Source of the DNA: Mycoavidus cysteinexigens
GTDB lineage: Bacteria; Pseudomonadota; Gammaproteobacteria; Burkholderiales; Burkholderiaceae
DNA: 64,000 bases
Direction of reading: 5' to 3'
Assembly (NCBI GenBank): GCA_031963445.1
Contig: JASSUH010000002.1
Span: forward strand, 78,772 to 142,771
A model generated the notes under the pieces. The model was not told where the DNA came from, searched no databases, and saw nothing but the letters and a program-made list of their open reading frames with translations. Positions 1-64,000 of this stretch are shown here, in pieces. The translations under genes were made by a program, and so were the position numbers. Positions within the stretch are counted from its first letter, which is position 1. Each line of letters opens with the position of its first letter.

Positions 1-139
1 AGCTAGTCACTCTCTCGCCGATTCGTCTGCAATATAACCGTATAAACAATGCGGCAAAATTCTCGCTAAACGGTGGTGAAATTAACGATTGCGGTGTGTA
101 AAAAAGAATTGTTATTTCTTTAATCAGCCTATGTTGTTT

Positions 140-1861
140 TTATAATATTCTTGTATGCGCTTTTTTAATGTTATCGAATTCTTCTTTATTTTCTTGAATT
201 AATTTCTCATACTCCAACCGCTTTTCCATAAATATCGGTGCTTCCTCCTGTAATGCGGCTATCTTTTCTTTTGGAAAAAAAGAAAATACTTTGATAGCGC
301 TGGAATATTTCAGTCTATTTTTCAAACATAAGATAATGATTATCTGTTCTGGTTCGAGACCACATTTAAATCCTTCTTCAATAAGCGGATAATGCTTCCG
401 CTCTCTGCTTCGTTTCGTGATTTCTATCTGATTCTTGTGAAATGCTAGTCGGCATCTATCGAGCTCTTCTTGGTTTTCTTTAATTAATTTTTCATACACT
501 AAACGACTTTTTCGGAACGTTGTCGCTTCCTGTGGAAGCACTGCTATCTTGTTTTTGGAAAAAGAATAAACTGTACTAACTGCCGTGGCATATTGAATAC
601 TATCTTTATGTTTAAGAAATAAAATACTGATTACTTGATCTACCTGAAAACCGCATTTAAATCCTTCTTCGATAAGGGGATAATATTTCTGTTTTCGGCT
701 TCTCTGAACAATATCTTTCCGATTTTTGAGGTACTCTCGTCGGCATTCATCAAGTACCTTCTTATTTTCTTTTAATAATTTCTCATACTCTATTTTCTTT
801 ACCTGGAAGGCCGGTGCTTCCTGCTGAAGGGCTGAAATCTTGTCTTTGGGTGAAGAAAAAACGACGGCAACAGCAGTTGCGTATTGAATGCTGTCTTTAT
901 GCTTCAGGAATAAAAGATTGATTACTTGCTCGATCTCGAGACCACATCTAAATCCTTCCTCGACCAATGGGTAATACTTCGACTCTCGACACTTCTGAGT
1001 AGCTTCGCCCTGATGTTGAAGATATGTCCCTCGGTACTCGTCGATTTTCTTTTTGTTTTCGTTAATTAGTTTTTCGTACTTTAGACGTTTTTCCTGGGAT
1101 GCAGAAACGTCTTGTTGAAGCGCAGTCATCCTATGTTTGGGAAAAGAAAAAACAGCAGCAGCAGCGCTAGAATATTGAATGCTATCCTGGTATTTAAGGA
1201 ACAAGATAGCAATTACCTGTTCTGGTTCTAGTCCGCATTTAAATCCCTCTTCAATAAGAGGGTAATATTTCCGTTCTAGGTTTCGTTGCCTGGCTTCCGT
1301 CGTATATTGGGAGTATGCCTCTCGATACTCATCAAGTTGTGCTTTATGTTCATGAAGTAATCTGCTGTATTCCTGACGCTTTTCAGTATCGTGGCTTGAG
1401 TTCTCCTGTCCTACTACTTTGCTTAGCAAGTGTTTAACAGCCACAAAGTGACGTCTATAAATGTCAGCTTTAAGGTGCCCCTCGATTTCTTTTGTAAGGG
1501 ACCCATCTTTCAGCAGGATTAATCTAACGATAGCATCGGCATCTCTATCTTTCTCTCCATATCCAGCTTTACGCGCCTCTGCAAAAATGCGCCTTCTTAG
1601 TGCATACAAGGTAGTTTGAGTATGCCGCTGATTTGAAGAAGCATTAGCTTGGCCTCTGGCATTCGCTTGTAGGCGTATAGACTGCGCTTGTTCAAAGCAA
1701 TTTACAGATATTTTTAATAAATCATCATAGCCGTCCTTCTGGCTTAGAGGGATAGTCACATCTTCTATCTCGTTCAATGTCTTAGCAGAATTAGAGTTAG
1801 CCTTCTGACTATTTCTTGATTGCAGTGGTAATTCATAAGATTGCGCCAGATTTTTGTCCAT
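140..1861 (-). CDS. Tandem-repeat protein of unknown function (four ~97-aa repeats); candidate secreted effector
   Basis: Long ORF. The motif K(Y/H)YPL(I/V)EEGF(K/R)CG...ILFLK...SIQY...ALQ..., followed by a coiled-coil-like YEKLI.ENK segment, recurs four times at ~97-aa spacing. Confidence 0.6.
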   Translation of the reverse strand: MDKNLAQSYELPLQSRNSQKANSNSAKTLNEIEDVTIPLSQKDGYDDLLKISVNCFEQAQSIRLQANARGQANASSNQRHTQTTLYALRRRIFAEARKAGYGEKDRDADAIVRLILLKDGSLTKEIEGHLKADIYRRHFVAVKHLLSKVVGQENSSHDTEKRQEYSRLLHEHKAQLDEYREAYSQYTTEARQRNLERKYYPLIEEGFKCGLEPEQVIAILFLKYQDSIQYSSAAAAVFSFPKHRMTALQQDVSASQEKRLKYEKLINENKKKIDEYRGTYLQHQGEATQKCRESKYYPLVEEGFRCGLEIEQVINLLFLKHKDSIQYATAVAVVFSSPKDKISALQQEAPAFQVKKIEYEKLLKENKKVLDECRREYLKNRKDIVQRSRKQKYYPLIEEGFKCGFQVDQVISILFLKHKDSIQYATAVSTVYSFSKNKIAVLPQEATTFRKSRLVYEKLIKENQEELDRCRLAFHKNQIEITKRSRERKHYPLIEEGFKCGLEPEQIIIILCLKNRLKYSSAIKVFSFFPKEKIAALQEEAPIFMEKRLEYEKLIQENKEEFDNIKKAHTRIL

Positions 1862-2764
1862 TAGTCACCGTCGTTTAAAAGGCGATAGATGTCTGATAAA
1901 TAAATGTTTTCTGTCAATTTTATAAAAATCTATTCTGTACAGAAATAAAAAAATTCTTATTCTCAATACATCTACTTCTGTAAAAGCAGCGTTTTCTTCT
2001 TAAGTTTTAAACTATCGGATCAAAATAAATTTTCTCTTACTGCTATAGTTTATATTCTTAATCAAAGTAAGAATATATTGGTTTTTCGAGAGTAGGCTAA
2101 TTCATAACATCCTAAATTATCGGTTTGCAAAACAATTTTTCCTTTTAAAAACACTGAAGTAGAGTCTGGTGTGTAAATTAAAGAAAATAGTTTTCAATGA
2201 TAAGAGGTGGTTTATGAGTTTCACAACTGTTATATTGCTCGACAATTTACATAAATTATTTTATAAAGCCAATATAAGTAAAGAGCTAAATAATAAGGAA
2301 AAAATACAGTTAACAGATTCAAGTCGCCTTGATAGCTTCAGACGTGATCCAACAAACGGAAAAATAAATCAGATAAACAATAATAGTACTAAAAAAAGAT
2401 CAATGCGCCATTAATTTATTTAGATATAGTCATGAAAAAATTCATTTTTATATAATCTAGTTTGGTAATTTAATATAGAAATATTAGTTATTTTTATATT
2501 TTATAAATAGTATTTTTATTTTGCCTAAAAAAAGAGATCGGTATCTTCTGTGCAGCCTTTTCCGGGTATTTGTCGTATAGCAGCAAACTTGCCGGATGAC
2601 TTCCGGAACCTATCCGGTTAGGGGAAGCAAGCCATTTCTCTTAAGCCGGCTCGCATAAAGTGCTGTAAAGCCATGCTAGCCAAGCTAAACTTCTGCCCTT
2701 TCAATATTCATAGAAATATTTTGCGAGCAGCGTCTGTCTGCCGCAACAATAAAAACGAGACAAA

Positions 2765-5700
2765 TTGGAGGAAAAATTGTTTAGCTTATTGAGAGTTAGG
2801 GCTTCGAATTCGTCATTTAGTAACGTGAATCAACCTTCGCCAGCAACCACGTCTGTGCAAGATCTGTTGGACGATGCCCGAAAAGATGAGAGGGCTAAAA
2901 AATTCGATGAAGCGGAAAAGAAGTACCAACAATGTGTAGAAGTAGCCGAAGCCCAAGGTATAGAAAGCACATTGACTGATGTGTATCTTGAATATGCCAA
3001 CTTCTTATATCAAATCGGGAAAGATTCAGAAGCACGCGGATTCATGAATGAGTTCAACCAACTTATTGCATCGCGTTCACCAGTCAGTCACTCACCGTCG
3101 TTTACCTCTTCTTTTTTTACTTCCCAACAAGCATCCATTGCTCCTCAACTGGAATACGACGTCGTAACATGTGTTGAAGAGCTAGAGGAAACACGTCACC
3201 TTGCTTGGCATTTCGAGCAAAAGAGTCGTTCGTCGGTACTAAGTGATCAGGCATTGCGAGAAAAAATAGAGCAAGTAAATAGACATTTTAAAGAACATAC
3301 AAAAGTACTCCCTGTTATTCATGAGTATCTGGCACTAAGGGATATTGATGATTTGGAATTACATCGTACCCTCACGAATGCCATGCTCCAGTCGCTAAAG
3401 CTCGATAGAAACGGGCTACTGGATCTCAAATTATTGGAAGGGTTATCGGTACTGCTACTTAATCGTCCGCATTTAACCCATGATGAGCAGCGTGCTGGAG
3501 ATTACGTAAGATTGCTTCAGACATTAATTGGCCCCTTAGAAACCGTTCATATTGATAATCAGAACTTGTTGCAATTACACGCCTTGCTACGAACGATATC
3601 TCTGTTGCTTGATCAAATGGTAACGACCAGGGTTAAAGGGCTAGAGCGAGCTCAGGTTCAAGAAAGGCTTTTATTGGCATTCGAGAGGTTTGAAAAATAT
3701 CCTGAATTTTCTTGGCCTGTCACGTATGCCCGACAGGCGCTCGCCCATATACCTAATGATGAGTCTTTTTTTGAGAAAGTAGCGCGTCATATCAATCCTA
3801 CTGTTGCCGGAGGATTATATTTAGTGGGCGGGGTCTTTAAACTTGTTGCTGCAGGTATGGCTAGTCCTGAGAGCCCCGCGCTAGCAGTCATGATTGCAGG
3901 CTTTGAGCCGGATCGTTTCTTAGATGCGCTACGTTCTTTTTGGCAAGAATATCAACAGATTACTTCATCCCGTACGGAGCCTTGGTATATTCAGTTGCGT
4001 GAGTTAGATGGGTTAATAGGCATGGGATTAGCTAAGGGCCGTTTAGACTTGATTGAGAAATTTATAGTTGACAACGCACCTAAGCAAATTGAAAAGTCGT
4101 ATCACGAGAATTTTCTACGCGGCTTATGTGATCGTTTAGAGCGTCTAGCCTATGCAACCGCTGATTTACCTGCCCAAGAAGAGACAATTAAATTCCTCAA
4201 TGCTTTGCAGGAAGGCAAATTTGCCTGGGGTAAGCATCAGGCGATCAAAGAGTACGCGCAAACTGTGCTTAGTCGTATTAAAAAATGGCAAAACTTTAAT
4301 CTTGAGTCGATACGTAACGATGAAGCACCACCAGCCTGGCACGCGTTTTGGCAGGCTGCCCCTAATAGAACATTATTGAATGCTGTTCAGAAGAAAGGGC
4401 AGAGGCACGACAATATTGAAGCCCTTCCTGCGCAAATGCAGGACGTTAAATTAGCTCAAGCCAAATTAGCGCAATCTATTCAATCAAGCTTTGCACAAGT
4501 TACACAGAAGACGGAACACGGCAATGTACAGCTGCAAGGGATTGAAGCGGAAGTGACGAGATTAAGTGAGAAAATTAATCAACTTAACATCAGAGCAGTC
4601 GAAACAAGCAATCAATCACTCGATTCACTGCGCGCAGGTATTCGAGCATTGCGCGAGGATTATCGCCATAGCTTAAAAATAGATGGAATTAAAGATGCTT
4701 TAAGGCATTACGTTGCCCCAGAAGCGCAGGTAAGTGCTCACGCAACAGAACGTTTTGATTTACTTCGTAAGGTCCGTGAATTCTCACAATCAGATAAAAA
4801 AGTTTTGCTTCTATTAGGTCCGGCAGGCTCAGGTAAATCCACATTTATGCGCCATCTCGCCATCGCTTCGTGGAAAGCTTATGGTCGAGATAAATCTAAG
4901 CCCATTCCACTATTTATCCGCTTAGCAGAACGCCCCTCTTTTGACGGAGATTTGATTGCTCAATATTTGCGAGAGCATGGTTTTCAGGACGTAGATATTG
5001 AGACATTGCGTAAAAATCAGAAATTTATTTTTATCCTTGATGGATTTGATGAAGTCGAAAATCACGGCCAAGCTTTTAGTACAAAGAATCAATTACTCCG
5101 GTGGAAAGCAAAACTGATTGTCAGCTCGCGCCCCGAATATTTAGGCCCGAGATATCACAAACAGTTTCAAGCAAGAGATCAAAGAAATACGCTGCAAGAG
5201 TATTGGCTTCCGTCTATTTCAGATAACTGGATTAAAAACTATATAGAAAAATATGTTGAGTCTACTGACGGCGCAGCACAGGGTTGGGATGTTTCGCGCT
5301 ATCAAGCAGCTATAGACAAATTCCCATCGCTAAAAGAATTGATACGCCGTCCCTTCTTATTGCGGATGGCCTTAGAGGTACTGCCAGAGATAGAAGAACA
5401 AGAAGAAGCGGCTTCTATCAAACAAACCACTCTCTTCGATAAATTTATAGAGTGCTGGTTGGACCGTGCGCAAGAGCGTTTACAACATATTAATTTGTCC
5501 TTGGAAGAGAAAGAAGCGCTAAATAAATTAGGAAAGAATCTAGAAGCAGAAATTCTTCGCGCTATTCAAGAAATGGCCGTGTCCTTGACCAAAGCGCACA
5601 CAACCCAAGCTGTTCATCATGAAGCGGGTTTAGTCTCTCCTGCAGAATGGGAGCCTTACCTTAAAGGCGACGTCCAGAAGCGTTTATTGTTTTTAAATGC

Positions 5701-7648
5701 TCCACTAATACGCCAAGGCCAACAGTACCGCTTTATCCATAAATCACTTCAAGAGTATTTAGTGGCACGGGCTATCTGGTCGCAATCTAAAGGCTTGCCA
5801 TTACAAAAGCAAATAGATCAGAGCCAAGCTTTGCTGGGTCAATTTGTGTTGACCAAAGAGCCAGCCATTCTTGAGTTATTAGTGGAATATACGCAAAAGC
5901 ATGTTGATTTTGCAGAGTATCTGCGCGACTGGATTGAAGCCTCTAAAGCAGAAGATGCAACGGATGAACTAAAGCAAGCCGCCGCTAATGCAATGACGAT
6001 ACTGGTACAAAGTGGAAGGGATTTCAATGGCGAAGACTTGGCGAATATAAAGATTTCTGGTGCAGATATTAGTTTTGGGAAATTTGATCATGCGATTTTA
6101 AAAGGGGCGGATTTGACAGCGGTAACAGCCCGTCAAGTTTGGCTGCGCAACGCTGATCTGAGTCAGGCCAATTTACTTGATATCAACTTTGGAGAAATGC
6201 CTTATATCGGAGAGAAGGAAGTAGTGCGTACGTTAGCCTACTCTCGCGATAATACTTTGTTAGCAGCAGGTTTATTTGAAGGGCCAATTGATATCTACCA
6301 GATTGCGACTGGGCGAAAAATTCTGACGTTGAAAGGCAAGGTAGAGAGGAGCTTAGCCTTCGCTTTTTCTCATGATAAAAAGCGCCTTATTTCAGGGGGA
6401 ATGGATCAGAAAATATATATATGGGATCTAGAAAAAGGGGGGCTAACTCATACATTTGAGGGACACAAGGATGCGATTACTAGTGTCAATTTATCCTCGG
6501 ATGAAAAATATATTGTCTCAGGCAGTGAGGATCATACGGTACGTGTTTGGAATATTGCCGAAAACAGGCTGATGTATACGCTCACCGGACATAAGGATGA
6601 CATTAGCGGTGCAATGTTTTCTACAGATGGAAAATATATTGTCTCTGGAAGCTTTGATAAAACAGTAAGAGTTTGGGATGCTGATAACGGCACCTTGCTC
6701 TCAATCAAGGAGGGTGCTGATAACGGCGTGGAATTTATTGATATCTCTGCTGATGGAGAGCGCATTGTTTCAGGAGATTTCGACGGTACAGTATGGGTAT
6801 GGGATAAAAATAAAACTGCGCCTATACATATCTTGAAAGATCACACGCACCCCATTTATGGAGTACGTTTTGCTGACAATGATGGCCGAATTGTTTCTAT
6901 CGACAAATTAGGAATAGTGAAGGTGTGGGACGCACATGACGGTTATTTATTAGATAGTTTGTTAAGACATCATGATGAAATGAGCTACACCATGCTGTCT
7001 CACGATGCTCAGCTCGCTACGTCGATAGGCAAGCATAGCGTAAGGCTTTGGGAGGTCGATACAAATCGGCCTTCACGAAAACTTGCTGAGACGTATAGCT
7101 ATGCTCCTTTTGCGGTGGCAAGTGCTCCAAAATCGTCAATTATCGCGTCAGCCAATGAGGATGGCACACTATGCCTCTGGGACGCAAAAACAGCAAAACT
7201 TCAACGTACTCTGAAGCATGAGTTATCACCTAAAGCCGTTGTGCTTAGTATGTGCCTTTCCCCTAACGAAAAGCACATGGTCTCAGCTGATACAAACGGT
7301 GCATTGATGTTATGGAATACATTAACCGGTGAGCGTCTGTGGCATTGGAATAATGATGAGCATATTTCTGCATCAATACAGAGCGTAGAATTTTCTGCTG
7401 ATGGCAAGCGCATTATTTCAGGAAATGAAGACGGAAGAATTCGTTTATGGGAGCTAGAGAAAAAGGAACCCGTATGGATTTCACCAAAGCAGGAAGAAGG
7501 CGACGATATTTATCGCGTGAAGTTTTCTGCAGATGGGAAGCGTATCGTTTCGATAGGCAACGATGAGAGATTATGTATATGGGATGTGGAAAAAAGCATA
7601 CCTATATGGACCTCAGCCAAGCAAGACGAGGGCAACGCGATTTTATAG
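2765..7648 (+). CDS. NACHT (STAND) NTPase - pentapeptide repeat - WD40 protein with a large N-terminal TPR-like domain; 3' end displaced by frameshifts
   Basis: Walker A GPAGSGKST and Walker B FIFILDGFDE. Pentapeptide-like run ISGADISFGKFDHAILKGADLTAV...NADLSQANLL, then many WD40 units (GH...SGS.D.T..VWD). The start is uncertain: TTG at 2765, or TTG at 2777, which is preceded by GGAGG. Confidence 0.85.
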   Translation: MEEKLFSLLRVRASNSSFSNVNQPSPATTSVQDLLDDARKDERAKKFDEAEKKYQQCVEVAEAQGIESTLTDVYLEYANFLYQIGKDSEARGFMNEFNQLIASRSPVSHSPSFTSSFFTSQQASIAPQLEYDVVTCVEELEETRHLAWHFEQKSRSSVLSDQALREKIEQVNRHFKEHTKVLPVIHEYLALRDIDDLELHRTLTNAMLQSLKLDRNGLLDLKLLEGLSVLLLNRPHLTHDEQRAGDYVRLLQTLIGPLETVHIDNQNLLQLHALLRTISLLLDQMVTTRVKGLERAQVQERLLLAFERFEKYPEFSWPVTYARQALAHIPNDESFFEKVARHINPTVAGGLYLVGGVFKLVAAGMASPESPALAVMIAGFEPDRFLDALRSFWQEYQQITSSRTEPWYIQLRELDGLIGMGLAKGRLDLIEKFIVDNAPKQIEKSYHENFLRGLCDRLERLAYATADLPAQEETIKFLNALQEGKFAWGKHQAIKEYAQTVLSRIKKWQNFNLESIRNDEAPPAWHAFWQAAPNRTLLNAVQKKGQRHDNIEALPAQMQDVKLAQAKLAQSIQSSFAQVTQKTEHGNVQLQGIEAEVTRLSEKINQLNIRAVETSNQSLDSLRAGIRALREDYRHSLKIDGIKDALRHYVAPEAQVSAHATERFDLLRKVREFSQSDKKVLLLLGPAGSGKSTFMRHLAIASWKAYGRDKSKPIPLFIRLAERPSFDGDLIAQYLREHGFQDVDIETLRKNQKFIFILDGFDEVENHGQAFSTKNQLLRWKAKLIVSSRPEYLGPRYHKQFQARDQRNTLQEYWLPSISDNWIKNYIEKYVESTDGAAQGWDVSRYQAAIDKFPSLKELIRRPFLLRMALEVLPEIEEQEEAASIKQTTLFDKFIECWLDRAQERLQHINLSLEEKEALNKLGKNLEAEILRAIQEMAVSLTKAHTTQAVHHEAGLVSPAEWEPYLKGDVQKRLLFLNAPLIRQGQQYRFIHKSLQEYLVARAIWSQSKGLPLQKQIDQSQALLGQFVLTKEPAILELLVEYTQKHVDFAEYLRDWIEASKAEDATDELKQAAANAMTILVQSGRDFNGEDLANIKISGADISFGKFDHAILKGADLTAVTARQVWLRNADLSQANLLDINFGEMPYIGEKEVVRTLAYSRDNTLLAAGLFEGPIDIYQIATGRKILTLKGKVERSLAFAFSHDKKRLISGGMDQKIYIWDLEKGGLTHTFEGHKDAITSVNLSSDEKYIVSGSEDHTVRVWNIAENRLMYTLTGHKDDISGAMFSTDGKYIVSGSFDKTVRVWDADNGTLLSIKEGADNGVEFIDISADGERIVSGDFDGTVWVWDKNKTAPIHILKDHTHPIYGVRFADNDGRIVSIDKLGIVKVWDAHDGYLLDSLLRHHDEMSYTMLSHDAQLATSIGKHSVRLWEVDTNRPSRKLAETYSYAPFAVASAPKSSIIASANEDGTLCLWDAKTAKLQRTLKHELSPKAVVLSMCLSPNEKHMVSADTNGALMLWNTLTGERLWHWNNDEHISASIQSVEFSADGKRIISGNEDGRIRLWELEKKEPVWISPKQEEGDDIYRVKFSADGKRIVSIGNDERLCIWDVEKSIPIWTSAKQDEGNAIL

Positions 7649-8143
7649 TATGGATCTCTCTAGCGATGGCAAGCGGGTTGTCCTAGGAGTCCGAAACGGA
7701 AAGATTCGAATTTTGAATATCGGCACAATGGCAGAGCCAAGAGTATTAGAAGGGCATACTTCGCCAATTGATGATGTGCGCTTCTCGCCCGATGAAAAAT
7801 TTATTGCCTCAGCAAGTCGAGATGAAACTGTAAAGGTGTGGGATGCTCACAGCGGTACTTGTTTAATGGTGATCAAAGGAGGGAATGATAGAGTTAGGTC
7901 ATTAGCCTGGCGGCAATCTAACCTCTGGAGGAGGGCTATGCGCTGATGACGCATGAGGGTACTAGGGCTGTAAATTTATGGCATCTTCCTAAAATACAAA
8001 AAGGGGAGCACGCCCACCTTGTCTGGAGTATCGGTGTGCCATCACTCGTACTCGATGGTGCTAATTGTGAGAAAGCGCAGGGGTTGATTGGCGATAAAGG
8101 CGAGAGAGATGCGCGTCTACTCAAACAGGCGGTGGCGGAATGA
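7644..8143 (+). pseudogene. Displaced 3' end of the 2765 NACHT-WD40 gene (last WD40 blades and C-terminal tail) lying in two other frames
   Basis: Frame 2 continues YSMDLSSDGKRVV...GHTSPIDDVRFSPDEKFIASASRDETVKVWD. Frame 3 continues EEGYALMTHEGTRAVNLWHL...LLKQAVAE. This is colinear with the C-terminus of the paralog at 14203..18273. Confidence 0.7.
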
Positions 8144-8231
8144 ACGTGCCTAAACCTCGATTAAAAGAGGGAGGTGCTTACAATTTATTTAAGCGGTATC
8201 ACCTTTTTTTCATAAAAAAACTCCACAATTA

Positions 8232-8261
8232 GGGGGGGTACATCCCCCAAGCATTTTTTTT
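8232..8261. terminator. Candidate intrinsic (bidirectional) terminator between convergent genes
   Basis: GGGGG-GTACAT-CCCCC hairpin followed by a T-run and preceded by an A-run. Confidence 0.45.
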
Positions 8262-8371
8262 GTTATATCGCCTCTAGCAGAAAGAAGTATTAATTTGGAC
8301 GCCTTGAACTCATCAGTTTTTGGGGCTGTATAGAGTGAGTTAAAAGCGTAATCTAAAGACAGCGTAAGTTT

Positions 8372-8806
8372 TTACATGTCTTTAGTTTCTACGCCATCTT
8401 CATTAAAAGTTGACGTGCTATTACTTAGGCTTAATACCTTGTCCGCTTGCAACCTTGCAATCATTTCTTCTGGTATCTCGACGCCAAATGAATGGACTTT
8501 ATCAGCAAAGGGATGAAAGATTGTCGTCATGTAAGAATACATTATTGCATCTTTAGGTATTCCAGTCCTAAAGATGGCTAATTCTTCTGCAAGGCGAATA
8601 AATTTACAGCTATCTAAATTGATGTCGTCTTTGAGGCTGCTATATAACGGGTTGTCTAGTAGAGAATGGCCTGCGGGATCAATAAGATCGCATTCCATAA
8701 AATACTGAAGGGTTCTATCCCATCCCACTACAACAGCTTTTTCCCATCCCACTGCATTGGCTCTTGGGTTGTTAATCGATGTTTTTAGTATGTACTGAGT
8801 AATCAT
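8372..8806 (-). CDS. Hypothetical protein; paralog of 33937..34305
   Basis: Shares ILKTSIN...GWDR.LQYF...PLYS.L.DD and a near-identical IPE.MIARLQADK.L.L.N..S.FNED segment with the second copy. Confidence 0.6.
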   Translation of the reverse strand: MITQYILKTSINNPRANAVGWEKAVVVGWDRTLQYFMECDLIDPAGHSLLDNPLYSSLKDDINLDSCKFIRLAEELAIFRTGIPKDAIMYSYMTTIFHPFADKVHSFGVEIPEEMIARLQADKVLSLSNSTSTFNEDGVETKDM

Positions 8807-8910
8807 TTTGTTTTTTCTCTACTCTGTTTTTTGGAAATAGAGTTATTAAGTGATTTTAAGTCAATACCTTCCAACGGTCGAGAAGACAGGCCATCCAATC
8901 TTCACCAAGC

Positions 8911-9156
8911 CTATCCACAGCCTGGATAATTGTGAATCCGTCCCGTTTTAAATAAATCTGCGCGATTTGCCGCTAGTGCAATATATAAACGCTCTCCCGT
9001 ACTTAACGGGTCGTATCGCCCTAAATCGTCGATGGCCACTTCTTCTACTAATTCATCAAGATATTTCAGCCGCTCAGTTCCCAATTTGCTCTCCCCTTTT
9101 CTTGTGCTATCGCCTTTGGCGTATGCATTGCCAAGTGCGTCAGATAACGCCCACAA
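8911..9156 (-). pseudogene. Short ORF, probably a remnant of a decayed gene (region 8.9-9.6 kb has broken frames)
   Basis: Reading on the minus strand continues upstream only across stops. No recognisable motif. Confidence 0.2.
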
Positions 9157-9608
9157 CCAGTAGTAATGCTTTATCTACTGTTTTATATTTCCGTTAGAGT
9201 TCTCAATCCACTAAAAACTGTTTAACCCCTGCCTTTTGAGCGGCAGATAGCAGATCGCTATGCTGCACTCCTTTGTAAAAACTTAGAAAGCTCCCCATCT
9301 TCTGATGAAATGTCGTGGTTGAGTGAATCGATAGCCTTATTATTCATATTTGGAGATTCTTAGCTGGAAATTTCAAGAGATATTGATGTATCCGTTAATT
9401 TTCTTTTACCAGCCAGGATACAAGGCATATAACGCGCGAAATCCTCAAAGGCTCCATGCTTAAGGAGTCTCTCTATTCCTTCTACCGCGCTCCATTCTTT
9501 GAGCGCATTTGCATCCAAGGATTATCAGCACTTGGATTATATAAGGTCGCGATCGTTGCCGTCATTAATTGGCCCACTTTCAGTAACTCTCGATAATCGT
9601 CTTGCCAT

Positions 9609-10034
9609 TTAGCGCACCCATTCACCTAAAAGGATTTTGCTGCTCTCATTTAGTATCTCGAATAAAAAATAGTATGAGAAGGAAGGCAAACTAGATATAA
9701 AAAGCAGTCCGTAACCAACCCAAGCTGTCTGGTAGGGGGTAACTAATGGTGTCTCTAAAAGATTATAAACGCTTGTTATAAAGTGATAACCATAGAACAG
9801 GAGCACCAATGCACTAGCTGTTCCCAAAAAGAAAACTAAGAGTTTTGGTGCCTCCCAAAAGCTTTTGTAAGCAAAACTTATTTCTCGTCGTAGCGGAAAG
9901 ACTAACGCCGCAACGATAGATAATATTGCCCATAATTGCCAGGCAACCATCGGCTTTAGATGAACCTCTTTCACTTTGAGAAAATCCGGAATAACTGTCA
10001 CAAATAGCCAGCCGTAAAACATATAAATTAGCAA
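9609..10034 (-). CDS. Small integral membrane protein (about four hydrophobic helices)
   Basis: The ORF contains successive hydrophobic ~20-aa stretches. No other motif. Confidence 0.45.
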   Translation of the reverse strand: MLIYMFYGWLFVTVIPDFLKVKEVHLKPMVAWQLWAILSIVAALVFPLRREISFAYKSFWEAPKLLVFFLGTASALVLLFYGYHFITSVYNLLETPLVTPYQTAWVGYGLLFISSLPSFSYYFLFEILNESSKILLGEWVR

Positions 10035-10337
10035 ACCAGCAGATGCTTGAAAATCCTATAACTGCAAGCCTATGTTTATTAAATTCGTATGGTGTAGCAG
10101 ATTCATTTATGTCTTGACCGATGGACGCATAATGGACTCACTCATGTTTACCTTTAATTCGGTTTGTTAAGATCTAAAAAGTCATGCCGCCATTAACGCG
10201 GATGTTAATTGCAGGTGCTTTGGGAATTTTGGTTCTTGCAGGTCAGTCTGTATACCTTGTCCCCATACTAGCACCCATAAATTGAATTAATTATATTATA
10301 ATGCTATTAATAATTTACAATTTTTTTGTCCGAATAA

Positions 10338-10730
10338 CTATTGTTCCCAATCTTCAACGCTTAATTTTGGTATACGCGCAAATTCTCGTAGGTTATGGGT
10401 AATAAGCGTCAAATTGCGTGCTCTCGCTTGCCCCGCAATCAATACATCATAGGGGCCAATAGGTGTTCCTTGTATCGCTAAATAAGCCCGTATTTCTGCT
10501 GCTTGCTTTGCATCTTCCGTATCAAGCTCTAATACTTCAAATTGCAATTGATTAACCACCGCTAAATTTTTATCTATTTTTTGGCTTTTATAAGCCCCAT
10601 AAAATAATTCATGTATGACAAGCGCAGATATCCCAAATTTATCAGGAGAATGCTGCTGAAGATGGGTAAGTAATCCGCTGTGGCCTTTTAATAGCGCAAT
10701 AATGGCATTGGTATCGAGTAAATATTTCAT
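10338..10730 (-). CDS. vapC: Type II toxin VapC (PIN-domain ribonuclease)
   Basis: MKYLLDTNAII start and the acidic PIN residues (D in LLDTN, E in HEL, D in YDVLIAG). Its start has a 4-nt overlap with the stop of the upstream antitoxin ORF. Confidence 0.9.
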   Translation of the reverse strand: MKYLLDTNAIIALLKGHSGLLTHLQQHSPDKFGISALVIHELFYGAYKSQKIDKNLAVVNQLQFEVLELDTEDAKQAAEIRAYLAIQGTPIGPYDVLIAGQARARNLTLITHNLREFARIPKLSVEDWEQ

Positions 10731-10969
10731 TTGAAAAAATCGAGCTCTGGGCGCTCTTGCTGCGGTAGCTGCTCACTGGTTGCTTGCACGAAATCGTCAT
10801 CTAAAGAACCGACTAGCGGACTTAACCAAGCCCAATCATGTGCAACAGGTTCAAGAATCACTGAATTGCCATGCCGCCGAATGCGTACTTCCTCAGTTTC
10901 AAAACGATATGCCTTGGGCAGCCTAACGGCCTGTGAACGGCCTGACCAGAATATTCTTGCGGTTTCCAT
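10727..10969 (-). CDS. vapB: Type II antitoxin VapB (AbrB/MazE SpoVT-type)
   Basis: N-terminal ...GRSQAVRLPKAYRF... motif, 80 aa, overlaps vapC. Confidence 0.85.
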   Translation of the reverse strand: METARIFWSGRSQAVRLPKAYRFETEEVRIRRHGNSVILEPVAHDWAWLSPLVGSLDDDFVQATSEQLPQQERPELDFFK

Positions 10970-11245
10970 AGAATTCTCCTGATTGGTATATTACAAAAGT
11001 ATATATCAACTATTATATGTTTGTGCAGTCTTGAGCCGCAACATAGTTTCGATGCGCCAAGTAGTCATTCAGCGACGTTAAATTTTTTTTGCTAGCTTAG
11101 AATCAAACATACTCGTAATGGGGAAAGGCAAATCCTGAGTTCACCGGTCAGTTCGCAACTCCATTTATTCTCAACGACCCCTTTCTCTCGCTGATGGTTC
11201 AGCAGGTCCCCTCATGTAAAGGAATGGAAAAGGCTGTACTTGTCT

Positions 11246-13660
11246 GTCGGGTAGCAGCAGTACATTACTGCACCACCGCCCCCTAAGAACTGTACGGGCG
11301 GGCTTTCCCCGCATACAGCTCAAGCCTTTCAAAGCCCCTTCTCGGGAGCCGGCTTCGTCACTTGTAAACCAAGGTTATGAATTTGCATGTGGCCAATTTG
11401 GAATGAACCATCACAAGGTTCCTTGACGCGTCGTTCCCTCCATCAACGCGGTCGGATAATGTGATGGACGTGCCACCCTGTTGTTTTTGTAAGCAGTTGG
11501 CGACACACGCAACAGCGGCGGTTCTGATCAAGCCATAAAGCGAATGAGCTTTTTGTAACCAGCAAGGTTTGCCCCGCATTTTCCGACCATGACGGTCTTC
11601 AAAGTAGTATTCCCATGCTGGGTCAAAAGGATTGGCTTCGGCTTTGATTTTTATGTGACGCTGAATCGGCTACGCCAGCGGCTAAGATGCAAGGTCTTCA
11701 TGATCGTTGCACCATCTGAGCGTTTTTCATCCGTCGGGGCTGCGAAGACCCAGCTCCGGTTCCGATGAAATGGAAATACCGGTGCTTTATCCAGCGGCCT
11801 CCCTTCTGAGTGTGCCTACGACGGCACCATTGCCACAACGCATGCCATATTGCGTTATCGACTTTGGAGAAGGTTTGCTTGGCGGCTACGTACTGGTGAT
11901 AGTTTGCCCATCCTTTGATGACAGGTTGAGTAAGCTAATCAAAATTGACTTGCCTGACTGCCTATTATCTTTAATGATTGAGCGAATTTTCGTCAGAACC
12001 GCTTGGATATTCTTTTTTGATGGTTTGATTAAAAACTTGCCGTTGTATTTACGGACGTTCTGACCTAAGAAATCGAATCCTTGTGCAATGTTTGTGATCC
12101 GGGTTTTCTCTGGTGATAGAGACAACCCTCTCTCACTCAGAAATTCTTTGATCACTGGTAACGCTTCATTTTCCAGTAACTCTTTTGAAGCTCCCGTAAC
12201 AATGAAGTCATCGCAATATCGCACAAGGTTAACTTTAGGATCGGTTCGACCGCCTTTGTAACTGACCTTGCCACAGGTCATTGCAAGTCGTTCTTGCAAA
12301 CCATCCCAACGTCATATTTGCAAGCACTGGTGAAATGATACTGCCCTGTGCTGCACCTTCTTCTGTTGGACAGAATCGTTGTTTTCCAGATATCCGGCTT
12401 TTAGCCACCGTCGCAGTATCTCCTTGTCTATCCGGAATATGTTCGATCAGCCAATCATGCGAAATTTTCTCAAAACAGGCTTGTATATCTGCCTCTAAAA
12501 ATCCACTGCGGCGAAACGCTTTTTAGCGAGTGTTATAAAGCACTGCTGAATCGCATCTGCTGTAGACCTTTCAGGGCGGAATCCGTAGGAATGCAGATCC
12601 GATTTTGTCTCCGAAATGGGCTGCCAGAGCCAACAGATATAAAGCTTGCTGGGCTCTGTCAATCATACTGGGAATGTCGAGCGTCTTTTCTTATTGCCAT
12701 TGCTTTTGGGTATGTAAATTCTACGCAGTGGCTTTGGTTTGTATCCGCGTCGCTTTAGTGTTTTGATAGCTTCGTATTTGGCGATTGGTGTCGACCATAT
12801 TGCCTTGTCTACCCCTGGCGTTTTCTTTCCTTGATTTTCAGTCACTCGTCTCACAGCAATTGCTTTGCCGCTGAACGAGTGGGTTAGTAACCACTGCAAA
12901 GCCTTTAACCTTACGGTGGTTACCTTCCTTCGTTGCCTTGACTATACGCACTTGCAGCTTTTTGACTTCTTGGTAACATTTGGCCCAGTTAATGCCGTGC
13001 CAGTGTTCCGCATAGCCGGAGGGCGCAACAGCACTTATTACATATGCCGACATCTGCTACCCTCCTAAAAAAAAATTTCTCAAGTTCTTTAGTCAAGAAA
13101 AGACCCGGTCGAATTGGGCCCCGTTTTCACGGGGAATAATCTTGCTGTTCAGCTCAATCCCTATCTGCTCCATTACAGAACAGCATGCTTTTTCGACCAT
13201 CCTTTACCCGCACCTCTATCGGTGTCCCTTGCGGTTCACTTTGCCTTAAAGGCAGAGATACGGGCTTACCGAGTTCCACGTTAGATACACGGATAGTTTA
13301 GGTCTTGCCTATCACCCGATGGTTTTCATATCCTCGTGCCCGCAATTATCATCAGACAACTTACCACTTACCTTTTGGTTCAAGCTTGTCAGCATCTTTA
13401 GCTTGTCAATACTTACGAGTTTTATCAGCAATTCACATACGTTGACCATGCTATCCAGCCTAGCGCCCCGACCATTTTGATGCTAACAGTCTTTGGTTTT
13501 GCCTCGCGGCTCTCCCTTCTCTTTCGAGGGGCTACATTGTCTTAAAAGCTTCTAACCCGATCATTGCTGGTCACGCTAGTTTTAATAGGCTACTGCCGGA
13601 GGAACGACAGGTTTCTCTTTACTTTTGAAACAATATCTAACGCGACTTTGCTCGTCGCAC
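11246..13660 (-). mobile_element. Decayed group II intron (ribozyme ends retained, IEP broken)
   Basis: The minus strand starts GUGCG at 13660. Domain V-like GAGCUGUAUGCGGGGAAAGCCCGCCCGUACAGUUC lies at 11287-11321. A domain VI-like stem ends ...CUACCCGAC at 11246. The ends parallel the intact copy at 30878..33315. Confidence 0.75.
11358..13053 (-). pseudogene. Group II intron reverse transcriptase/maturase, fragmented into at least four frames
   Basis: ORF fragments 12838..13053, 12663..12899, 11886..12299 (contains YCDDFIV) and 11358..11579 are colinear with the intact 573-aa IEP at 30951..32672. Confidence 0.85.
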
Positions 13661-14202
13661 GATAATGCGTATTAGCAGACTTGCATTTGCTTCTAAAAAT
13701 CTCGGTTCGGTAAAATATGCTGGGGATTTCATCAGTCAAAAGTTTGCTTTTTGGCGGATGGAACCCGCCGAGGTGGCCCATCTGACAAGCCAAATTGAAC
13801 ATCGATTGCTTAAAAATGAGAGACTTGCCGAAAAACCTATGTACTGGTGAGTTTGAAATGCAAGGCACCGATTAAATCGAGGTTCCCCTCACGCAAAGCG
13901 CATTGGATCAGAGACGGCCTACAGGGGGGGAGACCTACCAATGGCTTTCGTTGCGATAGGGCGGGTGTAAGAGAAGAACATAACCAGGCAAACTTGCTCC
14001 CGGGTGAGGGGGTGCAGACAGAGAGGCTATGCCCATCTGCCAGTCAGGTTGGCCTCAAGCAAAATGTGAGAATAAGTGTTGCTCTTTGGCCGGTAAACTT
14101 GGGCTAGTTGAGGGGGATGGAGCTGTCTGACGCTCATCCAACGTTCTGCGGTGTAAGGGCGCTTTGAATTTAGACACTGCAGCGACCACGTTTATCACCC
14201 GT

Positions 14203-17200
14203 TTACTGGTTTCCCTTAAGCGTGGAGCCGGTTCCCCCCACGACCCCGCGTTGTTTGAGCAAACGGGTATTCATCGAACTTAATCCTTTGACGCCCTCAA
14301 TCTTTGCGCCAACCAAGGTCAACGCCGCTTGCGTCGATGTCCACCGTAAGCTGGCCTGCCATTGATGATCTACTAGGATCAATTGCCAACAGCGAACCGC
14401 TTTGTCACCGCTGCCCGTAAACAGATAGTCGAGGTTGCTTATTTTTCTCCAGGCAACACTGTTAACGTTTCCATTAAAACCTTGAATCGTCGCAAGACAT
14501 TGACCCGAAACGATATTCCACACCCGCACCGTATTGTCCCCACTCCCGGAGACCACATACTGGTCATCAACAGACAGCGCCACGCTACTCACCCAACTCT
14601 TATGTCCGCTGAGGACGTGGGGCGCGGCATTGGGTGTTTGCCAATCCCACACTCGCACCGTCTTGTCCCAACTCCCGGAGACCACGTACCGTTCATCGGC
14701 CGACATCGCGACGCTATTCACCGCATCTTGATGCCCGCTGAGGACGCGAGGCGTAGCCTCGGGCGTTTGCCAATCCCACACCCGCACCGTATGGTCCCGA
14801 CTGCCTGAGAGCACATACCGACTATCGGCTGACATCGCGACGCTATTCACCACATCTTGATGCCCGCTGAGGACGCGGGGCGCAGCCTCGAGCGTTTGCC
14901 AATCCCAAACGCGAACCGTTTTGTCCTCACTCCCTGAGACCACATATCGGCCATCCGCGGACAGCGCCACGCTACTCACCCACCCCTCATGCCCGCTGAG
15001 GACGTGGTGCGCAGCCTCGGGCGTCTGGCAATCCCACACCCGCACCGTATGGTCCCAACTCCCTGAGACCACATATCGGCCATCCGCAGACAGCGCCACG
15101 CTCATCACCCACCCCTCATGCCCGCTGAGGACGCGTGGCGCCGACTCGGGTGTTTGCCAATCCCACACCCGCACCGTCTTGTCATTACTGCCTGAGACCA
15201 CATATCGGCCATCCGCCGTTAGCGCCACGCTCCTCACCACCCCATCATGCCCGCTGAGGCCGCGAGGTGTCGCCTCGGGCGTTTGCCAATCCCACACCCG
15301 CACCGTCTTGTCCCAACTCCCGGAGACCACATATCGGCCATCCGCGGACAGCGCCACGCTACTCACCTCTAATTTATGCCAGCCGAGTAAGCGAGGCGCC
15401 GCCTCGGGTGTTTGCCAATCCCACACCCGCACCGTCTTGTCCCCACTCCCGGAAACCACATATCGGCCATCCGCGGACAGCGCTACACTACTCACATGCC
15501 CCCAATGCCCGCTGAGGACGCGTGGTACGGCCTCGGGCGTTTGCCAATCCCACACCCGCACCGTCTTGTCCCAACTCCCGGAGACCACATACCGACCATC
15601 GGCCGACATCACGACGCTACTCACCGGATGCGCATGCCCGCTGAGGACGCGGGGTGCCGCCTCGGGCGTTTGCCAATTCCATACTTGTACCGTATTGTCT
15701 TGACTCCCGGAGACCACATACCGACCATCCGCGGACAGCGCCACGCTACTCACCCACCCCTCATGCCCACTGAGGACGCGGGGCACGGCATCAGGCGTTC
15801 GCCAATCCCAAACGCGAACCGTTTTGTCCTCACTCCCGGAGACCACATATCGGCCATCAGCAGACAGCGTCACGCTAGTTACCGCCCCAGCATGCCCGCT
15901 GAGGACGCGAGGCGCCGCCTCGGGTGTTTGCCAATCCCACACCTGCACCTTGTGGTCTCTACTCCCGAAGACCACATACCGACTATCAGCGGATAGCGCC
16001 ACGCTAGTCACCTCACTCTCATGCCCGGTCAGCCGCCCTTTTTCTTCGAGAGTATGTGTATCGTACAGTGTCACTATGTTGCCATATGCCACGACTAACA
16101 GGCGTCCATCCGATGAATAGCAGCAAGTATTAACTATATTTTTAAGCTGCAACCCTGGCAATTCTCCAAACTGCACGCCTTCCATGCGTGTGCCGCCCGT
16201 TAAGTCTGCGTTTCTTAGCCAGGTGCAGGTCAAATTTACCTTGCGCAGATCCGCCCCTTGCAGTTGAGCCGAATCCAATACCCCATAACTGAGATCCGCA
16301 CCGGGAATCTGAATCCCGGCTAGATCAGCTTCATTAAACGTCACTCCCGCCCTCATCAGAATCGTCATTGCATTGGCCGCCGCCTTACGCACCGTTGAGT
16401 CAGTTTTCGAGCGTTCTATTACCGCATGCAGTTGTTCCTTGAACAACGGCTCCTGTTTGACACGCTCGGCTAAAAATTGCACTATCGACGACTCGCCAAC
16501 TAAGTTTTTGCGGGCCAACAGCGAGTCGAGTAAAGGCTGCTCTACCGCTAACGCGACGACATCCACAGCATGTTGACTTTCAAAACTTAAGACAGAATCC
16601 ACACTCCCTCGACGGCTCAAGGGGGGTGGCAAGGCCACATCTTTTCCGCTCGTTTGCGGTTCACATATCGCCAGGGCTACTGAGTACTCCAGCAGTGATT
16701 TATGGATAAAGCGATATTGATTATTGCTGCGGCTTAAAGGGCTAGCTTCAAGCAGGAGCTGCGCCTCTTCATCTCGACCAAAGAAGGTTTCTTTCCACCC
16801 CCCTTTGTCTTTAAATTGGACATACTCAACCACTGGGTTACCCGCTTGCCGCTCATAGATCGCTACGGCTAGGTCTTTTAAAAAGGCAAGGCCATTTTGC
16901 GTAAAACCCTGATTAGACAATCGCTCAAACGCCTTCTTTTTTGACCCCGACAAGTCTTTTTCTGCTAACCGTTTTTTACCCCGTTCCAGCCACTGCTCAA
17001 CAAACTGGTCATACAAAGCGATCCGCGTGATGTGGACGCTCGAAAAATCTTGTCTCGAATCCACCAGGCGGGGCAATACCTCCAACGCTAGCTTTAAAAG
17101 AAAAGGATTACGGACTAACTCTTTTAAGTGGGGAATGCGATCTAGGGCTTGCTGGTAGATATCGGCCTGCCAAATTGGTTTTTCAATCTGCACGTATTGC

Positions 17201-18273
17201 TCGATATAGCTGGCAATCTTTTGCGCTGAAAACGGCGCAATCACCGCTCCCTCAAACAGCGTGGCATCCGCATGATGATTCCGATCGATCGGCTGAAAGC
17301 GATCTTGATAATCCGCCCCCAGATATTCGCTGCGGCAACTAATCACCATCTGCGCTTGCCATTCCCCAGCTTGATTCAACCGGTTACTCATATACAGATT
17401 ATGGGTTTGCTGACTCTCGTCATAGCCATCACAAATGGCAATAAACTCGCGGTAGGTTTTGAGTTCTTTAATCTGCAGTTCGTTGAAACCTTCTTTGCGT
17501 AAGTGCTTGGTAATCAGATCGTGCTCGGGCTGGTTAATCGCCGGCAGCGTTATAAAAAGCGGAATGCGCCCGCTCTTTTTATACTTGTCCCATAAATCGG
17601 CCTCTAGCCTGCGATTAAACGTCGATTTGCCGGCCCCCGAATTGCCTAAGAGTAAGCATACCTTCTTGGTATTCTCTTGCAGAAAACCGGTGACCTTCTC
17701 GGTCAGATCAAACAACTTGTCATCCGATGATTGCAAGCTGGGTTTGCCTTGCGGCGGAATATATAACGCGTCGCCGTGCGCTTTTACGCGTCGATGTTTG
17801 AGCTTACGCAGGTCGCTTTCGACATCGAGCTTTTGTTGGACACGATCCAGCAGCACAGAAGTCGTGGGCAATGGCGGGGCCAGGTTTAGCTGCATGCTGG
17901 AGGGGCTTTCGCGAGATAAGGCTTGCGGATCGGTATTTTTATGGCTTTCTAATGCTTGCAGCACGGTTTGGGCTGCCGGTGCGCTGACTGACGTGTCGGC
18001 TAACTGGCGTAAGATCTGCATAATCCATTGCTTTACATTGGCGTGGAGGCCCCAGGTTGCGTCGTCGCGATATAGCTGGTCTAAAAAATCTAAGGCATTT
18101 TGGCGTGTATCGGTATCCCATATCGGATTGGCCGCTATTTGACCCAGACGTTCAGCTAGCCCCCACTGAAAAGCCTGGTTTCGTCGATAAGACCCCTCGC
18201 ATACCAGTTGCTTAAACTGAGCGAGTTGACCAGCTTTTAGCTGTTTATCGGCGAGACGTAAGGGGGGTACCAC
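14203..18273 (-). CDS. NACHT (STAND) NTPase - pentapeptide repeat - WD40 protein (C-terminal 1356 aa of a split gene)
   Basis: Walker A GNSGAGKST and Walker B FIAICDGYDE. Pentapeptide run IPGADLSYGVLDSAQLQGADLRKVNL...NADL, then ~14 WD40 blades. Confidence 0.9.
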   Translation of the reverse strand: MVPPLRLADKQLKAGQLAQFKQLVCEGSYRRNQAFQWGLAERLGQIAANPIWDTDTRQNALDFLDQLYRDDATWGLHANVKQWIMQILRQLADTSVSAPAAQTVLQALESHKNTDPQALSRESPSSMQLNLAPPLPTTSVLLDRVQQKLDVESDLRKLKHRRVKAHGDALYIPPQGKPSLQSSDDKLFDLTEKVTGFLQENTKKVCLLLGNSGAGKSTFNRRLEADLWDKYKKSGRIPLFITLPAINQPEHDLITKHLRKEGFNELQIKELKTYREFIAICDGYDESQQTHNLYMSNRLNQAGEWQAQMVISCRSEYLGADYQDRFQPIDRNHHADATLFEGAVIAPFSAQKIASYIEQYVQIEKPIWQADIYQQALDRIPHLKELVRNPFLLKLALEVLPRLVDSRQDFSSVHITRIALYDQFVEQWLERGKKRLAEKDLSGSKKKAFERLSNQGFTQNGLAFLKDLAVAIYERQAGNPVVEYVQFKDKGGWKETFFGRDEEAQLLLEASPLSRSNNQYRFIHKSLLEYSVALAICEPQTSGKDVALPPPLSRRGSVDSVLSFESQHAVDVVALAVEQPLLDSLLARKNLVGESSIVQFLAERVKQEPLFKEQLHAVIERSKTDSTVRKAAANAMTILMRAGVTFNEADLAGIQIPGADLSYGVLDSAQLQGADLRKVNLTCTWLRNADLTGGTRMEGVQFGELPGLQLKNIVNTCCYSSDGRLLVVAYGNIVTLYDTHTLEEKGRLTGHESEVTSVALSADSRYVVFGSRDHKVQVWDWQTPEAAPRVLSGHAGAVTSVTLSADGRYVVSGSEDKTVRVWDWRTPDAVPRVLSGHEGWVSSVALSADGRYVVSGSQDNTVQVWNWQTPEAAPRVLSGHAHPVSSVVMSADGRYVVSGSWDKTVRVWDWQTPEAVPRVLSGHWGHVSSVALSADGRYVVSGSGDKTVRVWDWQTPEAAPRLLGWHKLEVSSVALSADGRYVVSGSWDKTVRVWDWQTPEATPRGLSGHDGVVRSVALTADGRYVVSGSNDKTVRVWDWQTPESAPRVLSGHEGWVMSVALSADGRYVVSGSWDHTVRVWDCQTPEAAHHVLSGHEGWVSSVALSADGRYVVSGSEDKTVRVWDWQTLEAAPRVLSGHQDVVNSVAMSADSRYVLSGSRDHTVRVWDWQTPEATPRVLSGHQDAVNSVAMSADERYVVSGSWDKTVRVWDWQTPNAAPHVLSGHKSWVSSVALSVDDQYVVSGSGDNTVRVWNIVSGQCLATIQGFNGNVNSVAWRKISNLDYLFTGSGDKAVRCWQLILVDHQWQASLRWTSTQAALTLVGAKIEGVKGLSSMNTRLLKQRGVVGGTGSTLKGNQ
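14482..16026 (-). repeat. Twelve tandem near-identical 129-bp (43-aa) WD40 units inside the coding sequence
   Basis: The unit GH..(x)V.SVALSADGRYVVSGS.DKTVRVWDWQTPEAAPRVLS repeats with only a few variable positions. Long identical nucleotide runs are visible. Confidence 0.9.
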
Positions 18274-19619
18274 GTGCTTTTGCGTATAAAGCTAAACCCT
18301 TCTTTGATGCATTCAGAAAAGTTCTGTCCGCTCTCGATCATCGACATCCAGCCTTCGTATGCATCCGTCACCGTTTGAACGATGCCAGCAGCACCAGCAA
18401 CGCCTTTGTGAATATCGCCTATCCCTTTGATAAATTCATTGATATCGAGCCCTTTGACCGCACTCGCGAGGCCGAAAACACCTTCTAGGACTTTTCCCGT
18501 GCGGCGTAGTGCCGCTTGCCACGGTGTTTCATCATCAGGCACATATTGGAGTGCCTGAAATGCATAGGCCGCTTGATAGACCAGATAAGGATCTTCACTG
18601 TTCTGCAAGGTTTTAAGATAGGCCGCAAGCGGTTCGTGCAGTCGTTCACGCTGCAAGCCAGTAATATGGTTATCAGCCATCGCATCTAACACGTGTGAGA
18701 CCGTGCGCGTCAATAGATACCGATTGGCCGTAGCCTGTGGATGGATCTTTGGTAGATGATCACTCAGCAGGGTTAATAGCTGTACCAGATCATCGACTTT
18801 CAATGTATCCGGCGCCGCCTCGTGTATCAGTTGATCAATCCCTTCGAGGATAGAGTCCTCAAATAAGGGGTTCTGCATTTCCTTCACCAACTTCGTTAAC
18901 AAATTTCTACCGAGATCTGGTTTGGCGCTCAGAGCGACGCACACGACTTCAGTAACGGTCGTGACCTCTTTGAGTTCATCATTGATAAAGGCTCTGACGA
19001 CGTCCGCGGCGAGCGTATGCAGTCGCTCTGCTTCATCTGCATCCTCTGCAGTGGCTTGTGACCAAGTCCGTTCTTCTGAACTGAGTGGTGCGTCCTTTAA
19101 CGAGGCAGCAGATAACAAACTCAGCGCGTACGCTAACTGAGGCGAGTTAGTCAGGCGCTCATCAGGTTGAGGTAGCGCATAGGTGGGCAGAGGGGGAGGG
19201 ACGTCGCTGGCAAAAATCGCGGAAAGAGGGATAGGGTGCGCGCGTTGAAGGGAAGGCGGGGGGCTGCTGGGGTGAGAAGAGTTAGGGGATTGACTTTGGA
19301 CATATCCCCATTTTTTTGCCTTTTTATAGCTGGCTTGTGCCTTCTCGGGGTGATTTAGCCGCTCTAACAGTTGGCCGCGCTCAAAATAAGTTTGACCGAC
19401 CTTATTACGTAGCATTTGATCCGCTGCGCTCTGAGGAGCTTGGGCTTTTCTCAAGGCCCTTTTCATCTGAGAGAGTGACGCTTTTGCATTCTCGCATAAG
19501 ACTAACGATATTTTAGGATCTTGGGCTTGGCGCGCACTCTCTAAATAAAAGTTAGCCAAATTCAACGTTTCTTGCTGCGAAAGCGCGCTTCGTGCTGAAG
19601 GAAAGATACCACCCAACAT
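18237..19619 (-). CDS. N-terminal domain of the same NACHT-WD40 gene, separated from 14203..18273 by a frameshift
   Basis: It ends ...KSTWYPPYVSPINS, while the downstream ORF begins VPPLRLADKQL. The paralog reads through the equivalent ...EPWYIQLRELDGL. The likely start is the ATG at 19619, preceded by AAGGGGA. Confidence 0.7.
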   Translation of the reverse strand: MLGGIFPSARSALSQQETLNLANFYLESARQAQDPKISLVLCENAKASLSQMKRALRKAQAPQSAADQMLRNKVGQTYFERGQLLERLNHPEKAQASYKKAKKWGYVQSQSPNSSHPSSPPPSLQRAHPIPLSAIFASDVPPPLPTYALPQPDERLTNSPQLAYALSLLSAASLKDAPLSSEERTWSQATAEDADEAERLHTLAADVVRAFINDELKEVTTVTEVVCVALSAKPDLGRNLLTKLVKEMQNPLFEDSILEGIDQLIHEAAPDTLKVDDLVQLLTLLSDHLPKIHPQATANRYLLTRTVSHVLDAMADNHITGLQRERLHEPLAAYLKTLQNSEDPYLVYQAAYAFQALQYVPDDETPWQAALRRTGKVLEGVFGLASAVKGLDINEFIKGIGDIHKGVAGAAGIVQTVTDAYEGWMSMIESGQNFSECIKEGFSFIRKSTWYPPYVSPINS

Positions 19620-20013
19620 AAGGTTCCCCTTATTAGGCGCTACTAATGATCTACGGCGTAGCAGGTGTACTGCGAGGCAATAGGCATTTCGCAGCAAACG
19701 CTTTTTGAATAAACAGAATACCTACGCGATCACGCTGATAGAATCAGGTAATCCCTAGATTTTTAAATCTTCTCTTATTGTTAGGTTGGCATTGGTTTTC
19801 CAAACGTCCATCATTTGAAAACCTGTTTCGCACAACTGATAGCTGAAAAGATATCCCCGCAACATGAGCATGAAGAAAGCAATAGCGGAGCATCATTTAG
19901 TTAATCCAAATTGGACTTCAGCTAATTTGCAGAGCAAGAAGGCTGCATAAGGGTAAGAAACGCGCGGTCAGACTGGAAGCAGCTCCTCTCTTAATTTTCG
20001 AGAGATTACGTGA

Positions 20014-20253
20014 TCAACAAGCTCGCCAGTAAGGACTTTTTCGGCTTATTCGACGGATATTTAGTTTCTCGATGAACGCATATCCTGCTGCTTCATTCTG
20101 AACCATTTCCGTTTTCATCCCATGCTGTCGAGAATGATTGCTACCCCACCGTCGAATAACTACTAAACAACCTAGCAGATCGCATATAAATTCGGCTTCA
20201 TACCAGCGGGCTGTATTTTCCCATCGTGCTATCGATAGCGTTTTAGCGTTCAT
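20014..20253 (-). CDS. Small WGR-domain-like protein
   Basis: The pattern RWYEAEF..DLLG...V.RRWG......G....... A...F.EKL..R..R is typical of stand-alone WGR proteins. Recognition is by eye only. Confidence 0.5.
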   Translation of the reverse strand: MNAKTLSIARWENTARWYEAEFICDLLGCLVVIRRWGSNHSRQHGMKTEMVQNEAAGYAFIEKLNIRRISRKSPYWRAC

Positions 20254-20281
20254 ACGAGCTTCTTCCTCTACTGAACATCGA

Positions 20282-20872
20282 TTAGTTTGGGGCGCGTAAA
20301 TATTTATAAATGGTTTCGCGGCTCACGCTAAATTCCCGGGCAACGTGTGCTTTTTTCTCGCCTTCTGCGATGCGGCGTTTCATTTCAGTCACTTGCTCAT
20401 CGGTTAAAGCTTTCTTTCTACCTTTATAGACGCCTCGTTTTTTGGCTAAGGCGATTCCTTCGCTCTGTCGTTCGCGTAGTTTCTCTCTCTCAAATTCTGC
20501 AAAAGATCCCAGAAGCGACAACATGAGTTTTGTCATCGGGGAGTCATCGCCATTAAAAACTAAGCTTTCTTTAACAAATTCGACCCGCACGCCGCGTTTG
20601 GTTAAGTCGTGCACGACTAAATGGCGTAAATCATCAAGATTGCGGGCCAAGCGATCCATACTGTGAACGAGTACGGTATCTCCGTCGCGAACATAATCAA
20701 GCAGGGCTTTTAGCCCAGGGCGATTTGTATCTTTGCCGGATACCTTATCCTTGAACAAACGGTCTACTTGAATGTTGTCTAGCTGTCGATCTAAATTTTG
20801 CTCAAAACTGCTAACGCGAATATATCCAATACGTTTACCGCTCAAAAAAGGCTCCTTAACCAATAGTGTCAA
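20282..20872 (-). CDS. Serine recombinase (resolvase/invertase family)
   Basis: N-terminal GYIRVSSFEQNLDRQ catalytic-serine motif. C-terminal HTH (VAREFSVSRETIYKYL). Confidence 0.9.
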   Translation of the reverse strand: MTLLVKEPFLSGKRIGYIRVSSFEQNLDRQLDNIQVDRLFKDKVSGKDTNRPGLKALLDYVRDGDTVLVHSMDRLARNLDDLRHLVVHDLTKRGVRVEFVKESLVFNGDDSPMTKLMLSLLGSFAEFEREKLRERQSEGIALAKKRGVYKGRKKALTDEQVTEMKRRIAEGEKKAHVAREFSVSRETIYKYLRAPN

Positions 20873-20900
20873 GTTGAACTCTAAGATCCTTAATTCAAAA

Positions 20901-20985
20901 TGTCAATAAATAAATAGTTGCATTCTAAATTGACACTTTTTCTTGATAAGTTTGATGTCTATTTGAGGTATACCTCAAATAGACA
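20901..20985. promoter_or_regulatory. Candidate res site upstream of the resolvase gene
   Basis: Inverted TGTCAAT...ATTGACA pair at 20901-20935. Perfect 30-bp palindrome TGTCTATTTGAGGTA|TACCTCAAATAGACA at 20956-20985. Confidence 0.5.
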
Positions 20986-20988
20986 CCT

Positions 20989-21104
20989 TGATAACTTAAA
21001 AAAAACTATGTTGAGACAGCTTTTTAAAAATATTGAGGGGGTACGGCGGATGAGCGCTAAATTTAGAACAGCTTGTTTGCGTTGAGTCTTGGGGTAGGAG
21101 ACAT
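20989..21104 (+). repeat. Direct repeat copy 1 (~116 bp), adjacent to the res candidate
   Basis: About 90 percent identical by eye to 25687-25803. Confidence 0.8.
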
Positions 21105-21124
21105 CACAAAGCCATCAAAGTACG

Positions 21125-21415
21125 GTGAATGCCCTGGGAAAGTGGGTTTCTTCGGGGAGTATCGGCCTGGCCGTAGTGCTTGCTGGGAGCGGCTTCCGCT
21201 TTCCGACGCTGTGGTTACCAACCCTATTAGGAACAGTCATAACGCTGATGATTCCGCTTAGCCTCTGTGTCTATCGGCAATGCTTAGACAGCACCATCAC
21301 ACAAGGGCAAGCAGAGCGCGATCACCTGCAACAGATGCACGCTACCGCCTTATCAGGGTCAGCGCATACGCCTCCGCCTTCTCCAACGCCATCTACGATC
21401 TACGGCTTTGCTTAG
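21125..21415 (+). CDS. Possible small membrane protein (GTG start)
   Basis: ORF with two hydrophobic segments. No other support. Confidence 0.2.
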   Translation: MNALGKWVSSGSIGLAVVLAGSGFRFPTLWLPTLLGTVITLMIPLSLCVYRQCLDSTITQGQAERDHLQQMHATALSGSAHTPPPSPTPSTIYGFA

Positions 21416-21619
21416 ATGCCATTTTAGGCGTGCCTATGGCGCGCTCTACTTCTTCCGTTTCTTTCTCAATTTTGAAAAATGATGTATTTAAAACCTACTA
21501 TTCAACGGACCTCTAAAACCACTGTCCCATAACGATAGCTTGTGCTTCGGTAAGTGACAGTGGATCGCTTATCACTTCACACTTCTGATTCACTAAAACT
21601 TCAAAATCAGGTATAAACA

Positions 21620-24448
21620 TCAACGTCGTTTTATATGTTCATTTAATGCGTTAAGAACTGCTTCGCTGACCTTCTCGTCTTTATCCTGTAGAGTAGAAGT
21701 CAAAACGGAAACAGCATCTGGAGATAGCGTTTCTTCTGCATTTAATATAGAAATAGCCCTCAACTTATCATTTTGATCGTATTCACTATCTTTTAAAATC
21801 TCAAGCAATACTTCCATACAAACTGTAGACAGCGTTGTATGCATGCCTAGTGCTATGGCAGCCTCAGCCTTCACTTCTTTATCTTCATCCTGTAGAACAT
21901 CCTCCAAGACGAAGAGTGCTGGCAGGGAGAGCTTCTCTTGACGGCCTAATACAGAGATAGCAGCGGCCCTAGACTTTGCCCACCCCTCATTTTCATTTTT
22001 TACAGCGTCCATCATTATTTGAATGCCAGTACTAGGTAGCGGTACTTTTTGATCGCTTAATGCTAGAGTGGCATTAAATTGCACGTCGTCGTCCTGATCC
22101 GTTAAAGCATCCTCCAAGACGGAGAGCGCTTGCGGGGGCAGTTCTTCTTGACGGCCTAATGCAGAGATTGCAGCAGCCCTAAACTCCGTCCACTCCTCAT
22201 TTTTATTTTTTACAACTTCCAGCAGCATTTGAATGCTAGTGCTAGGTAGCGGCACTTTTTGATCGGTTAATGCTAGAGCGGCGCTCAATTGCACTTCGTC
22301 GTCCTGATCTGCTAAAGCATCCTCAAAGAGGAAGAAAGCTTGCGGAGGAAGCGCCTCTTGATTGCCTAATATACGGATAGCAGTACCCCTAAACTCCGTC
22401 CACTCCTCATTTTTATTTTTTACAACGTCCATCATTATTTGAATGCCAGTACTAGGTAGCGGTACTTTTTGATCATTTAATATTACAGCGGCATTAAATT
22501 GCACTGTGTCGCTCTGATTCGCTAAAACATCTTTCAAAGCTCGAAGAGCCTCACCAGGCAGTTTTTTTCTATACAAGGTGGTTAGCTCATGTAATGCAAC
22601 GATGACTCTCATTCTATGATTATCATCATATTCATTATTTTTATTATCTAGAGCATCAATTAATATCTGAATACTAGCGCCAGACAGATATTCGTAGCGA
22701 CTCAATATTTCAGCAGCCCCAATTTTTACTGCTTTATCTTCATCCTGCAGAGCTTCCTCCAAGACGGAGAGCGCTTGCGGAGGGAGCTTCTCTTGATGGT
22801 TTAATACATGGACGGCAGCAGCTCTAGAATATGCCCTCCGTTCATTTTTATTTTTGACAATGTCAATCACTATTTGAACGCCAGTGCTAGGTAGCGGTAC
22901 TTTTTGCTGGGTTAATGCTATAGCGGCACTCAATTGCACTTCGTTGTTTTGATCTGCTAAAGCATCCTCCAAGACGGAGAGCGCTTGTGGGGGGAGTTTC
23001 TCTTGATAGCCTAATACAGAGATAGCAGTGGCCCTAAACTCTGTCCACCGTCTATTTTTATTTTTTATAACATCCACCATTATTTGAATACCAATGCTAG
23101 GTAGCGGTACTTTTTGCTTATTTAATATTAGAGCGACATTAAATTGCACTTTATCGTTCGGATCCGCTAAAGCATCTTTCGTAGCTCGGAGAGCATCATC
23201 AGGCAGTTTTTTTCCATACAAGGGCTTGGCTAGCTCATGTAATGCCTCGCTGGCTTCAATTCTACATTCGTCGTCATATTCATTATTCTTATTATCTAGA
23301 GCATCAATTAATAACTGAATATCATTATCAGAAAATTCTCTATTTATAATTAATTCCTTAGCCACTTCCATTCTCAGTATTCCGTGACTATTCTTTAAAG
23401 CAATTTTCAAAGCTAAGACCATTTCCTCTTTTACATTCTCCTCCATACTTAATACAACAATCGCTAAACGTCTATATGGAATTTTATATTCATTTTTTAA
23501 ATTTACTACCGCGTCAATTAATACCTGAAAACTGGCTGCACACTGCACTGTATTTCCATGGCTGTCAAAGGTAAAAGCTGCCGCAGCTCTCATTCTCACT
23601 AACGAATCTTTATCTTGTAAAGCAACCTCAAAAGCAAGCAGGATTTTCTCAGATAACTTACTTTGCCAGTCGCTTAGCTCACTTTGCAACTTGCTTAGTG
23701 TAGAGATTACGTTAACCCTATCATGCGTGTCATATGTTCCTTGCTCATTTACCAAAATATCAAGCAATGTTTTAATTATCGATTCGTCTAGTTTTTCATC
23801 TAGCATTTCTATTTTATTTAGTTTTTCATTTAATGTTTCATTTAGTTTTTCATTTAGTGTTTTAAATGGAATTGGCCATATAAATGAATCCAAAGCTATC
23901 TTTTTGGATTCATTTATATCTTTTTCTTTAGCTTCAAGCTTACTAGTGGTTGTCACTAAACTAGCTAACTTTCCTTGTATATTTTCAAGGCGAATTCTAA
24001 GAGCTTGTTTTTTTTCTAGGGCTTCAATTTTTTTTTGTCCGGCTTCTTGTTCCTTTTTTAATGCTTCATTCAAAGTATTACATTTTTCTTCTAAAGCGCC
24101 ACACGCTTTAGCCATAGACATAGTCATAGTGAATTGAAGTAACTTGGCTATATCACGCACAGAGCCTCTTGTATCTTCATCCGAAGTATCTGTCGCTTGG
24201 CCTACCGTTTCTTTTGCTGTATGGGATCGATTCGGTTTTAAAAACGTATCAAAAACCCATTCGTCTGTCATTTCTAGAATCTGGTCGTTATTTGCATCAT
24301 CATGCTGATCTTTGAGCATTCTTCTTTGCCCACTCATCAGCCCTTTCCAATTTTCGAGTTCTTTTTGGATATGAGATTGTTCACTACTCTGTATAACAGC
24401 CTGGTTAGAAAAACTTCTTGCCTGCCCTAAAGAATTTACTGGATTCAC
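21620..24448 (-). CDS. HEAT-repeat protein with N-terminal coiled coil; internal ~95-aa tandem super-repeats
   Basis: The unit LPPQALSVLEDALADQ..EVQ.SAA.AL..QKVPLPSTGIQI..D.VKNKNE... recurs about six times. It is preceded by a coiled-coil-like K/E/L-rich segment. Confidence 0.8.
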   Translation of the reverse strand: MNPVNSLGQARSFSNQAVIQSSEQSHIQKELENWKGLMSGQRRMLKDQHDDANNDQILEMTDEWVFDTFLKPNRSHTAKETVGQATDTSDEDTRGSVRDIAKLLQFTMTMSMAKACGALEEKCNTLNEALKKEQEAGQKKIEALEKKQALRIRLENIQGKLASLVTTTSKLEAKEKDINESKKIALDSFIWPIPFKTLNEKLNETLNEKLNKIEMLDEKLDESIIKTLLDILVNEQGTYDTHDRVNVISTLSKLQSELSDWQSKLSEKILLAFEVALQDKDSLVRMRAAAAFTFDSHGNTVQCAASFQVLIDAVVNLKNEYKIPYRRLAIVVLSMEENVKEEMVLALKIALKNSHGILRMEVAKELIINREFSDNDIQLLIDALDNKNNEYDDECRIEASEALHELAKPLYGKKLPDDALRATKDALADPNDKVQFNVALILNKQKVPLPSIGIQIMVDVIKNKNRRWTEFRATAISVLGYQEKLPPQALSVLEDALADQNNEVQLSAAIALTQQKVPLPSTGVQIVIDIVKNKNERRAYSRAAAVHVLNHQEKLPPQALSVLEEALQDEDKAVKIGAAEILSRYEYLSGASIQILIDALDNKNNEYDDNHRMRVIVALHELTTLYRKKLPGEALRALKDVLANQSDTVQFNAAVILNDQKVPLPSTGIQIMMDVVKNKNEEWTEFRGTAIRILGNQEALPPQAFFLFEDALADQDDEVQLSAALALTDQKVPLPSTSIQMLLEVVKNKNEEWTEFRAAAISALGRQEELPPQALSVLEDALTDQDDDVQFNATLALSDQKVPLPSTGIQIMMDAVKNENEGWAKSRAAAISVLGRQEKLSLPALFVLEDVLQDEDKEVKAEAAIALGMHTTLSTVCMEVLLEILKDSEYDQNDKLRAISILNAEETLSPDAVSVLTSTLQDKDEKVSEAVLNALNEHIKRR

Positions 24449-24697
24449 CTATTTCTCCTGTCTGATGCATTGAGGCCAGCTTGTTTAAGCAAGCATTTCC
24501 TACCCAAAGGCCTGCTTAATCCAATAGAGTTTTTACCATCCAGGACTTACCACGAGCATCCAGTACCTTACTGAAAACGCGGTCCCCCACGCCCGCCATT
24601 TTTGCGTGATGCACAATTTTTGATGCACAGCGATATTGGCACAAAGCCCGTGTTGCCAAGGTTTAACGTATAGAAGTGTAGAGAAAGTGATGCAGTT

Positions 24698-25303
24698 TTG
24701 AGGCGAACGGATGAGCGGAGAGAAAAGTGCTTTTGCATCGTTGAAAAAATCAATCAAAAGAGAGGAATATTGCAGAGGAGTGGGGCATGCCCTGAAGAAA
24801 AGGTAATTATTACCTTCAAATTACCTTTTATATTTTTTTCTTTCCCACAAGACGCCGAGGCTTTAGAAGCCTCGCCAGCTTGGAAAGCCATTGAAAAGGA
24901 AAGTGCCGATTGGCAAGCGAGATTGCCTGCATCCAAAGACAAGTTGTTTGATTGGTTATTTATGCAAACGCAAAAGGTGCAACTTCAACTATTAGCGGTC
25001 TATATGGCAATGACGATTAATGGGAAGGGGGCGGCAAATCGTGAGATTGGGGCGTCGATAATGGATAAATTGGCTAACGCCTTAAAACTAGATATGGGGG
25101 CATGGTGGAAACCCACGCAGGAGAGTTATTTTCATCACGTCCCCAAAACATACATCGCGCAATTGATCGCTGAAACAATATCGCTGCAAGCAGGGTTTGC
25201 TATCGCTGGCATGAAAAAAGCTGCGGCGGCAGAAATGGCGGAGCGGTACTTAGTGGATACAAAATGGGTACCAGATAACCTACGTTGCCAAAAGGCCGCA
25301 TAA
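24698..25303 (+). pseudogene. C-terminal fragment of a plasmid/ICE ParB-like protein (N-terminus missing)
   Basis: The last ~150 aa (LFDWL..Q....LL.LLA......G...........LA.AL.LDM..WW.PT...YF..V.K..I...I.E......A......MKK...AE.AE..L....W.P..LR) match my recollection of the C-termini of ICE/plasmid ParB-nuclease-domain proteins. No ParB N-domain is present. Confidence 0.4.
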
Positions 25304-25349
25304 GCAGAAAAAAGGCGCTGTTCCAGTTGGGCAGCGCCTTTTTTCTGCT
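25303..25349. terminator. Intrinsic bidirectional terminator
   Basis: Extended palindrome AGCAGAAAAAAGGCGCTG...CAGCGCCTTTTTTCTGCT. Confidence 0.65.
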
Positions 25350-25475
25350 TGTCGTAATAGCCGAAGTAATTAATAAGCCTGTTAATTTGGGGCTTTTCAG
25401 CTTATTCGATGTTTCAATAGCAAAAACCGCCTGGGCTGTTTCTCATTTTCAACCTTCCTCAAAAATACAAGCCTT

Positions 25476-25672
25476 AGGGCGCTTCCCCTTCGGGACCGGG
25501 CTGTCGCGCTGCGCGTCGAGCCTGTCTTCTCCAGTCTCGCTACATTCGTACATCCATCCCTAACGCACGCGCCTTTGGCGCTTCAACAACCTAGTTAGCC
25601 TTCGGCCCTATTGGGCCTCCAGATTAGCGCTCGCCGCGCTGCTTTTTGCGTCGGTGTCATGCAGGACATACC
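25476..25672 (+). repeat. Composite structured element, copy 1 (module A only, truncated at the start of the long hairpin)
   Basis: Aligns with 27478-27675. It breaks at CTAAATTGAC, which also occurs in the res candidate. Confidence 0.8.
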
Positions 25673-25686
25673 CTAAATTGACGTAC

Positions 25687-25803
25687 TGATAGCTCAAAAA
25701 AAACTATATTGAGACAGCTTTCTAAAAATATTGAGGGCGGTACGGCGGATGAGCGCTAAATTTGGATCAGCTTGTTTGTGTTGAGTCTTGGGGTAGGAGA
25801 TAT
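25687..25803 (+). repeat. Direct repeat copy 2 (~117 bp)
   Basis: Matches 20989-21104 and lacks the 30-bp palindrome. Confidence 0.8.
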
Positions 25804-25974
25804 TTGTAAGGCTAAAGTTGTAACGTCGTATCTGAGCAAAGTTCAAATGGCGCATGGCATGCTTTCGCTTCTTCATACAGGAGCGAGGCACGGCAATCCT
25901 CAATACGATAACGATGAGAGAACTTGATAAGCTAAAATAACTCACTCTTCATAAGACTTACAGCCAACGAAGTA

Positions 25975-27117
25975 TCATTCTTGTGATGCTCCTGTTTTAA
26001 CTTGAGGCTCCATGGAATTAAGCATTACCTGGGCTGCTCCATAGCGGAGATCCGTGCCGCCTGTCCTGTAGAATAAGTCCGATAAGGCTAAGTACGAATC
26101 CACGGACAGCGGAACGATTCGTGACAAATTAGGGTTCTTTCCGAATAACTCGGATGCCAGAGATCTGAGCTCGTGCTCTTCGTTTTGATCTAATAAGATG
26201 GAAAGCAAGCCCAAGCGCATCTCTTTGGAGATTACTTCGTCAGGCACATTTTTAAGTATCTTATCCTGACGGTTTAGTATTTTGCCTGCTGCACTCCTAA
26301 TCTTTTTATCTTCATATGTATTTGCGAAGAAAGTAATCAAAGGCAAAAATACACTATATAGAAGGTTACCATCGGGCAACTTATATCCAGCATGAAATGA
26401 AGGGCACCCCCTTAATGCTTCGGCCGCTGCGAGCCTGATATCCATATCTTTTTTAGAGATTAAAATGGAAATTAAGGCTAAAGATACCTCGAAAGATAAA
26501 GTTCGCACCGGTTTGCTTAATGCCTGAGCTACTGCAAGCTTGAGCTCTTTATCTTCCCTTTTATTCTCCAAGATAGAGGTAAGAAAATGATTAATTTTAT
26601 TGAATGCAGGAGTAGTATCTTTTGTCTGTTTCCGATAGTTATATATTAAAACGTCTTCATGCTTGAAATAATTTAAAACTTCTAAATAATTACAATACAG
26701 TGCAATAAGCTTTTTTTTCTCTTGCAGATTTTCAGGATTTCTTTTTTGCTTAGTTTCAGCAATTTTTAAAGCAGCGTCATACAGCTCTTCTATCGTGCTT
26801 AGGTTGCCCAGAAATTCACCTGTCAAACCGTCCAAATCAGACTTATAGCTCATTAAAAAACTCGCATACTCGCTATAAATTGTAATAAGTAAGTCTTCTT
26901 TTTCCTGATTAGAAAAATCTCTTGCTAGCTCTGCTTTAGTCGAGTCTATGGCTTTTTCAAAAAAGCCTCTGGCATTCTGTAAATCCTCCTGGTTTCTTGT
27001 AGGTTTGTCAAAAGCTTCTTTATACTCGCGTGCCAGTGCTAAATGGTCTATCCTCCCTGCTATAGGAGAAGCTTGATAGGATCTTAGGCTGAGTTGGCTC
27101 GATACATTATTGATCAT
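25975..27117 (-). CDS. HEAT/ARM-like repeat protein with an alpha-helical (TPR-like) N-terminus
   Basis: C-terminal units such as DMDIRLAAAEALRG, DKKIRSAAGKILNRQ and EHELRSLASELFGK. Confidence 0.6.
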   Translation of the reverse strand: MINNVSSQLSLRSYQASPIAGRIDHLALAREYKEAFDKPTRNQEDLQNARGFFEKAIDSTKAELARDFSNQEKEDLLITIYSEYASFLMSYKSDLDGLTGEFLGNLSTIEELYDAALKIAETKQKRNPENLQEKKKLIALYCNYLEVLNYFKHEDVLIYNYRKQTKDTTPAFNKINHFLTSILENKREDKELKLAVAQALSKPVRTLSFEVSLALISILISKKDMDIRLAAAEALRGCPSFHAGYKLPDGNLLYSVFLPLITFFANTYEDKKIRSAAGKILNRQDKILKNVPDEVISKEMRLGLLSILLDQNEEHELRSLASELFGKNPNLSRIVPLSVDSYLALSDLFYRTGGTDLRYGAAQVMLNSMEPQVKTGASQE

Positions 27118-27477
27118 TTTTTTCTCTAAATTATTGAAACTTTACTTAGAAGAATAGGCAAAAATAGGTAAAAAATAATCCATTGTTTAACGGAAAGCCC
27201 AGAGCATCTGCAACTGGGTGGCTTCAAAAATCAATTGCAACCTGTTTAGCCAAACGAGCTTTCTGTAATTGTTGAGCCAAAGCTTGCGTATGGCCTCTCC
27301 GAATACGCCACTGACCGAGTTTCAATCGTCGTTAATTACATTCCTTCGATCAAAATATCTTTTCTTCATCGCAACACTTTAATAACAATAAAACATTGCA
27401 CTTGAAATTAGAGATTAAGCAGTATCAAACTTTCATCTTTCCCCTCAAAATCACCTCATTGTAGATAAAACCATCAT

Positions 27478-27969
27478 GGCGTTTCCCCTTCGGGGCCGGG
27501 CTGTCGCGCTGCGCGTCGAGCCTGTCTTCGCCAGTCTCGCTACATTCGTACATCCGTCCCTAACGCACGCGCCTTTGGCGCTTCAACCACCCAGTCAGAT
27601 TACGGCCCTGTTGGGCCTCCAGATCGGCGCTCGCCGCGCTGCTTTTTGCGTCGGCAGCCAGCCATGTAGGCCATACCACCGTCTTTCCTTAGTCACTCGT
27701 CTTATCCCGCGAACATAGCTCACCTGTTTTCCCTGTGCAATGGCCGCCCCGTTGGGGCTGAAACACTCACCCGTTCGGCGCAGCCTATGGCTGCGTCCGC
27801 ATGCGGCTTCCTGTTTCTCCATTGCACAGGGAAAACAGGCGGCTATTTTTATTCGCAGGACGAGCGACTAAGGAAAAACGGCGGCATGGCAGACCAATAC
27901 ATCTTGATACCTCAACAAAAAAATTGACAGCGGACTCACGATCTTGGAAGCCGGGCAGCTTTTAAAAAC
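27478..27969 (+). promoter_or_regulatory. Composite structured element, copy 2 (module A + ~230-nt hairpin 27661-27889 + conserved tail)
   Basis: Left arm GCCATG...CCTTAGTCACTCGTC...CTGTTTTCCCTGTGCAATGG pairs with CCATTGCACAGGGAAAACAG...GACGAGCGACTAAGG...CATGGC. Tail is ACCTCAACAAAAAAAT...ATCTTGGAAGCCGG...TTTTAAAAAC. Confidence 0.75.
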
Positions 27970-28015
27970 CAAGGCAAAAGCCTTTTATTTCAATAAGTAA
28001 AAAGGAGAGTTAAAA

Positions 28016-28207
28016 ATGGATAAACCAAAGCAAAAAGGAATGGATTTTGACGAGCTAGAAACTCGGTTAGATAGCAAAACAATTTCTAGTATTAAAGATT
28101 TTATTATTAATGAATATATCGAAGTTGTAAAGAAAAATATAGGTCATGTAAAAAATACGCAAGAAAAAAAGGAAGAAGAGATAAATGAAAGCGATATCCC
28201 ATATTAA
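28016..28207 (+). CDS. Small acidic protein ending in an SSB-tail-like ESDIPY motif
   Basis: AAAGGAGAG Shine-Dalgarno sequence before the ATG. 63 aa. C-terminus is ...KKEEEINESDIPY. Confidence 0.55.
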   Translation: MDKPKQKGMDFDELETRLDSKTISSIKDFIINEYIEVVKKNIGHVKNTQEKKEEEINESDIPY

Positions 28208-28292
28208 ATATAAAGCGTAATTTTAATTAAATTTATGGCGCAAACTTATTATTATTTTAATAAATATCATTTAACTTAAGTATAAGGAATTT

Positions 28293-28673
28293 ATGATGCA
28301 AAACAGTACTTTTGTAGGAAAACTTGTTAGAAATCCAGTTTTAACTGTCAATAATGAGTGTGATGTTTGTAAATTTACATTGATATCTAACGAATTTATT
28401 GAAAAAGACAAAGAGTCGGGAGAAATTCGTGAGCGTGTTGTTTGCGTTCAATTTACTGCATTTAAAGATAAAGCAAAAGTCATTGCTAAACATACATTAA
28501 AAGGAGACCAGTTGCATATTGGCTATCGCATAGAAAATAATCATTATATAGATAAAACAACAGGAGAAGATGTTTATGGATATAACTTTATTGTTAAAGA
28601 ATTTGAATTTGGTTCGCATGGAAAATTGACGCGAGATAAATTTAATAACAGTTATTCAAAATATAATCAGTAA
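28293..28673 (+). CDS. ssb: SSB-like OB-fold single-stranded DNA-binding protein lacking the acidic C-terminal tail
   Basis: The pattern N..F.GKL.R.P.L........V.KF.L......K....GE.RE.V..VQFTAF...A..IA....KGD.L.I.Y......Y.D..G..VY....IV..FEFG parallels bacterial SSB. Confidence 0.65.
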   Translation: MMQNSTFVGKLVRNPVLTVNNECDVCKFTLISNEFIEKDKESGEIRERVVCVQFTAFKDKAKVIAKHTLKGDQLHIGYRIENNHYIDKTTGEDVYGYNFIVKEFEFGSHGKLTRDKFNNSYSKYNQ

Positions 28674-28741
28674 ATTATATTGCCCTTGCTTTGGTGGTAG
28701 AGGTATTTATATTGAATTTTTTTAAAATTTGGAGAGATTAA

Positions 28742-29551
28742 ATGTTACTAGATCATACATTAGATAGCGAAGTACATTCTTTATTTGACCATGTCTGTAT
28801 TAAAGAAATGATGGAAAAAAGGCAATTGAGATTGAATAGTTTTATTAAAATAATAGAAACATCAAAATTTAGAAAGGAAGGCTATAAAGAATCGTGTATT
28901 CCTTTTTATAGGGATTATACAAATTTAAATAACACGGGAAGAAGTTTTATAGGCTATAGATATCATGAGTATTTAGAAATTTCAGACGAAAATATGGGGC
29001 TAATAAAAAAAGATAACGACTGTAGCGGATGGTTATTTTTAATGGAAAAATCAGGCTTGTATCACTATATGGATAAAAAATCTAAGGAAGAGTGGGAGGG
29101 AATAATAAATAGAGGTGATTTTTTAGAGTTGAATTGTAAAAATATAGTAGATACTTTTAGGCCGTACTTTAATAATAAAGAAAAAATGTTTAATAGCAGT
29201 GTGTTAGATTTATTTAAAAGTATTTCTTGGGATAGGGAAAATAATAAACCTTTGGAAATAAAAAGAAAAATAATTACCTCTAGGAATGATGTATTGGATA
29301 ATTTAATTCGGATATTTTGTATTTTAAATAAAAAACCGCAATTAAATATTAATATGTACAGCGCTGTAAGGGCGGTATGTAGGAATGAGGGGGATAAGTG
29401 GGAGTGCGATGATTTCTTTATTCGTTGGTATAACAATGGAAACTACCATGTTATCTTTAAAGATAGTCCAAATTTAAAATTTAATGTTACATTAAAAAAT
29501 ATAAATAACATAGCAATGTCTGAGTACGCTAAAAATATTAACGATAAATAG
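28742..29551 (+). CDS. Hypothetical leading-region protein; paralog of 35904..36815 (possibly DUF4942-like)
   Basis: Shared W.FL.EKSG.Y.YMD.K....W.......DF...N.KNI...F. The C-terminal ...W.C..F.I.W..NGNYHV.F pattern recalls DUF4942 from memory only. Confidence 0.55.
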   Translation: MLLDHTLDSEVHSLFDHVCIKEMMEKRQLRLNSFIKIIETSKFRKEGYKESCIPFYRDYTNLNNTGRSFIGYRYHEYLEISDENMGLIKKDNDCSGWLFLMEKSGLYHYMDKKSKEEWEGIINRGDFLELNCKNIVDTFRPYFNNKEKMFNSSVLDLFKSISWDRENNKPLEIKRKIITSRNDVLDNLIRIFCILNKKPQLNINMYSAVRAVCRNEGDKWECDDFFIRWYNNGNYHVIFKDSPNLKFNVTLKNINNIAMSEYAKNINDK

Positions 29552-29573
29552 TTTTTGAAATGGATTTTATAAA

Positions 29574-30716
29574 ATGAATAATATAAGAAAAATTCAGTAT
29601 TTTATCGAAGAGTTAAAGAGCAGAGACAAATATGTCAGACGTACAGCCGTACAAGCATTAGGCAAGCAAAAAACATTGCTCTCAAAGGCAATGGCATCTT
29701 TGACTTTTTCAATGCAAAAAGATGATTGTGAGTATGTTCGCGCTGAAGCAGCTTGGATATTAAGCAGACAAGAAACCGTACCTCTTGAAACGGTACTGGC
29801 CTTGGTCGCTTTGGTTAAAGATAAAAGCTCGTATATCAGGGATGTGGGAGCAACAATATTAAGCATAAAAAAAATGCTGCCAGATGAAGCCATTGCGGCG
29901 TTGATCTTTGCGATGGAGCATGAATATGAAGAGGTACGTTGGAGTGCTACCAGAGGATTAAGCGGGCAAAGAATGCTGCCCTATAAAGCGATCTTGGCTT
30001 TGATTTTTTCAATAACGAAAGAGGATGAGGATAGAGATGTCAGGATCGGAGCAGTCAAAGCATTGGCAAACCAAAAAGTTTTGCCTCCCCAGGCAATCTC
30101 AGTCTTGTTTTCTTTACTGATGAATAAAAAAGAAAAAGCAAAAGTTAGAGAAGAAATTGCTAAAGCATTACAAAACCAAAAAACACTGCCAGTCGAAATG
30201 ATTGAAACTTTAGTCTTGCTCATGATGAAAGAAGATGAAATCGCGATTATTCGTGAAACTGCTTATCAAATACTGGTTAGACAAAAAAAGCTTCCCCTCG
30301 AGATAGTTTTAAATTTGAACGATATCATGATGAAAAATGAGGGTAAGTATATTAGGATAATGATTGCTTCAATATTAAGTAGGCAAAAAATGTTGCCCAC
30401 AAAAATAATTCAAGACTTTATCCCTATAATATTAAATAAAGATGAAAATATATTTATTAGGCATGAAATTACTAACGCATTAAAGCATCAAAAAATGCTG
30501 CCTCCTGATACGATTTTAGCCTTATGTTCTGCAATTGAGGATAAGGAAGCAGAAAAAAATGTCAAATGGGATGCCATCCTTATATTAGGTGGACAGAGAA
30601 CGCTGCCTTACAATGTGATCTCCATTTTGGATATTGCAACGAAAAATAAAGATGGACACATTAGCAGAGCTGCCACTGAGGCATTAGCGGGAAGAGGCAG
30701 CGCTAGTGACGTGTAG
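29574..30716 (+). CDS. HEAT-repeat (PBS-lyase-type) protein
   Basis: About ten units of the type VR..A..AL..QK.LP.E.I..L...... Confidence 0.8.
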   Translation: MNNIRKIQYFIEELKSRDKYVRRTAVQALGKQKTLLSKAMASLTFSMQKDDCEYVRAEAAWILSRQETVPLETVLALVALVKDKSSYIRDVGATILSIKKMLPDEAIAALIFAMEHEYEEVRWSATRGLSGQRMLPYKAILALIFSITKEDEDRDVRIGAVKALANQKVLPPQAISVLFSLLMNKKEKAKVREEIAKALQNQKTLPVEMIETLVLLMMKEDEIAIIRETAYQILVRQKKLPLEIVLNLNDIMMKNEGKYIRIMIASILSRQKMLPTKIIQDFIPIILNKDENIFIRHEITNALKHQKMLPPDTILALCSAIEDKEAEKNVKWDAILILGGQRTLPYNVISILDIATKNKDGHISRAATEALAGRGSASDV

Positions 30717-30802
30717 TATTGATTACGCCATACATTCAAGGGTCTGAAATGACCTCTTCTCATAGCAATATATTCAACATTCCTCCAAACAATAAAAATA
30801 TC

Positions 30803-30877
30803 AGGGCGTTCCCCCGGCAAAGCCGGGGTCGGGCTTTCGCGCTACGCGTCGAGCCGGTCTACGCCAGTCTCGCCCCT
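30803..30877 (+). repeat. Composite structured element, copy 3, left part (interrupted by the group II intron)
   Basis: AGGGCGTTCCCCC...GCCAGTCTCGCCCCT is colinear with copy 4 up to the intron junction. Confidence 0.8.
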
Positions 30878-33315
30878 GTCGGGTAGCAGCAACCCATTAC
30901 TGAGTCACCGCCCCCAAAGAACGTAACGTGCAACTTTCGCTGCATTACGCTCAGGTATAACAAAAGTCTCGTTCTGAGACCGGCTTCATGATTTTCAAAT
31001 CAAGGCTGTGGACTTGGGCATGGCAGGTGGGATGGAGCAATACTCGATTGCTAAGAGCATCGGTGCCACCATTCATACGGTATTCAATATGATGATCATG
31101 CCAGCCGGTGTCGATATCCATCTCGAACGCACAGAGCGCACACAGGCCTTTTTGAGCTACGTATAGCTTGGCCCACTGGTATCGATAGCCATTATTTTTC
31201 AACAGGCGCTCCTGCCGGATGGTCTCACCATACATTTCCCATTCAGGATCATACGGATGGTATGTGTTCCTGACTTTCTTGTGTCGCTTGATGGGCGTAC
31301 TAGAAAGAGAGTACAGCTCTATGAGTCTCTGACTGCTTTTCTCTCGTTCCATTTCTGCTGCAAACACCCAATGCCGATTACCGACTTCATGCCAATATTT
31401 CTGGCGTATCCATCGACGATTTTTGTTTGGGTGTCTGCGACATGCCCAGCGCCAGAGCAGTCCAAACAAAAGCGATGCTATACGGGAGAATGATTGCTTG
31501 GCACTGGCTGGACGATGGTATTGAGCCCAACCCCGCAGTATAGGATTTAGCAATCGGATTAAATTTGATTGCTTAGCCCCTAAATTGTCGTTGATGACGT
31601 TCCTGATCTTTTCATAGAATGCTTGTGCATTTTTCTTACTTGGCTTGATGAGCAGTTTTTCCGAGTATTTACGGAAATGCCACCCAAGGAAATCGAATCC
31701 TTCATAGATAGATACGATACGTGTTTTGCTTGGAGAGAGTCGCAATCCTCGCTGAGCAAGAAAAGCTTCAATCCACGGTTTGATCTCAGTTTCCAGCACT
31801 TCTTTTGAGTTGCAGGTCACCACAAAATCGTCGCAATAACGTACTACACCCACTTTCTGTTTCCGAGTTTGGCCTACACCCCATTTTCCTTTTAAATGAG
31901 CAATGAGCTGTACTTCCAAACCATTCAACGTCCAATTGGCTGCCGCTGGTGAAATGATTCCTCCTTGCGGGACCCCCGCGGTGGTCTTTTGCCATTGCCC
32001 TCGATCAATGACCCCAGATGCCAGCCACTTGCGTAGCATCGATTTGTCCATGCAGACATTGTCTAGCATCCAGTCTCTTGAAATTTGATCAAAGAAGCCT
32101 TCAATGTCCGCATCTAGCACCCATTTAGCTGAGTTCTTTTTAGCCATTAGGATGAAGATTTGTTCCATCGCATCAGCGGTACAGCGGTTTTTCCTAAATC
32201 CATATGAATTTGGATCACTCACTGATTCCAAAACCGGGTCTAGAGCTAGCAGATAGAGTGCCTGCATAGCCCTGTCGCTCATGGTGAGTATGCCCAATGG
32301 GCGTTCTTTCCCATTTGACTTTGGGATGTAAACCCTTCGTACAGGTGAGGGTTTATACCGCTGCTTCTTTAATTGGGTAATAGCAGTGAACTTTTTCTGT
32401 GATGTATCCCACAGTTCATTGTCCACACCAGCCGTTTTTTTACCTTGATTTTCAGTCACTCGTTTAACTGCTAATGCTTTCGCACTAAACGAGCGAGTTA
32501 GCATCCGTTGTAGCGCTTTCACGCGACGCCATTTGCCACTCTGTGATGCCTTCGTTAAGCGACGCTGTACCACTCTCACATTCGTTTGTACTCGCTTCCA
32601 GTCAATGGAAGTCCAGTCTGTAGGAGTGTGCGAGGACGCAGAACCGATTGAAAGACTGTCGGTTACTCTCATGCTTTTCCTCGAATAATCGAAACCAACC
32701 GATTACGTAAGTGGCCTCAGTGGCTTACGACTGTTATACCCCGCAGAAGTGGGCACTCTTTCGAGCTGGGACAAAGTTTGAATCCCTATCCAGCGCATTA
32801 CACGCCAACCTTCGCTTTTTCTGCGATCCTCTGCCCGCTCCACCAACAGCGTCCCTTGCGGGTTACCTGCCACCTCTGATGATCAGAGGAGTGGCGGTGA
32901 ATCGGGTTTACCGCGTTCCACGTCAATGACACGAGTAGGGTAGGTTCTGCCTATTTGCCGATGGTCTTGTGGGTCCGTGTATTCCTAGTCCGAAAAGAAA
33001 TAACCGATCATGTGCCTTTTGGCTCAAGCCTGTCAGCGCTTTTGGCTTGTTGATTGTGACGACATTTATTAGCAGTTCACTTATATTAACCTTATTACCC
33101 AGCCTAGCACCTCATCCGCCTTTGCGCTGGCAGATAGCACCTCCCACTCACGAGGGATGTGCCGCTCTTATGAGCAGGTTACATTGTCACGGCGGCTCCA
33201 CACAGGGCCGTTACCAACCCTGCATGCGCCGATAGGCTACGACTGACGGAACAGTCGGTTTCTCTATCTGCCGTTAGGCAGATGAAACAATCATTGACGC
33301 AACTTCGCGTCGCAC
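30878..33315 (-). mobile_element. Intact group II intron (about 2.44 kb)
   Basis: The minus strand begins GUGCGACGCG at 33315. Domain V GAGCGUAAUGCAGCGAAAGUUGCACGUUACGUUC lies at 30919-30952. The domain VI stem ends ...CUACCCGAC at 30878. Joining the flanks recreates the uninterrupted sequence of copy 4. Confidence 0.9.
30951..32672 (-). CDS. Group II intron-encoded protein (RT - maturase - HNH endonuclease)
   Basis: RT motifs including YCDDFVV, a maturase X region, and C-terminal CALC...HHIEY...GG.D...N..LLHP.CH..VH (HNH). Confidence 0.95.
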   Translation of the reverse strand: MRVTDSLSIGSASSHTPTDWTSIDWKRVQTNVRVVQRRLTKASQSGKWRRVKALQRMLTRSFSAKALAVKRVTENQGKKTAGVDNELWDTSQKKFTAITQLKKQRYKPSPVRRVYIPKSNGKERPLGILTMSDRAMQALYLLALDPVLESVSDPNSYGFRKNRCTADAMEQIFILMAKKNSAKWVLDADIEGFFDQISRDWMLDNVCMDKSMLRKWLASGVIDRGQWQKTTAGVPQGGIISPAAANWTLNGLEVQLIAHLKGKWGVGQTRKQKVGVVRYCDDFVVTCNSKEVLETEIKPWIEAFLAQRGLRLSPSKTRIVSIYEGFDFLGWHFRKYSEKLLIKPSKKNAQAFYEKIRNVINDNLGAKQSNLIRLLNPILRGWAQYHRPASAKQSFSRIASLLFGLLWRWACRRHPNKNRRWIRQKYWHEVGNRHWVFAAEMEREKSSQRLIELYSLSSTPIKRHKKVRNTYHPYDPEWEMYGETIRQERLLKNNGYRYQWAKLYVAQKGLCALCAFEMDIDTGWHDHHIEYRMNGGTDALSNRVLLHPTCHAQVHSLDLKIMKPVSERDFCYT

Positions 33316-33728
33316 TCGGGCTTCAATCCCTAGCGCACGCGCCTTTGGTGCTTCAAAAACCTAATTAGCCTACGGCCCTGTCGGGCCTTCGTATGGGTGC
33401 TCGCCGCACAGCTTTTTGCGCCGGTGAATTATTTTTCATTTCCCGTCCTTCCTGAGTTCGTCACTTTACCTGAGACATTAGCCCGCCCCTTGGGACACTG
33501 CAAGGGCCGCCTTCGGCTGAAATGCAATCCCGTTCAGTGCTCGCCTACGGCTGTGCTCCGCGTGCGGCAAGGCATTTCTCCCTTGCAGTGTCCCAAGGGG
33601 TGGGCTAACGAAAACGCACAGCGACGAACTCAGGAAGGACGGGAAATGAAAAACAAATGCCAATTCCACCTCAACAAAAAAATCTTAGCTCAGCTCCGAA
33701 TCTTGGAATCCGGGAAGTTTTTAAAAAC
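33316..33728 (+). promoter_or_regulatory. Composite structured element, copy 3, right part (rest of module A + hairpin 33432-33653 + tail)
   Basis: TTTTTCATTTCCCGTCCTTCCTGAGTTCGTC pairs with GACGAACTCAGGAAGGACGGGAAATGAAAAA. The inner stem is CCCCTTGGGACACTGCAAGGG / CCCTTGCAGTGTCCCAAGGGG. The conserved tail is present. Confidence 0.8.
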
Positions 33729-33936
33729 TAAAACTATATTTTTTATTTTTTAAATAAAGGCTTTATGTATGAATAAAGAAAATGTTGAAAATAATAATTT
33801 ATAAAATACAGCAAAAGGAGGTCAGGTGAAAATATAAATTTTACTCTATATAGTTTATATAAAATTTAATTTCCGTTATGAAGAAAATATTAAAGCATCA
33901 GAATTTATGCTTGCGCTCAAGATAGGAGAAGATGAA

Positions 33937-34305
33937 ATGACTCAACGCATCTTAAAAACCTCAATAAATGAATGTGCTGTAAACGTCTTAATGGGTTGGG
34001 ACAGAGCCTTGCAGTATTATTTTATGGTAATTAATTACGTTGATAGCGATGATGAGCCGCTATACAGTAATCTTGATGATGACGACGCCGGTATAAATAT
34101 AAAAAATGAACTACCCTATTTTTTAAAAAAAGCTCGTTCATTTAATATCAAGATACCAGAAGCAATGATTGCCAGGTTACAAGCGGATAAGACATTGAAC
34201 CTTGGTAATGAAAAATCATTTTTTAATGAAGATTGCACAGAACCTACAATTAAATCCATGCTTAAAAAAATATTAAAAATATTTTTGAGGCCGATAGGTA
34301 TTTAA
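33937..34305 (+). CDS. Hypothetical protein; paralog of 8372..8806
   Basis: Starts MTQRILKTSIN after an AGGAG. See 8372..8806. Confidence 0.6.
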   Translation: MTQRILKTSINECAVNVLMGWDRALQYYFMVINYVDSDDEPLYSNLDDDDAGINIKNELPYFLKKARSFNIKIPEAMIARLQADKTLNLGNEKSFFNEDCTEPTIKSMLKKILKIFLRPIGI

Positions 34306-34437
34306 TTAAATATTTAATATGTTTTAGAAATATTTGTAATTGAGTTAAAACTGCTTAATTTTAATGGTGAGTTTTCTTCGTTAGAGGAGACATCTTAGGC
34401 AGGTTTTTTTAATCTAAATTTTTGGAAAGCACTTAAC

Positions 34438-35220
34438 ATGAACCATTACGAAGAAAAACAAGCAGCTCGTAAAGCGCGACTTGAAGAATTGGCAATAAAA
34501 GCTGAAGAGCAAGCAGATAGCCTTAATAACCGAGCGAAAGAAATGGCTAGCGTAATCCCATTTGGTCAGCCCATTATCATCGGCCATCATTCAGAAGGTA
34601 CTGATCGCCGGTATCGCGCACGCATACATAATATGTTTCATAAGGCTTATGCGTTGCGTGAGAAAGCTGAAACCTATCAGGACAAAGCCTTGTCCGTTGG
34701 CAACGGGGGCATCTCATCCGATGACCCAGAGGCCATTATCAAGCTGCGTGAAAAGCTAACCAAACTTGAATCGATACAAGAAAAAATGAAGGAGGCGAAT
34801 AAGTTAGTGCGGCGTAAGGATCGCACAGGTTTAACGCAATTGGGATTTTCAGAAGAGTCTATTGATAAGTTGTTAATGCCAGACTTCTGTGGTCGTTTGG
34901 GTTTCCCTAAGTTTGAGCTACAAAACAACAACGCGAATATTCGACATATCAAATTGCGCATTCGGGCATTAGAAGAGCTAAGACAGCGTTCTGATAAGGA
35001 ATTGCAAGGTGATGGTTATATCTATAAAGAGGACGTGGAAGATAACCGCATTTTGTTTATTTTCCCTGGTAAGCCGGACGAGGCGACCCTTAGTATGTTG
35101 AAGCACCACTCTTTTAAGTGGAGTCAGAAACGTAAAGCCTGGGTACGGCAGCTAAATAACCGTGGCTTGTGGGTAGCTGAGCAAGTGAGAAAAATATTAG
35201 ATAACGCATCTCGTGATTGA
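34438..35220 (+). CDS. DUF3560-family protein (typical plasmid/ICE leading-region gene)
   Basis: The pattern ...RA.RL...A.KAE..A........A..IPFGQPI..GHHSE...RR......N...KA..L..KA..Y..KA......ISSDDP.AI.KLR.KL..LE..QE.MK..N matches my memory of DUF3560. Confidence 0.7.
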   Translation: MNHYEEKQAARKARLEELAIKAEEQADSLNNRAKEMASVIPFGQPIIIGHHSEGTDRRYRARIHNMFHKAYALREKAETYQDKALSVGNGGISSDDPEAIIKLREKLTKLESIQEKMKEANKLVRRKDRTGLTQLGFSEESIDKLLMPDFCGRLGFPKFELQNNNANIRHIKLRIRALEELRQRSDKELQGDGYIYKEDVEDNRILFIFPGKPDEATLSMLKHHSFKWSQKRKAWVRQLNNRGLWVAEQVRKILDNASRD

Positions 35221-35384
35221 TTTTTACAACAAGAAAAATACGAGAGCATGCAACTCACTTTAAAACGAAACGGCCTATCTCTTTCTGCTCTGTCAGTACT
35301 GCCTCTGCGGGGCTAACAGAGCAGAGTAGCTTAAATTTCATTTATATCTTTTTATCTCTCTCATTAATAAAAATCCTAAGTATT

Positions 35385-35882
35385 AGGGCGTTCCCCCTTC
35401 GGGGTCAGGCTTTCGCGCTGCGCGTCGAGCCTGACTACGCCAGTCTCGCCCCTTCGGGCTTCAATCCTTAACGCACGCGCCTTTGGCGCTTCAAAAACAT
35501 TAATCAGCCTACGGCCCTGTAGGGCCTCCGGATAGGCGCTTGCCGCGCGGCTGTTTGTATCGGTGGGTTGTAGTTTTTCATTTTCCGTCTTCCGTCTTCC
35601 TGAGTTCGTCACTTTATGTGCAAAGTTAGCGCACCCCTTTGGACACTACAAGGGCCGCCTTCGGCTGAAATTCAATCCCGTTCGGTGCGCGCCTACGGCT
35701 GTGCTCCGCGTGCGGCAATGAATTTCTCCCTTGCAGTGTCCAAAGGGGTGCGCTAACAAAAACGCACAGCGACGAACTCAGGAAGACGGAAAACGAAAAA
35801 TGAAAAACAAATGCCAATTCCACCTCAACAAAAAAATCTTTGATCAGCTCGAAATCTTGGAATCCGGAAATTTTTTAAAAAC
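35385..35882 (+). promoter_or_regulatory. Composite structured element, copy 4 (uninterrupted; hairpin 35575-35807; tail ends 22 nt before the next ATG)
   Basis: Near-identical to copy 3 over module A, the hairpin and the tail. Confidence 0.8.
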
Positions 35883-35903
35883 TTTTTATAGGATGATTGG
35901 AAA

Positions 35904-36815
35904 ATGCTAGAAAATATGGAAATAGATGATAATTTTATTGGGTTAATTTCTTGCGATGAGATAAAAGAAATTTTAGATAAAAAAGACGAAGCATTAGAGA
36001 TTGCGGAAAAAGGCATGCATCTAATTGAATTATCAAATAAGATTTCTAATAAAATTAATACTGAAAATTATACTAATGGTATAAATGAAGATTTTGATTG
36101 TATTGGCTCTTTTAATCGCCTTAAATCTCTAGACAAGCAAAGCATGATGTGTGCATTAGAAAAAGATTGGAGCAAAAAGATATGGCAATTTTTAGCAGAA
36201 AAGTCTGGAATATATGATTATATGGATTCTAAGACATTCGGTGGATGGAGTAACAGGGTAAGTAACAATGATTTTCCTGATATTAATATTAAAAATATAA
36301 AAGAAATATTCAAAGAATATTTCTCTAGGTTAGAAATAATGATTGATGAGAATGTAATAAATTTGTTGCATTCTTTTAATTTTAAAAATCACCTCCCAGA
36401 AAAAATAATTATTAAAGATTTAATATATGATGATCCTTTTGAGCATAATTATAACGACGAAAAAGTAGATGACGAAGATGAATATTTTTATGTTGTAGGT
36501 GTGTCAAAAATAAATAAATTGTTAAATGTATGCTATATGTTGGATAATAAATTTAAAGAAAAATGTGATATAAAAAATAATTTGATCGAAACGTTAAAGT
36601 CCGGTGAGAATGAATGGAAATGTGAGTATATTACTGTTTCTTGGAAGCAAAGAGTAGGTTTTTTAAATATCACTGATAAATTAGTTTTTAAAAAAATAAC
36701 TGATATTATAAAAAAGAAAATTTCTGAAAAATTTGATGAGAATGAATATGATAAGATATTAGCGTTTGATGAGGAAGAGTATGGATATGATGGATATGAA
36801 AATGAAGTGCCATAA
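35904..36815 (+). CDS. Hypothetical leading-region protein; paralog of 28742..29551
   Basis: See 28742..29551. Very AT-rich, with an acidic C-terminus. Confidence 0.55.
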   Translation: MLENMEIDDNFIGLISCDEIKEILDKKDEALEIAEKGMHLIELSNKISNKINTENYTNGINEDFDCIGSFNRLKSLDKQSMMCALEKDWSKKIWQFLAEKSGIYDYMDSKTFGGWSNRVSNNDFPDINIKNIKEIFKEYFSRLEIMIDENVINLLHSFNFKNHLPEKIIIKDLIYDDPFEHNYNDEKVDDEDEYFYVVGVSKINKLLNVCYMLDNKFKEKCDIKNNLIETLKSGENEWKCEYITVSWKQRVGFLNITDKLVFKKITDIIKKKISEKFDENEYDKILAFDEEEYGYDGYENEVP

Positions 36816-36985
36816 ATAATTAAATATATAAAAATTTACTGCTTGTAAATAAAAAATTTAGGCTAGTTATTATGCTAGTCTAAATTTGGTTTTCTAATTA
36901 CAAATATCTTTATCCACTTATGCCGAGAAATAATGTATAAACAAATTTTCTGTATATACGGGGCTGGCCCCGCACCCCTAAAAAT

Positions 36986-37082
36986 CGCTCACACACCACG
37001 CAACTAACGTTGCAGGCGTGAAACCCTCTATTGATAAGGGTTATAGCTGTCAGACACATAAATAACTCGTGTCAGACACATA
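36986..37082 (-). promoter_or_regulatory. Candidate oriT (TrwC/R388-type hairpin plus nic core on the minus strand, and accessory-protein repeats)
   Basis: The minus strand reads GCAAC-GTTA-GTTGC GTGGTGTGT|GAGCG (37013 to 36986). R388, from memory, reads GCACC-GAAA-GGTGC GTATTGTCT|ATAGC. Two direct TGTCAGACACATA repeats lie at 37049-37061 and 37070-37082. The IR AAACCCT...AGGGTT lies at 37021-37042. Confidence 0.55.
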
Positions 37083-37122
37083 TACATGATGAAATCGCTC
37101 AACCCCTGATGAGATATAGAAG

Positions 37123-37548
37123 ATGCCGAAGATAAAACGGATTAGAAAAAAGGATGATAATCGAGTGACGTTTCGGCTTGATGAAGATACACGGCAATTT
37201 TATAAAGCGGAGGCAGAGTCTCGTAATATCGATTTATCTGAATACATCCGTCAATCTGTGATGCGTGGCTTGATTAGTGATAATGCTGAAAAAATTCAAG
37301 AAAACTTTATATATATAACTTCTAAGTTTCTAGAAGAATTTATAGATACAGCTTCTAAGGTTCAAGAAAACGGGAAGAATGTACAAGCCGCTATTCCTGA
37401 TGAGGTAATACGATCTATTTTTACTATTGAAGAAATACTTAAAAAATTAGTATTAAGTGAGAATATACAAGCCTACTATAAAGTAAAAGATAATGCGCAA
37501 GCTAGGTTGGAAGAACTTAAAAGTGAATCAAATAGCGTGATTGAGTGA
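37123..37548 (+). CDS. Ribbon-helix-helix relaxosome accessory protein (TrwA/TraY/MobC-like)
   Basis: The N-terminal basic arm is followed by RVTFRLDEDTRQFYKAEAESRNIDLSEYIRQSV (RHH pattern). The gene lies immediately beside the oriT candidate. Confidence 0.6.
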   Translation: MPKIKRIRKKDDNRVTFRLDEDTRQFYKAEAESRNIDLSEYIRQSVMRGLISDNAEKIQENFIYITSKFLEEFIDTASKVQENGKNVQAAIPDEVIRSIFTIEEILKKLVLSENIQAYYKVKDNAQARLEELKSESNSVIE

Positions 37549-37567
37549 GCGGAAATTTTTAGAGCGG

Positions 37568-38650
37568 TTAGAAAATAAATTCTATCTCTTGATTTTTCTC
37601 ATTCTTTATACCTTTATAGCTAAATTGATGTGAGATTAAATTATTCCCTGCTAAGTAAATGAGTTCAATATTTGTTTTTGATGACCTTAATTTCTGCAGT
37701 AAAAAATGCATTCCAGAGGGATTTATGCAGTTATAACTTATATTTAAATTCTTTAAGTCTTTTCGTAAGGAGTGAATTATATTATATAAACCTAAGTCAC
37801 CTATTTGGTTATGACTTATATCTAAAGTCTCAATGGCAATATGTTTAATATAATCTGAAAAATGGATTGCTCTTTTTTCGCTCATGTTATTGTTACTTAA
37901 ATTTAATTTAATAATAGTTTTTTCTTTCAATGCCATGCCTAACTGATATATTGCTGAATCATTATTAATGTTACTATTTTTTAGGCTTAAGTAATGAATG
38001 GCATAAAGCTGTCTATTATTATCTAATGTCTGTGATAATTTCTCGGTAAATAGCTTGAAATTTGAAGAAAAAATGCTGTCAGCAATAATAGAAAGGCTTT
38101 CTATATTTGTTTTGCGAGACAATAAGTTAAGCACAAATAAATTTTTTCTTATCTTGCCTTTGCTAATGTCAATCGAAATATGCTTCGTTTTGCTCAAAAT
38201 AATTTTAATACCGTAGTAGGCTTGAGCATCATTAAAGCTGCTTTTGATATTGCAGATGGTTGATTTGCAGGTGTTTCTTTTGTTTCTGTCGTTGGCTGAT
38301 AGATTTTGATCTATAAATTTCTCATGCTCTTTTAATTTCTTTAAAAAATTTATATCGCTGCAAATTGAGCTATGGTATTTTGATTTTTTATAATATACGC
38401 TTTTTAAAAAATCATTGAGTCCTGAGTAAAATGCTTTGTTGACTCTTGATATGATATATAGTTGAGTTACGGATTTAATCGGCTCATAATTATGTATTAT
38501 GTAGATGAAAATTTTAAATATCAATTCTATCGGTAAGTCTAACTCTCTTTCGTGATGGTTATTTATACCGTCTTTTAATTTTGGTTGAAATGAAGAAGAA
38601 AGCAATGAAGGGTGCTGGCTTGAAGAGATATTGATAGAAGAAGAAAACAT
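37568..38650 (-). CDS. F-box + leucine-rich-repeat (RNI-type) protein; eukaryote-like effector candidate
   Basis: F-box-like LPIELIFKIFIYI...ISRVNKAFY. C-terminal LRRs (LNLSNNNMSEK.., LDISHNQIGDLG.., LNISYNCINPSG..). Confidence 0.75.
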   Translation of the reverse strand: MFSSSINISSSQHPSLLSSSFQPKLKDGINNHHERELDLPIELIFKIFIYIIHNYEPIKSVTQLYIISRVNKAFYSGLNDFLKSVYYKKSKYHSSICSDINFLKKLKEHEKFIDQNLSANDRNKRNTCKSTICNIKSSFNDAQAYYGIKIILSKTKHISIDISKGKIRKNLFVLNLLSRKTNIESLSIIADSIFSSNFKLFTEKLSQTLDNNRQLYAIHYLSLKNSNINNDSAIYQLGMALKEKTIIKLNLSNNNMSEKRAIHFSDYIKHIAIETLDISHNQIGDLGLYNIIHSLRKDLKNLNISYNCINPSGMHFLLQKLRSSKTNIELIYLAGNNLISHQFSYKGIKNEKNQEIEFIF

Positions 38651-38757
38651 GATTTATCTCGTCTTTAATTTTAGTTTTTTATATACAAATATCAGTAGCG
38701 TGTAATATATATGATTGAGATAAATCTATAGCAGAGAAATGCGGTTAAACGTGTCTT

Positions 38758-39990
38758 TTAAAGTAACAAACAATCATTATTGTTGTTGCTATGATTATAA
38801 GAATCATCCATTATAAAAGAATAATCATCAGCAGGAGAGTAATCTTCAGAAAAAGAGTCGGCTATCTCAAAAGGTGAGTTGGATTCATAATGATCAAACA
38901 GAAATTTAATAAATTCATTTTTCTTGTTTTCGATGCTTGCATAGCCGTTTAAAGAGCTAAGCTGCTTGATTTGACGCAAATCAATGCATTCAATTTCTGT
39001 TGGGCATGATCTTAGTTTTTCGAATATAAGTTGAACTCCGTATCGGTTAATATTATTTCCACTTAAATTTAAATGTTTTAAATCTTTTGGAATGGCACCA
39101 AGGATATATCGTAAGCCTTCATTGCTAATTCCTATATTGCTTAATTGTAAATTATCAATTTTTGTAGTCATAAGGTATTGAGCTAGAATAGGTGAAAATT
39201 CATCTGATATTTTATTGTTACTTAAATCTAATGTAGTTATATTTTTATTTATAATGGTTTGCCCAATAAGATGAATGGCTTCAAAACTATGTATTCCATT
39301 TCCTCTTAAACTTAGGTAATTAATTTTTGAAATGCTTTTATTGTTATCAATAATTAATTTAAGTTGACCTAAAAATTCTAATATATTTGTAGTAAAAAAA
39401 TTATCTGCAATAATTGAAATATTTTTTATATCAGTTCTTTTTGCTACAATTTTTATTGTATTTATGCTGTCATAGAACCAATTTTTATCAAAATTTATAT
39501 AAATATTTTTTGCTTTTTTTAACATAAAATTCCAGCTATTATCTATCTCATCGTCCCTATACCGGATGTTTGCAAATTTTCTAAATAGCTCACTGTATTT
39601 TTTTATATTGGCTTGAATAATTTCATGCCGAAATTCACTGCTTATATTATTTTCTATATTTTTCATCTCTTTAAGAAATGCAATATCCTTTTCTGCATTT
39701 TTTATATAATTTAGCGAAGAGATTTTTAAAAATCTTTTTGCGCTTTCGTAAAAAGATTTATTTATACGTTGTGCTATATTTAAATTGAATATGGACTTCA
39801 CAGATTCATAAGGTGTTACTAAAAAATAAAGGATTTTCTCTATTACTTCTTCTGGTAAATTGGGGACTAACTTGGAGCTAGGCGCTCTGTCTTTTTCTGT
39901 AGTAATTATTTTTTTATCTTCTGATAAGTTTGGATAAGTAGCTTGTAAGCCACGGTGGCTTTGAGAAGAGTGAATAGTGGTGGAAAACAT
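38758..39990 (-). CDS. F-box + leucine-rich-repeat (RNI-type) protein; paralog of 37568..38650
   Basis: LPEEVIEKILYFL...IAQRINKSFY, plus LRRs (LDLSNNKISDE.., LQLSNIGISNEG.., LNLSGNNINRYG..). Confidence 0.75.
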   Translation of the reverse strand: MFSTTIHSSQSHRGLQATYPNLSEDKKIITTEKDRAPSSKLVPNLPEEVIEKILYFLVTPYESVKSIFNLNIAQRINKSFYESAKRFLKISSLNYIKNAEKDIAFLKEMKNIENNISSEFRHEIIQANIKKYSELFRKFANIRYRDDEIDNSWNFMLKKAKNIYINFDKNWFYDSINTIKIVAKRTDIKNISIIADNFFTTNILEFLGQLKLIIDNNKSISKINYLSLRGNGIHSFEAIHLIGQTIINKNITTLDLSNNKISDEFSPILAQYLMTTKIDNLQLSNIGISNEGLRYILGAIPKDLKHLNLSGNNINRYGVQLIFEKLRSCPTEIECIDLRQIKQLSSLNGYASIENKKNEFIKFLFDHYESNSPFEIADSFSEDYSPADDYSFIMDDSYNHSNNNNDCLLL

Positions 39991-40137
39991 AACTAGCCTC
40001 GTTTTGATATCACATTACTTTATTAGAATAAATTGTAGAGAGAGATTATGAATGCGCATCTCAGTTTTTCAACTAATTTTTATGCCAATATAGAAGTCAA
40101 CCATTACATAAATTGAATAAAAAACTAAGGAGGGGGC

Positions 40138-41880
40138 GTGATAAAGCGTGATGGACGGGGAAATATAGGCAGTCTCTCACGTGGCACGGAACTGTGGCTC
40201 AATCAAGCTCGATTTTTTCTCGCCGCATTCAAAGCTATTTTGATAGTTGCTGTGCTGTCAGGTATATCAACTATCGGTATTTTTTCCTGGAAGACTATCA
40301 CGCCCAATGAACGCTATGCGGTAGAGCGCTATGTGCTTGCACAGGCGCTAGAGGGGTTGCCTATAGCGAACGATAAGATGGATTTAAATGTCAATGGACG
40401 TCTTTATCAGCTGGAAGCCAAGAAAGTCGTTTATTTGACAGAGCCAATGATCAATGAAGTACTGCAAAAACTTCAAAAGGCTTGTTTATGGGGACTATGC
40501 GCAGCGTTGGGCGCTGGATTGGTGGCTGCCTACTTGTGGTGGCGCTATGGCAAGCAAAAAATCACCGATAAACGATTGCGCGGGGCGCAATTAGTTAAAG
40601 GCGCGGAATTAACGAGCTTAATGCGCTCGCGCTCGGATGCTAGTCCTTACCTGATTGCAGGTGTACCCATGCGTCGTGATGCTGAAATGCTGCATAGTTT
40701 ATTTTGCGGCGCACCAGGTACAGGTAAGTCCCAACAATTTTTTGCCTTGATGCGGCAAATTCGTGCACGGGGTAAGCGCATGATTGTGTATGACCCAACC
40801 GGAGAATACACACAGGCTTTTTACCGCGAGGGCAAAGATATTCTGATGAACCCATTAGATGTTAGAAGCCCAAATTGGACTATTTGGCATGAAATTGAGA
40901 AGAACTACCACTTTGACAATATTGCCAGCGGGTTGATGCCTGATCCCATTAAAGATGACCCATTCTGGGTAAAAGCGGGGCGCATGGTGCTTAAAGAAGT
41001 CTTTCGGGCATTAGGCGAGGCAGGAAAGCGTACAAACGGAGATTTATATCAAGCCATTGCTAATAGCAATTTGCAAGAAATGTATACGTTATTGAAAGAT
41101 ACACCAGGCTCAACGTATGTTGATCCGCTCACTGAGCGTACAGGTATGTCAATCAAAATGACGGTGCAAAATCAATTGGAATCGTTTCGTTTTTTGCATG
41201 ATGAAGGCGAGCCTTTTTCAATTCGGCAGTGGGTACAAGAAGAGAGTGATACTTGGATGTTCATTACGGCCCGTGAATCGCTGCGTGAAGCGCTAAAACC
41301 TGTGCTTTCACTTTGGGTCGATATTGCGATTAAAGCAGTATTGGATCTGAGTCCGATTCACCAGGAGCGTCTTTGGTTTGCACTAGATGAATTACCAACG
41401 CTACAAAAGCTCGATATTTTGAAATTAGCGATCACAAATGGCCGAAAGTATGGCTTATGTTTCGCGTTGGGCATGCAAGACTTGCCTCAGCTTTACGCTA
41501 TTTACGGGCAAGAATTCGCTAAAACCATCATTTCAAGTTGCCAAACCAAATTATTGCTACGAGTGACAGATGGTGAAGCCGCTAAGATGATGTCAAAACT
41601 GATGGGGCAGGTAGAAGTCGATGAAAAAGAAGAAACGTTTAACTATGGTCTAAATAGCCATCGGGACGGGGTGAGTGTGTCAGCGCGCCGAGCGATGCGT
41701 GACATTGTTCTTCCTTCAGAAATTCTGACTTTGCCTGATATGGCAGGCTATTTAATGGCGCCTGGCGACTACCCGATAGCCAAGGTAAGTTACCCTTATG
41801 TACCTATACAAAAAATAGCAGAGGGATTCATCGAGCGCACTCAATTTGATGTGAATTTTGAATCAATGCTTGCTGTTTAA
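40138..41880 (+). CDS. traD: Type IV coupling protein (TraD/TrwB/VirD4 family)
   Basis: N-terminal TM helices, Walker A GAPGTGKSQ and Walker B WFALDELP. GTG start. Confidence 0.9.
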   Translation: MIKRDGRGNIGSLSRGTELWLNQARFFLAAFKAILIVAVLSGISTIGIFSWKTITPNERYAVERYVLAQALEGLPIANDKMDLNVNGRLYQLEAKKVVYLTEPMINEVLQKLQKACLWGLCAALGAGLVAAYLWWRYGKQKITDKRLRGAQLVKGAELTSLMRSRSDASPYLIAGVPMRRDAEMLHSLFCGAPGTGKSQQFFALMRQIRARGKRMIVYDPTGEYTQAFYREGKDILMNPLDVRSPNWTIWHEIEKNYHFDNIASGLMPDPIKDDPFWVKAGRMVLKEVFRALGEAGKRTNGDLYQAIANSNLQEMYTLLKDTPGSTYVDPLTERTGMSIKMTVQNQLESFRFLHDEGEPFSIRQWVQEESDTWMFITARESLREALKPVLSLWVDIAIKAVLDLSPIHQERLWFALDELPTLQKLDILKLAITNGRKYGLCFALGMQDLPQLYAIYGQEFAKTIISSCQTKLLLRVTDGEAAKMMSKLMGQVEVDEKEETFNYGLNSHRDGVSVSARRAMRDIVLPSEILTLPDMAGYLMAPGDYPIAKVSYPYVPIQKIAEGFIERTQFDVNFESMLAV

Positions 41881-41886
41881 ATCAAC

Positions 41887-42975
41887 GTGAAAGGTAATAA
41901 ACCAATGGCTACTGAAGTAAATTTAATTTCTTCTGCCGTCGAAGAACTGTTTCGGCAAGCTGAGGGCCATATAGATAAGGCCAGGCAAGCTGTTTCTCGC
42001 ACCATCGATACGGAAATGGTCAGTGCTTACTGGTGCATTGGTAGAGACATTGTTCACACAGAGCAAGAAGGGCAGGAACGCGCTACCTATGGGAGTGGCT
42101 TATTAACGGCTCTTTCTGAAAGACTTACTAAAAAATATGGTCGTGGATTTGGTATTTCTACGTTAAAAGACATTCGTCAATTTTATTTAACGTATTCGGA
42201 CTATTGTCCAATTCGCCACGCACTGCGTGGCGAATTAGAAACGCAACTGAGTGCTGGGTTAGGGTGGACTCACTATCGTGCGCTAATGCGTTTGGATCGG
42301 ACCGAAGCGCGGCAATTTTATGAAATCGAAGCGGAAAAAAATCGTTGGTCAGGTCGAGAATTAGAAAGGCAGATAGCGAGTTTATTGTTCGATCGTCTGG
42401 CAAAAAGCAAAGATAAAAGTGGTTTGATGCAATTGGCGCGCCAAGGACAAGAAATTACCAAAGCGGAAGATGCAATTAAAGAGCCGGTGGTGCTTGAATT
42501 TCTTAATCTGCCAGAATCTCACCGCTTAGTGGAGTCTGACCTTGAAGAGGCTTTAATCAATAACTTACAGCATTTTTTATTAGAGTTAGGTAAAGGTTTT
42601 GCTTTTGTTGCAAGGCAAAAGCGATTGTCGCTGGACGGAGACCATTTCTATGCCGACCTTGTTTTTTACCATGTTATTTTAAAGTGCTACGTCATCATAG
42701 ACCTTAAAACGAGAAAACTATCCCATGCTGATTTAGGGCAGATGCTTTTGTATGTGAATTATTTTGATAGAGAAGTCATTGCCAAAGATGATAACCCGAC
42801 CATTGGTTTAATTCTGTGCACGGAAAAAAGTGATGCTATGGTGAAATACACACTTGGCGATAAAAATAAACAGGTCTTTGCAAGTAAATATCAATTCCAT
42901 TTACCGACAGAAGAAGAGCTAGAGGCAGAACTCAAACGAGAAATGAGAGAAATAAAGCAAAAATTAGAAACGTAA
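41887..42975 (+). CDS. DUF1016/YhcG-family PD-(D/E)XK nuclease-like protein
   Basis: YWCIGRDIV...ATYGSGLL..LS..L...YGRGF....L...RQFY, and a C-terminal ...D..FYH..L.CYV.IDLK motif. Confidence 0.8.
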   Translation: MKGNKPMATEVNLISSAVEELFRQAEGHIDKARQAVSRTIDTEMVSAYWCIGRDIVHTEQEGQERATYGSGLLTALSERLTKKYGRGFGISTLKDIRQFYLTYSDYCPIRHALRGELETQLSAGLGWTHYRALMRLDRTEARQFYEIEAEKNRWSGRELERQIASLLFDRLAKSKDKSGLMQLARQGQEITKAEDAIKEPVVLEFLNLPESHRLVESDLEEALINNLQHFLLELGKGFAFVARQKRLSLDGDHFYADLVFYHVILKCYVIIDLKTRKLSHADLGQMLLYVNYFDREVIAKDDNPTIGLILCTEKSDAMVKYTLGDKNKQVFASKYQFHLPTEEELEAELKREMREIKQKLET

Positions 42976-43039
42976 TAGCTTCCTAGTTATGTGGCTTAAT
43001 TAAACCAAGTGTCAGCGTGTTAGCCCGTGGGGTATATTA

Positions 43040-45868
43040 ATGATTAGCCTAAATAATGTAGGAAGCGCAGGGCAGGCGCTGCATTATTTCTCAAAAGATA
43101 ATTACTACACAAAACAAGATGGCTTAGCGCATTCTGAGTGGTTTGGTAAAGGCGCAATACGCTTAGGTTTGACAGGGAAAATCGAGCAGCAGCCTTTCCT
43201 CAATCTCTTGCGCGGCAAAATAGAAAATCAGCAATTAGGAAAATGGGTCAGAAATCTTGAAACAGGCGAGAAAGAGCGTCAGCATCGACCAGGTATTGAT
43301 GTCACCTTTTCTGCACCTAAGAGCGTGTCGATTTTGGCAGAAATCTTTGGGCAACAGGATGTGCGAGAGGCCCACGAAGCAGCAGTTAAAGAAGCACTGA
43401 CTTATATTGAAAAAAATCTGATTGCGACGCGCATTACTCAGAACAGAGAGACCACAGTAGTAAAGACCAGCAATATGATGGTGAGCTTATTTCGCCACAA
43501 TACTAGCCGAGACTTAGATCCCCAAACGCATACGCATGCCGTCATTATGAACGCCACTTTATGCGAGGATGGGCAATGGCGCTCGTTGATGAACGATGAC
43601 ATTTACCGTGCGCAAGGCGTCATAGGGGCGATCTATACCTCTGCGCTGGCAGAAAAATTACAAACACTAGGTTACGCATTAGAACGCACGGATGCGCGTG
43701 GCAATTTTGAAATTGCAGGTGTTAATCATGAGCAACTTGCGCATTTCTCTCAAAGACGCGCACAAATCACTGCTGCGTTAGAGGCAAAGGGCATTTCCAT
43801 TCAAGAAGCCAGCGCGCAACAAAAAGAAGACGCCACGCTTAAAACTCGCTCCCATAAAAAATCCGTAGATCATGACGTTTTAATGGAGGAATGGCAAACA
43901 CGCGCCCAAAACATGGGAATCGATTTTCAATCCATTCAAGACAGAGCGCAATCCAATCAAAAAGAGCAGGTCTCAACCCGTGATAATCCGTTGACTGGCT
44001 TACAGGCCATGCAATTCGCTGTTGAGCATTTGGGTGAACGCGAAGCAGTATTTTCTCCGTTAGATTTAATGGAGACGGCTATCCAGCACAGTGTGGGCCG
44101 TACGTCTCCAGAGGATGTAGAGCAGGCTTTTGCACACTTGGAGGATATCGGGGAGCTAATTGCATTACCTAATGACCAATACACTACCAAACGCATGTTT
44201 CATAGCGAGAAGCGTACTCTCGACCAAATACTTGTGCAACAAGGACAAGTAGTTCAAATCATGACGCCAGAAACCGTAACAAAGCGGATTGTACTGGCAG
44301 AGCAGCAACAACGTATAACCTTCACACCAGGTCAAAAGGATGCAATTCGTCAAACGCTAGCAACGGAAGATCGGTACGTCGCTATACAGGGTTTAGCAGG
44401 AACGGGCAAAACCACCATGTTAAACGCGCTGCGGGAAATAGCGACTGAACAAGGCTATACCGTGCGCGGCATGACTCCTACGGGTGCGGCTAGTAAAGTT
44501 TTGGCGCTGTCTACAAAGATACATGCTGATACTGTCCATATGTTCCTCATCCGTGAAAAAAGGTTACAAAAGGATATCGACTTTGCTAAGCAGTACGCGC
44601 CTCATTTTGTGCGAAAAAGTGAATTGTGGATTATCGATGAAAGTTCTTTTTTGTCGCAGTATCAAAAAGAGGCGATTGATAAGACTGCGTTAAAAGCAGG
44701 GGCGAGAGTTGTATACGTTGGCGATATGTTGCAGTTGCAGGCCGTAGAGGCCGGTAAGCCTTTTGAGTTGGCACAAAAAAACGGTATCGAAACGGCCTAT
44801 ATGACAGAAATAAGCCGACAAAAAAGCAAAACCTTAAAGCGAGCGGTGGATATCGTAGTCGGTCGGGATCAATTACAAGAAGGACAGCGTTTAACTCAGA
44901 TTGAATTGAATCGTAATACGCATGCTTTTTCCTATATGGATAAAGTCGGTATGGTCTATGAAGTGGAATCAGAGTTAATAAAGGCGGTCGCTAATTGTTA
45001 TCTCAATTTGGAACCTGCAAAACGAGAGCGCACGATTGTATTTACCGCTTTTAATAAAGATAGAGTAGAGATCAATGAAGGAATACGTGAAGGGTTAAAA
45101 GAATTGGGGGAGTTGGCGTCGCACGAAAAAAAATGTGAAATCCTGGTCTCCAAAGGCTGGACACGAGCCAAGATTAAAGAAGCCCAATATTACACAAAAG
45201 GCGATGTGGTGCGCTTTGGCCGTGATTACAAAAGTATGAATATTAAAAAGGGCGAATATGCACGTGTATATTCTGTCATTGAGAAATCAGGTTCCCTTGT
45301 ACTGCAAAAATCAGATAATAAAGCGCTTACTTGGACACTTCGGAAGCATAATAAGCTTGAAGTGTACGACGCTGAAACCCGCCCTCTGGCCGTTGGGGAC
45401 TTAATCCGTTTTACCCGAAATGGGGAAGTATGTAAAAACGGAGAAGTTGCGCGTGTGAAAAACATAACTGACCAAAAAGCCTCTCTAGAGCTTTGCCGAG
45501 ATGCAGCCCCCTCTTTATATGAAGTGGATCTCTCAAAGTCCTGTCATTGGGATCACGCATACGCCGTCACCGTTCATAGTGCGCAGGGAAGTACCCAGGA
45601 GCGAGCTATTTTTCATATTGATATCAAGCAAGATGAAAAACGCTCGGAAAAAGCGGAATTAGCGCAAATGGCAAAAATATTTGGCGCACGTAGTTTTTAC
45701 GTTGGCGTGACGCGAGCAAGCCATGCGTTAAGGATTTATACGAATGACAAAGAAAAAGCAGAAAAAGCAATCTGTGCTCGTCTAGATAAGACTAGCGTAA
45801 TAGAGACTATGCAAAATCATGAGAAAACACGGACCTCTATACAGAAGCAACAAGGGATGAATAGATAA
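43040..45868 (+). CDS. traI: MOBF relaxase-helicase (TrwC/TraI family)
   Basis: The N-terminus is colinear with my recollection of TrwC (A..YF...NYY.K......W.GKGA..LGL.G; DVTFSAPKSVS; FRHNTSRDLDPQTHTHAVIMN). Helicase Walker A is GLAGTGKTT. Confidence 0.92.
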   Translation: MISLNNVGSAGQALHYFSKDNYYTKQDGLAHSEWFGKGAIRLGLTGKIEQQPFLNLLRGKIENQQLGKWVRNLETGEKERQHRPGIDVTFSAPKSVSILAEIFGQQDVREAHEAAVKEALTYIEKNLIATRITQNRETTVVKTSNMMVSLFRHNTSRDLDPQTHTHAVIMNATLCEDGQWRSLMNDDIYRAQGVIGAIYTSALAEKLQTLGYALERTDARGNFEIAGVNHEQLAHFSQRRAQITAALEAKGISIQEASAQQKEDATLKTRSHKKSVDHDVLMEEWQTRAQNMGIDFQSIQDRAQSNQKEQVSTRDNPLTGLQAMQFAVEHLGEREAVFSPLDLMETAIQHSVGRTSPEDVEQAFAHLEDIGELIALPNDQYTTKRMFHSEKRTLDQILVQQGQVVQIMTPETVTKRIVLAEQQQRITFTPGQKDAIRQTLATEDRYVAIQGLAGTGKTTMLNALREIATEQGYTVRGMTPTGAASKVLALSTKIHADTVHMFLIREKRLQKDIDFAKQYAPHFVRKSELWIIDESSFLSQYQKEAIDKTALKAGARVVYVGDMLQLQAVEAGKPFELAQKNGIETAYMTEISRQKSKTLKRAVDIVVGRDQLQEGQRLTQIELNRNTHAFSYMDKVGMVYEVESELIKAVANCYLNLEPAKRERTIVFTAFNKDRVEINEGIREGLKELGELASHEKKCEILVSKGWTRAKIKEAQYYTKGDVVRFGRDYKSMNIKKGEYARVYSVIEKSGSLVLQKSDNKALTWTLRKHNKLEVYDAETRPLAVGDLIRFTRNGEVCKNGEVARVKNITDQKASLELCRDAAPSLYEVDLSKSCHWDHAYAVTVHSAQGSTQERAIFHIDIKQDEKRSEKAELAQMAKIFGARSFYVGVTRASHALRIYTNDKEKAEKAICARLDKTSVIETMQNHEKTRTSIQKQQGMNR

Positions 45869-45900
45869 GAGTGCCGGTTTTTCTTTATGTGTTGTGATCG

Positions 45901-46413
45901 TTAGTACCACCAACGTTTGGCTAAAATTTCGTCGTATTGTTTAGTTATATGCTTTGTCATATGGGTACATAGCGCAAGGAATAATAGTATCGCCCCCAAA
46001 CAAAGTGACTCTGCATTTCTAAGTTGAATATGAGGGTTGTTTATGGAAATAAGCAATACTTGAGAAGAAAGCAATCCTAAAAGAAAGCCGCAGAGTATAT
46101 TAGCTAATTTAGAGCTAAAGAAACCCAAGGCTATCAATAGGGTAGGTTGTTCATCAAGTGTGGGTTTTGTTTTGCCTTTTTTATGAAAACGAGAGAGTAG
46201 GGCGCTTAGCATAGCCCCTGTTTTTTGCCACATACTCTTTCGTGCTAAAGGATTGGAAGAGGGTGACTGGTGAGATTGCCTATAGCCCTGCAAAGCGTCT
46301 TCAAGTATGGCTTCATGAGAGCGGCCATCTTTCTTAGCCATTTTTTCAAGCATGGCGAGTGCTTTTGAAGAAATGCGTACTGTAGATGTTTTTTCATTGT
46401 CATAGTCAAGCAT
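45901..46413 (-). CDS. Hypothetical protein: RHH-like N-terminus plus two C-terminal TM helices
   Basis: VRISSKALAMLEKMAKKDGRSHEAILEDAL, followed by hydrophobic segments. Confidence 0.45.
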   Translation of the reverse strand: MLDYDNEKTSTVRISSKALAMLEKMAKKDGRSHEAILEDALQGYRQSHQSPSSNPLARKSMWQKTGAMLSALLSRFHKKGKTKPTLDEQPTLLIALGFFSSKLANILCGFLLGLLSSQVLLISINNPHIQLRNAESLCLGAILLFLALCTHMTKHITKQYDEILAKRWWY

Positions 46414-46824
46414 AAAAATTCCTCTTATAGATAATGAAGCGTTTAAACGGCTAAAGCCATTTGCTTGATCATAAGAGGGTTTTCTTCAATGCTATGAATG
46501 TGAAAATGTGTATGCACACCATTTTACGGTGGGTGGTGTGGCTTAATACATGTCATCACAGCTTTTAAGCTAGTACCGAGTACTGTTGATTTTTCTTACA
46601 GCTATACCTTGGCACAGGCTTAGGGAATCCAGGTACTAACACTCTCTTATTATTAGGCAAATAGAAAATTCACTATCGCTAGGCCATTTGCCCAATAATA
46701 AAAGAGGGAACTTAAATATTAGGTGACGCTAAATTACCATTTTGGGCAATTCGTATATTTTTTATTGCTCTGATAGTAAATCAGCCCTTTATCTTTACTC
46801 CGCCTAACGTTTATTTTTCAACAT

Positions 46825-47109
46825 TCAGCATTTCAATAAATTCTTAAATAGGGTGTGCAAGATATCGCATTCCATATTCTTTGCTTCGTCAGCACACAAA
46901 ATAAGTTTTTCACGTGCTCCTGCTTCACTTCCTTCTCTTTTTGCAGCTTGGATACTTTGTTTTATGCGTTCAATGGATGTTTTCATACTTTCATCGAGAG
47001 GCAATTCCTTACCCATACTAAGTTTATCTAAAGCTTCCTCGTGCTCCCTATCTAATTCTTGCTTGGCTTTTTCAATAATTTCGTAGTCTGATTGGGAAAA
47101 GGTTTCCAT
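46825..47109 (-). CDS. Small helical/coiled-coil hypothetical protein
   Basis: ORF only. Charged helical composition. Confidence 0.35.
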   Translation of the reverse strand: METFSQSDYEIIEKAKQELDREHEEALDKLSMGKELPLDESMKTSIERIKQSIQAAKREGSEAGAREKLILCADEAKNMECDILHTLFKNLLKC

Positions 47110-47349
47110 GAGTGCTCCTGTTTAAGAAAGCAGAAAGGAAGGTCTTTCTGTTTTTGGAGCATAGGAGCTTTTTATTGCTTGCGCTATTTATCTAATGGTC
47201 TAAGGCCAAAGCCCTAAACTATTAGATATACATTGAAAGCCGGCTTATTTTTTGCGTCTTATTTGTATATAAGATTGCTATCTATAGAATAACTTTAGAT
47301 ACATGATGAGCGTATAAAGAAATTTATACAATTTTTTTGAGGTAAACCA

Positions 47350-48393
47350 ATGGCTGAAATTGGAAGTTCCATTCCAGCATTACCTTCTTCGGCGCAGTAC
47401 ATAGAGAGCGCAGCAGGGGGCAGCGCGCAGGCTGAAAGAGTTACACAAGCTCAAAATATTAGCCCGACTGAACCCATAAGGCGATTAGCGCTTTCTGATT
47501 ACGAAAATAATGATCATCCGAATTTCAGAAAAGCACTAAACGTCCTTGGAATAATGATTGACCTCCCCGAGCAGAGTGAAGGCCAGAATCGGCTTTTCAG
47601 CGCACAAAATATACAAGTTAATACAGATGGGGTAGGCGTATACATTCATAACGCTCTACTAAATAGAGCTAGGGCACTTGAACAAAGCGTAACTCAAGCA
47701 ATTGATAGATTGACAGTCGATATTATTCATCGCCGGGTTACTAGAGATATCGTAAAGAATGATGGCAGCTTTTCCCTTTTTGATGAATTCTTGATGCTTA
47801 AATATGATATTTGTCCTAAATTAATGCAAGCAATTCATACTCTGGCGCAACATGATTACGCTAGAGAAAATTTTACAGATTTTGACGACGTGGAAGAGAC
47901 AGTGGAAAACGCTTCTACACGTTTAAATAGAGCAAAGTTGGAAGCAGAGATGGAGCCGATCAACAAATGGCCTTATATAATTAAGTTTATCGTGTTTACC
48001 TTGTCTTTTAGTATGGTTTGGATATTATATTCTTATACTGAGAAAAGAAAGGGTGACTCACCCTCTATATGGCCAGTGATAGTGGCAACTATTGCTTATT
48101 TTACATCACTTCTTTTTCTCGGCGGTGATGTCTGGACTGATTTAAAAACAAGTAAAGACAATATTAAAAAAAATTACTTTAACGTTCTTGGCAATTTGTA
48201 TACAGAAATTCGTAAGAACCATAAACATACATGGAGATCAGTGGAGTTGCATAGTATGGGCAGTGAACTTAGAGAAGTCACCACTACTATGTCAAACGAG
48301 GCTGTATCTGATCTATTTATGGAAAGATTAAATTGTTCTGCTGAATTTGAAAGGCTTATTCGTCAAAGACTTACATCTATACCCCCATCTTAA
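47350..48393 (+). CDS. Hypothetical membrane-anchored protein (two adjacent TM helices); effector candidate
   Basis: GAGGT Shine-Dalgarno sequence. A hydrophobic pair lies around WPYIIKFIVFTLSFSMVWILY and WPVIVATIAYFTSLLFLGG. Confidence 0.5.
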   Translation: MAEIGSSIPALPSSAQYIESAAGGSAQAERVTQAQNISPTEPIRRLALSDYENNDHPNFRKALNVLGIMIDLPEQSEGQNRLFSAQNIQVNTDGVGVYIHNALLNRARALEQSVTQAIDRLTVDIIHRRVTRDIVKNDGSFSLFDEFLMLKYDICPKLMQAIHTLAQHDYARENFTDFDDVEETVENASTRLNRAKLEAEMEPINKWPYIIKFIVFTLSFSMVWILYSYTEKRKGDSPSIWPVIVATIAYFTSLLFLGGDVWTDLKTSKDNIKKNYFNVLGNLYTEIRKNHKHTWRSVELHSMGSELREVTTTMSNEAVSDLFMERLNCSAEFERLIRQRLTSIPPS

Positions 48394-48490
48394 TAAAAAT
48401 GGGAGCTCAAAAAAGAAAAGAACCTATTACATTCTGCAAGACTATTTTTTAATAATTAGCTTTGATAAATTTTTGAAAATGGAGATAAGA

Positions 48491-48820
48491 ATGCAAGGGA
48501 TTAATCAGAACACTACTAGCCACCTAATAATTCTACAAAGAAATATAAATCGTTTACGCGAGCAAATTGCAAAAGATCCTCCTAACCAAGAGTTCATTGA
48601 CCCAAAATTAATTGACCAAGACCAGGATTTTATTGATCAAACGTTCATTGCAGAGTTCGATAGACGGATGAAAGAAGATCCTGAGTTTGGAGAAAAATTC
48701 AGGGAAGCTATGCAAGCGCGTTCATCTGGTAAAAGTACGGAGTCGGCGCAGGGAACGGTTGAGCCTTCCAATCCACTCTTATCGTCTAATAAGGGGAAAG
48801 AAGTACAGAGGTTAGCCTAG
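48491..48820 (+). CDS. Small hypothetical protein
   Basis: A GGAGA lies 5 nt before the ATG at 48491. No motif. Confidence 0.35.
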   Translation: MQGINQNTTSHLIILQRNINRLREQIAKDPPNQEFIDPKLIDQDQDFIDQTFIAEFDRRMKEDPEFGEKFREAMQARSSGKSTESAQGTVEPSNPLLSSNKGKEVQRLA

Positions 48821-49001
48821 CAGTTTTTTGGCCAGGCTGTTCAACTTGCTTTTAAGCAGCCGCGTTTCAGAAATGTTAGCGTGTCGTTCAATAGCGCGGC
48901 GCGCAAACTATAGTAATATTATTTTACATAAGACGAATTCTCCCATCAAACCCACATTTGTGATAATGTGACAATATGAGTAATTACCTCGGGAAAGAAC
49001 C

Positions 49002-49256
49002 ATGAGCCGGCTAACCATTGATGTAACAGAGCAGCAGCATCAAGCTCTTAAGGCTGCCGCAGCCTTGCAAGGCAAGACCATCAAGCAGTACGCTCTTGAG
49101 CGTCTATTTCCTTCAACATCCGATGAAACCCAAGCAATTGATGACTTAAAAGCCCTGTTATCAAAGCGTATGGCTGAGGCAACGCATGGGGATGTACTTG
49201 ACCGGAGCATTACGGAGGTTGCGAGTGAAGTGTTGGCATCGAGTAAAGCAGCGTGA
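49002..49256 (+). CDS. parD: Type II antitoxin (RHH, ParD-like)
   Basis: MSRLTIDVTEQQHQALKAAAALQGKTIKQYALERL. GTGA overlap with the toxin gene. Confidence 0.8.
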   Translation: MSRLTIDVTEQQHQALKAAAALQGKTIKQYALERLFPSTSDETQAIDDLKALLSKRMAEATHGDVLDRSITEVASEVLASSKAA

Positions 49257-49564
49257 CCAGGCCGTATACCCTCACCAAAGGCGCTGCTGCCGACATTCGA
49301 GAAATTACTCGCTATAGCCTTGAGAAATGGGGCAATTCACAGTGCCGTGCCTACATCAGGCAAATTGAAAAGGCAGCAGAAGAAGTTGCAATAGGCAAAG
49401 GGGTGTTTAAGGACATGAGTGCGCTACTGCCTGGCCTACGGATGAAGATAATAGGGCGGCATTACCTCTTCTGCCTGCCCCAAACTACTGGCCCAACATT
49501 GATTTTAGCTATCCTTCACGACCGAATGGACATTATCGTGCGTCTTAAGGATAGACTGACCTAA
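49253..49564 (+). CDS. parE: Type II toxin, ParE/RelE superfamily
   Basis: 103 aa, with Y.LT..A..D...I..Y....WG..Q...Y and a C-terminal ...ILHDRMD. Confidence 0.8.
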   Translation: MTRPYTLTKGAAADIREITRYSLEKWGNSQCRAYIRQIEKAAEEVAIGKGVFKDMSALLPGLRMKIIGRHYLFCLPQTTGPTLILAILHDRMDIIVRLKDRLT

Positions 49565-50605
49565 AATTGGATCAGTACCACTCCTTTTCCTGGAGGCAAA
49601 TGTAAGTTGGATAACAACAATTATCAGACTTGACAGAATTTTTTATCTCTCCCCCAACGCAGCACATAGCAGCTCGCTCACCACCAAGCCTCTTAAACGC
49701 AGCAGCAGTGGGCGGTTGGGTGCCTACGCCTGTACGCCGACACCGAGGGGCCTTCCTCATCTCTTGTGCAGCATGGCTGCTCTGAAGTTTTCCTCCTTCT
49801 TCGCGCCTTCGCGGCACACTATTGCTCATGCAGTTTTATAGTGACAAATAATATTCGCCATTACGAGCGAATCGACGCCCCCTTTGCTATTAGATAACTG
49901 GGTATTCTGATAGAAGCAGGGCAGATACACAATTTTCTGGCTTTATATCGACTTGATGACGTTAAAAACATTAAAAGAAAAGGGGAGAATGTTTATTCTA
50001 ATCTGCTGTAGATGTGGCCAAGTCATTAGAACAGGGCGAAAAATTGGTCTGAGCAGATGCTATAAATTGGAGAAAAAATGCAAAATATAAAAATAGCTGT
50101 GCTAGGCCACAACGCCGCTTAGGGTTAAATCCGTAATTTTTTAATAATCCTATTGAGAAGCAGGTAAAAATCGCTCTGCTTAGCTTGCTCTCTTTTGAGA
50201 AAAATCCGACATTAAGCACATGCCGAAAAATTAAACGAACGCTGTACGTTCTAAATGGGCTCAGATTGTTAACTTTACATAAAGGATGGGTCCGCCATCA
50301 GGCGTCTCAGTCTGATGGAAATCCAGAGGATAAAGAAGGTGTGCAAGCTGTACCCCAAAATTTACTCTCTTGTGATTTTCCTTAACTCGGCAGGTGAGCA
50401 GCTAAAAGTGGGGTCACAAAACCCGCGCCCACGCGGGCTAAAGTGGCGATTAATGTATCAAAGGAGCATTTGGTGAAAAAAGGATGCTTGTTCTGCATCC
50501 TTTTAGATTGTGTTCTTTGTAAAAGTAGCCGATCCTTTTTAGTAGCACGAAGATATTGGGGTTTCGGCATCTCGTCAAGATTTAATGATAAGGAGCAATG
50601 CCATC

Positions 50606-52012
50606 ATGAACTGTAACGAAATACTTAAGCATGGCGTCTTCAATACTGTTATCAAAGATAATGCAAGGTCACTTTCCGATAATTATACGGAATGGCTCAA
50701 AACAGCTACCTTCCAAGAAATTCAGCAAGCCCGATCAGCTGGTCTGTCGGTTGCTCTTCCAATTAAGGGGATACCTCTCGATTTCTCTGCGAACTTCACA
50801 CAAGATGAGCTTAATAGATGGCGCCAGGAAGTTGACTCCGGCAACGTCAGGCAGTTAACCCAAAATGAGATGGAAACTATTGTTGAGAGAAGTGTTGACG
50901 AGAAAATCGTCAAAGCTTGGAAAGAGTGTATACGCTCACAGACATTCGGCGTTTTAAGCTATGAGACAGATAATGAGGACGGCTCATTTTCAGTCCTTTT
51001 TCGATATTCGCCGAATGCTGTTGGTGATATGCCTCCTACAGTTACAGATTTCAGGACTATAGCAGCAACCTGCCAAAATCCCCCGGCTGTGGGTTCGGAG
51101 TTGCCATATGGAGGGTTAATTAGTTTGTTTACAAGAGGGGAGGATCGGGACGGGAATTATCCTACTGCCACCTACGCCATGAATACAACCAAAGGAGCTA
51201 CCACAGGAACGATACCACCAATTATTAAGCAGACACCACCTAAACAACCTGTGATTCGCGCAATTAGAGTTTTTTCAGCTTTAGGTACTACAGCAGCACA
51301 CCCGACCGCTGAAGTTTCCGTGCCACAAGGTTACAAAATGATCGGCGGTGGCGCGAAAGTCAATTGGAGTGGAGCAGGAAGTTTACTGACCGCTTCCTAC
51401 CCTAAGGCCTTCAACATTTGGGTAGCAAGTAGCAAAGATCACAGTATCCCCTCGCCCGCGACTATCGAGGTTTGGGCAATCGCAATAGAGGATCCAAAAG
51501 ATGATTTCGAAGTTGTCATAGACTCATCAGATTCGCCAAGAATGCCCCACCCAGAAGTATTAGTTAATGCTCGCAGTGGGTATCAACTTGTAGGCGGAGG
51601 TGCACAAGCACACGGGCGCCCTGCGGCGGGTCAACTTCTTACGGCTAGTCACCCCATTGGGACAAATACTTGGCATGCTAAAAGTAAAGATCATGTGCAC
51701 CCTGATCCTAGCGTTTTAACTGCATATGCAATTTCCATGCGCCCTAGAAATGGAACAGATCTGATTCCGATTCAAATCAATTCGCGCACGGGAAGCACTA
51801 CCGCCCATCCAAAAGGAGAATGTGAAGCGCCCGCCGGATGCAAGTTGATAGGCGGGGGGGCTTTAGTAAATTGGGCTGGTGCCGGGAGCTTACTTACCGC
51901 AAGCCATCCGAGGGGTAACGAATGGGTCACGGCATCAAAAGATCATCAAGTGCCAGATCCATCAAGTATCACGACTTTCACAATGGGTATTGATTTAAGG
52001 CATTTTGCCTGA
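50606..52012 (+). CDS. Unknown protein: ~230-aa N-terminal domain + three ~80-aa beta-rich repeats (GGGA...LLTAS.P...W.A.SKDH..PDP)
   Basis: TAAGGAG lies upstream of the ATG at 50606. Three internal repeats are visible in the translation. Confidence 0.7.
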   Translation: MNCNEILKHGVFNTVIKDNARSLSDNYTEWLKTATFQEIQQARSAGLSVALPIKGIPLDFSANFTQDELNRWRQEVDSGNVRQLTQNEMETIVERSVDEKIVKAWKECIRSQTFGVLSYETDNEDGSFSVLFRYSPNAVGDMPPTVTDFRTIAATCQNPPAVGSELPYGGLISLFTRGEDRDGNYPTATYAMNTTKGATTGTIPPIIKQTPPKQPVIRAIRVFSALGTTAAHPTAEVSVPQGYKMIGGGAKVNWSGAGSLLTASYPKAFNIWVASSKDHSIPSPATIEVWAIAIEDPKDDFEVVIDSSDSPRMPHPEVLVNARSGYQLVGGGAQAHGRPAAGQLLTASHPIGTNTWHAKSKDHVHPDPSVLTAYAISMRPRNGTDLIPIQINSRTGSTTAHPKGECEAPAGCKLIGGGALVNWAGAGSLLTASHPRGNEWVTASKDHQVPDPSSITTFTMGIDLRHFA

Positions 52013-52813
52013 AAGTTTCAGTAATTTACTTCTTAAAGTGGTCCTGGCCCAGATCTAGAGCTATTCCATCTTCTTTGGGCAGGACCATCTCAACTGTGGC
52101 AGGTCTAAAAAGTCGTCAGCATTAGTTCTCACTTAAGTTGGAAACAGAGATTAAGAAGGCAGCTGTCCAGCTTGTTAAATAAATATCATGAGAACTGGCT
52201 AATTTATTATTTTACATAATCTTAATAATCGCACTTTTTTGAAGATGGTGATAATTAGAAGAATTTAGAAATAATTAGCCTATTTTTAACGATATTTTAT
52301 CTTGCAGCTCGATGCAGGACAAAGCCATTGTTTAGATTGATCAAGTTTTTGGCAAATAGCCTTTATGCAATCCTTTGGGATACCAATACTCTTTCAAGAG
52401 CTTTAATAATATGGCTAAGTAGATATTCATTTTTACCTAATGCAGCAACAAATATCTCGCTGAAGTAAAAAAACATGCATTAAGTTATAGATCAGCGCTT
52501 TCGTTACGGTGTTAGTCGCGTTGTTTGCATTGTGCAGTAGTCCAGCGGCCGGCTTCATATTTGAGAACAACTGCGGTCCAAGGCAATCTTGCGCTTTCAG
52601 TGGCCAGACTCCTGCGCAACAACCGATTACTGCTAAGTATCTATAAATGGGATTTTCAGCGTGCCATGCCAATCTTATTCGCACAGCTACTCTTGGTCAT
52701 AGAGCGGTGGTGCTTAGCCAACCGACTCCGATTCGACGTCGTTAGCTCTTCGGGGAGATTCTGCCAGGGTAGCCCTGCTGACAACATTAGCAAAATCGAT
52801 AAAAGTATTATAA

Positions 52814-53380
52814 GCAGCGGCACCTTTCATACATGACGACATGTGTTGGGCGTCCGGATTACTGCTCGAAAAAGGGCGACACTATCGCATCACCATCACC
52901 ACACCGGGCGATTGGTTCGATCGGACCATCCATACTGATGTAGCGGGATTTCATGCTGATAATTTCTGGTATGTCGTAGCAACACCATTGAAGCATTGGT
53001 GGAGAGAAAATTGGTTTAAACCAATTGCTCGAATCGGTGTGATGGGCAACGATGAATATGTCCTAAATCCAACTGATGAGTTTGAGAAATATAGCTATCC
53101 TCCCTGCCCTACGGGAACCGAATAAGTAAAGAACAACCACGTTCGCGACAAGATTAGAAGTGACTTCGCCCAACAGTGCATGGCCCTTACCCCAACCCCC
53201 GACAACTACAAGGTTCTGGTTAGCAAGATTAAAGCACGAACTACGGGAGAATTATTTTTATATGTGAACGACGCAGTGCGGATGCTACCTGGAGCCACGA
53301 ACCTCTTCTTTAGTAATAATACTGGCCCCGTTAGGGCCATGGTCGAACCAATGTTTATATCGCCGATATCAACGAAGTGA
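52814..53380 (+). pseudogene. LecA(PA-IL)-like beta-sandwich domain gene with an in-frame TAA (53126) and a broken N-terminus
   Basis: ORFs 52841..53125 and 53180..53380 share one frame. GELFLYVNDAV...FFSNNTGPV resembles the ...LIYNDVPGTYGNNSGSF... end of LecA from memory. Confidence 0.35.
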
Positions 53381-53993
53381 GTCTCGTAGTGATACTGCTA
53401 GGCATAGCATCACAAATAGTAGCTGCCGAAAGTGCCATCTGTGAACACTGCTTTTATTCATAAGGCTTTCATCAGGTGCTTCTAAAAGGGAAGCCCAACA
53501 CTCTTGCCACTAGCTGCGGCCTGTTGAGCAGGGAGCATATTGGCTTGTTGCAGGACCTTACCATGTGATGCGCCAAGCATTGGATGCCGGTCACGTCAGT
53601 GTCACATATTTATGAGTTGATTCCATATTTCAATAATGCTCTGGCACTCCACTGCCAAACGCGATCCTAGCTCAGCGGCACAGCATATCGTGCTCGACGG
53701 TAAGCGCGTGTAAGGTACAAGCTCAGGTCGAGAGGCCCTACATCTGATGAATGCGCTTGCGGGGGGCAGACGTTTAGTGCTAGTGATGCATCCAGTAGAA
53801 GATAAAAACAATGAGATTAGTGGACTTAGCACAATCCGATCCGCGGAGGCAACCATAACCATCAATGCTCGGGGGCGCAAAAGAAGCGTTGCAGAAAAAA
53901 TAATTCAACATAAGCAAACTATGTATTGGCACCCAATTTGCTGCTGAGTATAAAGCGACGTGGTTAAGTAGAAAACCGACAACAGGAGTTTTT

Positions 53994-55139
53994 ATGCTCG
54001 CAGATGCCGTGATAGAACTTGGTACTCGTTCAAATGCAGAGAGATTGTTTTCGTACCCGAACGAGGGTCACGAACGTCAATCCCTTGAGGAAACGATTGA
54101 ACATTACTTGACAGATAGCCTTCAAAGAGAAGGTATCAGTGAATTTCAAGTAATGGCAGTGCCCGACACAGAACGATACACGATCCGTATAACTCTTGTG
54201 GATCCTACAGTATTAAGTGAAATTGCAGTCCGATATCAGGCTTTCTTTAATATTGGGAAAATTGGATTGCAGGAGTCTGACAGCTTCCAGAGCAAAGGAA
54301 AGTGGGGGGAAGCATGGAAATTTCTTCTCCCTCTCGGTGTTCCGATTACATTTGCCAAGGCTGTAGAAATAATGGACTTTCCGCCACTCACCCTAATCAA
54401 TAAGCAAGATTATCTGAATTCGAAGACTACTAGCCGTTGGTGGGAATTGTTAGCTTTGAATGACGTTGTTGATGCGGAAAAGGCCCGCTATAGCTGTATT
54501 CTTGATATCGTACCCGTAGCGGCCCCTGCAAATGATGGTGAAAACCTAACGCTGTCTGGAATTTATGACGGGCCTTTTGATAATTATGGTCTGTCACTTC
54601 TTGAGCTCCTTGCAAGCACGCAAACTCTTGGTATACAAAGACCATTGGTCGCGCTTGGCAGGCCAATCCGAGAATGGATGAAGCGTATCTGGAATCTGTC
54701 GCTAAATATTTGCGAAACAGGCATTATGTTGTTACGGAATGGCCACTCCTGTTCTGTTATCGCATCCAATCACCCGGCCTTCTTTTATTATGCTGTTCAC
54801 ACATACACAGACACGTCCGACGCAGTTATAAAGAATCTGGCTGTCGGCTTAGCCGTGATGAAACAGGACATAGTTGTTGCAGCCTGGCATGCTCAAATGG
54901 GACGAAGTCCAAATTCTGATCCCGCTGCTGCTTTACAGGCCAGTACCCTGAAATGGAGGAACAGAGATCCAGAATTGCTTGAAATCGTGAAGGAGCAAGC
55001 CGGCATTGTCATTCCGCGCGAGTTCATGATTCGCCATCTTGCCGAGATACAAGAGCAAGCGCCTGATTCCGATCAATTGCTTGAACTTGAGCGGCGCTTC
55101 TATGCCGAGGGTAAGCCAGAGTATGGTCCGAATAGCTGA
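53994..55139 (+). CDS. Hypothetical protein (381 aa), no recognised motif; first gene of the oxygenase cluster
   Basis: AGGAG Shine-Dalgarno sequence. Long ORF. Confidence 0.6.
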   Translation: MLADAVIELGTRSNAERLFSYPNEGHERQSLEETIEHYLTDSLQREGISEFQVMAVPDTERYTIRITLVDPTVLSEIAVRYQAFFNIGKIGLQESDSFQSKGKWGEAWKFLLPLGVPITFAKAVEIMDFPPLTLINKQDYLNSKTTSRWWELLALNDVVDAEKARYSCILDIVPVAAPANDGENLTLSGIYDGPFDNYGLSLLELLASTQTLGIQRPLVALGRPIREWMKRIWNLSLNICETGIMLLRNGHSCSVIASNHPAFFYYAVHTYTDTSDAVIKNLAVGLAVMKQDIVVAAWHAQMGRSPNSDPAAALQASTLKWRNRDPELLEIVKEQAGIVIPREFMIRHLAEIQEQAPDSDQLLELERRFYAEGKPEYGPNS

Positions 55140-55378
55140 TAGTTTGGCCAGTAGCTATCGATTTTTGAGATATTGAAAAACAGGAATAACACATCGTCCA
55201 ACATTACTAATCGCTTTCACACCAGCGTCTCTCATTTTTTATGAGTCATTCTTGCATTCGCCAGGTGATTTATTGATTTGGTCTGGCCATTTTGTAAAAA
55301 GCCATCTATCCAAAAATATGGCGCTGAGGCTAAAGTTGTCGCGAGAATTAGTAGTGTGGTGCAACTGGAAGCATATCT

Positions 55379-56125
55379 ATGCCTGATCGATTTGAGCGTT
55401 ACGAAAGAATATATAACGTATTTTATCGCATTGAGCGGTGCGGTGCCATCTCCCTAAGTGACGGCGGCGGCCCATTTGGCTTCGATATTTTGGTCGCGCT
55501 TCTATTTGACGATTTAATCGCCGCATACAAGCCTGATGGGATCATCGAGTGCGGAAGTTTCGTTGGAGACACGACAACTTACCTTGCGGAAGTATATTCT
55601 ACCTATGCCATCAAATCTTGTGACGTGGATTCGTTCTCCGTTAGCGTTACAAGGCATAGGACTAAAGCCTTTCCTAACGTGCAGGTAAATCTTGAAAGCT
55701 CGACCGACTTAGTTGCAAGAGTTGATTCCGCGTATACAAGGCCTTTATATTTCTTGGATGCTCATGGGGTCGCCAACTGGCCGCTCACAAACGAACTCGA
55801 GTCTATGACACACGGACTGGCTGTTGTTCACGACTTCGATATAGAACATCCTCGTTTCTCATTTGACCACTATGATGGCATCTCATGCGACGCAAAACTC
55901 CTCTCTCAAGTGTTTTCTCCGGGAATGCCGTTTTTTACACTGAACGCGCATGCCAACTCTCCATTTCCCTGCCTTCAAGTTGGACGACGCTCTGGCGTAG
56001 CTGTTCTTCCTTTAGACAAAGTTGCTGAGTCAGCTTGTATCCAGGTAATGAAGAATTCAAGGTGCCCTTTGGTCCAAGCAGTAATTCCTCGGGTCCATAA
56101 TGCAATTATGGAACGACAATCATGA
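55379..56125 (+). CDS. Class I SAM-methyltransferase-fold protein (Methyltransf_24/CmcI-like)
   Basis: GIIECGSFVGDTT (motif I-like), acidic end of beta-2 (IKSCDVD), and LYFLDAHG. Confidence 0.5.
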   Translation: MPDRFERYERIYNVFYRIERCGAISLSDGGGPFGFDILVALLFDDLIAAYKPDGIIECGSFVGDTTTYLAEVYSTYAIKSCDVDSFSVSVTRHRTKAFPNVQVNLESSTDLVARVDSAYTRPLYFLDAHGVANWPLTNELESMTHGLAVVHDFDIEHPRFSFDHYDGISCDAKLLSQVFSPGMPFFTLNAHANSPFPCLQVGRRSGVAVLPLDKVAESACIQVMKNSRCPLVQAVIPRVHNAIMERQS

Positions 56126-56874
56126 GCGCAGCTAAGATACGCGCTAACGTCGGGGGCATCCCATTTATAGACCCGACTTTTCAGCATCAGAGATTGCTGG
56201 CAGCAGTCGCCAGTACTCGAGTTTACAGATCTAACGCACTAGATATTACACCTCCCTTCTATGACCCAAAAATTGGACCTCAACAAACCCTGACCCCAAG
56301 CTATGCGAGAGCACTTTACAAGTGTGATGCTAATGAGCTTGGACTGAACTGGGCACCTCTGTCACCTTCGGAAATGAAGAAGATCGAGCAAGCAAAAAAT
56401 ACAATAGTAATTACCCGTCCTGCATGGTGGGCACTTATGTCACTGCCAATTAACTTCCTAAAGCTTATGGGTTCCAACCAGGGCATAAGTGCATCAATTG
56501 ACGCATTACCGCAGCACGTCTTCCTTTCCGAGGATGCTTTTAGGAGCGAAAAGGAGTTGTGCGAGCAGGTATTGCATGAGACTTGCCACAATTGGTTGTA
56601 CTTGATATCAGAAGTTTGGAAGCTCCACTGGACCAGAAGTAAAGTGATCGTTACCCTACCTTCAGGCACCCCTAGTAGAACGCCGAGCGAGTTATTGGGA
56701 GCGTTGCACGTCGTTTCCGTTCTCTTAGACTACTACGGTATATTTCGCTTAAACAACGATCTGAGTGAGCGTAATCTTCTCGGCTATCGGGATGGGTGTA
56801 GGGAATTGATCTCAGCCGTTGAAGGCTGTTTTACCGAAGCTGGCATCGAAGTTGCTTGTTCATTGATGAGATGA
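56122..56874 (+). CDS. HExxH-motif protein (candidate aKG-HExxH-type peptide hydroxylase or metalloprotein)
   Basis: VLHETCHNWLY motif. ~250 aa. ATGA overlap with the upstream gene. Confidence 0.45.
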   Translation: MSAAKIRANVGGIPFIDPTFQHQRLLAAVASTRVYRSNALDITPPFYDPKIGPQQTLTPSYARALYKCDANELGLNWAPLSPSEMKKIEQAKNTIVITRPAWWALMSLPINFLKLMGSNQGISASIDALPQHVFLSEDAFRSEKELCEQVLHETCHNWLYLISEVWKLHWTRSKVIVTLPSGTPSRTPSELLGALHVVSVLLDYYGIFRLNNDLSERNLLGYRDGCRELISAVEGCFTEAGIEVACSLMR

Positions 56875-57512
56875 GGATGCTAAGTATGTTCTTGGAGCAA
56901 TCACAATATGAGTGCCAAGTACTTTGGCCTACCCCTATTTATCTGAAGGATTTGCACAATGCGCAAGCTATAAATAAATCCTTAAAAGTGCTTATCAGTA
57001 ACTCAGATGATGGAGGAAAGGAGAAAACTACCGGTCTATTTAGAGGAAGGAAATCTGACTTTGGTTTGTTGCGCTATAACTGCGAAGCAGTCTCCACCTT
57101 AAAAGAGGCGATTTTCTCTGCAGTCGATATGCTAAATCGATGGGCAGTAGGAGATCATGCTGAAGATCTATCGGACTCCCTAATTGCTGAGGCGTGGTCT
57201 GTCGAGTACGGTAGCCCCGGATATCATCGACTGCATGTTCATCATGGGTCGTGTTGGTCGGGTGTGTACTATGTTTCTGTTGGATCTGTGGAACCTGGAA
57301 CTGGTGAGGTGCATCTTATTGATCCGCGAATAGGTGCCGCCGCGCAAGGTGTTTCGCCAGACAAAATAGCGCTACCGATTGTCCCCCGAGATGGCCTTTT
57401 GATCGCCTTCCCAAGTTGGCTATCTCATTGGGTTACGCCAGTTGAGTGTACTACACCGCGAATTTGTATCGCCTTCAATATCGGCTTTTCCAATTTGAAT
57501 GAGGCCTTTTAA
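56871..57512 (+). CDS. 2OG-Fe(II) oxygenase, TIGR02466/2OG-FeII_Oxy_5-like
   Basis: HRLHVHHGSCWSGVYYV...GEVHLIDPR...DGLLIAFPSWLSHWVTP...RICIAFNI. The ATG at 56871 overlaps the upstream stop (ATGA). Confidence 0.7.
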   Translation: MRMLSMFLEQSQYECQVLWPTPIYLKDLHNAQAINKSLKVLISNSDDGGKEKTTGLFRGRKSDFGLLRYNCEAVSTLKEAIFSAVDMLNRWAVGDHAEDLSDSLIAEAWSVEYGSPGYHRLHVHHGSCWSGVYYVSVGSVEPGTGEVHLIDPRIGAAAQGVSPDKIALPIVPRDGLLIAFPSWLSHWVTPVECTTPRICIAFNIGFSNLNEAF

Positions 57513-57514
57513 TT

Positions 57515-58015
57515 ATGATTAGCGAGCTCTGGACAACTACCGTTTGGAACGGCAGGCTCTCTAAATTTGAGGTCGTGCCGAACATTAGGTGGTCTGCAAT
57601 TTCTCACAACGGATTTGGAACCCGAAGCTCAGTCCATGACGAGATCGAGGATCGCTTGTGCGATGTGCTTCGACAGAAGGTCGGATGTGGCGGCAGTGGG
57701 CTTGTCTCTAGCACCTTTGAGATATTGAAAAAGGCTGATTTTCGCGGTCCCCGATGTACTGGAGGAAAGTGGGCTCACGTCTGGGCTGGAGCACTGACAG
57801 ATAACACAACCACCTCATGTGATGGGCACGTGGCGCTACATGATCCGAGAGCTGGGGCAGCGCTAGTAACAATGCCAGGAATGCCGTGGGCGAAAGGACA
57901 ATCATTTTTGTTAGTGGATGGCCTGTCACTTCTAATACCGGGTTGGCTGAGTTGGTCTGTCCCTATAGTACGTGGACAGCAGGAGTATATTCTAGCCTGC
58001 GTTACTCTGAGTTAG
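57515..58015 (+). CDS. Degenerate paralog of the TIGR02466-like oxygenase (metal ligands apparently lost)
   Basis: HVWAGAL...VALHDPRAGA...DGLSLLIPGWLSWSVP parallels the neighbour, but the H.H and the distal H are replaced. Confidence 0.5.
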   Translation: MISELWTTTVWNGRLSKFEVVPNIRWSAISHNGFGTRSSVHDEIEDRLCDVLRQKVGCGGSGLVSSTFEILKKADFRGPRCTGGKWAHVWAGALTDNTTTSCDGHVALHDPRAGAALVTMPGMPWAKGQSFLLVDGLSLLIPGWLSWSVPIVRGQQEYILACVTLS

Positions 58016-58072
58016 GGAGCAAAGGCATATGTTTAGTTTCTGAAAACAGCAGTGATGACGAAGGAGTGAGAA

Positions 58073-58387
58073 ATGAAAGATAAATGTGACATTACGAGAT
58101 TCACCACGCCAGAGGAACGCAATAATACATTAGGGGTAGAACTCGAGAAAGCGGATATTGAACATTTTACGGAACTTCTTCGAAAAGGTCTAGTCGAAGC
58201 TGCAGCCGAACACGTTCACGCGGTTCAGAATAACTTTGCGCTTCGAGCTGAAATGAGCGTTCGATTGAGCAGGCCGGTACGTAATGAACAAGGCGAGGTT
58301 ACGGAGCTTGTCGGACGAAATTTGCTTGAGGGGGTGATCCGGGCTCGAAAGATTTATATTGATCCCGACAAAGCTCCAGTTGAGTGA
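58073..58387 (+). CDS. Small hypothetical protein (104 aa) within the oxygenase cluster
   Basis: AAGGAG Shine-Dalgarno sequence. Confidence 0.55.
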   Translation: MKDKCDITRFTTPEERNNTLGVELEKADIEHFTELLRKGLVEAAAEHVHAVQNNFALRAEMSVRLSRPVRNEQGEVTELVGRNLLEGVIRARKIYIDPDKAPVE

Positions 58388-58553
58388 TTGCGGAAATGCC
58401 AGCAATCTAAGTATTTCATTTAAATACAGACTGGTGAATTGCGCCAGCCTGTATTTGTATAGTGTGCACTTTCATTTGCTATGTGACGCAAATAACTATA
58501 TGAAGCTGTAGTGAGATTTTAGTTTGCAGTGTTTGGAGAAGGTGGAGACTGAC

Positions 58554-59846
58554 ATGCGACTGTTGGCGTTGAGTGATTTAACCGACAAAGGAGAAGAATT
58601 TCTTACTGAGCCACCGCGCGTGCCTCGGGTATGGACTCCGAAGAACCAGTATATACGCAGAATATTTAGCCTGAAGGAGCTCGACGAGCTAATCATAGTG
58701 GGTGGGCTCAACGCAAAAGCTCTTACGATTGCGAATTTTAGTCGACGGGCACCTGAGTCGCAATTTACAATGCACCGTCATGGCGTTGAGCCAGCAGTTG
58801 AAAGCCTTTGTGATCCGCTCGCAATTGCGCAATTTCTTCAGCAGGGCTACTCTTTGCACCTTTCAAACGTGCAAAGATATTGTAAGGCGATTCTTGCATT
58901 TACTGACAGACTTTCGTTTGAGTTAGGCGCACCGGTAAAAGCTGATATCTTCATGACTCCGCCCGGAGCACAGGCATTTGCGGAGCACTACGACATTAAC
59001 GATAATTTCATCTGTCAGGTAACAGGGACAAAGGTATGGAGACTGTACACGCCATCGTTTGTTGACCCTCTCCCCCGTCATCCATGGCAGTGGGCGCATA
59101 TTACAGAAGAAATTCGTGAACGAGTTACCAATAGCCCCCCTGATATCGAGGTAGTTCTTCGGCCGGGGTCGGTGCTTTGGATACCTCGCGGTTGGATTCA
59201 TGCTGGCACAGCCACGGACGATACATCTCTGCATATAACGTTACGCCCTGAGCCAATCTCACTGGAATGGGTTTCTCAAAGAATGGTCGAGAGCCTCTCG
59301 GACATGAAACGAAATCTGCGCCGAAGTGTGGCTTATCGGTCACTTTTCACGCCACAAGCGGCCACAGACACACTCATCGACACCATTAAGTGCCTCAGTA
59401 GTTTACTGTCGGACGTCGACGTTAAAGCTAGCGGCTTAGATCTTTGGCGTTCCCATGGAAATCTATTCGACGGGCCTGTACTCAGGCCCGTGGCAGATGT
59501 CTGCGTAGATGAAGAAGCGGATCCAACGGTCCTTTGGGCACGTCCCGAGGGAGCAGTAGGCTACTGGCGAGCAAATGACACATTGCATCTGCACCTTGGC
59601 ACGGCTCGCAAAATTCTCACTGGTAAAAAAGCCGACTTTGTCGAGTGGCTGCTAAACGCAGGAGACCACACACGAGTAGACCACGTCGTCAAGAACTTCG
59701 CTCCTGGTATTGATTGGGTCGAATTTGTACGAGAGCTCAAAGCAATAGGTTTAATCGTGCGAGGCTCTGATCTTCCGAGTCACTGGCTTTCGGAGCCTTC
59801 TGGCTGTCAAGCCAAAGTTCAAATGTCGCATTACCAGGTCGGGTAG
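58554..59846 (+). CDS. JmjC/cupin-4 2OG-dependent oxygenase (ribosomal-oxygenase/YcfD-like fold)
   Basis: FAEHYDINDNFICQVTGTKVWRLY (HxD) and VLWIPRGWIHAGTA (distal His). The ATG at 58554 follows GGAGA. Confidence 0.7.
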   Translation: MRLLALSDLTDKGEEFLTEPPRVPRVWTPKNQYIRRIFSLKELDELIIVGGLNAKALTIANFSRRAPESQFTMHRHGVEPAVESLCDPLAIAQFLQQGYSLHLSNVQRYCKAILAFTDRLSFELGAPVKADIFMTPPGAQAFAEHYDINDNFICQVTGTKVWRLYTPSFVDPLPRHPWQWAHITEEIRERVTNSPPDIEVVLRPGSVLWIPRGWIHAGTATDDTSLHITLRPEPISLEWVSQRMVESLSDMKRNLRRSVAYRSLFTPQAATDTLIDTIKCLSSLLSDVDVKASGLDLWRSHGNLFDGPVLRPVADVCVDEEADPTVLWARPEGAVGYWRANDTLHLHLGTARKILTGKKADFVEWLLNAGDHTRVDHVVKNFAPGIDWVEFVRELKAIGLIVRGSDLPSHWLSEPSGCQAKVQMSHYQVG

Positions 59847-59876
59847 CCGAAACGCATTATTGTGCTTCGGCTACCC
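59841..59876. terminator. Stem-loop between convergent genes
   Basis: GGGTAGCCGAA...TTCGGCTACCC (11-bp stem). Confidence 0.45.
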
Positions 59877-59886
59877 GACTCTTCTT

Positions 59887-60189
59887 CTAAACGTAATGTT
59901 GACCAGCGACATTGCTCTCGTTGACTGTCATTTTAGATAAAGTGCGGCTCAGACTTGCTTTTTGGCGGCCTGTTATCTCTTCTAGTTCCGCCAAAGACTG
60001 AGGATGCCTGGCATTAATGGTATGAAGTAACGCTCTATTTTCAGCGCTTAAAATTTGCGCCAAAGATTCCAGACTATCAAACCAAACTTTAGGTGCATCA
60101 GGTTCCGGCTTAATTTCTCCTTTAGCGATAGCAACTGTATAGCGCTGAAACTCGTCACGGCGCATAATGCCTAACTTTAGTGTTTTCAT
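59887..60189 (-). CDS. HTH DNA-binding antitoxin-like regulator (MarR/HVO_A0114-like)
   Basis: MKTLKLGIM...EF..YT.AIAKGE.KPEPD.PKVWF.SLES.AQ.LS..NR.LL..I....P.SL.ELEE.TGR.K..LSRTL..M. Confidence 0.6.
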   Translation of the reverse strand: MKTLKLGIMRRDEFQRYTVAIAKGEIKPEPDAPKVWFDSLESLAQILSAENRALLHTINARHPQSLAELEEITGRQKASLSRTLSKMTVNESNVAGQHYV

Positions 60190-60311
60190 ACCCCTTCCTC
60201 ATTGAGTATTTGATTGACTAAAGCCCAAAAATCTTCCACAAGCAGCCCTGCTGAGTCGAAATAGTAATCGCTGACTACACTACGTAGTCTTTCATAAGCC
60301 AAAAATTGCAT
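60186..60311 (-). pseudogene. 41-aa ORF overlapping (ATGA) the antitoxin-like gene; possibly a truncated toxin partner
   Basis: Translated by hand as MQFLAYERLRSVVSDYYFDSAGLLVEDFWALVNQILNEEGV. Confidence 0.25.
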
Positions 60312-60368
60312 GTTAATTATTATTAATGTACCATATTAATAATTAACATGCATCTATAAAAGGCTTAT

Positions 60369-60836
60369 ATGCACACTCTTACGCTAGAACAATTACGAGC
60401 TACTAGCGACGCTGGCGGTATTGTTGGCGTTACCCTGAAAGCCTTAGGCGAGGCCTTTTTTGTTCAGATAGATACAATAAATGGCAGAGCTGCCATGTTA
60501 GCTAAGGCGCGCAGCCATGAACCGCGAGGTTTCGGCAATCCTCTTCAAGCACTCAATCTGCTCCGTAAGCTTGGGCTTGTCGTTGGCTCATTCGATGTCG
60601 CATGCTGGAATCCCGAACAGAAGAGCACTGCCCGAACGAGGCCCGACCGTACAGAAGCACTAAAAAGAACGCACGAAGCAGCGGAGCATGATAAATGGTT
60701 CCGAGCGCAGGTAGAAGAAGCAATAAAAGAAGCCGACGATCCGAATACCAAATGGGTGATGCATGAAGATGCAGAAGCCAGCTGGGCCAAAAAACGAGCT
60801 GAATTGGTTAAGCGTATTGAAGGGGATGTGGCTTGA
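60369..60836 (+). CDS. Antitoxin-like protein (C-terminal RelB/ParD-like segment fused to an unknown N-domain)
   Basis: It overlaps the downstream RelE/ParE toxin gene (TTGA). The C-terminal charged helix is ...WFRAQVEEAIKEADDP.... Confidence 0.55.
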   Translation: MHTLTLEQLRATSDAGGIVGVTLKALGEAFFVQIDTINGRAAMLAKARSHEPRGFGNPLQALNLLRKLGLVVGSFDVACWNPEQKSTARTRPDRTEALKRTHEAAEHDKWFRAQVEEAIKEADDPNTKWVMHEDAEASWAKKRAELVKRIEGDVA

Positions 60837-61120
60837 AGTTAGTATGGCTCCCCAAAGCAATTGCGAATCGTGATGCACAACTCGACTATATCGCCCAAGA
60901 CAGCCCTAAAGCGGCCATTGAGCAAGGCGACCGAATCGAACACCAAGTAATCCAGTTAATCGACCACCCGGAAATGGGTCGGCCAGGGCGAAAACAGGGC
61001 ACTTATGAGTTAGTCATTAGCCGTACACCATTTATCTTAATCTATCGTATCAAGCAGAGACCTAAACGTATTGAGCTTATGTGCCTGTTGCACGGCGCTC
61101 AGCAATGGCCGAAAGATTGA
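60833..61120 (+). CDS. Type II toxin, RelE/ParE family
   Basis: 95 aa: W...A..D...I..YI....P.AA......I......L..HP..GR.G...GT.EL.....P....YR......I.....LHG.Q.WP. Confidence 0.8.
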   Translation: MKLVWLPKAIANRDAQLDYIAQDSPKAAIEQGDRIEHQVIQLIDHPEMGRPGRKQGTYELVISRTPFILIYRIKQRPKRIELMCLLHGAQQWPKD

Positions 61121-61219
61121 GCATGCCTCTTACTGGCCGCTGAATCAAAGACTCACCGAGCAAGCCCCAGGCGGCAGTGTGCACCGGCTTATTTTAACTG
61201 TGTAGGGCTAACCGTTTAA

Positions 61220-61459
61220 ATGAGGGACCTGATGGATGATTTCGGTTCTCCTGCCGTGTCTACTGAAGACGATATAGTTCTGGTAAAAGTAAAAGGAAAG
61301 GTCTTTAAATTTCTAGCCAGTAAGAACCAGGTGCTGGAAGGCAAGTACGAGCACAATTTTCTCTCCGCCATCTCTCGGTTTGCGGTAAATGATGTCGTTA
61401 GTACAGCAGAGGCCAATCAACAAAGGCATCCTGGCCATAAAATAGCTGTTATGAACTGA
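61220..61459 (+). CDS. Hypothetical ORF whose 3' end runs into the IS left end (probably truncated)
   Basis: The stop codon lies inside the IS terminal repeat. Confidence 0.25.
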   Translation: MRDLMDDFGSPAVSTEDDIVLVKVKGKVFKFLASKNQVLEGKYEHNFLSAISRFAVNDVVSTAEANQQRHPGHKIAVMN

Positions 61460-61503
61460 CCCCAAAAAGTTGGACATCAATCTGACTCTTGGGGTTTTTT
61501 ATT

Positions 61504-62040
61504 ATGACTAGGCATACAGAGCATTTCAAACTATTAGTGATTGAAGATTATCTAAGTAACACAGCTGGTTTTATGGCTGTTGGCAATCGGCATGGAATCG
61601 AGGCGAGCACAGTGCGTAGATGGGTAGCAGCGTATCGTGTACATGGGGAAGCTAGTGTCAAAAAAAAGCGTAGTCGCTATAGTGCACAATATAAGCTTGC
61701 TGTACTGAAGCACATGCGAAAGCACGCCCTGTCCTATCGCCAAACGGAAGCCTATTTTGATATTCGTAGTGCAGGTATTATCGGCCGTTGGGAGCGCCAG
61801 TATGATGCAGGAGGTATACAAGCGCTGTCTGATTGCCCACAAAAATGCTTGAAGAAGATGCAAGACCCTACCCATCCCCCTCACCAGCCTGAAAATGATG
61901 AAAGGCGCCCACGCGAACAATGGCTTAAAGAGTTGAATTACTTGCGTATGGAGAACGCTTATCTAAAAAAGCTCAGCGCCTTAATTCAAGCGGATCAGCA
62001 GGCAATACATCGCAACAAACGCAAATCATCCTTGAATTAA
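61504..62040 (+). CDS. IS3-family transposase OrfA (HTH)
   Basis: MTRHTEHFKL... HTH, then a leucine-zipper-like end. The slippery A AAA AAG lies at 61965-61971 in the zero frame. Confidence 0.85.
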   Translation: MTRHTEHFKLLVIEDYLSNTAGFMAVGNRHGIEASTVRRWVAAYRVHGEASVKKKRSRYSAQYKLAVLKHMRKHALSYRQTEAYFDIRSAGIIGRWERQYDAGGIQALSDCPQKCLKKMQDPTHPPHQPENDERRPREQWLKELNYLRMENAYLKKLSALIQADQQAIHRNKRKSSLN

Positions 62041-62862
62041 GGCAGCATTACCCTATAGCAGGCCTGCTTAAAATAGCAGGCTTAGCGCGTAGTACCTTTT
62101 ATTATCAACGACAAGCCTTGCAAGTAAAAGATAAATATAGTGAGCTCAAAGCTAAGATTAGTACACTGTTCGAGCAGCATCGAGGAAGATATGGTTATCG
62201 GCGCATTACGCTTACCTTGCGGCAGATGGGCTTTCAAGTCAACCATAAAACCATCCAACGTTTAATGGGGCAGTTGCAACTTAAATCGTTGGTACGAGTT
62301 AAAAAATACCGCGCTTACAAAGGTCAATTGGGACGTATTGCGCCTAACCTTTTGCAAAGACAATTTAGTGCTCAACGCCCTAACCAGAAGTGGGTAACGG
62401 ATGTCACTGAGTTCAAAGTGGCCGGCCAGAAACTGTACTTCTCACCCGTGATGGATTTATATAATGCAGAGATCATTGCTTATGAAAGTTCAACAAGTCC
62501 AGTGTTTCGCATGGTGAGCAACATGCTTAACAAAGCATTCTCGCGTTTAGATCGTGAAGATAAACCCATCTCAAGGATGGCAGTATCAAATGGCCTCCTA
62601 TCGAGAACAGCTCGCACAAAAAGAGATCACCCAAAGCATGTCCCGCAAAGGCAACTGCCTTGATAATGCAGCCATGGAGAGCTTCTTCGGCACATTAAAA
62701 TCTGAGTGCTTCTACTTGAAAAAGTTCCGAAGCATCGATGAATTGCAAGCTGAATTAGACAATTACATCCATTATTACAACCATGAGCGTATCAAACTGA
62801 AACTAAAAGGGCTGAGTCCTGTCCAATTCCGAACTCAGTACGCTCATCTATCATTATCTTAA
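61971..62862 (+). pseudogene. IS3-family transposase OrfB (DDE), interrupted near 62560-62575
   Basis: The -1 frame carries WVTDVTEF (first D). The frame then changes, and the sequence continues ...SQGWQYQM...SMSRKGNCLDNAAMESFFGTLKSE. Confidence 0.8.
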
Positions 62863-63089
62863 TATCCAACTTTTTAGGGGAAGTTCAATTATTAAAGGGA
62901 TGGGTAAAAGGTATTGCCTCTTATTCTATAGCAGGCCGCTTGCTTATCTTAAAAGCAGATTAAAGCTGGCGGCTTTTCTTATTTTTGATAAGGCTTCTTA
63001 AAAGCTGTTTTGGCAATGTTGAAAAAAGCTAGCCAAGGCAGAAAAAAGACAAGAGAGTTAGGGTATTCAGACTAATCTCAAAGGATGAT

Positions 63090-63117
63090 TTGACAATTCT
63101 TTGAATATTTGTAATAT
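63090..63117 (+). promoter_or_regulatory. Near-consensus sigma70 promoter
   Basis: TTGACA - 16 nt - TAATAT. Confidence 0.55.
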
Positions 63118-63320
63118 TCGACTTGCTGCTGAAACAACGGCAGCTTGGGTTTAGTCGCCCAAATGCTTAAGACTTGGTTTTGCTTCTATGGCGGAACCTT
63201 GTGGGGAAGCCTTCGGGCTTGCCGTTTCTTAAGTGACGGTCGACTAACCCTGCTTGGTTCCGCCACCTTTTGTTTAGTCGCAAAGGGTAGCGGGGAATAG
63301 ACCCACTTAAGGAGCAAGCC

Positions 63321-63779
63321 ATGTATCACGCTCAATCCGTCCCTGAACCCCCAAGGAATTCTTCCTTACGGGATGCTTCTTTATCCCCCGATATTTCAAG
63401 TAGTCATCATGAGTGCTCTGCAAAGAGTCATTCTATTGATGCAGAGCACTCTCGACACACTCCCGACGGCTCTCACCGAGCGCTTCTTTCTCAATCTCCC
63501 CCTTCTCGTTTTAGCCTCATCCAGGCTTGGATTAAATACGCCCTTAATTTCCAACTTTTTGGGGTCAGTTCAAAGCATTCTGCCAATGTGGGGCATTCTC
63601 GACACACTCCGTACTCATCGCACAAGCCTTCTAGGTGCTCTGCCGCTGCAACCCTACCTTGCTCTTCTGGTAAAAGATTCTCTAAATCCTCCTGCGCTCG
63701 AAGTAAGCCCTCCTCCGCCAGCTTGTTTCAAGCAAATCGGGATAGTTTTTCCGCTCCCTGTTTACTAACGCATAACTAG
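63321..63779 (+). CDS. Ser/His/Pro-rich low-complexity protein (uncertain; an overlapping frame, 63373..63768, is also open)
   Basis: AAGGAG lies 6 nt before the ATG. Internal repeat HSRHTP(D/Y).SH(R/K). Confidence 0.35.
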   Translation: MYHAQSVPEPPRNSSLRDASLSPDISSSHHECSAKSHSIDAEHSRHTPDGSHRALLSQSPPSRFSLIQAWIKYALNFQLFGVSSKHSANVGHSRHTPYSSHKPSRCSAAATLPCSSGKRFSKSSCARSKPSSASLFQANRDSFSAPCLLTHN

Positions 63780-63789
63780 GGGGAGCGCT

Positions 63790-64000
63790 ATGCGAATCTT
63801 AGCTGCAACAACAGCGGCCCCTTGTCGCCTGAGCGAAAAGGTAATGCTGACTGATAGAAACCAAAAATCAGATGAATTAGCAAAAGAGGTTCAAGCTGAG
63901 TCAAACCCTCTTTTTAGCCAAGATGATTTTGTATACGTTCAAGACTTTGCAAAAGAATGGGAGGTACTTCCTACTCAGCGCAAAAATGAGCCTGTGCTTT
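63790..64000 (+). CDS. Hypothetical protein, 5' partial (runs off the window)
   Basis: Hand translation gives MRILAATTAAPCRLSEKVMLTDRNQKSDELAKEVQAESNPLFSQDDFVYVQDFAKEWEVLPTQRKNEPVL..., preceded by GGGGGAG. Confidence 0.4.
   Translation, partial: MRILAATTAAPCRLSEKVMLTDRNQKSDELAKEVQAESNPLFSQDDFVYVQDFAKEWEVLPTQRKNEPVL

What the first reader, a model, noticed from the sequence alone, without database searches (positions are those of the whole stretch)
14482..16026. Twelve near-identical 43-aa WD40 units with variation confined to a few positions (high internal repeat conservation, as in fungal NWD/HNWD receptors)
The units read GH-x-x-x-V-x-SVALSADGRYVVSGS-x-DKTVRVWDWQTPEAAPRVLS. The nucleotide sequence is also nearly identical from unit to unit, which argues for recent expansion or concerted evolution by unequal recombination. 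Differences concentrate at four places:
- the three residues after GH (E/A/W/D/Q/K, G/H/S/D/L, W/A/P/H/V/E)
- the residue before SV (T/S/R/M/N)
- the residue in GS-x-D (E/Q/W/G/N/R)
- the second residue after that D (K/N/H)

These positions are expected on the top face of a beta-propeller. In fungal STAND/NLR-like incompatibility genes this pattern is interpreted as a rapidly diversifying recognition surface. The paralog at 2765..8143 has ordinary, divergent WD40 blades. Such a repeat array is also an assembly hazard, so the copy number could be wrong.
Basis: partly seen in the sequence, partly recalled or inferred. Interest (0 to 1): 0.65.

Follow-up and report, generated by a model that had tools for sequence, protein, structure and literature searches.

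The report
Hypervariable WD40 sensor of endosymbiont NLR
This is the repeat-built sensor end of an NLR-type immune-receptor-like gene in a bacterium related to Mycoavidus (which lives inside Mortierella fungi); its 12 similar WD40 blades vary almost only at six surface positions, a known design seen in fungal and bacterial receptors, and the gene copy here is broken by a one-base frameshift.

Summary
The repeat is real. There are twelve in-register 43-aa WD40 units on the minus strand (14479..16026), flanked by two degenerate blades. That makes 14 blades, modelled as two 7-bladed propellers; the closest solved structure is 2YMU.

Six columns (3, 4, 5, 7, 23, 25) carry 46% of all amino-acid differences (p=1e-14). 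They lie in the D-A loop/start of strand A and the B-C turn. They include the four positively selected sites of Podospora HNWD repeats.

The DNA is not "nearly identical". Units are 81% identical on average, with synonymous divergence of about 0.46. Units inside the array are no more alike than units in arrays of other Mycoavidus genomes. There is no positional orthology, and the unit number is conserved.

The best reading is an old amplification held by purifying selection on the scaffold (dN/dS 0.18), with diversification on the top face and some unit-to-unit mosaicism.

The gene is ARM-like solenoid–NACHT–pentapeptide–WD40. This family is already known to be shared between Mycoavidus and Mortierellaceae fungi. 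Its N-terminal and WD40 modules have different nearest relatives, so it is a chimera. It is split by a 1-nt frameshift in a homopolymer.

It is a new member of a known kind.

The parts
14203..19697 (-). Whole NLR-like gene (about 1,830 aa if repaired): TPR/ARM-like solenoid, NACHT, pentapeptide linker, 14-blade WD40. It is read as two ORFs (18237..19697 and 14203..18273).
   Evidence: ORFs. Pfam ARM_5 profile positions 17-276 lie in the upstream ORF and 279-383 in the downstream ORF. Relatives are single ORFs of 1766-2041 aa. L021 reads straight through the junction.
18262..18267 (-). Frameshift site. It is a C6 run on the coding strand (G6 on the + strand). One more C would restore ...RKSTWYP-PLRLAD...
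   Evidence: Sequence. Alignment to L021 (...RKSAWYP|ALRGAD...). Homopolymer list.
17962..19052 (-). ARM-like alpha-solenoid N-terminal domain (PF23948 ARM_5), spanning the frameshift. A weak TPR match lies upstream (19311..19394).
   Evidence: E=7.5e-53 and 1.7e-07.
17194..17661 (-). NACHT NTPase domain. Walker A GNSGAGKS is at 17623..17646, and a Walker-B-like ICDGYDE follows.
   Evidence: Pfam NACHT at E=1.3e-05 and 25.6 bits, just under the gathering score of 26.7. Motifs. Homologs carry PF05729.
16195..16302 (-). Pentapeptide-repeat linker. It is equally conserved (70-79% aa) with all family lineages and is the likely junction where N-terminal and WD40 modules were recombined.
   Evidence: Pfam PF00805. 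Segment-wise identities.
16027..16161 (-). Degenerate first blade (blade 0) preceding the array.
   Evidence: Sequence. Four strands at model residues 18-51.
14608..16026 (-). Units 1-11 of the 43-aa repeat. Consensus: GHEGWVSSVALSADGRYVVSGSWDKTVRVWDWQTPEAAPRVLS. Hypervariable columns are 3, 4, 5, 7, 23, 25.
14479..14607 (-). Unit 12. It matches the consensus for about 31 residues, then diverges (NIVSGQCLATIQG).
14374..14478 (-). Degenerate last blade (blade 14), FNGNVNSVAWRK...GSGDKAVRCWQL.
   Evidence: Predicted as strands in the single-sequence model, but with low confidence in the MSA model.
14206..14373 (-). C-terminal tail conserved with the L019/L015/L024 genes (…LRWTS.Q..LTLVGAKI.GV.GLS.MN.RLLKQRG). 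The stop codon is at 14203..14205.

Best explanation
The array is the ligand-sensing end of an NLR-like STAND NTPase carried by a Burkholderiales endofungal bacterium close to Mycoavidus.

Architecture:
- Fourteen WD40 blades form two 7-bladed propellers.
- In each of the 12 repeated blades the beta-sheet scaffold and the bottom-face loops are kept almost constant.
- Six residues at the D-A loop/start of strand A and in the B-C turn differ from blade to blade. Together they give a mosaic top-face binding surface.

Inferred mechanism (by analogy with Apaf-1, HET-E and bacterial NLR/Avs proteins):
- Binding of a protein ligand to this surface releases the NACHT module to bind NTP and oligomerise.
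- This brings the N-terminal alpha-solenoid (ARM_5) domains together to signal.

Evolution:
- The units descend from one blade amplified long ago (dS about 0.4-0.5).
- The similarity seen today is maintained mainly by purifying selection on the scaffold.
- The top-face sites are under diversifying or relaxed selection.
- Occasional unit-to-unit exchange has occurred.
- The whole WD40 module has been recombined onto different NACHT modules at the conserved pentapeptide linker.

This particular copy carries a 1-nt homopolymer frameshift. It is either recently inactivated or mis-sequenced.

Shown: anatomy, variability pattern, divergence levels, chimerism, family membership.
Inferred: ligand sensing, oligomerisation, current activity.
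For: - Domain order ARM_5-NACHT-pentapeptide-WD40. Walker A and B motifs are intact.
- There are 12 in-register units plus 2 degenerate blades.
- The AF2 model with an MSA has pLDDT 82, with four strands per unit and a break after unit 6.
- The best sequence and fold match is 2YMU, a 14-blade repetitive double propeller (E=2.9e-127; Foldseek E=3.9e-45). Apaf-1 is also among the hits.
- The same six columns are the most variable in the window and in 46 pooled units from six arrays. All 46 units have different six-residue combinations.
- Scaffold dN/dS is 0.18, while hypervariable dN relative to scaffold dS is about 1.9.
- The positions match HNWD codons 7, 9, 25, 27.
- Within-array pS is 0.344, against 0.354-0.384 to L016, L019, L022 and L015.
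- There is no positional orthology.
- The PHI test shows mosaicism (0 of 2000 permutations reach the observed value).
- Chimerism: residues 1-650 are 63-87% identical to L001/L021 but 36-51% to L019/L015. Residues 705-1356 are 59-84% identical to L019/L015/L024 but 38-47% to L001/L021.
- The family is shared with Mortierellaceae NLRs.
Against: - No ligand, expression or activity data exist.
- The gene is interrupted by a frameshift, and its product is absent from the protein database, possibly because the gene was annotated as a pseudogene in its source record.
- The neighbouring paralog has at least two frameshifts, so this region may hold decaying genes.
- The NACHT Pfam score is marginal (25.6 versus 26.7 bits).
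- The dN/dS values are pairwise counts on non-independent, recombining units (6 codons), not a likelihood test.
- No match to known antiphage NLR families in PADLOC beyond a P-loop-level hit.
Confidence: 0.7

Rival explanations
1. One reading: a young array, recently expanded or kept homogeneous by ongoing concerted evolution (unequal crossing-over or gene conversion), as in Podospora HNWD genes. Repeat number and content would turn over rapidly.
For: - The PHI test indicates exchange of segments between units.
- Units 2/9 and 10/11 share long tracts that include synonymous variants.
- Two related arrays are more homogeneous (L019 pS 0.14, L022 pS 0.13).
- L022 is a chimera of two unit types.
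- The nearest-neighbour unit lies in the same gene for 28 of 46 units.
- Array GC3 is 0.68 against 0.53 in the rest of the gene. This could reflect GC-biased conversion.
Against: - Units are only 81% identical at the DNA level, with dS about 0.46.
- Within-array divergence equals divergence to arrays in other genomes.
- The unit count is 12 in every array that could be registered by position.
- HNWD repeats reach up to 100% identity.
- The 85% pairwise HiC threshold is not met (76.7%).
Confidence: 0.2
2. This copy is a dead gene. The frameshift is real, the endosymbiont is shedding its NLR-like genes, and the variability pattern is only a fossil of past selection.
For: - A frameshift splits ARM_5.
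- No protein with this sequence is on record.
- Paralog 2765..~8143 has at least two frameshifts.
- The region is rich in mobile elements.
- Disrupted repetitive propellers are common in bacteria.
Against: - There is a single lesion, in a 6-nt homopolymer, which is a classic sequencing-error site.
- About 5.5 kb of otherwise open reading frame remains, with intact NTPase motifs.
- This view does not conflict with the sensor reading of the ancestral gene.
Confidence: 0.35
3. Targeted hypermutation by a diversity-generating retroelement, or another mutator acting on the array.
For: Reverse transcriptase genes are present in the window (30951..32672, with a fragment at 11886..12299). DGR-diversified STAND sensors are known in bacteria (listing, PMC10907252).
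Against: - The RT is a group II intron maturase (RVT_N, RVT_1, GIIM, HNH).
- There is no template copy of the unit outside the array.
- Substitutions show no adenine bias (rates A 0.105, C 0.106, G 0.158, T 0.052).
Confidence: 0.02
4. Assembly artefact: the copy number or order of units is wrong because of repeat collapse or expansion.
For: It is a tandem array of 129-nt units. The homopolymer frameshift hints at error-prone reads.
Against: - The longest exact internal repeat is 62 nt, and no two units are identical.
- 12+2 = 14 blades fits two closed 7-bladed propellers.
- Independent assemblies of related genes that could be registered by position also carry 12 units.
Confidence: 0.03

Closest known systems
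Mycoavidus / Mortierellomycota NACHT-PPR-WD40 NOD-like receptors with a long alpha-solenoid N-terminal domain (Ciach et al. 2024, PMC11291939; Wojciechowski et al. 2022, PMC9815663)
   Same: - The domain order is identical (ARM_5, NACHT, pentapeptide, WD40).
- Among 185,579 prokaryotic species genomes, every relative the peptide-pattern scan found (close relatives only) was in a Mycoavidus MAG.
- The best hits in the protein database are Mortierellaceae fungi at 50-59% identity.
   Different: - The published work describes the family and the trans-kingdom transfer. In the passages I read (term searches only), it does not mention the internally conserved 43-aa unit type, its hypervariable columns or the module swapping seen here.
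- The fungal homologs examined carry ordinary WD40 blades.
Podospora anserina HNWD/NWD family (HET-E, HET-D, HET-R; Paoletti et al. 2007, PMC1805685)
   Same: - NACHT plus C-terminal WD40 with internally conserved units.
- Variability sits at the pairs of residues flanking the conserved Val and Asp.
- The same repeat type is shared by paralogs with divergent NACHT domains.
- Nearly every unit has a unique combination of variable residues.
   Different: - The unit is 43 aa here.
- The N-terminal domain is ARM_5, not HET.
- DNA identity is about 81%, not up to 100%.
- There is no excess within-genome similarity, the unit number is fixed at 12, and the organism is bacterial so there is no RIP.
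WRAP / Npun_R6612 of Nostoc punctiforme (PDB 2YMU) and other 'highly repetitive' bacterial WD40 propellers on STAND NTPases (Dunin-Horkawicz et al. 2014; Pereira & Lupas 2022)
   Same: - Best sequence and fold match.
- 14 blades forming two 7-bladed propellers at the C-terminus of a STAND NTPase.
- Frequent disruption by frameshifts.
   Different: - WRAP blades are nearly identical, with almost no synonymous differences (very recent amplification). Here the units have dS of about 0.46.
- The unit consensus differs: 43 versus 41 aa, with a longer C-D loop (WDWQTPEAAP).
Apaf-1 and bacterial NLR-related / Avs antiphage STAND proteins
   Same: - A STAND NTPase followed by a repeat sensor.
- Apaf-1's double propeller is among the fold hits.
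   Different: - No CARD or nuclease/protease effector.
- Only a weak P-loop-level PADLOC hit (PDC-S60, E=4e-6).

Membership tests
Mycoavidus/Mortierellomycota ARM_5-NACHT-PPR-WD40 NLR family | Long alpha-solenoid N-terminal domain (PF23948 ARM_5) | tested here: met
   ARM_5 at E=7.5e-53 in the upstream ORF, continuing in the downstream ORF at E=1.7e-07.
Mycoavidus/Mortierellomycota ARM_5-NACHT-PPR-WD40 NLR family | NACHT NTPase followed by pentapeptide repeats and WD40 | tested here: met
   NACHT at aa 205-360 (25.6 bits, marginal), pentapeptide at aa 658-693, WD40 with 13 stretches. Walker A and B motifs are present.
Mycoavidus/Mortierellomycota ARM_5-NACHT-PPR-WD40 NLR family | Closest relatives are in Mycoavidus and Mortierellaceae | tested here: met
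   All 32 prokaryotic loci are Mycoavidus MAGs, at up to 70% aa identity. The top protein hits are Mortierellaceae at 50-59%.
Fungal HNWD/NWD-type 'high internal conservation' (HiC) WD40 NLRs | Repeat units at least 85% identical over at least 100 aa (Dyrka et al. 2014) | tested here: inconclusive
   Pairwise amino-acid identity is 76.7%, below the threshold. Identity to the consensus is 85.4%. The outcome depends on how conservation is measured.
Fungal HNWD/NWD-type 'high internal conservation' (HiC) WD40 NLRs | Concerted evolution: units more alike within a genome or gene than between; near-identical DNA | tested here: not met
   Nucleotide identity is 81%. pS within the array is 0.344, against 0.354-0.384 between arrays. 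There is no positional orthology, but also no grouping by genome. Only mosaicism is seen.
Fungal HNWD/NWD-type 'high internal conservation' (HiC) WD40 NLRs | Diversifying selection at the residues flanking the conserved Val and Asp (top face) | tested here: met
   Columns 5, 7, 23 and 25 (plus 3 and 4) are the most variable. dN relative to scaffold dS is 1.0-3.3 by counting. The positions match Paoletti's codons 7, 9, 25, 27. No formal likelihood test was run.
Fungal HNWD/NWD-type 'high internal conservation' (HiC) WD40 NLRs | Repeat-number polymorphism between alleles | not testable with these tools
   No ortholog was found in genome or metagenome collections. Paralogous arrays registered by position have 12 units.
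Fungal HNWD/NWD-type 'high internal conservation' (HiC) WD40 NLRs | N-terminal HET domain (HNWD subfamily) | tested here: not met
   The N-terminus is TPR/ARM_5, with no HET hit.
Recently amplified 'highly repetitive' bacterial propellers (WRAP-like) | Near-identical blades with few or no synonymous differences | tested here: not met
   dS is about 0.46 between units.
Recently amplified 'highly repetitive' bacterial propellers (WRAP-like) | 14 WD40 blades forming two 7-bladed propellers C-terminal to a STAND NTPase | tested here: met
Known antiphage NLR/Avs/bNACHT systems (PADLOC-DB v2) | Significant full-length match to a defence-system HMM | tested here: not met
   The only hit is PDC-S60 at E=4e-6, 23 bits, over 115 residues around the P-loop.
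DGR-diversified STAND sensors | DGR-type RT, template repeat, adenine-specific substitutions | tested here: not met
   The RT is a group II intron type. There is no template copy and no adenine bias.

The most novel reading that the evidence does not exclude
The endosymbiont's NLR-like proteins may not be bacterial immune receptors at all. They could be host-directed tools. In this reading, a Mycoavidus-specific, GC-rich, hypervariable WD40 'cassette' is swapped between NACHT modules and moved on conjugative elements. This would let the bacterium produce look-alikes of the Mortierella host's own (homologous) NLRs that bind or titrate host or rival-symbiont proteins inside the hypha. It would be a trans-kingdom receptor-mimicry arms race. 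The data do not exclude this: the unit type was found only in Mycoavidus, the gene family is shared with the host, and the gene sits beside T4SS coupling/relaxase genes and low-GC eukaryote-like LRR proteins.
Probability: 0.1. Interest if true: 0.75.

Novelty: new member of a known kind. Interest (0 to 1): 0.4.

Why it matters
NLR-like receptors with internally conserved, surface-hypervariable repeats are thought to be fast-evolving recognition modules in fungi and multicellular bacteria. This example puts such a module in an obligate endofungal bacterium whose NLR family is shared with its fungal host.

- It offers a tractable pair of partners for asking what these receptors recognise: phage, mobile elements, or the other partner.
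- It shows that high repeat similarity can be kept by selection on the scaffold, without recent amplification.
- It shows that sensor arrays are exchanged between divergent NACHT modules at a conserved linker.

None of this overturns current views; it extends them.

Tried and rejected
- **Source genome.** Exact-sequence look-ups of window proteins (VapC, TrwC, the 1356-aa ORF) found nothing.
- **Array against 5.8 billion proteins.** Only generic WD40 hits of at most 51% identity came back. The unit type therefore appears absent from annotated proteins, fungal ones included. The caveat is that unannotated MAGs and pseudogenes are not in that database.
- **Metagenome DNA pattern scan** for the unit: zero hits.
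- **Metagenome protein scan** with the C-terminal module: only hits of at most 46% identity. No ortholog was found, so allele or strain polymorphism could not be tested.
- **DGR hypothesis:** rejected.
- **Positional orthology between arrays:** none.
- **PHI test on all 46 pooled units:** not significant (p=0.36). Only the within-window test was significant.
- **Single-sequence AF2 model:** poor (pLDDT 64.6). The MSA model was better (82.1), but its last blade and tail had low confidence.
Face assignment therefore used strand positions plus known WD40 topology.
- **GC and codon composition** did not settle the direction of the fungus-bacterium transfer.
Full report
**Observation**

Tandem Repeats Finder reports one strong array at 14518..16027: period 129, 11.7 copies, 81% matches, score 1729. 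It lies inside a 1356-aa ORF on the minus strand (14203..18273).

Cutting the protein at every 'GH' gives twelve in-register 43-aa units (aa 750-1265, window 14479..16026). Units 1-11 follow the consensus GHEGWVSSVALSADGRYVVSGSWDKTVRVWDWQTPEAAPRVLS. Unit 12 follows it for about 31 residues and then diverges. One degenerate blade precedes the array and one follows it, making 14 blades in all.

Columns 3, 4, 5, 7, 23 and 25 each have 3-6 residue types, while 13 columns are invariant across all 12 units. Among units 1-11, those six columns hold 256 of 551 pairwise amino-acid differences (46.5% against 14% expected). They also hold 37 of 69 non-consensus residues (binomial p=1e-14).

The claim of near-identical DNA is not correct:
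- Units 1-11 are on average 81% identical at the nucleotide level (range 74-89%).
- Third-codon positions differ at 30% of sites.
- pS is 0.34 and dS about 0.46.
- Pairwise amino-acid identity is 76.7%, and identity to the consensus is 85%.

**The gene**

Pfam finds, in order, a C-terminal piece of ARM_5 (profile positions 279-383), NACHT (aa 205-360, marginal score), a pentapeptide repeat (658-693) and WD40. The Walker A motif GNSGAGKS and a Walker-B-like ICDGYDE are intact.

The ORF immediately upstream (18237..19697) carries ARM_5 profile positions 17-276. In related genes the same region is one continuous ORF. L021 reads ...RKSAWYP|ALRGAD..., where the window reads ...RKSTWYP in one frame and PPLRLAD in the next. 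The break falls in a C6 run (G6 on the + strand, 18262..18267), and one extra C would restore the frame.

The real gene is therefore 14203..19697, about 1,830 aa, interrupted by a single homopolymer frameshift. Related full-length genes are 1766-2041 aa.

**Organism and family**

Among one genome for each of 185,579 prokaryotic species, all 32 loci that a scan with peptide patterns from the N-terminal 749 aa found to encode relatives (a method that reaches close relatives only) are in Mycoavidus cysteinexigens MAGs. These are Burkholderia-related endosymbionts of Mortierellaceae. The best match is 70% identical.

In the 5.8-billion-protein database the best hits are Mortierellaceae fungal proteins at 50-59% identity with the same Pfam domains.

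The window's TrwB coupling protein is 72-79% identical to unnamed NCBI proteins. One of these lies on a 109,192-bp contig, the size of a BRE-AV005 scaffold. It is about 65% identical to Burkholderiales plasmid proteins.

The window also holds a TrwC relaxase, a resolvase, VapBC and group II introns. It is therefore bacterial mobile-element-rich DNA from a Mycoavidus-like endobacterium that is not itself in the collections.

The sharing of NACHT-PPR-WD40 NLRs, and of their long alpha-solenoid N-terminal domain, between Mycoavidus and Mortierellomycota is already published as trans-kingdom gene transfer (PMC11291939; 10.1101/2022.03.16.484565).

**Structure**

The closest solved structure by sequence is 2YMU, the 14-blade 'highly repetitive propeller' of Nostoc (E=2.9e-127).

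An AF2 model built with a 62-sequence alignment has mean pLDDT 82. It shows four strands per unit, a low-confidence break after unit 6, and low confidence for the last blade and tail. Foldseek again ranks 2YMU first, followed by tandem double-propeller proteins including Apaf-1.

In every unit the strands fall as follows:

| Strand | Columns |
|---|---|
| A | 6-11 |
| B | 17-22 |
| C | 26-31 |
| D | 40-43 |

Columns 3-5 and 7 therefore lie in the D-A loop and the first turn of strand A. Columns 23 and 25 flank the invariant Asp in the B-C turn. By established WD40 topology the D-A and B-C loops form the top, ligand-binding face. This assignment is inferred, because I could not read model coordinates. 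The bottom-face loops (SADGR and WQTPEAAP) are conserved.

Paoletti et al. found HNWD codons 7, 9, 25 and 27 under positive selection. These flank the conserved codons 8 and 26. They correspond to columns 5, 7, 23 and 25 here.

**Selection**

Nei-Gojobori counts give dN/dS of 0.18 for the 37 scaffold columns. For the six variable columns, dN is 0.83 against a scaffold dS of 0.43, a ratio of about 1.9. Columns 4, 5 and 23 reach 2.2-3.3.

These are pairwise counts on few codons, in sequences that recombine. They are indicative, not a formal test.

**Age and mode of evolution**

The same unit type occurs in arrays of five other loci (L015, L016, L019, L022, L024), which come from three other Mycoavidus MAGs. 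The same six columns are the most variable in the 46 pooled units, and all 46 units carry different six-residue combinations.

| Comparison | Nucleotide identity | pS |
|---|---|---|
| Units within the window array | 0.811 | 0.344 |
| Window units vs L019, L016, L022, L015 arrays | 0.77-0.80 | 0.354-0.384 |

The window's units are therefore barely more alike than units compared across arrays. Same-position units in different arrays are no more similar than different-position units (0.802 against 0.802 for L019; permutation p of 0.37-0.50). The arrays that could be registered by position have 12 units.

This equidistance fits an old burst of amplification followed by spread of the module. It does not fit recent expansion or strong locus-specific homogenisation.

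Some exchange between units has happened. A PHI test on the 11 units is significant (observed 0.579, permuted 0.712±0.038, 0 of 2000), and shared tracts are visible. Two related arrays (L019, L022) are more homogeneous, and L022 mixes two unit types.

**Module swapping**

| Region of the protein | Identity to L001/L021/L002/L006 | Identity to L019/L015/L016 (and L024 where present) |
|---|---|---|
| Residues 1-650 | 63-87% | 36-51% |
| Pentapeptide linker | 70-79% | 70-79% |
| Blade 0 to residue 1222 (end of unit 11) | 32-46% | 68-84% (incl. L024) |

The last segment (unit 12, blade 14 and tail) keeps the same direction but is weaker: 59-67% to L019, L015 and L024, against 43-47% to L001/L021/L002/L006 (L016 is cut short by its contig end). 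The gene is a chimera whose junction lies at or near the conserved linker.

**Other checks**

- The array is GC-rich: GC3 is 0.68, against 0.53 for the rest of the gene and 0.30-0.49 for neighbouring genes. The related arrays show the same pattern. The cause is undetermined.
- No DGR is present. The RT is a group II intron type. There is no template copy and no adenine bias.
- The longest exact internal repeat is 62 nt, so collapse during assembly is unlikely.
- PADLOC gives only a P-loop-level hit.
- The unit type was not found among the Mortierellaceae homologs, in the protein database or in metagenomes.

**Verdict**

The repeat and its confined variability are real and significant. The NLR/HNWD analogy is apt and is even backed by homology to fungal NLRs. 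The 'nearly identical DNA, recent expansion' part is wrong.

Highly repetitive WD40 propellers on bacterial STAND proteins, and this Mycoavidus/Mortierella NLR family, are both already described. This is a new member of a known kind.

Two modestly new points emerge: a Mycoavidus-restricted hypervariable unit family, and sensor-module swapping. This copy may be inactive.

Noticed in passing
window 2765..~8143 (+): A second ARM_5-...-WD40 NLR-like gene with ordinary, divergent blades. Its 3' part needs at least two frame changes (near 7640 and again downstream) to read through, so it looks like a pseudogene.
   Followed up: partly
window 21620..24448 (-), tandem repeats 21898..22531 and 22751..23176: A 942-aa HEAT-repeat protein whose DNA contains 210-nt tandem repeats (3.0 and 2.0 copies, 78-81% matches). 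This is a second internally conserved repeat array in the same window. No NACHT was detected in this ORF. Another HEAT protein lies at 29574..30716.
   Followed up: partly
window 37568..38650 and 38758..39990 (-): Two LRR proteins of very low GC (27-28% against 43% for the window). Their N-termini resemble F-box motifs (e.g. LPEEVIEKILYFL), so they are candidate eukaryote-like effectors. Pfam found only LRR.
   Followed up: partly
window 40138..45868 (+): Conjugation genes: a TrwB/TraD coupling protein, a YhcG-like PDDEXK nuclease and a TrwC relaxase-helicase. The NLR genes sit on or next to a conjugative element. A database entry identical to the window's TrwB (its source masked) lists a longest contig of 192,288 bp.
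   Followed up: partly
window 30951..32672 (-), 11886..12299 (-), 32378..33315: A complete group II intron RT/maturase (RVT_N, RVT_1, GIIM, HNH) and a truncated RT fragment. The stretch 32378..33315 is 85% identical to the edge of Mycoavidus locus L001.
   Followed up: partly
window 10338..10969 (-): A VapBC-type toxin-antitoxin pair (PIN-like 130-aa ORF overlapping an 80-aa antitoxin ORF). Identified by reading the sequence only.
   Followed up: no
L022 (Mycoavidus BRE-AV005), ORF residues ~1400-1880: One WD40 array made of two different internally conserved unit types in tandem: GH...SVVYSPSGHQLASAS.D.TVRLWD units followed by the SADGRYVVSGS type. This is direct evidence that arrays are spliced together.
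   Followed up: partly
window 14479..16026 versus the rest: The array has GC 62% and GC3 0.68, far above its own gene (GC3 0.53) and its neighbours. The related Mycoavidus arrays show the same enrichment. The cause was not resolved; candidates are foreign origin of the unit, GC-biased conversion, or codon selection.
   Followed up: partly
window 58524..59846 (+); 61489..62663 (+): A JmjC/cupin-domain protein (unusual in bacteria), followed by two ORFs that look like the two halves of an IS3-family transposase.
   Followed up: no

What the first reader, a model, noticed from the sequence alone, without database searches (positions are those of the whole stretch)
25476..36990. Leading-region-like block punctuated by a repeated composite structured element (candidate ssDNA promoters or priming signals)
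A ~500-nt element occurs in three full copies (27478-27969; 30803-30877 plus 33316-33728; 35385-35882) and one truncated copy (25476-25672).
- Module A is an ~180-nt GC-rich segment made of short hairpins, several capped by TTCG, with indels and substitutions that keep the pairing. For example, CCCCCTTCGGGG in one copy corresponds to CCCCCGGCAAAGCCGGGG in another.
- Module B is a 220-230-nt imperfect hairpin. Copy 2 has a different stem sequence from copies 3 and 4, yet the hairpin architecture is kept.
- The tail is conserved: ACCTCAACAAAAAAAT - ~16 nt - ATCTTGGAA(G/T)CCGG - ~6 nt - TTTTAAAAAC.

Each full copy sits directly upstream of a run of AT-rich + strand genes (SSB-like, DUF3560, paralogous unknowns, a HEAT protein). 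These genes are transcribed toward the predicted nic at about 36990. With that nic on the minus strand, this block would enter a recipient first, and the transferred strand would be the template for these genes. That is the geometry known for Frpo/ssi single-strand promoters in the F and ColIb-P9 leading regions, where anti-defence and establishment genes cluster. In the promoter-proximal arm of all three hairpins, a TTGCA(C/G) hexamer is followed after 16-17 nt by TATTTT, TAACGA or TAACAA. This is a weak signal. I do not recognise the element as any described family.
Basis: partly seen in the sequence, partly recalled or inferred. Interest (0 to 1): 0.85.

Follow-up and report, generated by a model that had tools for sequence, protein, structure and literature searches.

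The report
Single-strand promoter repeats beside oriT
Three full copies and one stump of a ~500-base GC-rich folded element sit in front of the first genes this conjugative element sends into a new host. They are distant relatives of the known single-stranded-DNA promoters of plasmids F, IncI, IncW and IncN, so the element is real and looks functional, but it is of a known kind.

Summary
Three full copies and one truncated copy of a composite element lie at the stated coordinates. Copy 3 is split by a minus-strand group II intron. All copies lie in the + strand gene block left of an F/R388-like oriT, whose nic motif is on the minus strand at about 36990.

- Module B, the 230-nt hairpin, belongs to a hairpin family found in at least 140-420 mostly conjugative plasmids (Burkholderia, IncW upstream of ardC, Xanthomonas, Serratia). 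The IncW member shares a significant local match with F's class-2 ssDNA promoter (ssp2).
- Module A is homologous to a repeat in 1364 plasmids. These include four copies in an IncN leading region, probably the CUP repeats, and the segments just upstream of F's Frpo1 and Frpo2.

Mismatches in the long stems are mostly G·T on the minus (transferred) strand. That strand carries TTGNAN-17-TANNNT next to a bubble. No function was tested.

The least-described part is module A. It is a covariation-supported four-way junction whose role is unknown.

The parts
25476..25658 (-). Copy 1: solo module A (truncated copy, no hairpin B and no tail). It is 91% identical to copy 2 module A and lies exactly 2000 nt upstream of it.
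27476..27657 (-). Copy 2, module A: closed domain with a four-way junction, followed by short hairpins.
27670..27890 (-). Copy 2, module B: long imperfect hairpin. On the minus strand the -35-like TTGCAC is at 27740..27735 and the -10-like TATGTT at 27717..27712. The conserved core starts at 27770.
   Evidence: (I4)
27896..27969 (+). Copy 2 tail (ACCTCAACAAAAAAAT ... ATCTTGGAAGCCGG ... TTTTAAAAAC), predicted to be 5' UTR. The first gene's ATG is at 28016.
   Evidence: (D3)
30803..30877 (-). Copy 3, module A, left part (up to the loop of hairpin P4).
30878..33315 (-). Group II intron inserted in copy 3 (RT/maturase ORF at 30951-32672). It is not part of the element.
33316..33429 (-). Copy 3, module A, right part.
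33429..33656 (-). Copy 3, module B hairpin. On the minus strand the -35-like TTGCAG is at 33503..33498 and the -10-like TAATGT at 33480..33475. The conserved core starts at 33529.
   Evidence: (I2, I5)
33661..33728 (+). Copy 3 tail, including a small hairpin plus T-run (33701-33725) that looks like a terminator. The first gene's ATG is at 33907.
35385..35567 (-). Copy 4, module A.
35573..35808 (-). Copy 4, module B hairpin. On the minus strand the -35-like TTGTAG is at 35651..35646 and the -10-like TAACTT at 35628..35623. The conserved core is at 35677-35716. The predicted start of the + sense RNA is near 35765.
   Evidence: (I1, I3)
35813..35882 (+). Copy 4 tail. The first gene's ATG is at 35904.
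36986..37014 (-). oriT core. The minus strand reads GCAAC-GTTA-GTTGC GTGGTGTGT|GAGCG. By analogy with F and R388 the nic is predicted between 36991 and 36990.
28016..30716 (+). Operon after copy 2: 63-aa ORF, SSB (28293-28673), DUF4942 (28742-29551), HEAT protein (29574-30716).
33907..35220 (+). Operon after copy 3: 132-aa protein of unknown family, then DUF3560 (34438-35220).
35904..36815 (+). Gene after copy 4: DUF4942 paralogue, the last gene before oriT.

Best explanation
The block 25.4-37.0 kb is the leading region of a MOBF (TrwC-type) conjugative element. Each repeat is a composite cis element that works on the transferred minus strand while that strand is still single-stranded in the recipient.

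Module B. It folds into a ~230-nt hairpin. The upper stem rebuilds a sigma-70-type promoter: CCCTTGNAN as the -35, a 17-nt spacer, and TANNNT as the -10, with an internal loop around the start site. The apex carries a conserved branched core. RNA polymerase would start in the stem and read out through the base of the hairpin. That gives + sense RNA with a ~140-nt leader (right arm plus tail) followed by the SSB, DUF4942, DUF3560 and HEAT genes.

What known relatives suggest. The same RNA could prime complementary-strand synthesis, and the hairpin could act as a roadblock that keeps the downstream operon single-stranded and expressed for longer. Conversion to duplex DNA removes the hairpin and switches the promoter off.

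Module A. It is a separate closed domain (four-way junction plus hairpins). It lies on the side from which complementary-strand synthesis would arrive. Its role is unknown. My best guess is that it reinforces the roadblock or gives a host factor a platform.

Shown here: the repeats, the folds, the covariation, the strand asymmetry, the homology and the geometry. Inferred: transcription, priming, roadblock action and the role of module A.
For: Geometry.
- The nic motif is on the minus strand at 36986-37001 and is unique in the window. F has the same orientation.
- TrwA-like, T4CP and TrwC genes lie downstream.
- All copies are confined to this block.

Fold.
- ssDNA z-scores are -16.3 and -14.2.
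- 25 of 57 pairs in module B have compensatory changes.

Strand.
- Over ten hairpins, 29 single mismatches are A·C on the + strand (G·T on the minus strand), against 6 of the opposite kind. For the three window copies the count is 11 against 3.
- F's Frpo1 and Frpo2 behave the same way (5 against 1, and 3 against 0).
- The DNA folding energy favours the minus strand in 10 of 10 hairpins.

Promoter.
- TTGCAC-17-TATGTT, TTGCAG-17-TAATGT and TTGTAG-17-TAACTT lie on the minus-strand arm, with T1, A2 and T6 kept while positions 3-5 vary. An unpaired stretch follows.
- CCCTTG is conserved across the family and reads TTGACA or TTGACC in a small MOBV plasmid.
- The scan found no sigma-70-type duplex promoter in the tails of copies 2 and 4.

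Homology.
- A module B profile built from the window alone hits Burkholderia, Mycetohabitans and Dechloromonas plasmid elements (E 4e-13 to 2e-7).
- blastn finds its 40-nt core in 140 plasmids. The IncW version, upstream of ardC, is found in 420 plasmids.
- The IncW hairpin aligns locally with F's class-2 hairpin (score 42 against 19.9 +/- 2.4 for shuffles).
- Module A hits 1364 plasmids, 91% of them conjugative.
- A module A profile built without F hits F just upstream of Frpo2 (E 5.7e-7) and Frpo1 (E 2e-5).

Literature.
- Class 1-3 ssDNA promoters have mapped start sites (PMC12672017).
- ssp2 is a replication roadblock, and Frpo transcripts prime synthesis in vivo (bioRxiv 10.64898/2026.01.09.698686).
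Against: - No transcript, primer or start site is known for this element or for its closest relatives (Burkholderia, IncW).
- The link to the experimentally studied F ssp2 is indirect. Window to IncW/Burkholderia is strong, IncW to F is a 37-nt local match, and the window-based profile does not hit F directly.
- The hexamers are weak: the -35 matches only TTG, and 7 of 12 positions match overall.
- I could not reconstruct the published -35/-10 of Frpo from its sequence, so the placement of the promoter on the loop-to-base arm is my own inference.
- The host and its RNA polymerase specificity are unknown.
- Module A shows no strand asymmetry in the mismatch test.
- The tail hairpin has G·U pairs only on the + strand, so part of the element may act as RNA.
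- Copy 3 has a promoter-like site at 33826-33854.
Confidence: 0.7

Rival explanations
1. The element acts as + strand RNA. It would be a long structured leader, riboregulator or 3'-end stabiliser transcribed from an ordinary upstream promoter. The hairpins would control translation, stability or termination of the leading-region mRNAs.
For: - Many loops read C(UNCG)G on the + strand.
- The tail has a small hairpin with G·U pairs only on the + strand, followed by a U-run.
- Module A shows no strand bias in the mismatch test.
- The + strand RNA fold is also highly significant (z = -13.5).
Against: - Stem mismatches favour minus-strand pairing 29 to 6. The minus strand folds better with DNA parameters in 10 of 10 hairpins, and with RNA parameters in the one copy folded on both strands, copy 4.
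- UNCG on the + strand is by necessity C-GNA-G on the minus strand. The P2 triloop is TNC on the + strand, which is GNA on the minus strand, in 25 of 28 homologues. Only the latter is a known stable loop (own knowledge).
- There is no Rfam match, even at E = 5.
- The scan found no promoter upstream of module A.
- Relatives in F are ssDNA promoters by experiment.
Confidence: 0.1
2. It is a duplex-DNA regulatory region of the IncN CUP type. A conserved upstream repeat would carry an ordinary promoter and an operator for a plasmid repressor (ArdK/KorA-like). The hairpins would be incidental.
For: - Module A is about 80% identical to a repeat present four times in an IncN leading region.
- There, the repeat is followed by TTGACT-17-TATACT and AT-rich operator-like DNA.
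- IncW has a canonical promoter downstream of its hairpin.
- CUP elements are described as ArdK-regulated promoters (PMC6289460, PMC5371602).
Against: - In the window the scan found no sigma-70 duplex promoter in the tails of copies 2 and 4.
- No TrfB/ArdK-like gene was recognised among the ORFs scanned.
- Compensatory changes keep a 230-nt hairpin, which a duplex operator does not need.
- The strand-asymmetric mismatches are unexplained by this model.
Confidence: 0.1
3. It is mainly a replication signal. The hairpin and module A would serve as a single-strand initiation (priming) site and/or a roadblock for complementary-strand synthesis. Gene expression would come from elsewhere.
For: - F ssiD (Frpo) was first isolated as a priming signal.
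- ssp2 stalls complementary synthesis, and Frpo transcripts prime it.
- A 2.5-kb MOBV plasmid with a single annotated gene (the relaxase) keeps two hairpin cores of this family.
- The terminator-like tail could set a primer length.
Against: - This is not exclusive of the promoter model. In F the same hairpins do both jobs.
- Each copy sits directly upstream of an operon that the scan leaves without another promoter.
- A TANNNT motif is conserved at the correct spacing.
Confidence: 0.08
4. It is a generic REP/MITE-like selfish repeat, or simply a product of local duplication, with no function of its own.
For: - There are multiple copies.
- One solo stump (copy 1) lies exactly 2000 nt from copy 2.
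- CUP repeats are known recombination substrates (PMC3490853).
Against: - All copies lie in one orientation inside the leading block, and none lies elsewhere in the 64 kb.
- 91% of the 1364 plasmids with module A are conjugative.
- In the loci inspected it mostly sits upstream of co-oriented SSB, DUF932, ParB, methylase or ArdC genes near the T4CP and relaxase genes.
- The structure shows covariation.
- No terminal inverted repeats or target duplications were seen.
Confidence: 0.02

Closest known systems
Class 2 ssDNA promoters (ssp2; upstream of ardA and klcA in pESBL, and of the KlcA-homologue operon in F) - Wen et al. 2025, PMC12672017; Fraikin et al. 2026 preprint
   Same: - It is a long hairpin in the T-strand of the leading region, directly upstream of establishment or anti-defence operons.
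- Shared motifs are GCAAGGG...CACCCG on the left arm and GCGGCTTCC...CCCTTGC on the right arm.
- The IncW relative of the window hairpin aligns with F's hairpin (z about 9).
   Different: - The window hairpin has a compact apex with a 40-nt core (CCCGTTCGGTGC.CGCCTACGGCTG.GCTCCGCGTGCGGC), where F has a longer, different apex.
- Direct window-to-F similarity is not significant.
- The window copies are preceded by module A, and F's ssp2 is not.
Frpo / ssiD / ssi1-3 (class 1 ssDNA promoters of F and ColIb-P9) - Masai & Arai 1997; PMC9849209
   Same: - Same position, polarity and principle: a hairpin that rebuilds -35 and -10.
- The mismatch asymmetry goes the same way.
- The segments just upstream of Frpo1 and Frpo2 are homologous to module A (motif GTCTCCGCCCTGGCGGGCTTCCATCCCTGACGC).
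   Different: - The class 1 hairpin itself (A/T-rich apex, ~300 nt) has no detectable sequence similarity to module B.
- The published Frpo (ssiD, D90178) does not include the module A core.
CUP (conserved upstream repeat) elements of IncN plasmids - Delver & Belogurov 1997; PMC5371602
   Same: - It is a repeated element at the head of co-directional leading-region operons.
- Four IncN copies match module A at 80-83% identity.
   Different: - IncN copies end in a canonical duplex promoter and operator rather than a class-2-type hairpin.
- I could not read the original paper, so equating my IncN hits with CUP rests on their number and position.
Single-strand origins (ssoA/ssoU) of rolling-circle plasmids
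   Same: - They are folded ssDNA recognised by host RNA polymerase to make a primer (own knowledge).
- A 2.5-kb MOBV plasmid carries two hairpin cores of the window's family.
   Different: - There is no sequence relation to described sso types that I could test.
- The window elements precede operons instead of serving a replicon.

Membership tests
ssDNA promoters of conjugative leading regions (Frpo/ssi/ssp, as a kind) | Lies in the leading region, with the transferred strand as template of the downstream genes | tested here: met
   The nic motif is on the minus strand at 36986-37001, the genes are on the + strand, and TrwA-like/T4CP/TrwC genes follow. F has the same layout.
ssDNA promoters of conjugative leading regions (Frpo/ssi/ssp, as a kind) | Long, very stable imperfect hairpin formed by the transferred strand | tested here: met
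   ssDNA z-scores are -16.3 and -14.2. 25 of 57 pairs are compensatory. G·T pairs fall on the minus strand 29 to 6.
ssDNA promoters of conjugative leading regions (Frpo/ssi/ssp, as a kind) | -35 and -10 hexamers rebuilt in the stem at 16-18 nt spacing, with local unpairing near -10/+1 | tested here: met
   TTGCAC-17-TATGTT, TTGCAG-17-TAATGT and TTGTAG-17-TAACTT, each with a bubble after the -10. The match to consensus is weak (7 of 12).
ssDNA promoters of conjugative leading regions (Frpo/ssi/ssp, as a kind) | RNA polymerase starts transcription on the single strand but not on the duplex | not testable with these tools
   Needs in vitro transcription or 5'-end mapping in transconjugants.
Class 1 (Frpo1/2, ssi1-3) | Sequence homology of the hairpin to F ssiD / ColIb ssi | tested here: not met
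   Module B profiles do not hit Frpo1 or Frpo2 in F. Only the upstream flank (module A) is homologous.
Class 2 (ssp2; ardA/klcA hairpins) | Sequence homology of the hairpin to the F/pESBL class 2 hairpin | tested here: inconclusive
   The link is transitive only. Window to IncW/Burkholderia is strong. IncW to F is a 37-nt local alignment at z about 9. Window to F directly is not above shuffles.
IncN CUP repeats | Repeat shared by the heads of leading-region operons, with sequence similarity to the IncN copies | tested here: met
   Four IncN copies in L123 match module A (E 1e-12 to 3e-14). They align over about 100 nt.
IncN CUP repeats | ArdK operator plus duplex sigma-70 promoter at the 3' end | tested here: not met
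   The scan found no such promoter in the tails of copies 2 and 4. No ArdK/TrfB-like protein was found among the scanned ORFs.
REP/MITE-type repeats | Copies dispersed regardless of gene context; terminal inverted repeats or target duplications | tested here: not met
   Copies occur only in the leading block and in one orientation. 91% of plasmids with hits are conjugative.
Described structured RNA families (Rfam 15) | Match to a covariance model | tested here: not met
   There are no hits for the element at the gathering threshold or at E up to 5, in the window or in five related loci.

The most novel reading that the evidence does not exclude
Module A is an autonomous, ancient structural domain of the transferred single strand: a closed four-way junction of about 105 nt with near-invariant junction sequences. 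It would have its own function in plasmid establishment, for example stalling complementary-strand synthesis, loading a primosome or recruiting a host factor. On this reading it has been carried along unnoticed inside IncN 'CUP' repeats, beside F/IncI Frpo promoters, and in Burkholderia-, Pseudomonas- and Xanthomonas-type plasmids, combined freely with different promoter modules.
Probability: 0.35. Interest if true: 0.75.

Novelty: new member of a known kind. Interest (0 to 1): 0.55.

Why it matters
Single-strand promoters decide which plasmid genes are expressed in the first minutes after entry, including SSB, anti-restriction and SOS-control genes. They are a current focus of work on plasmid spread.

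This window matters in two ways.
- The class-2-type hairpin family reaches far beyond enterobacterial plasmids. Here it sits in an AT-rich element full of eukaryote-like repeat proteins, and it is kept as GC-rich islands among 26-39% GC genes. That argues for strong selection on the fold.
- Module A links three things that the literature I could read does not connect: IncN CUP repeats, the flanks of F's Frpo1/2, and Burkholderia-type elements. A defined, covariation-supported structure gives experimenters a precise object to delete or mutate.

Tried and rejected
- Rfam at the gathering threshold and at E up to 5, on the window and on five related loci. It found only introns and tRNAs.
- An exact-pattern scan of genome contigs with TCGCGCTRCGCGTCGAGCC. 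It gave 119 stretches, nearly all chance matches in GC-rich coding DNA (typA/fusA-like). Only 9 were true elements.
- A sigma-54 reading of the tail (TGG-N10-GC). It fits copy 2 only, so I rejected it by inspection.
- A duplex sigma-70 promoter in the tail. None passed the scan for copies 2 and 4.
- The idea that the intron is specialised for module A. The second intron has unrelated flanks.
- A look-up of the relaxase in the contig index to learn the source organism. It is not on record.
- A mismatch-asymmetry test on module A. It was uninformative, 0 against 1.
- Reconstructing the published -35/-10 of Frpo from the ssiD sequence, to check my choice of arm. I could not do this with confidence.
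- Reading Delver & Belogurov 1997. The paper is not held.
- I did not build a covariance model. nhmmer profiles and alignment-based pair counts already answered the questions.

Full report
**1. The observation**

- The repeat finder recovers a 190-nt family at 25465, 27465, 33235 and 35374. It recovers a 228-nt pair at 33448 and 35596, and a 91-nt tail family at 27880, 33639 and 35793.
- It also finds long inverted repeats inside each full copy: 41 nt at 93%, 37 nt at 95% and 32 nt at 88% complementary.
- A four-way alignment shows the quoted details. These are CCCCCTTCGGGG against CCCCCGGCAAAGCCGGGG, a hairpin in copy 2 with different stem sequence, and the tail ACCTCAACAAAAAAAT...ATCTTGGAAKCCGG...TTTTAAAAAC.
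- nhmmer profiles built from the copies find nothing else in the 64 kb.
- The gap in copy 3 (30878-33315) is a minus-strand group II intron. Rfam RF02012 and RF00029 match it, and its ORF is a TIGR04416 reverse transcriptase/maturase. The joined flanks read like copy 4.
- Copy 1 is a solo module A.
- The elements are 50-65% GC, among genes of 26-39% GC.
- Folded as ssDNA, the minus strand of module B has z = -16.3 (copy 4) and -14.2 (copy 2).

**2. Context and polarity**

- To the right lie a NikA/TrwA-like gene (37123-37548), a TrwB-type coupling protein gene, a YhcG nuclease gene and a TrwC relaxase gene, all on the + strand.
- Between the last leading gene and the TrwA-like gene, the minus strand reads GCAAC-GTTA-GTTGC GTGGTGTGT GAGCG. 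This is a hairpin followed by a 9-nt F/R388-like nic core. The comparison with R388 rests on my own knowledge.
- The motif is unique in the window.
- In F the experimentally known nic sequence GCGTGGGGTGT|GGTGCTTT lies on the same strand relative to the leading genes and traM.
- So the minus strand would enter 5' end first, towards lower coordinates, and it would be the template for the + strand genes.
- Those genes are typical leading-region content: SSB, DUF3560 (next to ssb in IncW), two DUF4942 paralogues and a HEAT protein.
- The relaxase is 62% identical to those of betaproteobacterial MOBF plasmids.

**3. Module B is a member of a widespread hairpin family**

- A profile made from the three window copies alone hits elements in Burkholderia ubonensis pRF23, in a Mycetohabitans plasmid, and in Dechloromonas and other betaproteobacterial contigs (E 4e-13 to 2e-7).
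- These share the lower-stem words CTGAGTTCG/CGACGAACTCAGG and a 40-nt core, CCCGTTCGGTGC.CGCCTACGGCTG.GCTCCGCGTGCGGC.
- blastn finds the core in 140 plasmids. Among them are an IncW plasmid, where it lies in the 734-nt spacer upstream of ardC, and a 2.5-kb MOBV plasmid.
- The IncW version is found in 420 plasmids, including Serratia, Yersinia and Xanthomonas.
- In every member the core is followed by CCCTTG(A/C). This reads TTGACA or TTGACC in the small plasmid.
- Across six family members, 25 of 57 predicted pairs carry compensatory changes.

**4. Which strand folds**

In the long stems I counted isolated mismatches. Under no strand preference, G·T and A·C should be equally common.
- Over ten hairpins (three from the window, four from Burkholderia-type plasmids, and F's Frpo1, Frpo2 and class 2), 29 are A·C on the + strand. 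These are G·T on the minus strand. Only 6 are the reverse.
- The window alone gives 11 against 3.
- The positive controls Frpo1 and Frpo2 give 5 against 1 and 3 against 0.
- The DNA folding energy favours the minus strand in 10 of 10 hairpins.
- This points to the transferred strand. Some of the hairpins are paralogues, so the counts are not fully independent.

**5. Promoter reading**

RNA polymerase must move towards the 5' end of the transferred strand.
- On the minus strand, the arm running from the loop to the base reads TTGCAC-17-TATGTT (copy 2), TTGCAG-17-TAATGT (copy 3) and TTGTAG-17-TAACTT (copy 4).
- T1, A2 and T6 of the second hexamer are kept while the middle positions vary. An internal loop follows it.
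- The predicted start for copy 4 is near + strand position 35765. That gives a leader of about 140 nt made of the right arm and the tail.
- The hexamers are weak by the E. coli consensus.
- The duplex scan finds no sigma-70 site in the tails of copies 2 and 4. It finds one 9-of-12 site at 33826-33854 before the copy 3 operon.
- The tail contains a small hairpin with G·U pairs only on the + strand, followed by a T-run. It may act at the RNA level as an attenuator or a primer-length determinant. This is inference only.

**6. Module A**

- blastn with copy 4's module A hits 1364 plasmids, 91% of them conjugative. They come from Escherichia, Klebsiella, Pseudomonas, Burkholderia, Xanthomonas and others.
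- In the loci inspected it mostly lies in a spacer upstream of co-oriented SSB, DUF932, ParB, methylase or ArdC-like genes, near the T4CP and relaxase genes.
- An IncN plasmid has four copies. In number and position these fit the 'CUP' conserved upstream repeats of IncN leading regions (PMC5371602, PMC6289460). I could not read the original description.
- A profile built from 25 copies without F hits F at L003 5105-5180 (E 5.7e-7) and 10515-10569 (E 2e-5). These are the segments just upstream of Frpo2 and Frpo1. The shared string GTCTC-hairpin-GGGCTTCCATCCCTGACGC is visible by eye.
- The published Frpo (ssiD) does not include the module A core. Several 'Frpo*' candidates of Samuel & Burstein do include it.

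Structure of module A, from a 28-sequence alignment:
- An outer helix GGGCTK/MATCCC, with 15 T-A against 10 G-C at one pair.
- P2, with 15 C-G against 13 T-A at one pair.
- A variable P3.
- A P4 hairpin.
- Overall 92% of cells are paired. The covariation score is 0.284 against 0.112 in shuffles (0 of 500 reach it) and at most 0.07 for slid partners.
- An invariant GGCGT/ACGCC pair of segments could close the whole domain (inspection).

Other properties of module A:
- The mismatch test is uninformative here.
- The DNA energy favours the minus strand in 25 of 28 sequences.
- The P2 triloop is TNC on the + strand, which is GNA on the minus strand, in 25 of 28 sequences.
- Module A occurs with class 1 hairpins (F) and with class-2-type hairpins (window, L100, L099). 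It also occurs with another hairpin core (pRF23) and with a duplex promoter (IncN). It occurs alone as well (window copy 1; IncN L123 10034).
- Module B occurs without it in the fetched IncW region, the MOBV plasmid and pRF23.
- So the two modules are separable units.

**7. Relation to what is known**

- Frpo1 and Frpo2 are needed for early expression of leading genes from ssDNA in F (PMC9849209).
- Wen et al. 2025 defined three classes of ssDNA promoters in pESBL and F, with mapped start sites (PMC12672017).
[quoted passage not shown] It also shows that Frpo transcripts prime that synthesis.
- The IncW relative of the window hairpin shares GCAAGGGTACGCTTCGCCGC...TCACCCG with F's class 2 hairpin (score 42 against 19.9 +/- 2.4 in shuffles). 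Direct window-to-F similarity is not significant.
- I therefore file module B as working like, and probably related to, class 2 ssDNA promoters. Membership is not proven.
- Class 1 membership of the hairpin is rejected.
- No Rfam family matches.

**8. Verdict**

The polarity is the same as in F.
- It is not a new kind of element. It is a divergent member of the leading-region ssDNA promoter repertoire, joined to a conserved upstream domain shared with IncN CUP repeats and with F's Frpo flanks.
- The part that deserves follow-up is module A. It has a well-supported fold, strong sequence conservation across distant plasmids, and no known role.

Noticed in passing
window 30878-33315 (-); also 11246-13660 (-) and near 49653-49758 (-): Group II introns lie on the minus strand. 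The first is inserted exactly in the loop of hairpin P4 of module A in copy 3. Its sense strand is the predicted transferred strand. The second has unrelated flanking exons, so the intron is not specialised for the element.
   Followed up: partly
window 63184-63270 (+): A C4 antisense RNA (RF01695, 68.6 bits) is present. This is the immunity RNA of P1/P7-type phages, and it suggests a phage- or plasmid-prophage-derived segment at the right end of the window.
   Followed up: no
window 2765-7648 (+), 14203-18273 (-), 18237-19697 (-), 21620-24448 (-), 37568-39990 (-): There are many large eukaryote-like repeat proteins (WD40, ARM/TPR, HEAT, LRR). One WD40 gene lies in a 56-64% GC island inside otherwise 27-45% GC DNA. 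This fits an intracellular or amoeba-associated host, but the source organism was not identified.
   Followed up: partly
window 41887-42975 (+): A YhcG/DUF1016 PDDEXK nuclease gene sits between the coupling-protein and relaxase genes.
   Followed up: no
L128 (Salmonella 2.5-kb MOBV plasmid NZ_CP130098.1), about 1550-1850: This plasmid, with a single annotated gene (the relaxase), carries two different hairpin cores of this family in opposite orientations. Each ends in CCCTTGAC (-35-like). That would suit use as single-strand origins or priming promoters.
   Followed up: partly
window 27941-27969, 33699-33728, 35853-35882 (+): The conserved tail forms a small hairpin (CTTGG-AAK-CCGG) whose wobble pairs exist only on the + strand, followed by a T-run. 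The scan flagged 33701-33725 as terminator-like. It could be an RNA-level attenuator in the predicted leader.
   Followed up: no
window 25476-25658 versus 27476-27657: The solo module A (copy 1) lies exactly 2000 nt upstream of copy 2 and is 91% identical to it. The DNA between them carries a minus-strand HEAT-like gene (25975-27117). This looks like an insertion or recombination that left a stump.
   Followed up: no
window copies 2-4; alignment A1 columns 46-48: CTNCG pentamers on the + strand, which read C-GNA-G on the minus strand, occur nine times in copy 4. The P2 loop is TNC/GNA in 25 of 28 homologues. IncW, F and MOBV hairpins carry GCGAAGC on the transferred strand next to the -35. d(GCGAAGC) is known as an unusually stable DNA mini-hairpin (own knowledge).
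   Followed up: partly
L129 (IncW pMTY10660) 4213-4945 and 8479-8582: The R388-type IncW backbone has two copies of the class-2-like hairpin, one of them upstream of ardC. In the ardC spacer (4213-4945) a canonical duplex promoter with operator-like repeats follows. So the ardC hairpin has both a single-strand and a duplex promoter.
   Followed up: partly

What the first reader, a model, noticed from the sequence alone, without database searches (positions are those of the whole stretch)
30803..33728. Intact group II intron homed into module A of the repeated element; a near-identical empty site exists in copy 4
Removing 30878-33315 joins ...GCCAGTCTCGCCCCT to TCGGGCTTCAATCC.... That junction is the uninterrupted sequence found in copy 4 at 35441-35465, with the junction equivalent at 35453/35454. 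The intron has canonical ends (GUGCG ... AC), a good domain V with the AGC triad and a GAAA loop, and an uninterrupted RT-maturase-HNH ORF, so it looks active. Yet the paralogous site 4.6 kb away is unoccupied. Copies 1 and 2 differ at the target (CTCGCTACATTCGTACATCC). The intron sits on the strand opposite to the leading-region genes, inside a segment proposed to act as structured ssDNA or RNA. Insertion may therefore disable that copy, or it may exploit single-stranded DNA exposed during transfer.
Basis: partly seen in the sequence, partly recalled or inferred. Interest (0 to 1): 0.6.

Follow-up and report, generated by a model that had tools for sequence, protein, structure and literature searches.

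The report
Mobile intron in plasmid leading-region repeat
A complete, apparently working group II intron has recently copied itself twice into the best-conserved spot of a repeated non-coding element in a conjugative plasmid's leading region. The matching sites it has not entered differ at one base that this type of intron's protein is known to read.

Summary
Window 30878-33315 (minus strand, 2438 nt) is a full-length group II intron. It has GUGCG...AC ends, Rfam domain I and V/VI matches, a bulged branch A, and a 573-aa RT/maturase/HNH ORF. Deleting it restores the sequence of copy 4 at 35453/35454.

It is a subgroup IIB1 / chloroplast-like-1 type intron. I mapped EBS1, EBS2, EBS2a and EBS3, each supported by covariation in relatives.

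New facts:
- A second, 100% identical copy sits at the same position of another diverged repeat on the same plasmid. The flanks are only 75-81% identical, so homing was recent.
- The two empty sites (copy 4 and one on a second plasmid) are the best RNA-recognition matches in the whole genome. Both carry A at -15, whereas both occupied sites carry G.
- The intron's RT has Glu at the residue that published work links to G at -15. This gives a specific reason for the empty sites.
- The target is the most conserved core of an element found in IncN (CUP-like), IncF and many Burkholderiaceae plasmids.
- An unrelated IIB1 intron occupies the homologous IncF element 4 nt away, in the same orientation.

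Verdict: a new member of a known kind, with an unusual and recurrent homing niche.

The parts
30878..33315 (-). Full-length group II intron, 2438 nt, subgroup IIB1 / CL1-like
   Evidence: Ends GUGCG...AC. Deleting it restores the empty-site sequence exactly. Rfam D1D4-7 and Intron_gpII match at full model length.
30951..32672 (-). Intron-encoded protein, 573 aa, with RT, maturase (X), DNA-binding and HNH endonuclease domains. The RT motif is YCDD. Glu170 is equivalent to Th.e.I3 residue 173.
   Evidence: Pfam RVT_N, RVT_1, GIIM and HNH. The best solved-structure match is the Th.e.I3/T.el4h RT, 6me0_C, E 1.6e-171 over the full length. YCDD is shared by all copies of the Mycoavidus lineage.
32988..32993 (-). 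EBS1, 5'-UCGGAC (intron 323-328), in an 11-nt loop. It pairs with IBS1 GCCCGA with one A.C mismatch at -5.
   Evidence: The homologous loop covaries with the 5' exon in the chromosomal copy (GAACAG/CUGUUC) and in loci L001, L020 and L051.
33052..33058 (-). EBS2, 5'-CAAUC (intron 260-264), plus EBS2a C258
   Evidence: EBS2 pairs with IBS2 GAUUG (-13..-9) and EBS2a pairs with G-14. Covariation is seen in the chromosomal copy (UAAGC/GCUUA) and in L020. The layout is as described for IIB1 introns.
32953..32953 (-). EBS3, U363, pairing with +1 A
   Evidence: This column reads U,G,G,U,G against +1 bases A,C,U,A,C in five related introns.
30879..30952 (-). Domain V (30919-30952; AGC triad, GAAA loop) and domain VI (30879-30917; bulged branch A at 30884)
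   Evidence: RNA fold z-score -5.5. Rfam RF00029 scores 55.9 bits.
33316..33333 (-). 5' exon recognition region: IBS1 33316-33321, IBS2 33324-33328, IBS2a 33329, and G-15 at 33330
   Evidence: Read directly from the sequence.
30803..30877 (-). 3' exon, which is the left half of the interrupted module A (copy 3). Position +1 is A, at 30877.
   Evidence: Alignment of the eight module-A copies in the genome.
33316..33440 (+). Right half of the interrupted module A (copy 3), followed by the intact hairpin module (33448-33675) and the promoter-proximal module (33639-33729)
   Evidence: Repeat families D3, D5 and D7 and the module-A alignment.
35434..35473 (-). Empty homing site in copy 4, with the junction at 35453/35454. 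It is identical to the occupied site from -14 to +19. Position -15 (35468) is A and -18 is T.
   Evidence: It is one of the two top-scoring RNA-recognition sites in the whole genome, at 12 of 13 positions.
36985..37015 (-). Predicted MOBF oriT hairpin and nic on the minus strand. This makes the minus strand, which is the intron sense strand, the transferred strand.
   Evidence: The sequence GCAACGTTAGTTGC-GTGGTGTGT|G lies on the minus strand. The genes for the TrwA-like protein, TrwB and TrwC lie downstream on the plus strand. The assignment is an inference by analogy with R388.

Best explanation
This is a functional or very recently functional subgroup IIB1 group II intron of the chloroplast-like-1 (CL1) protein lineage.

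**Expected mechanism (inferred, not shown here).** The spliced intron RNA and its RT/maturase/endonuclease protein form a particle that finds its DNA site mainly by base pairing:
- EBS1 UCGGAC pairs with GCCCGA (-6..-1), with one A.C mismatch at -5.
- EBS2 CAAUC pairs with GAUUG (-13..-9).
- EBS2a C258 pairs with G-14.
- EBS3 U363 pairs with A+1.
- The protein reads a purine at -15. Glu170 predicts G.

The RNA then reverse-splices into the strand carrying these bases. The HNH domain nicks the other strand, and the RT copies the intron in.

**Target.** The site lies in the 4-nt loop of the third hairpin of a conserved four-way-junction element (module A). This element belongs to a repeated leading-region unit of a MOBF conjugative plasmid and is related to the IncN CUP repeats and to an IncF leading-region repeat.

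**History in this genome.**
- The intron has homed at least twice on this plasmid: into copy 3 in the window and into a fifth copy at contig C2:19197-21634.
- The two remaining sites with full RNA complementarity (copy 4, and one on the 71-kb plasmid C3) are most likely poor substrates because they carry A at -15 instead of G.
- Insertion splits module A 2.4 kb apart on the strand of the leading genes, where the intron is antisense and cannot be spliced out. It leaves the downstream hairpin and promoter-proximal modules and the downstream genes intact.
For: **Anatomy**
- Searches give the ends, domain I and V/VI matches, the bulged branch A and the complete four-domain ORF.

**Class**
- The best solved-structure relative is the IIB1/CL1 Th.e.I3 RT, E 1.6e-171.
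- The intron has a 5-bp EBS2 at -13..-9 plus EBS2a/-14, as defined for IIB1.

**Pairing elements**
- EBS1, EBS2 and EBS3 covary with the exons in five related introns that sit in unrelated sites.

**Recent mobility**
- Two copies are identical over 2438/2438 nt, while their flanks are 74.5% and 81.1% identical. The differences start at -7 and +6.

**Specificity**
- In a genome-wide scan, the module-A sites are the best matches to the 13 RNA-read positions. No perfect site exists.

**Position -15**
- Occupied sites have G and G. Empty sites have A and A.
- The RT residue aligned to Th.e.I3 G173 is Glu170.
- Monachello et al. 2021 report that G-15 correlates with Glu and A-15 with Ser/Ala. They also report that -15 is a stringently read position in EcI5, Th.e.I3 and TeI3c/4c.
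- Of 15 sampled module-A copies with a full IBS match, 13 have G-15. The only two with A-15 are this genome's empty sites.
- Lineage copies with Glu sit at G-15 in 5 of 6 sites.
- The independent IncF intron has Glu and G-15.

**Target conservation**
-.
Against: - Splicing, expression and ongoing homing are therefore unshown.
- No convincing minus-strand promoter lies upstream of the intron.
- EBS1 has an internal A.C mismatch, and the second occupied site also has an EBS2 mismatch at -10. Pairing is therefore not optimal.
- The RT motif is YCDD rather than the usual YADD. It is nevertheless shared by copies at several different sites.
- The -15 argument rests on four sites in this genome. A perfect association has a 1-in-6 chance of arising by accident.
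- The two empty sites are close relatives of each other (92% and 84% identical flanks), so they may count as one event.
- One lineage member (L002) has Glu but A at -15.
Confidence: 0.72

Rival explanations
1. The empty sites are good substrates that simply have not been hit yet. This could be because intron expression is low, or because insertions there are removed by selection. Both empty sites are the last repeat before oriT on their plasmids. The -15 difference is incidental.
For: Both empty sites occupy the same position, the repeat next to the DUF4942 gene adjacent to oriT, on two related plasmids. They are close paralogues. No upstream promoter was found for the intron. The sample is only four sites.
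Against: Position -15 is a stringently read position in three studied IIB1 introns. The Glu/G-15 rule predicts exactly the observed pattern. A-15 is otherwise absent from the sampled family of matching sites.
Confidence: 0.25
2. The intron invades the transferred (T) strand while it is single-stranded during conjugation. It would use the incoming or displaced strand as target and the nascent complementary strand as primer. The leading-region repeat would then be a niche chosen for its single-strandedness.
For: The intron sense strand is the predicted T strand. An independent IIB1 intron in an IncF leading region has the same orientation: antisense to the leading genes, in the homologous element, 4 nt away. 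In an evolution experiment, a group II intron moved into the leading region of an incoming IncI plasmid (PMC10104558). Retrotransposition into single-stranded DNA is established for other introns.
Against: Orientation is fixed by the target sequence, so two cases carry little weight. The IEP has a complete HNH endonuclease domain. The EBS2a-IBS2a pair, thought to drive duplex unwinding, is kept, which fits ordinary double-strand retrohoming. IBS1 overlaps the hairpin stem, so the folded single strand would hide the site rather than present it. The T strand at the second occupied site is unknown.
Confidence: 0.15
3. The intron is no longer mobile. The two identical copies arose by recombination or gene conversion between repeat copies, not by retrohoming.
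For: The repeats are recombination-prone by nature, and repeat-mediated rearrangements are described for IncN CUP elements. No direct evidence of activity exists.
Against: A conversion tract would have to end exactly at both intron boundaries, because the flanks differ from -7 and from +6 onward. All ribozyme and protein motifs are intact, whereas the 84% chromosomal copy has a broken ORF.
Confidence: 0.06

Closest known systems
Th.e.I3 (T.el4h) of Thermosynechococcus elongatus, subgroup IIB1 with a CL1 reverse transcriptase (PDB 6ME0)
   Same: The protein aligns over its full length, E 1.6e-171. The target-reading scheme is the same: EBS1, a 5-bp EBS2, EBS2a/-14, EBS3/+1 and protein contact at -15.
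   Different: Residue 173 is Gly in Th.e.I3 (target A-15) and Glu here (target G-15). The host, target and genomic niche are different. The RT motif here is YCDD.
EcI5 of E. coli plasmid pO157 (IIB1/CL1, highly mobile, used as a targetron)
   Same: It is a plasmid-borne IIB1 intron with an endonuclease domain. Its critical distal positions -18, -17, -15 and -14 lie immediately upstream of IBS2. The only consistent difference between occupied and empty sites here falls in that same stretch.
   Different: EcI5 reads A-15/A-14, whereas this intron's sites have G-15/G-14. No sequence comparison with EcI5 itself was run here.
IIB1 intron in the leading region of IncF plasmid pESA134_1 of Escherichia albertii (NZ_CP070285.2; locus L128 4395-6744)
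   Same: It sits in the homologous conserved element, in the same orientation (antisense to the leading genes), with perfect EBS1 and EBS2 matches. Its RT has Glu and its target has G-15.
   Different: The IEP is only 49.7% identical. The insertion point is 4 nt upstream, at the base of the hairpin rather than in the loop. This junction is present in only 12 plasmid records, against 4556 that carry the element.
CUP (conserved upstream) repeats of the IncN leading region (pKM101/R46; Delver and Belogurov 1997, cited)
   Same: An IncN plasmid carries four copies of module A upstream of leading-region genes. Each is identical to the occupied target from -17 to +12.
   Different: That these IncN matches are the published CUP elements is my inference from position and copy number. 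ArdK binding and promoter function were not tested. The plasmid here adds a long hairpin module between module A and the gene.
Class C (IIC) and attC-associated group II introns, which recognise DNA stem-loops
   Same: The insertion point lies in a conserved small hairpin.
   Different: IIC introns lack EBS2, insert downstream of the stem-loop and have no endonuclease domain. This intron has EBS2/EBS2a and an HNH domain, inserts inside the loop, and its IBS1 overlaps the stem.

Membership tests
Group II intron (self-splicing ribozyme with intron-encoded protein) | 5' GUGYG and 3' AY boundaries that restore a continuous host sequence when removed | tested here: met
   The ends are GUGCG...AC. 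The joined exons equal the empty-site sequence.
Group II intron (self-splicing ribozyme with intron-encoded protein) | Domain V with the catalytic AGC triad, and domain VI with a bulged branch adenosine | tested here: met
   Rfam RF00029 scores 55.9 bits over the full model. The fold shows AGC, a GAAA loop and a bulged A 7 nt from the 3' end.
Group II intron (self-splicing ribozyme with intron-encoded protein) | An ORF in domain IV encoding RT plus maturase domains | tested here: met
   RVT_N, RVT_1 and GIIM in an uninterrupted 573-aa ORF.
Subgroup IIB1 / CL1 lineage | IEP most similar to CL1 reverse transcriptases | tested here: met
   The best solved relative is the Th.e.I3 RT, E 1.6e-171, which is described as IIB1/CL1. 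No phylogenetic tree with all nine lineages was built.
Subgroup IIB1 / CL1 lineage | 5-bp EBS2-IBS2 at -13..-9, plus an EBS2a-IBS2a Watson-Crick pair at -14 with EBS2a two nt upstream of EBS2 | tested here: met
   CAAUC pairs with GAUUG, and C258 pairs with G-14. Covariation is seen in the chromosomal copy and in L020.
Subgroup IIB1 / CL1 lineage | EBS3-IBS3 pair for the first 3'-exon base | tested here: met
   U363 pairs with A+1. The column covaries across five introns.
Subgroup IIB1 / CL1 lineage | C-terminal DNA-binding and endonuclease domain | tested here: met
   Pfam HNH at residues 511-556, E 1.3e-7.
Currently mobile (retrohoming-competent) intron | Identical copies at homologous sites whose flanks have diverged | tested here: met
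   2438/2438 nt identical against 74.5% and 81.1% identical flanks.
Currently mobile (retrohoming-competent) intron | Conserved RT active site YADD | tested here: inconclusive
   The motif is YCDD. The two aspartates are kept. The variant is shared by lineage copies at several different sites, which argues that it works.
Currently mobile (retrohoming-competent) intron | Splicing in vivo and new insertions in populations | not testable with these tools
Structure-dependent (IIC / attC-type) targeting | No EBS2, insertion after a recognised stem-loop, and no endonuclease domain | tested here: not met
   EBS2/EBS2a and HNH are present, and the insertion lies inside the loop.
IncN CUP-type leading-region repeat (the target element) | Repeated conserved sequence upstream of leading-region genes of conjugative plasmids | tested here: met
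   There are 8 copies in this genome and 4 per IncN record. It is found in 501 plasmid records and in 54 of 401 Burkholderiaceae genomes.
IncN CUP-type leading-region repeat (the target element) | ArdK-dependent promoter function | not tested
   Known only from the literature on IncN.

The most novel reading that the evidence does not exclude
The conserved leading-region repeat shared by IncN, IncF and Burkholderiaceae MOBF plasmids is a recurrent, portable homing niche for IIB1 group II introns. The introns always enter in the sense of the transferred strand, which suggests invasion of the incoming single strand during conjugation. Single-base variants at the protein-read position -15 act as immunity alleles that protect the repeat nearest oriT. 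If so, this Mycoavidus intron would be predicted to home into IncN-type repeats, which match its site from -17 to +12.
Probability: 0.15. Interest if true: 0.65.

Novelty: new member of a known kind. Interest (0 to 1): 0.42.

Why it matters
By itself this is one more bacterial IIB1 intron. Three points give it some value.

1. It is a natural test of the proposed rule that RT residue 173 reads target position -15. Within one genome there are four sites with equal RNA complementarity, and they split by -15 into occupied (G) and empty (A). The rule has so far been supported only by phylogenetic correlation and unassigned cryo-EM density.

2. The homing site is the most conserved core of a non-coding element shared by leading regions of very different conjugative plasmids. 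Two unrelated introns use it. This makes the element a vehicle for intron spread, and it makes intron presence a marker of plasmid history.

3. Both introns sit in the sense of the transferred strand. This makes the old question of whether conjugative single-stranded DNA is a substrate for intron invasion testable with a defined natural site.

Tried and rejected
- **Relatives in the same element.** I looked for close relatives of the intron in module A in other genomes. Relatives in Mycoavidus, Oxalobacteraceae, Cupriavidus, Ralstonia and on six plasmids sit in unrelated sites. The lineage as a whole is therefore not specialised for module A.
- **Exact exon/intron junction elsewhere.** Among 401 Burkholderiaceae genomes, only the window's own genome has it. 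The metagenome scan gave four exact pattern hits. All four are unrelated sequences with no module A and no intron.
- **Locus L100.** The module-A match stops near the insertion point, but this is a truncated element followed by a gene, not an intron insertion.
- **A perfect ancestral site.** I searched this genome for a site with GUCCGA. None exists.
- **Glu/Ser versus -15 outside the Mycoavidus lineage.** I tried to test the correlation in the Oxalobacteraceae and Cupriavidus relatives, whose RT has Ser or Ala. Their 5' ends do not begin with GUGYG at the expected distance, so I could not place the splice sites. This test was abandoned.
- **Promoter scan.** The scan for a minus-strand promoter upstream of the intron was uninformative: 6 sites found against 6.6 expected.
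- **Strand of the module-A structure.** The strand on which module A folds could not be decided. Apart from one conserved terminal G.U pair, G.U counts do not favour either strand.
- **Accession JN232517.** This record (pHN7A8, an IncF33 plasmid with a leading-region intron) is not in the plasmid collection.
- **IIC-like recognition.** I considered structure-dependent, IIC-like recognition of the hairpin and rejected it (see membership test).
Full report
**1. Observation**

The window is part of a 192-kb plasmid, contig C2:78772-142771, in a 2.93-Mb genome with five contigs. Relatives of the intron protein place the organism in or near Mycoavidus, an endofungal member of the Burkholderiaceae.

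The stretch 30878-33315, read on the minus strand, starts GTGCGACGCG and ends CTACCCGAC. Rfam finds group-II-D1D4-7 at 33108-33258(-) with 117.8 bits. It finds the domain V/VI model at 30878-30954(-) with 55.9 bits. Both match the full model length. The 3' end folds into a domain V with the AGC triad and a GAAA loop. Domain VI has a bulged A 7 nt from the end. The z-score is -5.5.

The ORF 30951-32672(-) is uninterrupted at 573 aa and has RVT_N, RVT_1, GIIM and HNH domains. Removing the 2438 nt gives ...CCAGTCTCGCCCCT|TCGGGCTTCAATCC.... This is the sequence of copy 4, with the junction at 35453/35454. No other register is possible.

**2. Class and target recognition**

The protein aligns over its full length with the reverse transcriptase of Th.e.I3/T.el4h (PDB 6ME0), E 1.6e-171. 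That intron is described as subgroup IIB1 with a chloroplast-like-1 RT.

I aligned domain I of this intron with five relatives that sit in unrelated sites. These were an 84%-identical chromosomal copy at C1:1767701-1770144 and loci L001, L002, L020 and L051 from other Mycoavidus assemblies. Three short variable patches covary with each intron's own exons:

- **EBS1** is UCGGAC (intron 323-328, window 32988-32993), in an 11-nt loop. The chromosomal copy has GAACAG there against its exon CUGUUC. L020 has UUCUUC against GAAGAA.
- **EBS2** is CAAUC (260-264, window 33052-33056), pairing with GAUUG at -13..-9. The chromosomal copy has UAAGC against GCUUA. L020 has AAUAG against CUAUU.
- **EBS2a** is C258, two nucleotides upstream of EBS2. 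It pairs with G-14, exactly as defined for IIB1 introns by Monachello et al. 2021.
- **EBS3** is U363 (window 32953). This column reads U,G,G,U,G against +1 bases A,C,U,A,C.

Against the module-A site, EBS1 has one internal A.C mismatch at -5. All other pairs are Watson-Crick. In a scan of the whole genome for the 13 RNA-read positions, the module-A sites are the best matches at 12 of 13. No perfect site exists. Module A is therefore the real homing site, although slightly imperfect.

**3. Evidence of recent mobility**

A second copy of the intron lies on the same plasmid outside the window, at C2:19197-21634. It is identical over all 2438 nt. It sits at exactly the same position of a fifth, diverged copy of module A.

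The flanks of the two occupied sites are only 74.5% identical on the 5' exon side and 81.1% on the 3' exon side. Differences begin at -7 and +6. Duplication followed by divergence cannot explain this. Gene conversion would need tracts ending precisely at both splice sites. Retrohoming is the simple explanation.

The chromosomal 84% copy has a broken ORF with a longest frame of 389 aa.

The RT active-site motif is YCDD rather than YADD. The same variant occurs in lineage copies at several different sites, so it appears compatible with mobility.

**4. Why the paralogous site is empty**

The genome has eight module-A copies, five on C2 and three on the 71-kb plasmid C3.

| Group | Copies | Site sequence |
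|---|---|---|
| Different hairpin | Copies 1 and 2, and one on C3 | GCTACATTCGTAC; not targets |
| Extra loop base | One on C3 | Not a target |
| IBS pattern present | Copy 3, copy 5, copy 4, and C3 at about 24979 | Candidate targets |

Of the four candidate targets, copy 3 and copy 5 are occupied. Copy 4 and the C3 site are empty and are identical to copy 3 from -14 to +19.

The only difference that separates occupied from empty sites is position -15. It is G in both occupied sites and A in both empty ones. Position -18 does not separate them, because occupied copy 5 has T like the empty sites.

In the IIB1 introns studied experimentally, -15 is a critical position read by the protein. This holds for EcI5, Th.e.I3 and TeI3c/4c. 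Monachello et al. also report a covariation: G at -15 goes with Glu at RT residue 173 (Th.e.I3 numbering), and A goes with Ser or Ala. They place the -15 base next to residues 173 and 176 in the cryo-EM map.

In the alignment with 6me0_C, chain residues 173 (G) and 176 (F) fall where the paper says they do. The residue of this protein aligned to 173 is Glu170, in the motif ADAMEQIF. The protein is thus predicted to prefer G-15, which matches the occupied sites and not the empty ones.

Further support:

- Among 41 distinct module-A sequences sampled from this genome, other Burkholderiaceae and an IncN plasmid, 15 have the full IBS pattern. Of these, 13 have G-15. The two with A-15 are exactly the two empty sites of this genome.
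- Lineage members with Glu sit at G-15 in five of six sites. L002 is the exception. L001 has Gln with G-15.

The numbers are small, and the two empty sites are close relatives of each other. I therefore give this explanation about even odds. It is nonetheless specific and directly testable.

**5. The target element and its setting**

The surrounding genes are those of a MOBF transfer region:

- a TrwA/NikA-like gene at 37123;
- the coupling protein at 40138;
- the TrwC relaxase at 43040;
- an SSB, DUF4942 and DUF3560 genes and HEAT-repeat genes on the plus strand, upstream of a candidate oriT.

On the minus strand at about 37015-36985 lies a hairpin followed by GTGGTGTGT|G. This resembles the R388 nic region as I recall it.

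With the leading genes all pointing toward oriT, the minus strand is the predicted transferred strand. The intron is therefore in the sense of the T strand and antisense to the leading genes.

Module A is widespread:

- A 517-nt query from copy 4 finds 501 plasmid records, mostly conjugative. They include IncN plasmids with four copies each in the leading region.
- 54 of 401 Burkholderiaceae genomes have it.
- The stretch GTCTCGCCCCTTCGGGCTTCAATCCCTAACGC, which contains the whole recognition site, is its most conserved part.
- The IncN copies are identical to the occupied site from -17 to +12.

From their position and number, I infer that the IncN copies are the CUP repeats described for pKM101/R46.

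An alignment of 40 copies supports a four-way junction with compensatory changes in the closing stem and in all three hairpins. The intron sits in the middle of the 4-nt loop of the third hairpin. I could not decide which strand folds.

Because IBS1 overlaps the hairpin stem, the hairpin is not a recognition feature in the way it is for IIC introns.

**6. A second, independent intron in the same element**

The IncF plasmid pESA134_1 of Escherichia albertii carries a IIB1 intron in its leading region. The intron lies between the oriT-proximal genes and the antirestriction and methylase genes, and it is antisense to them. Its protein is 49.7% identical to the one here.

Its boundaries are L128:4395-6744. 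The joined exons align with module A. The insertion point is 4 nt upstream of the one used here. Its EBS1 (GCUUCC) and EBS2 (CCCUG) match its exon perfectly. Its RT also has Glu, and its site has G at -15.

The 5'-exon element occurs in 4556 enterobacterial plasmid records with 2-3 copies each. The intron junction occurs in 12.

The literature notes group II introns as presence/absence polymorphisms in IncF33 leading regions. It also reports an intron moving into the leading region of an incoming IncI plasmid during experimental evolution. I found no analysis of the target element itself.

The more distant relatives of the present intron are not in module A. The element therefore looks like a niche colonised repeatedly rather than the ancestral home of the lineage.

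**7. Consequences of the insertion**

On the plus strand the intron is antisense and cannot be removed. Any function of module A as plus-sense RNA or as DNA is therefore split 2.4 kb apart in copies 3 and 5. The long hairpin module (33448-33675), the promoter-proximal module and the downstream ORFs (33907-34305, 34438-35220) are intact.

No clear minus-strand promoter lies upstream of the intron. How it is expressed is unknown.

**8. What could not be done**

Splicing, expression and heterogeneity of the empty sites remain untested. The exact-junction searches in 401 family genomes and in metagenomes found no further occupied sites.

**9. Verdict**

This is a real, intact and recently mobile IIB1/CL1 group II intron. 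It is a new member of a known kind. Three things lift it above routine:

- the natural four-site contrast at -15, which fits a recently proposed protein-DNA recognition rule;
- a homing site that is the conserved core of a leading-region repeat shared across plasmid families;
- an independent second intron in the same element and orientation.

The single-strand invasion idea remains a minority hypothesis.

Noticed in passing
window 11246-13660 (-); also C2:11915-14503 and C2:180642-183316: A second group II intron family of the same Rfam D1D4-7 type has three 98-99% identical copies on the plasmid. Similarity extends about 140 nt beyond both intron ends, so the intron lies inside a larger repeated unit. 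The window copy has no long ORF (longest 137 aa), whereas the copy at C2:12143-13858 encodes an intact 571-aa IEP.
   Followed up: partly
window 49653-49758 (-): A third group II intron domain I match (group-II-D1D4-2, 57.9 bits) has no domain V match nearby. It may be a fragment or an ORF-less intron.
   Followed up: no
window 63184-63270 (+): A full-length match to the C4 antisense RNA family (68.6 bits), known from P1/P7-type phage immunity regions, lies on this conjugative plasmid.
   Followed up: no
window 32163-32165 and the YCDD motif in ORF 30951-32672 (-): The RT active-site motif is YCDD instead of YADD in every copy of the Mycoavidus intron lineage examined. More distant relatives all have YADD.
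   Followed up: partly
window 30803-30877 + 33316-33440, 35374-35500, 25465-25654, 27465-27654: The module-A core folds as a four-way junction with compensatory changes in all four stems across 40 copies from Burkholderiaceae and IncN plasmids. It is about 83% identical between this plasmid and enterobacterial IncN plasmids, which is unusually high for non-coding DNA. The strand and the molecule (RNA or single-stranded DNA) that fold are undecided.
   Followed up: partly
L115 (contig C3:20000-36000): The 71-kb plasmid C3 carries a parallel MOBF leading region with three module-A copies, none interrupted. Its genes encode TrwB, a NikA-like protein, three DUF4942 proteins, an SSB and a ParB-like protein.
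   Followed up: partly
L114 (contig C2:12000-30000): The second occupied module A lies between an AbiEii/KfrB-domain gene and a HEAT-repeat gene. It is near a TraG-type coupling protein and an ArdC-like gene with KfrB domains. This is a second transfer-related region on the same plasmid.
   Followed up: partly
L003-L031 (Oxalobacteraceae, Cupriavidus and Ralstonia relatives): Relatives with 60-73% identical IEPs show no GUGYG at the expected distance upstream of the domain I match. Many have GAGCG followed by a GNRA hairpin instead, so their 5' splice sites may be non-canonical or lie further upstream.
   Followed up: no
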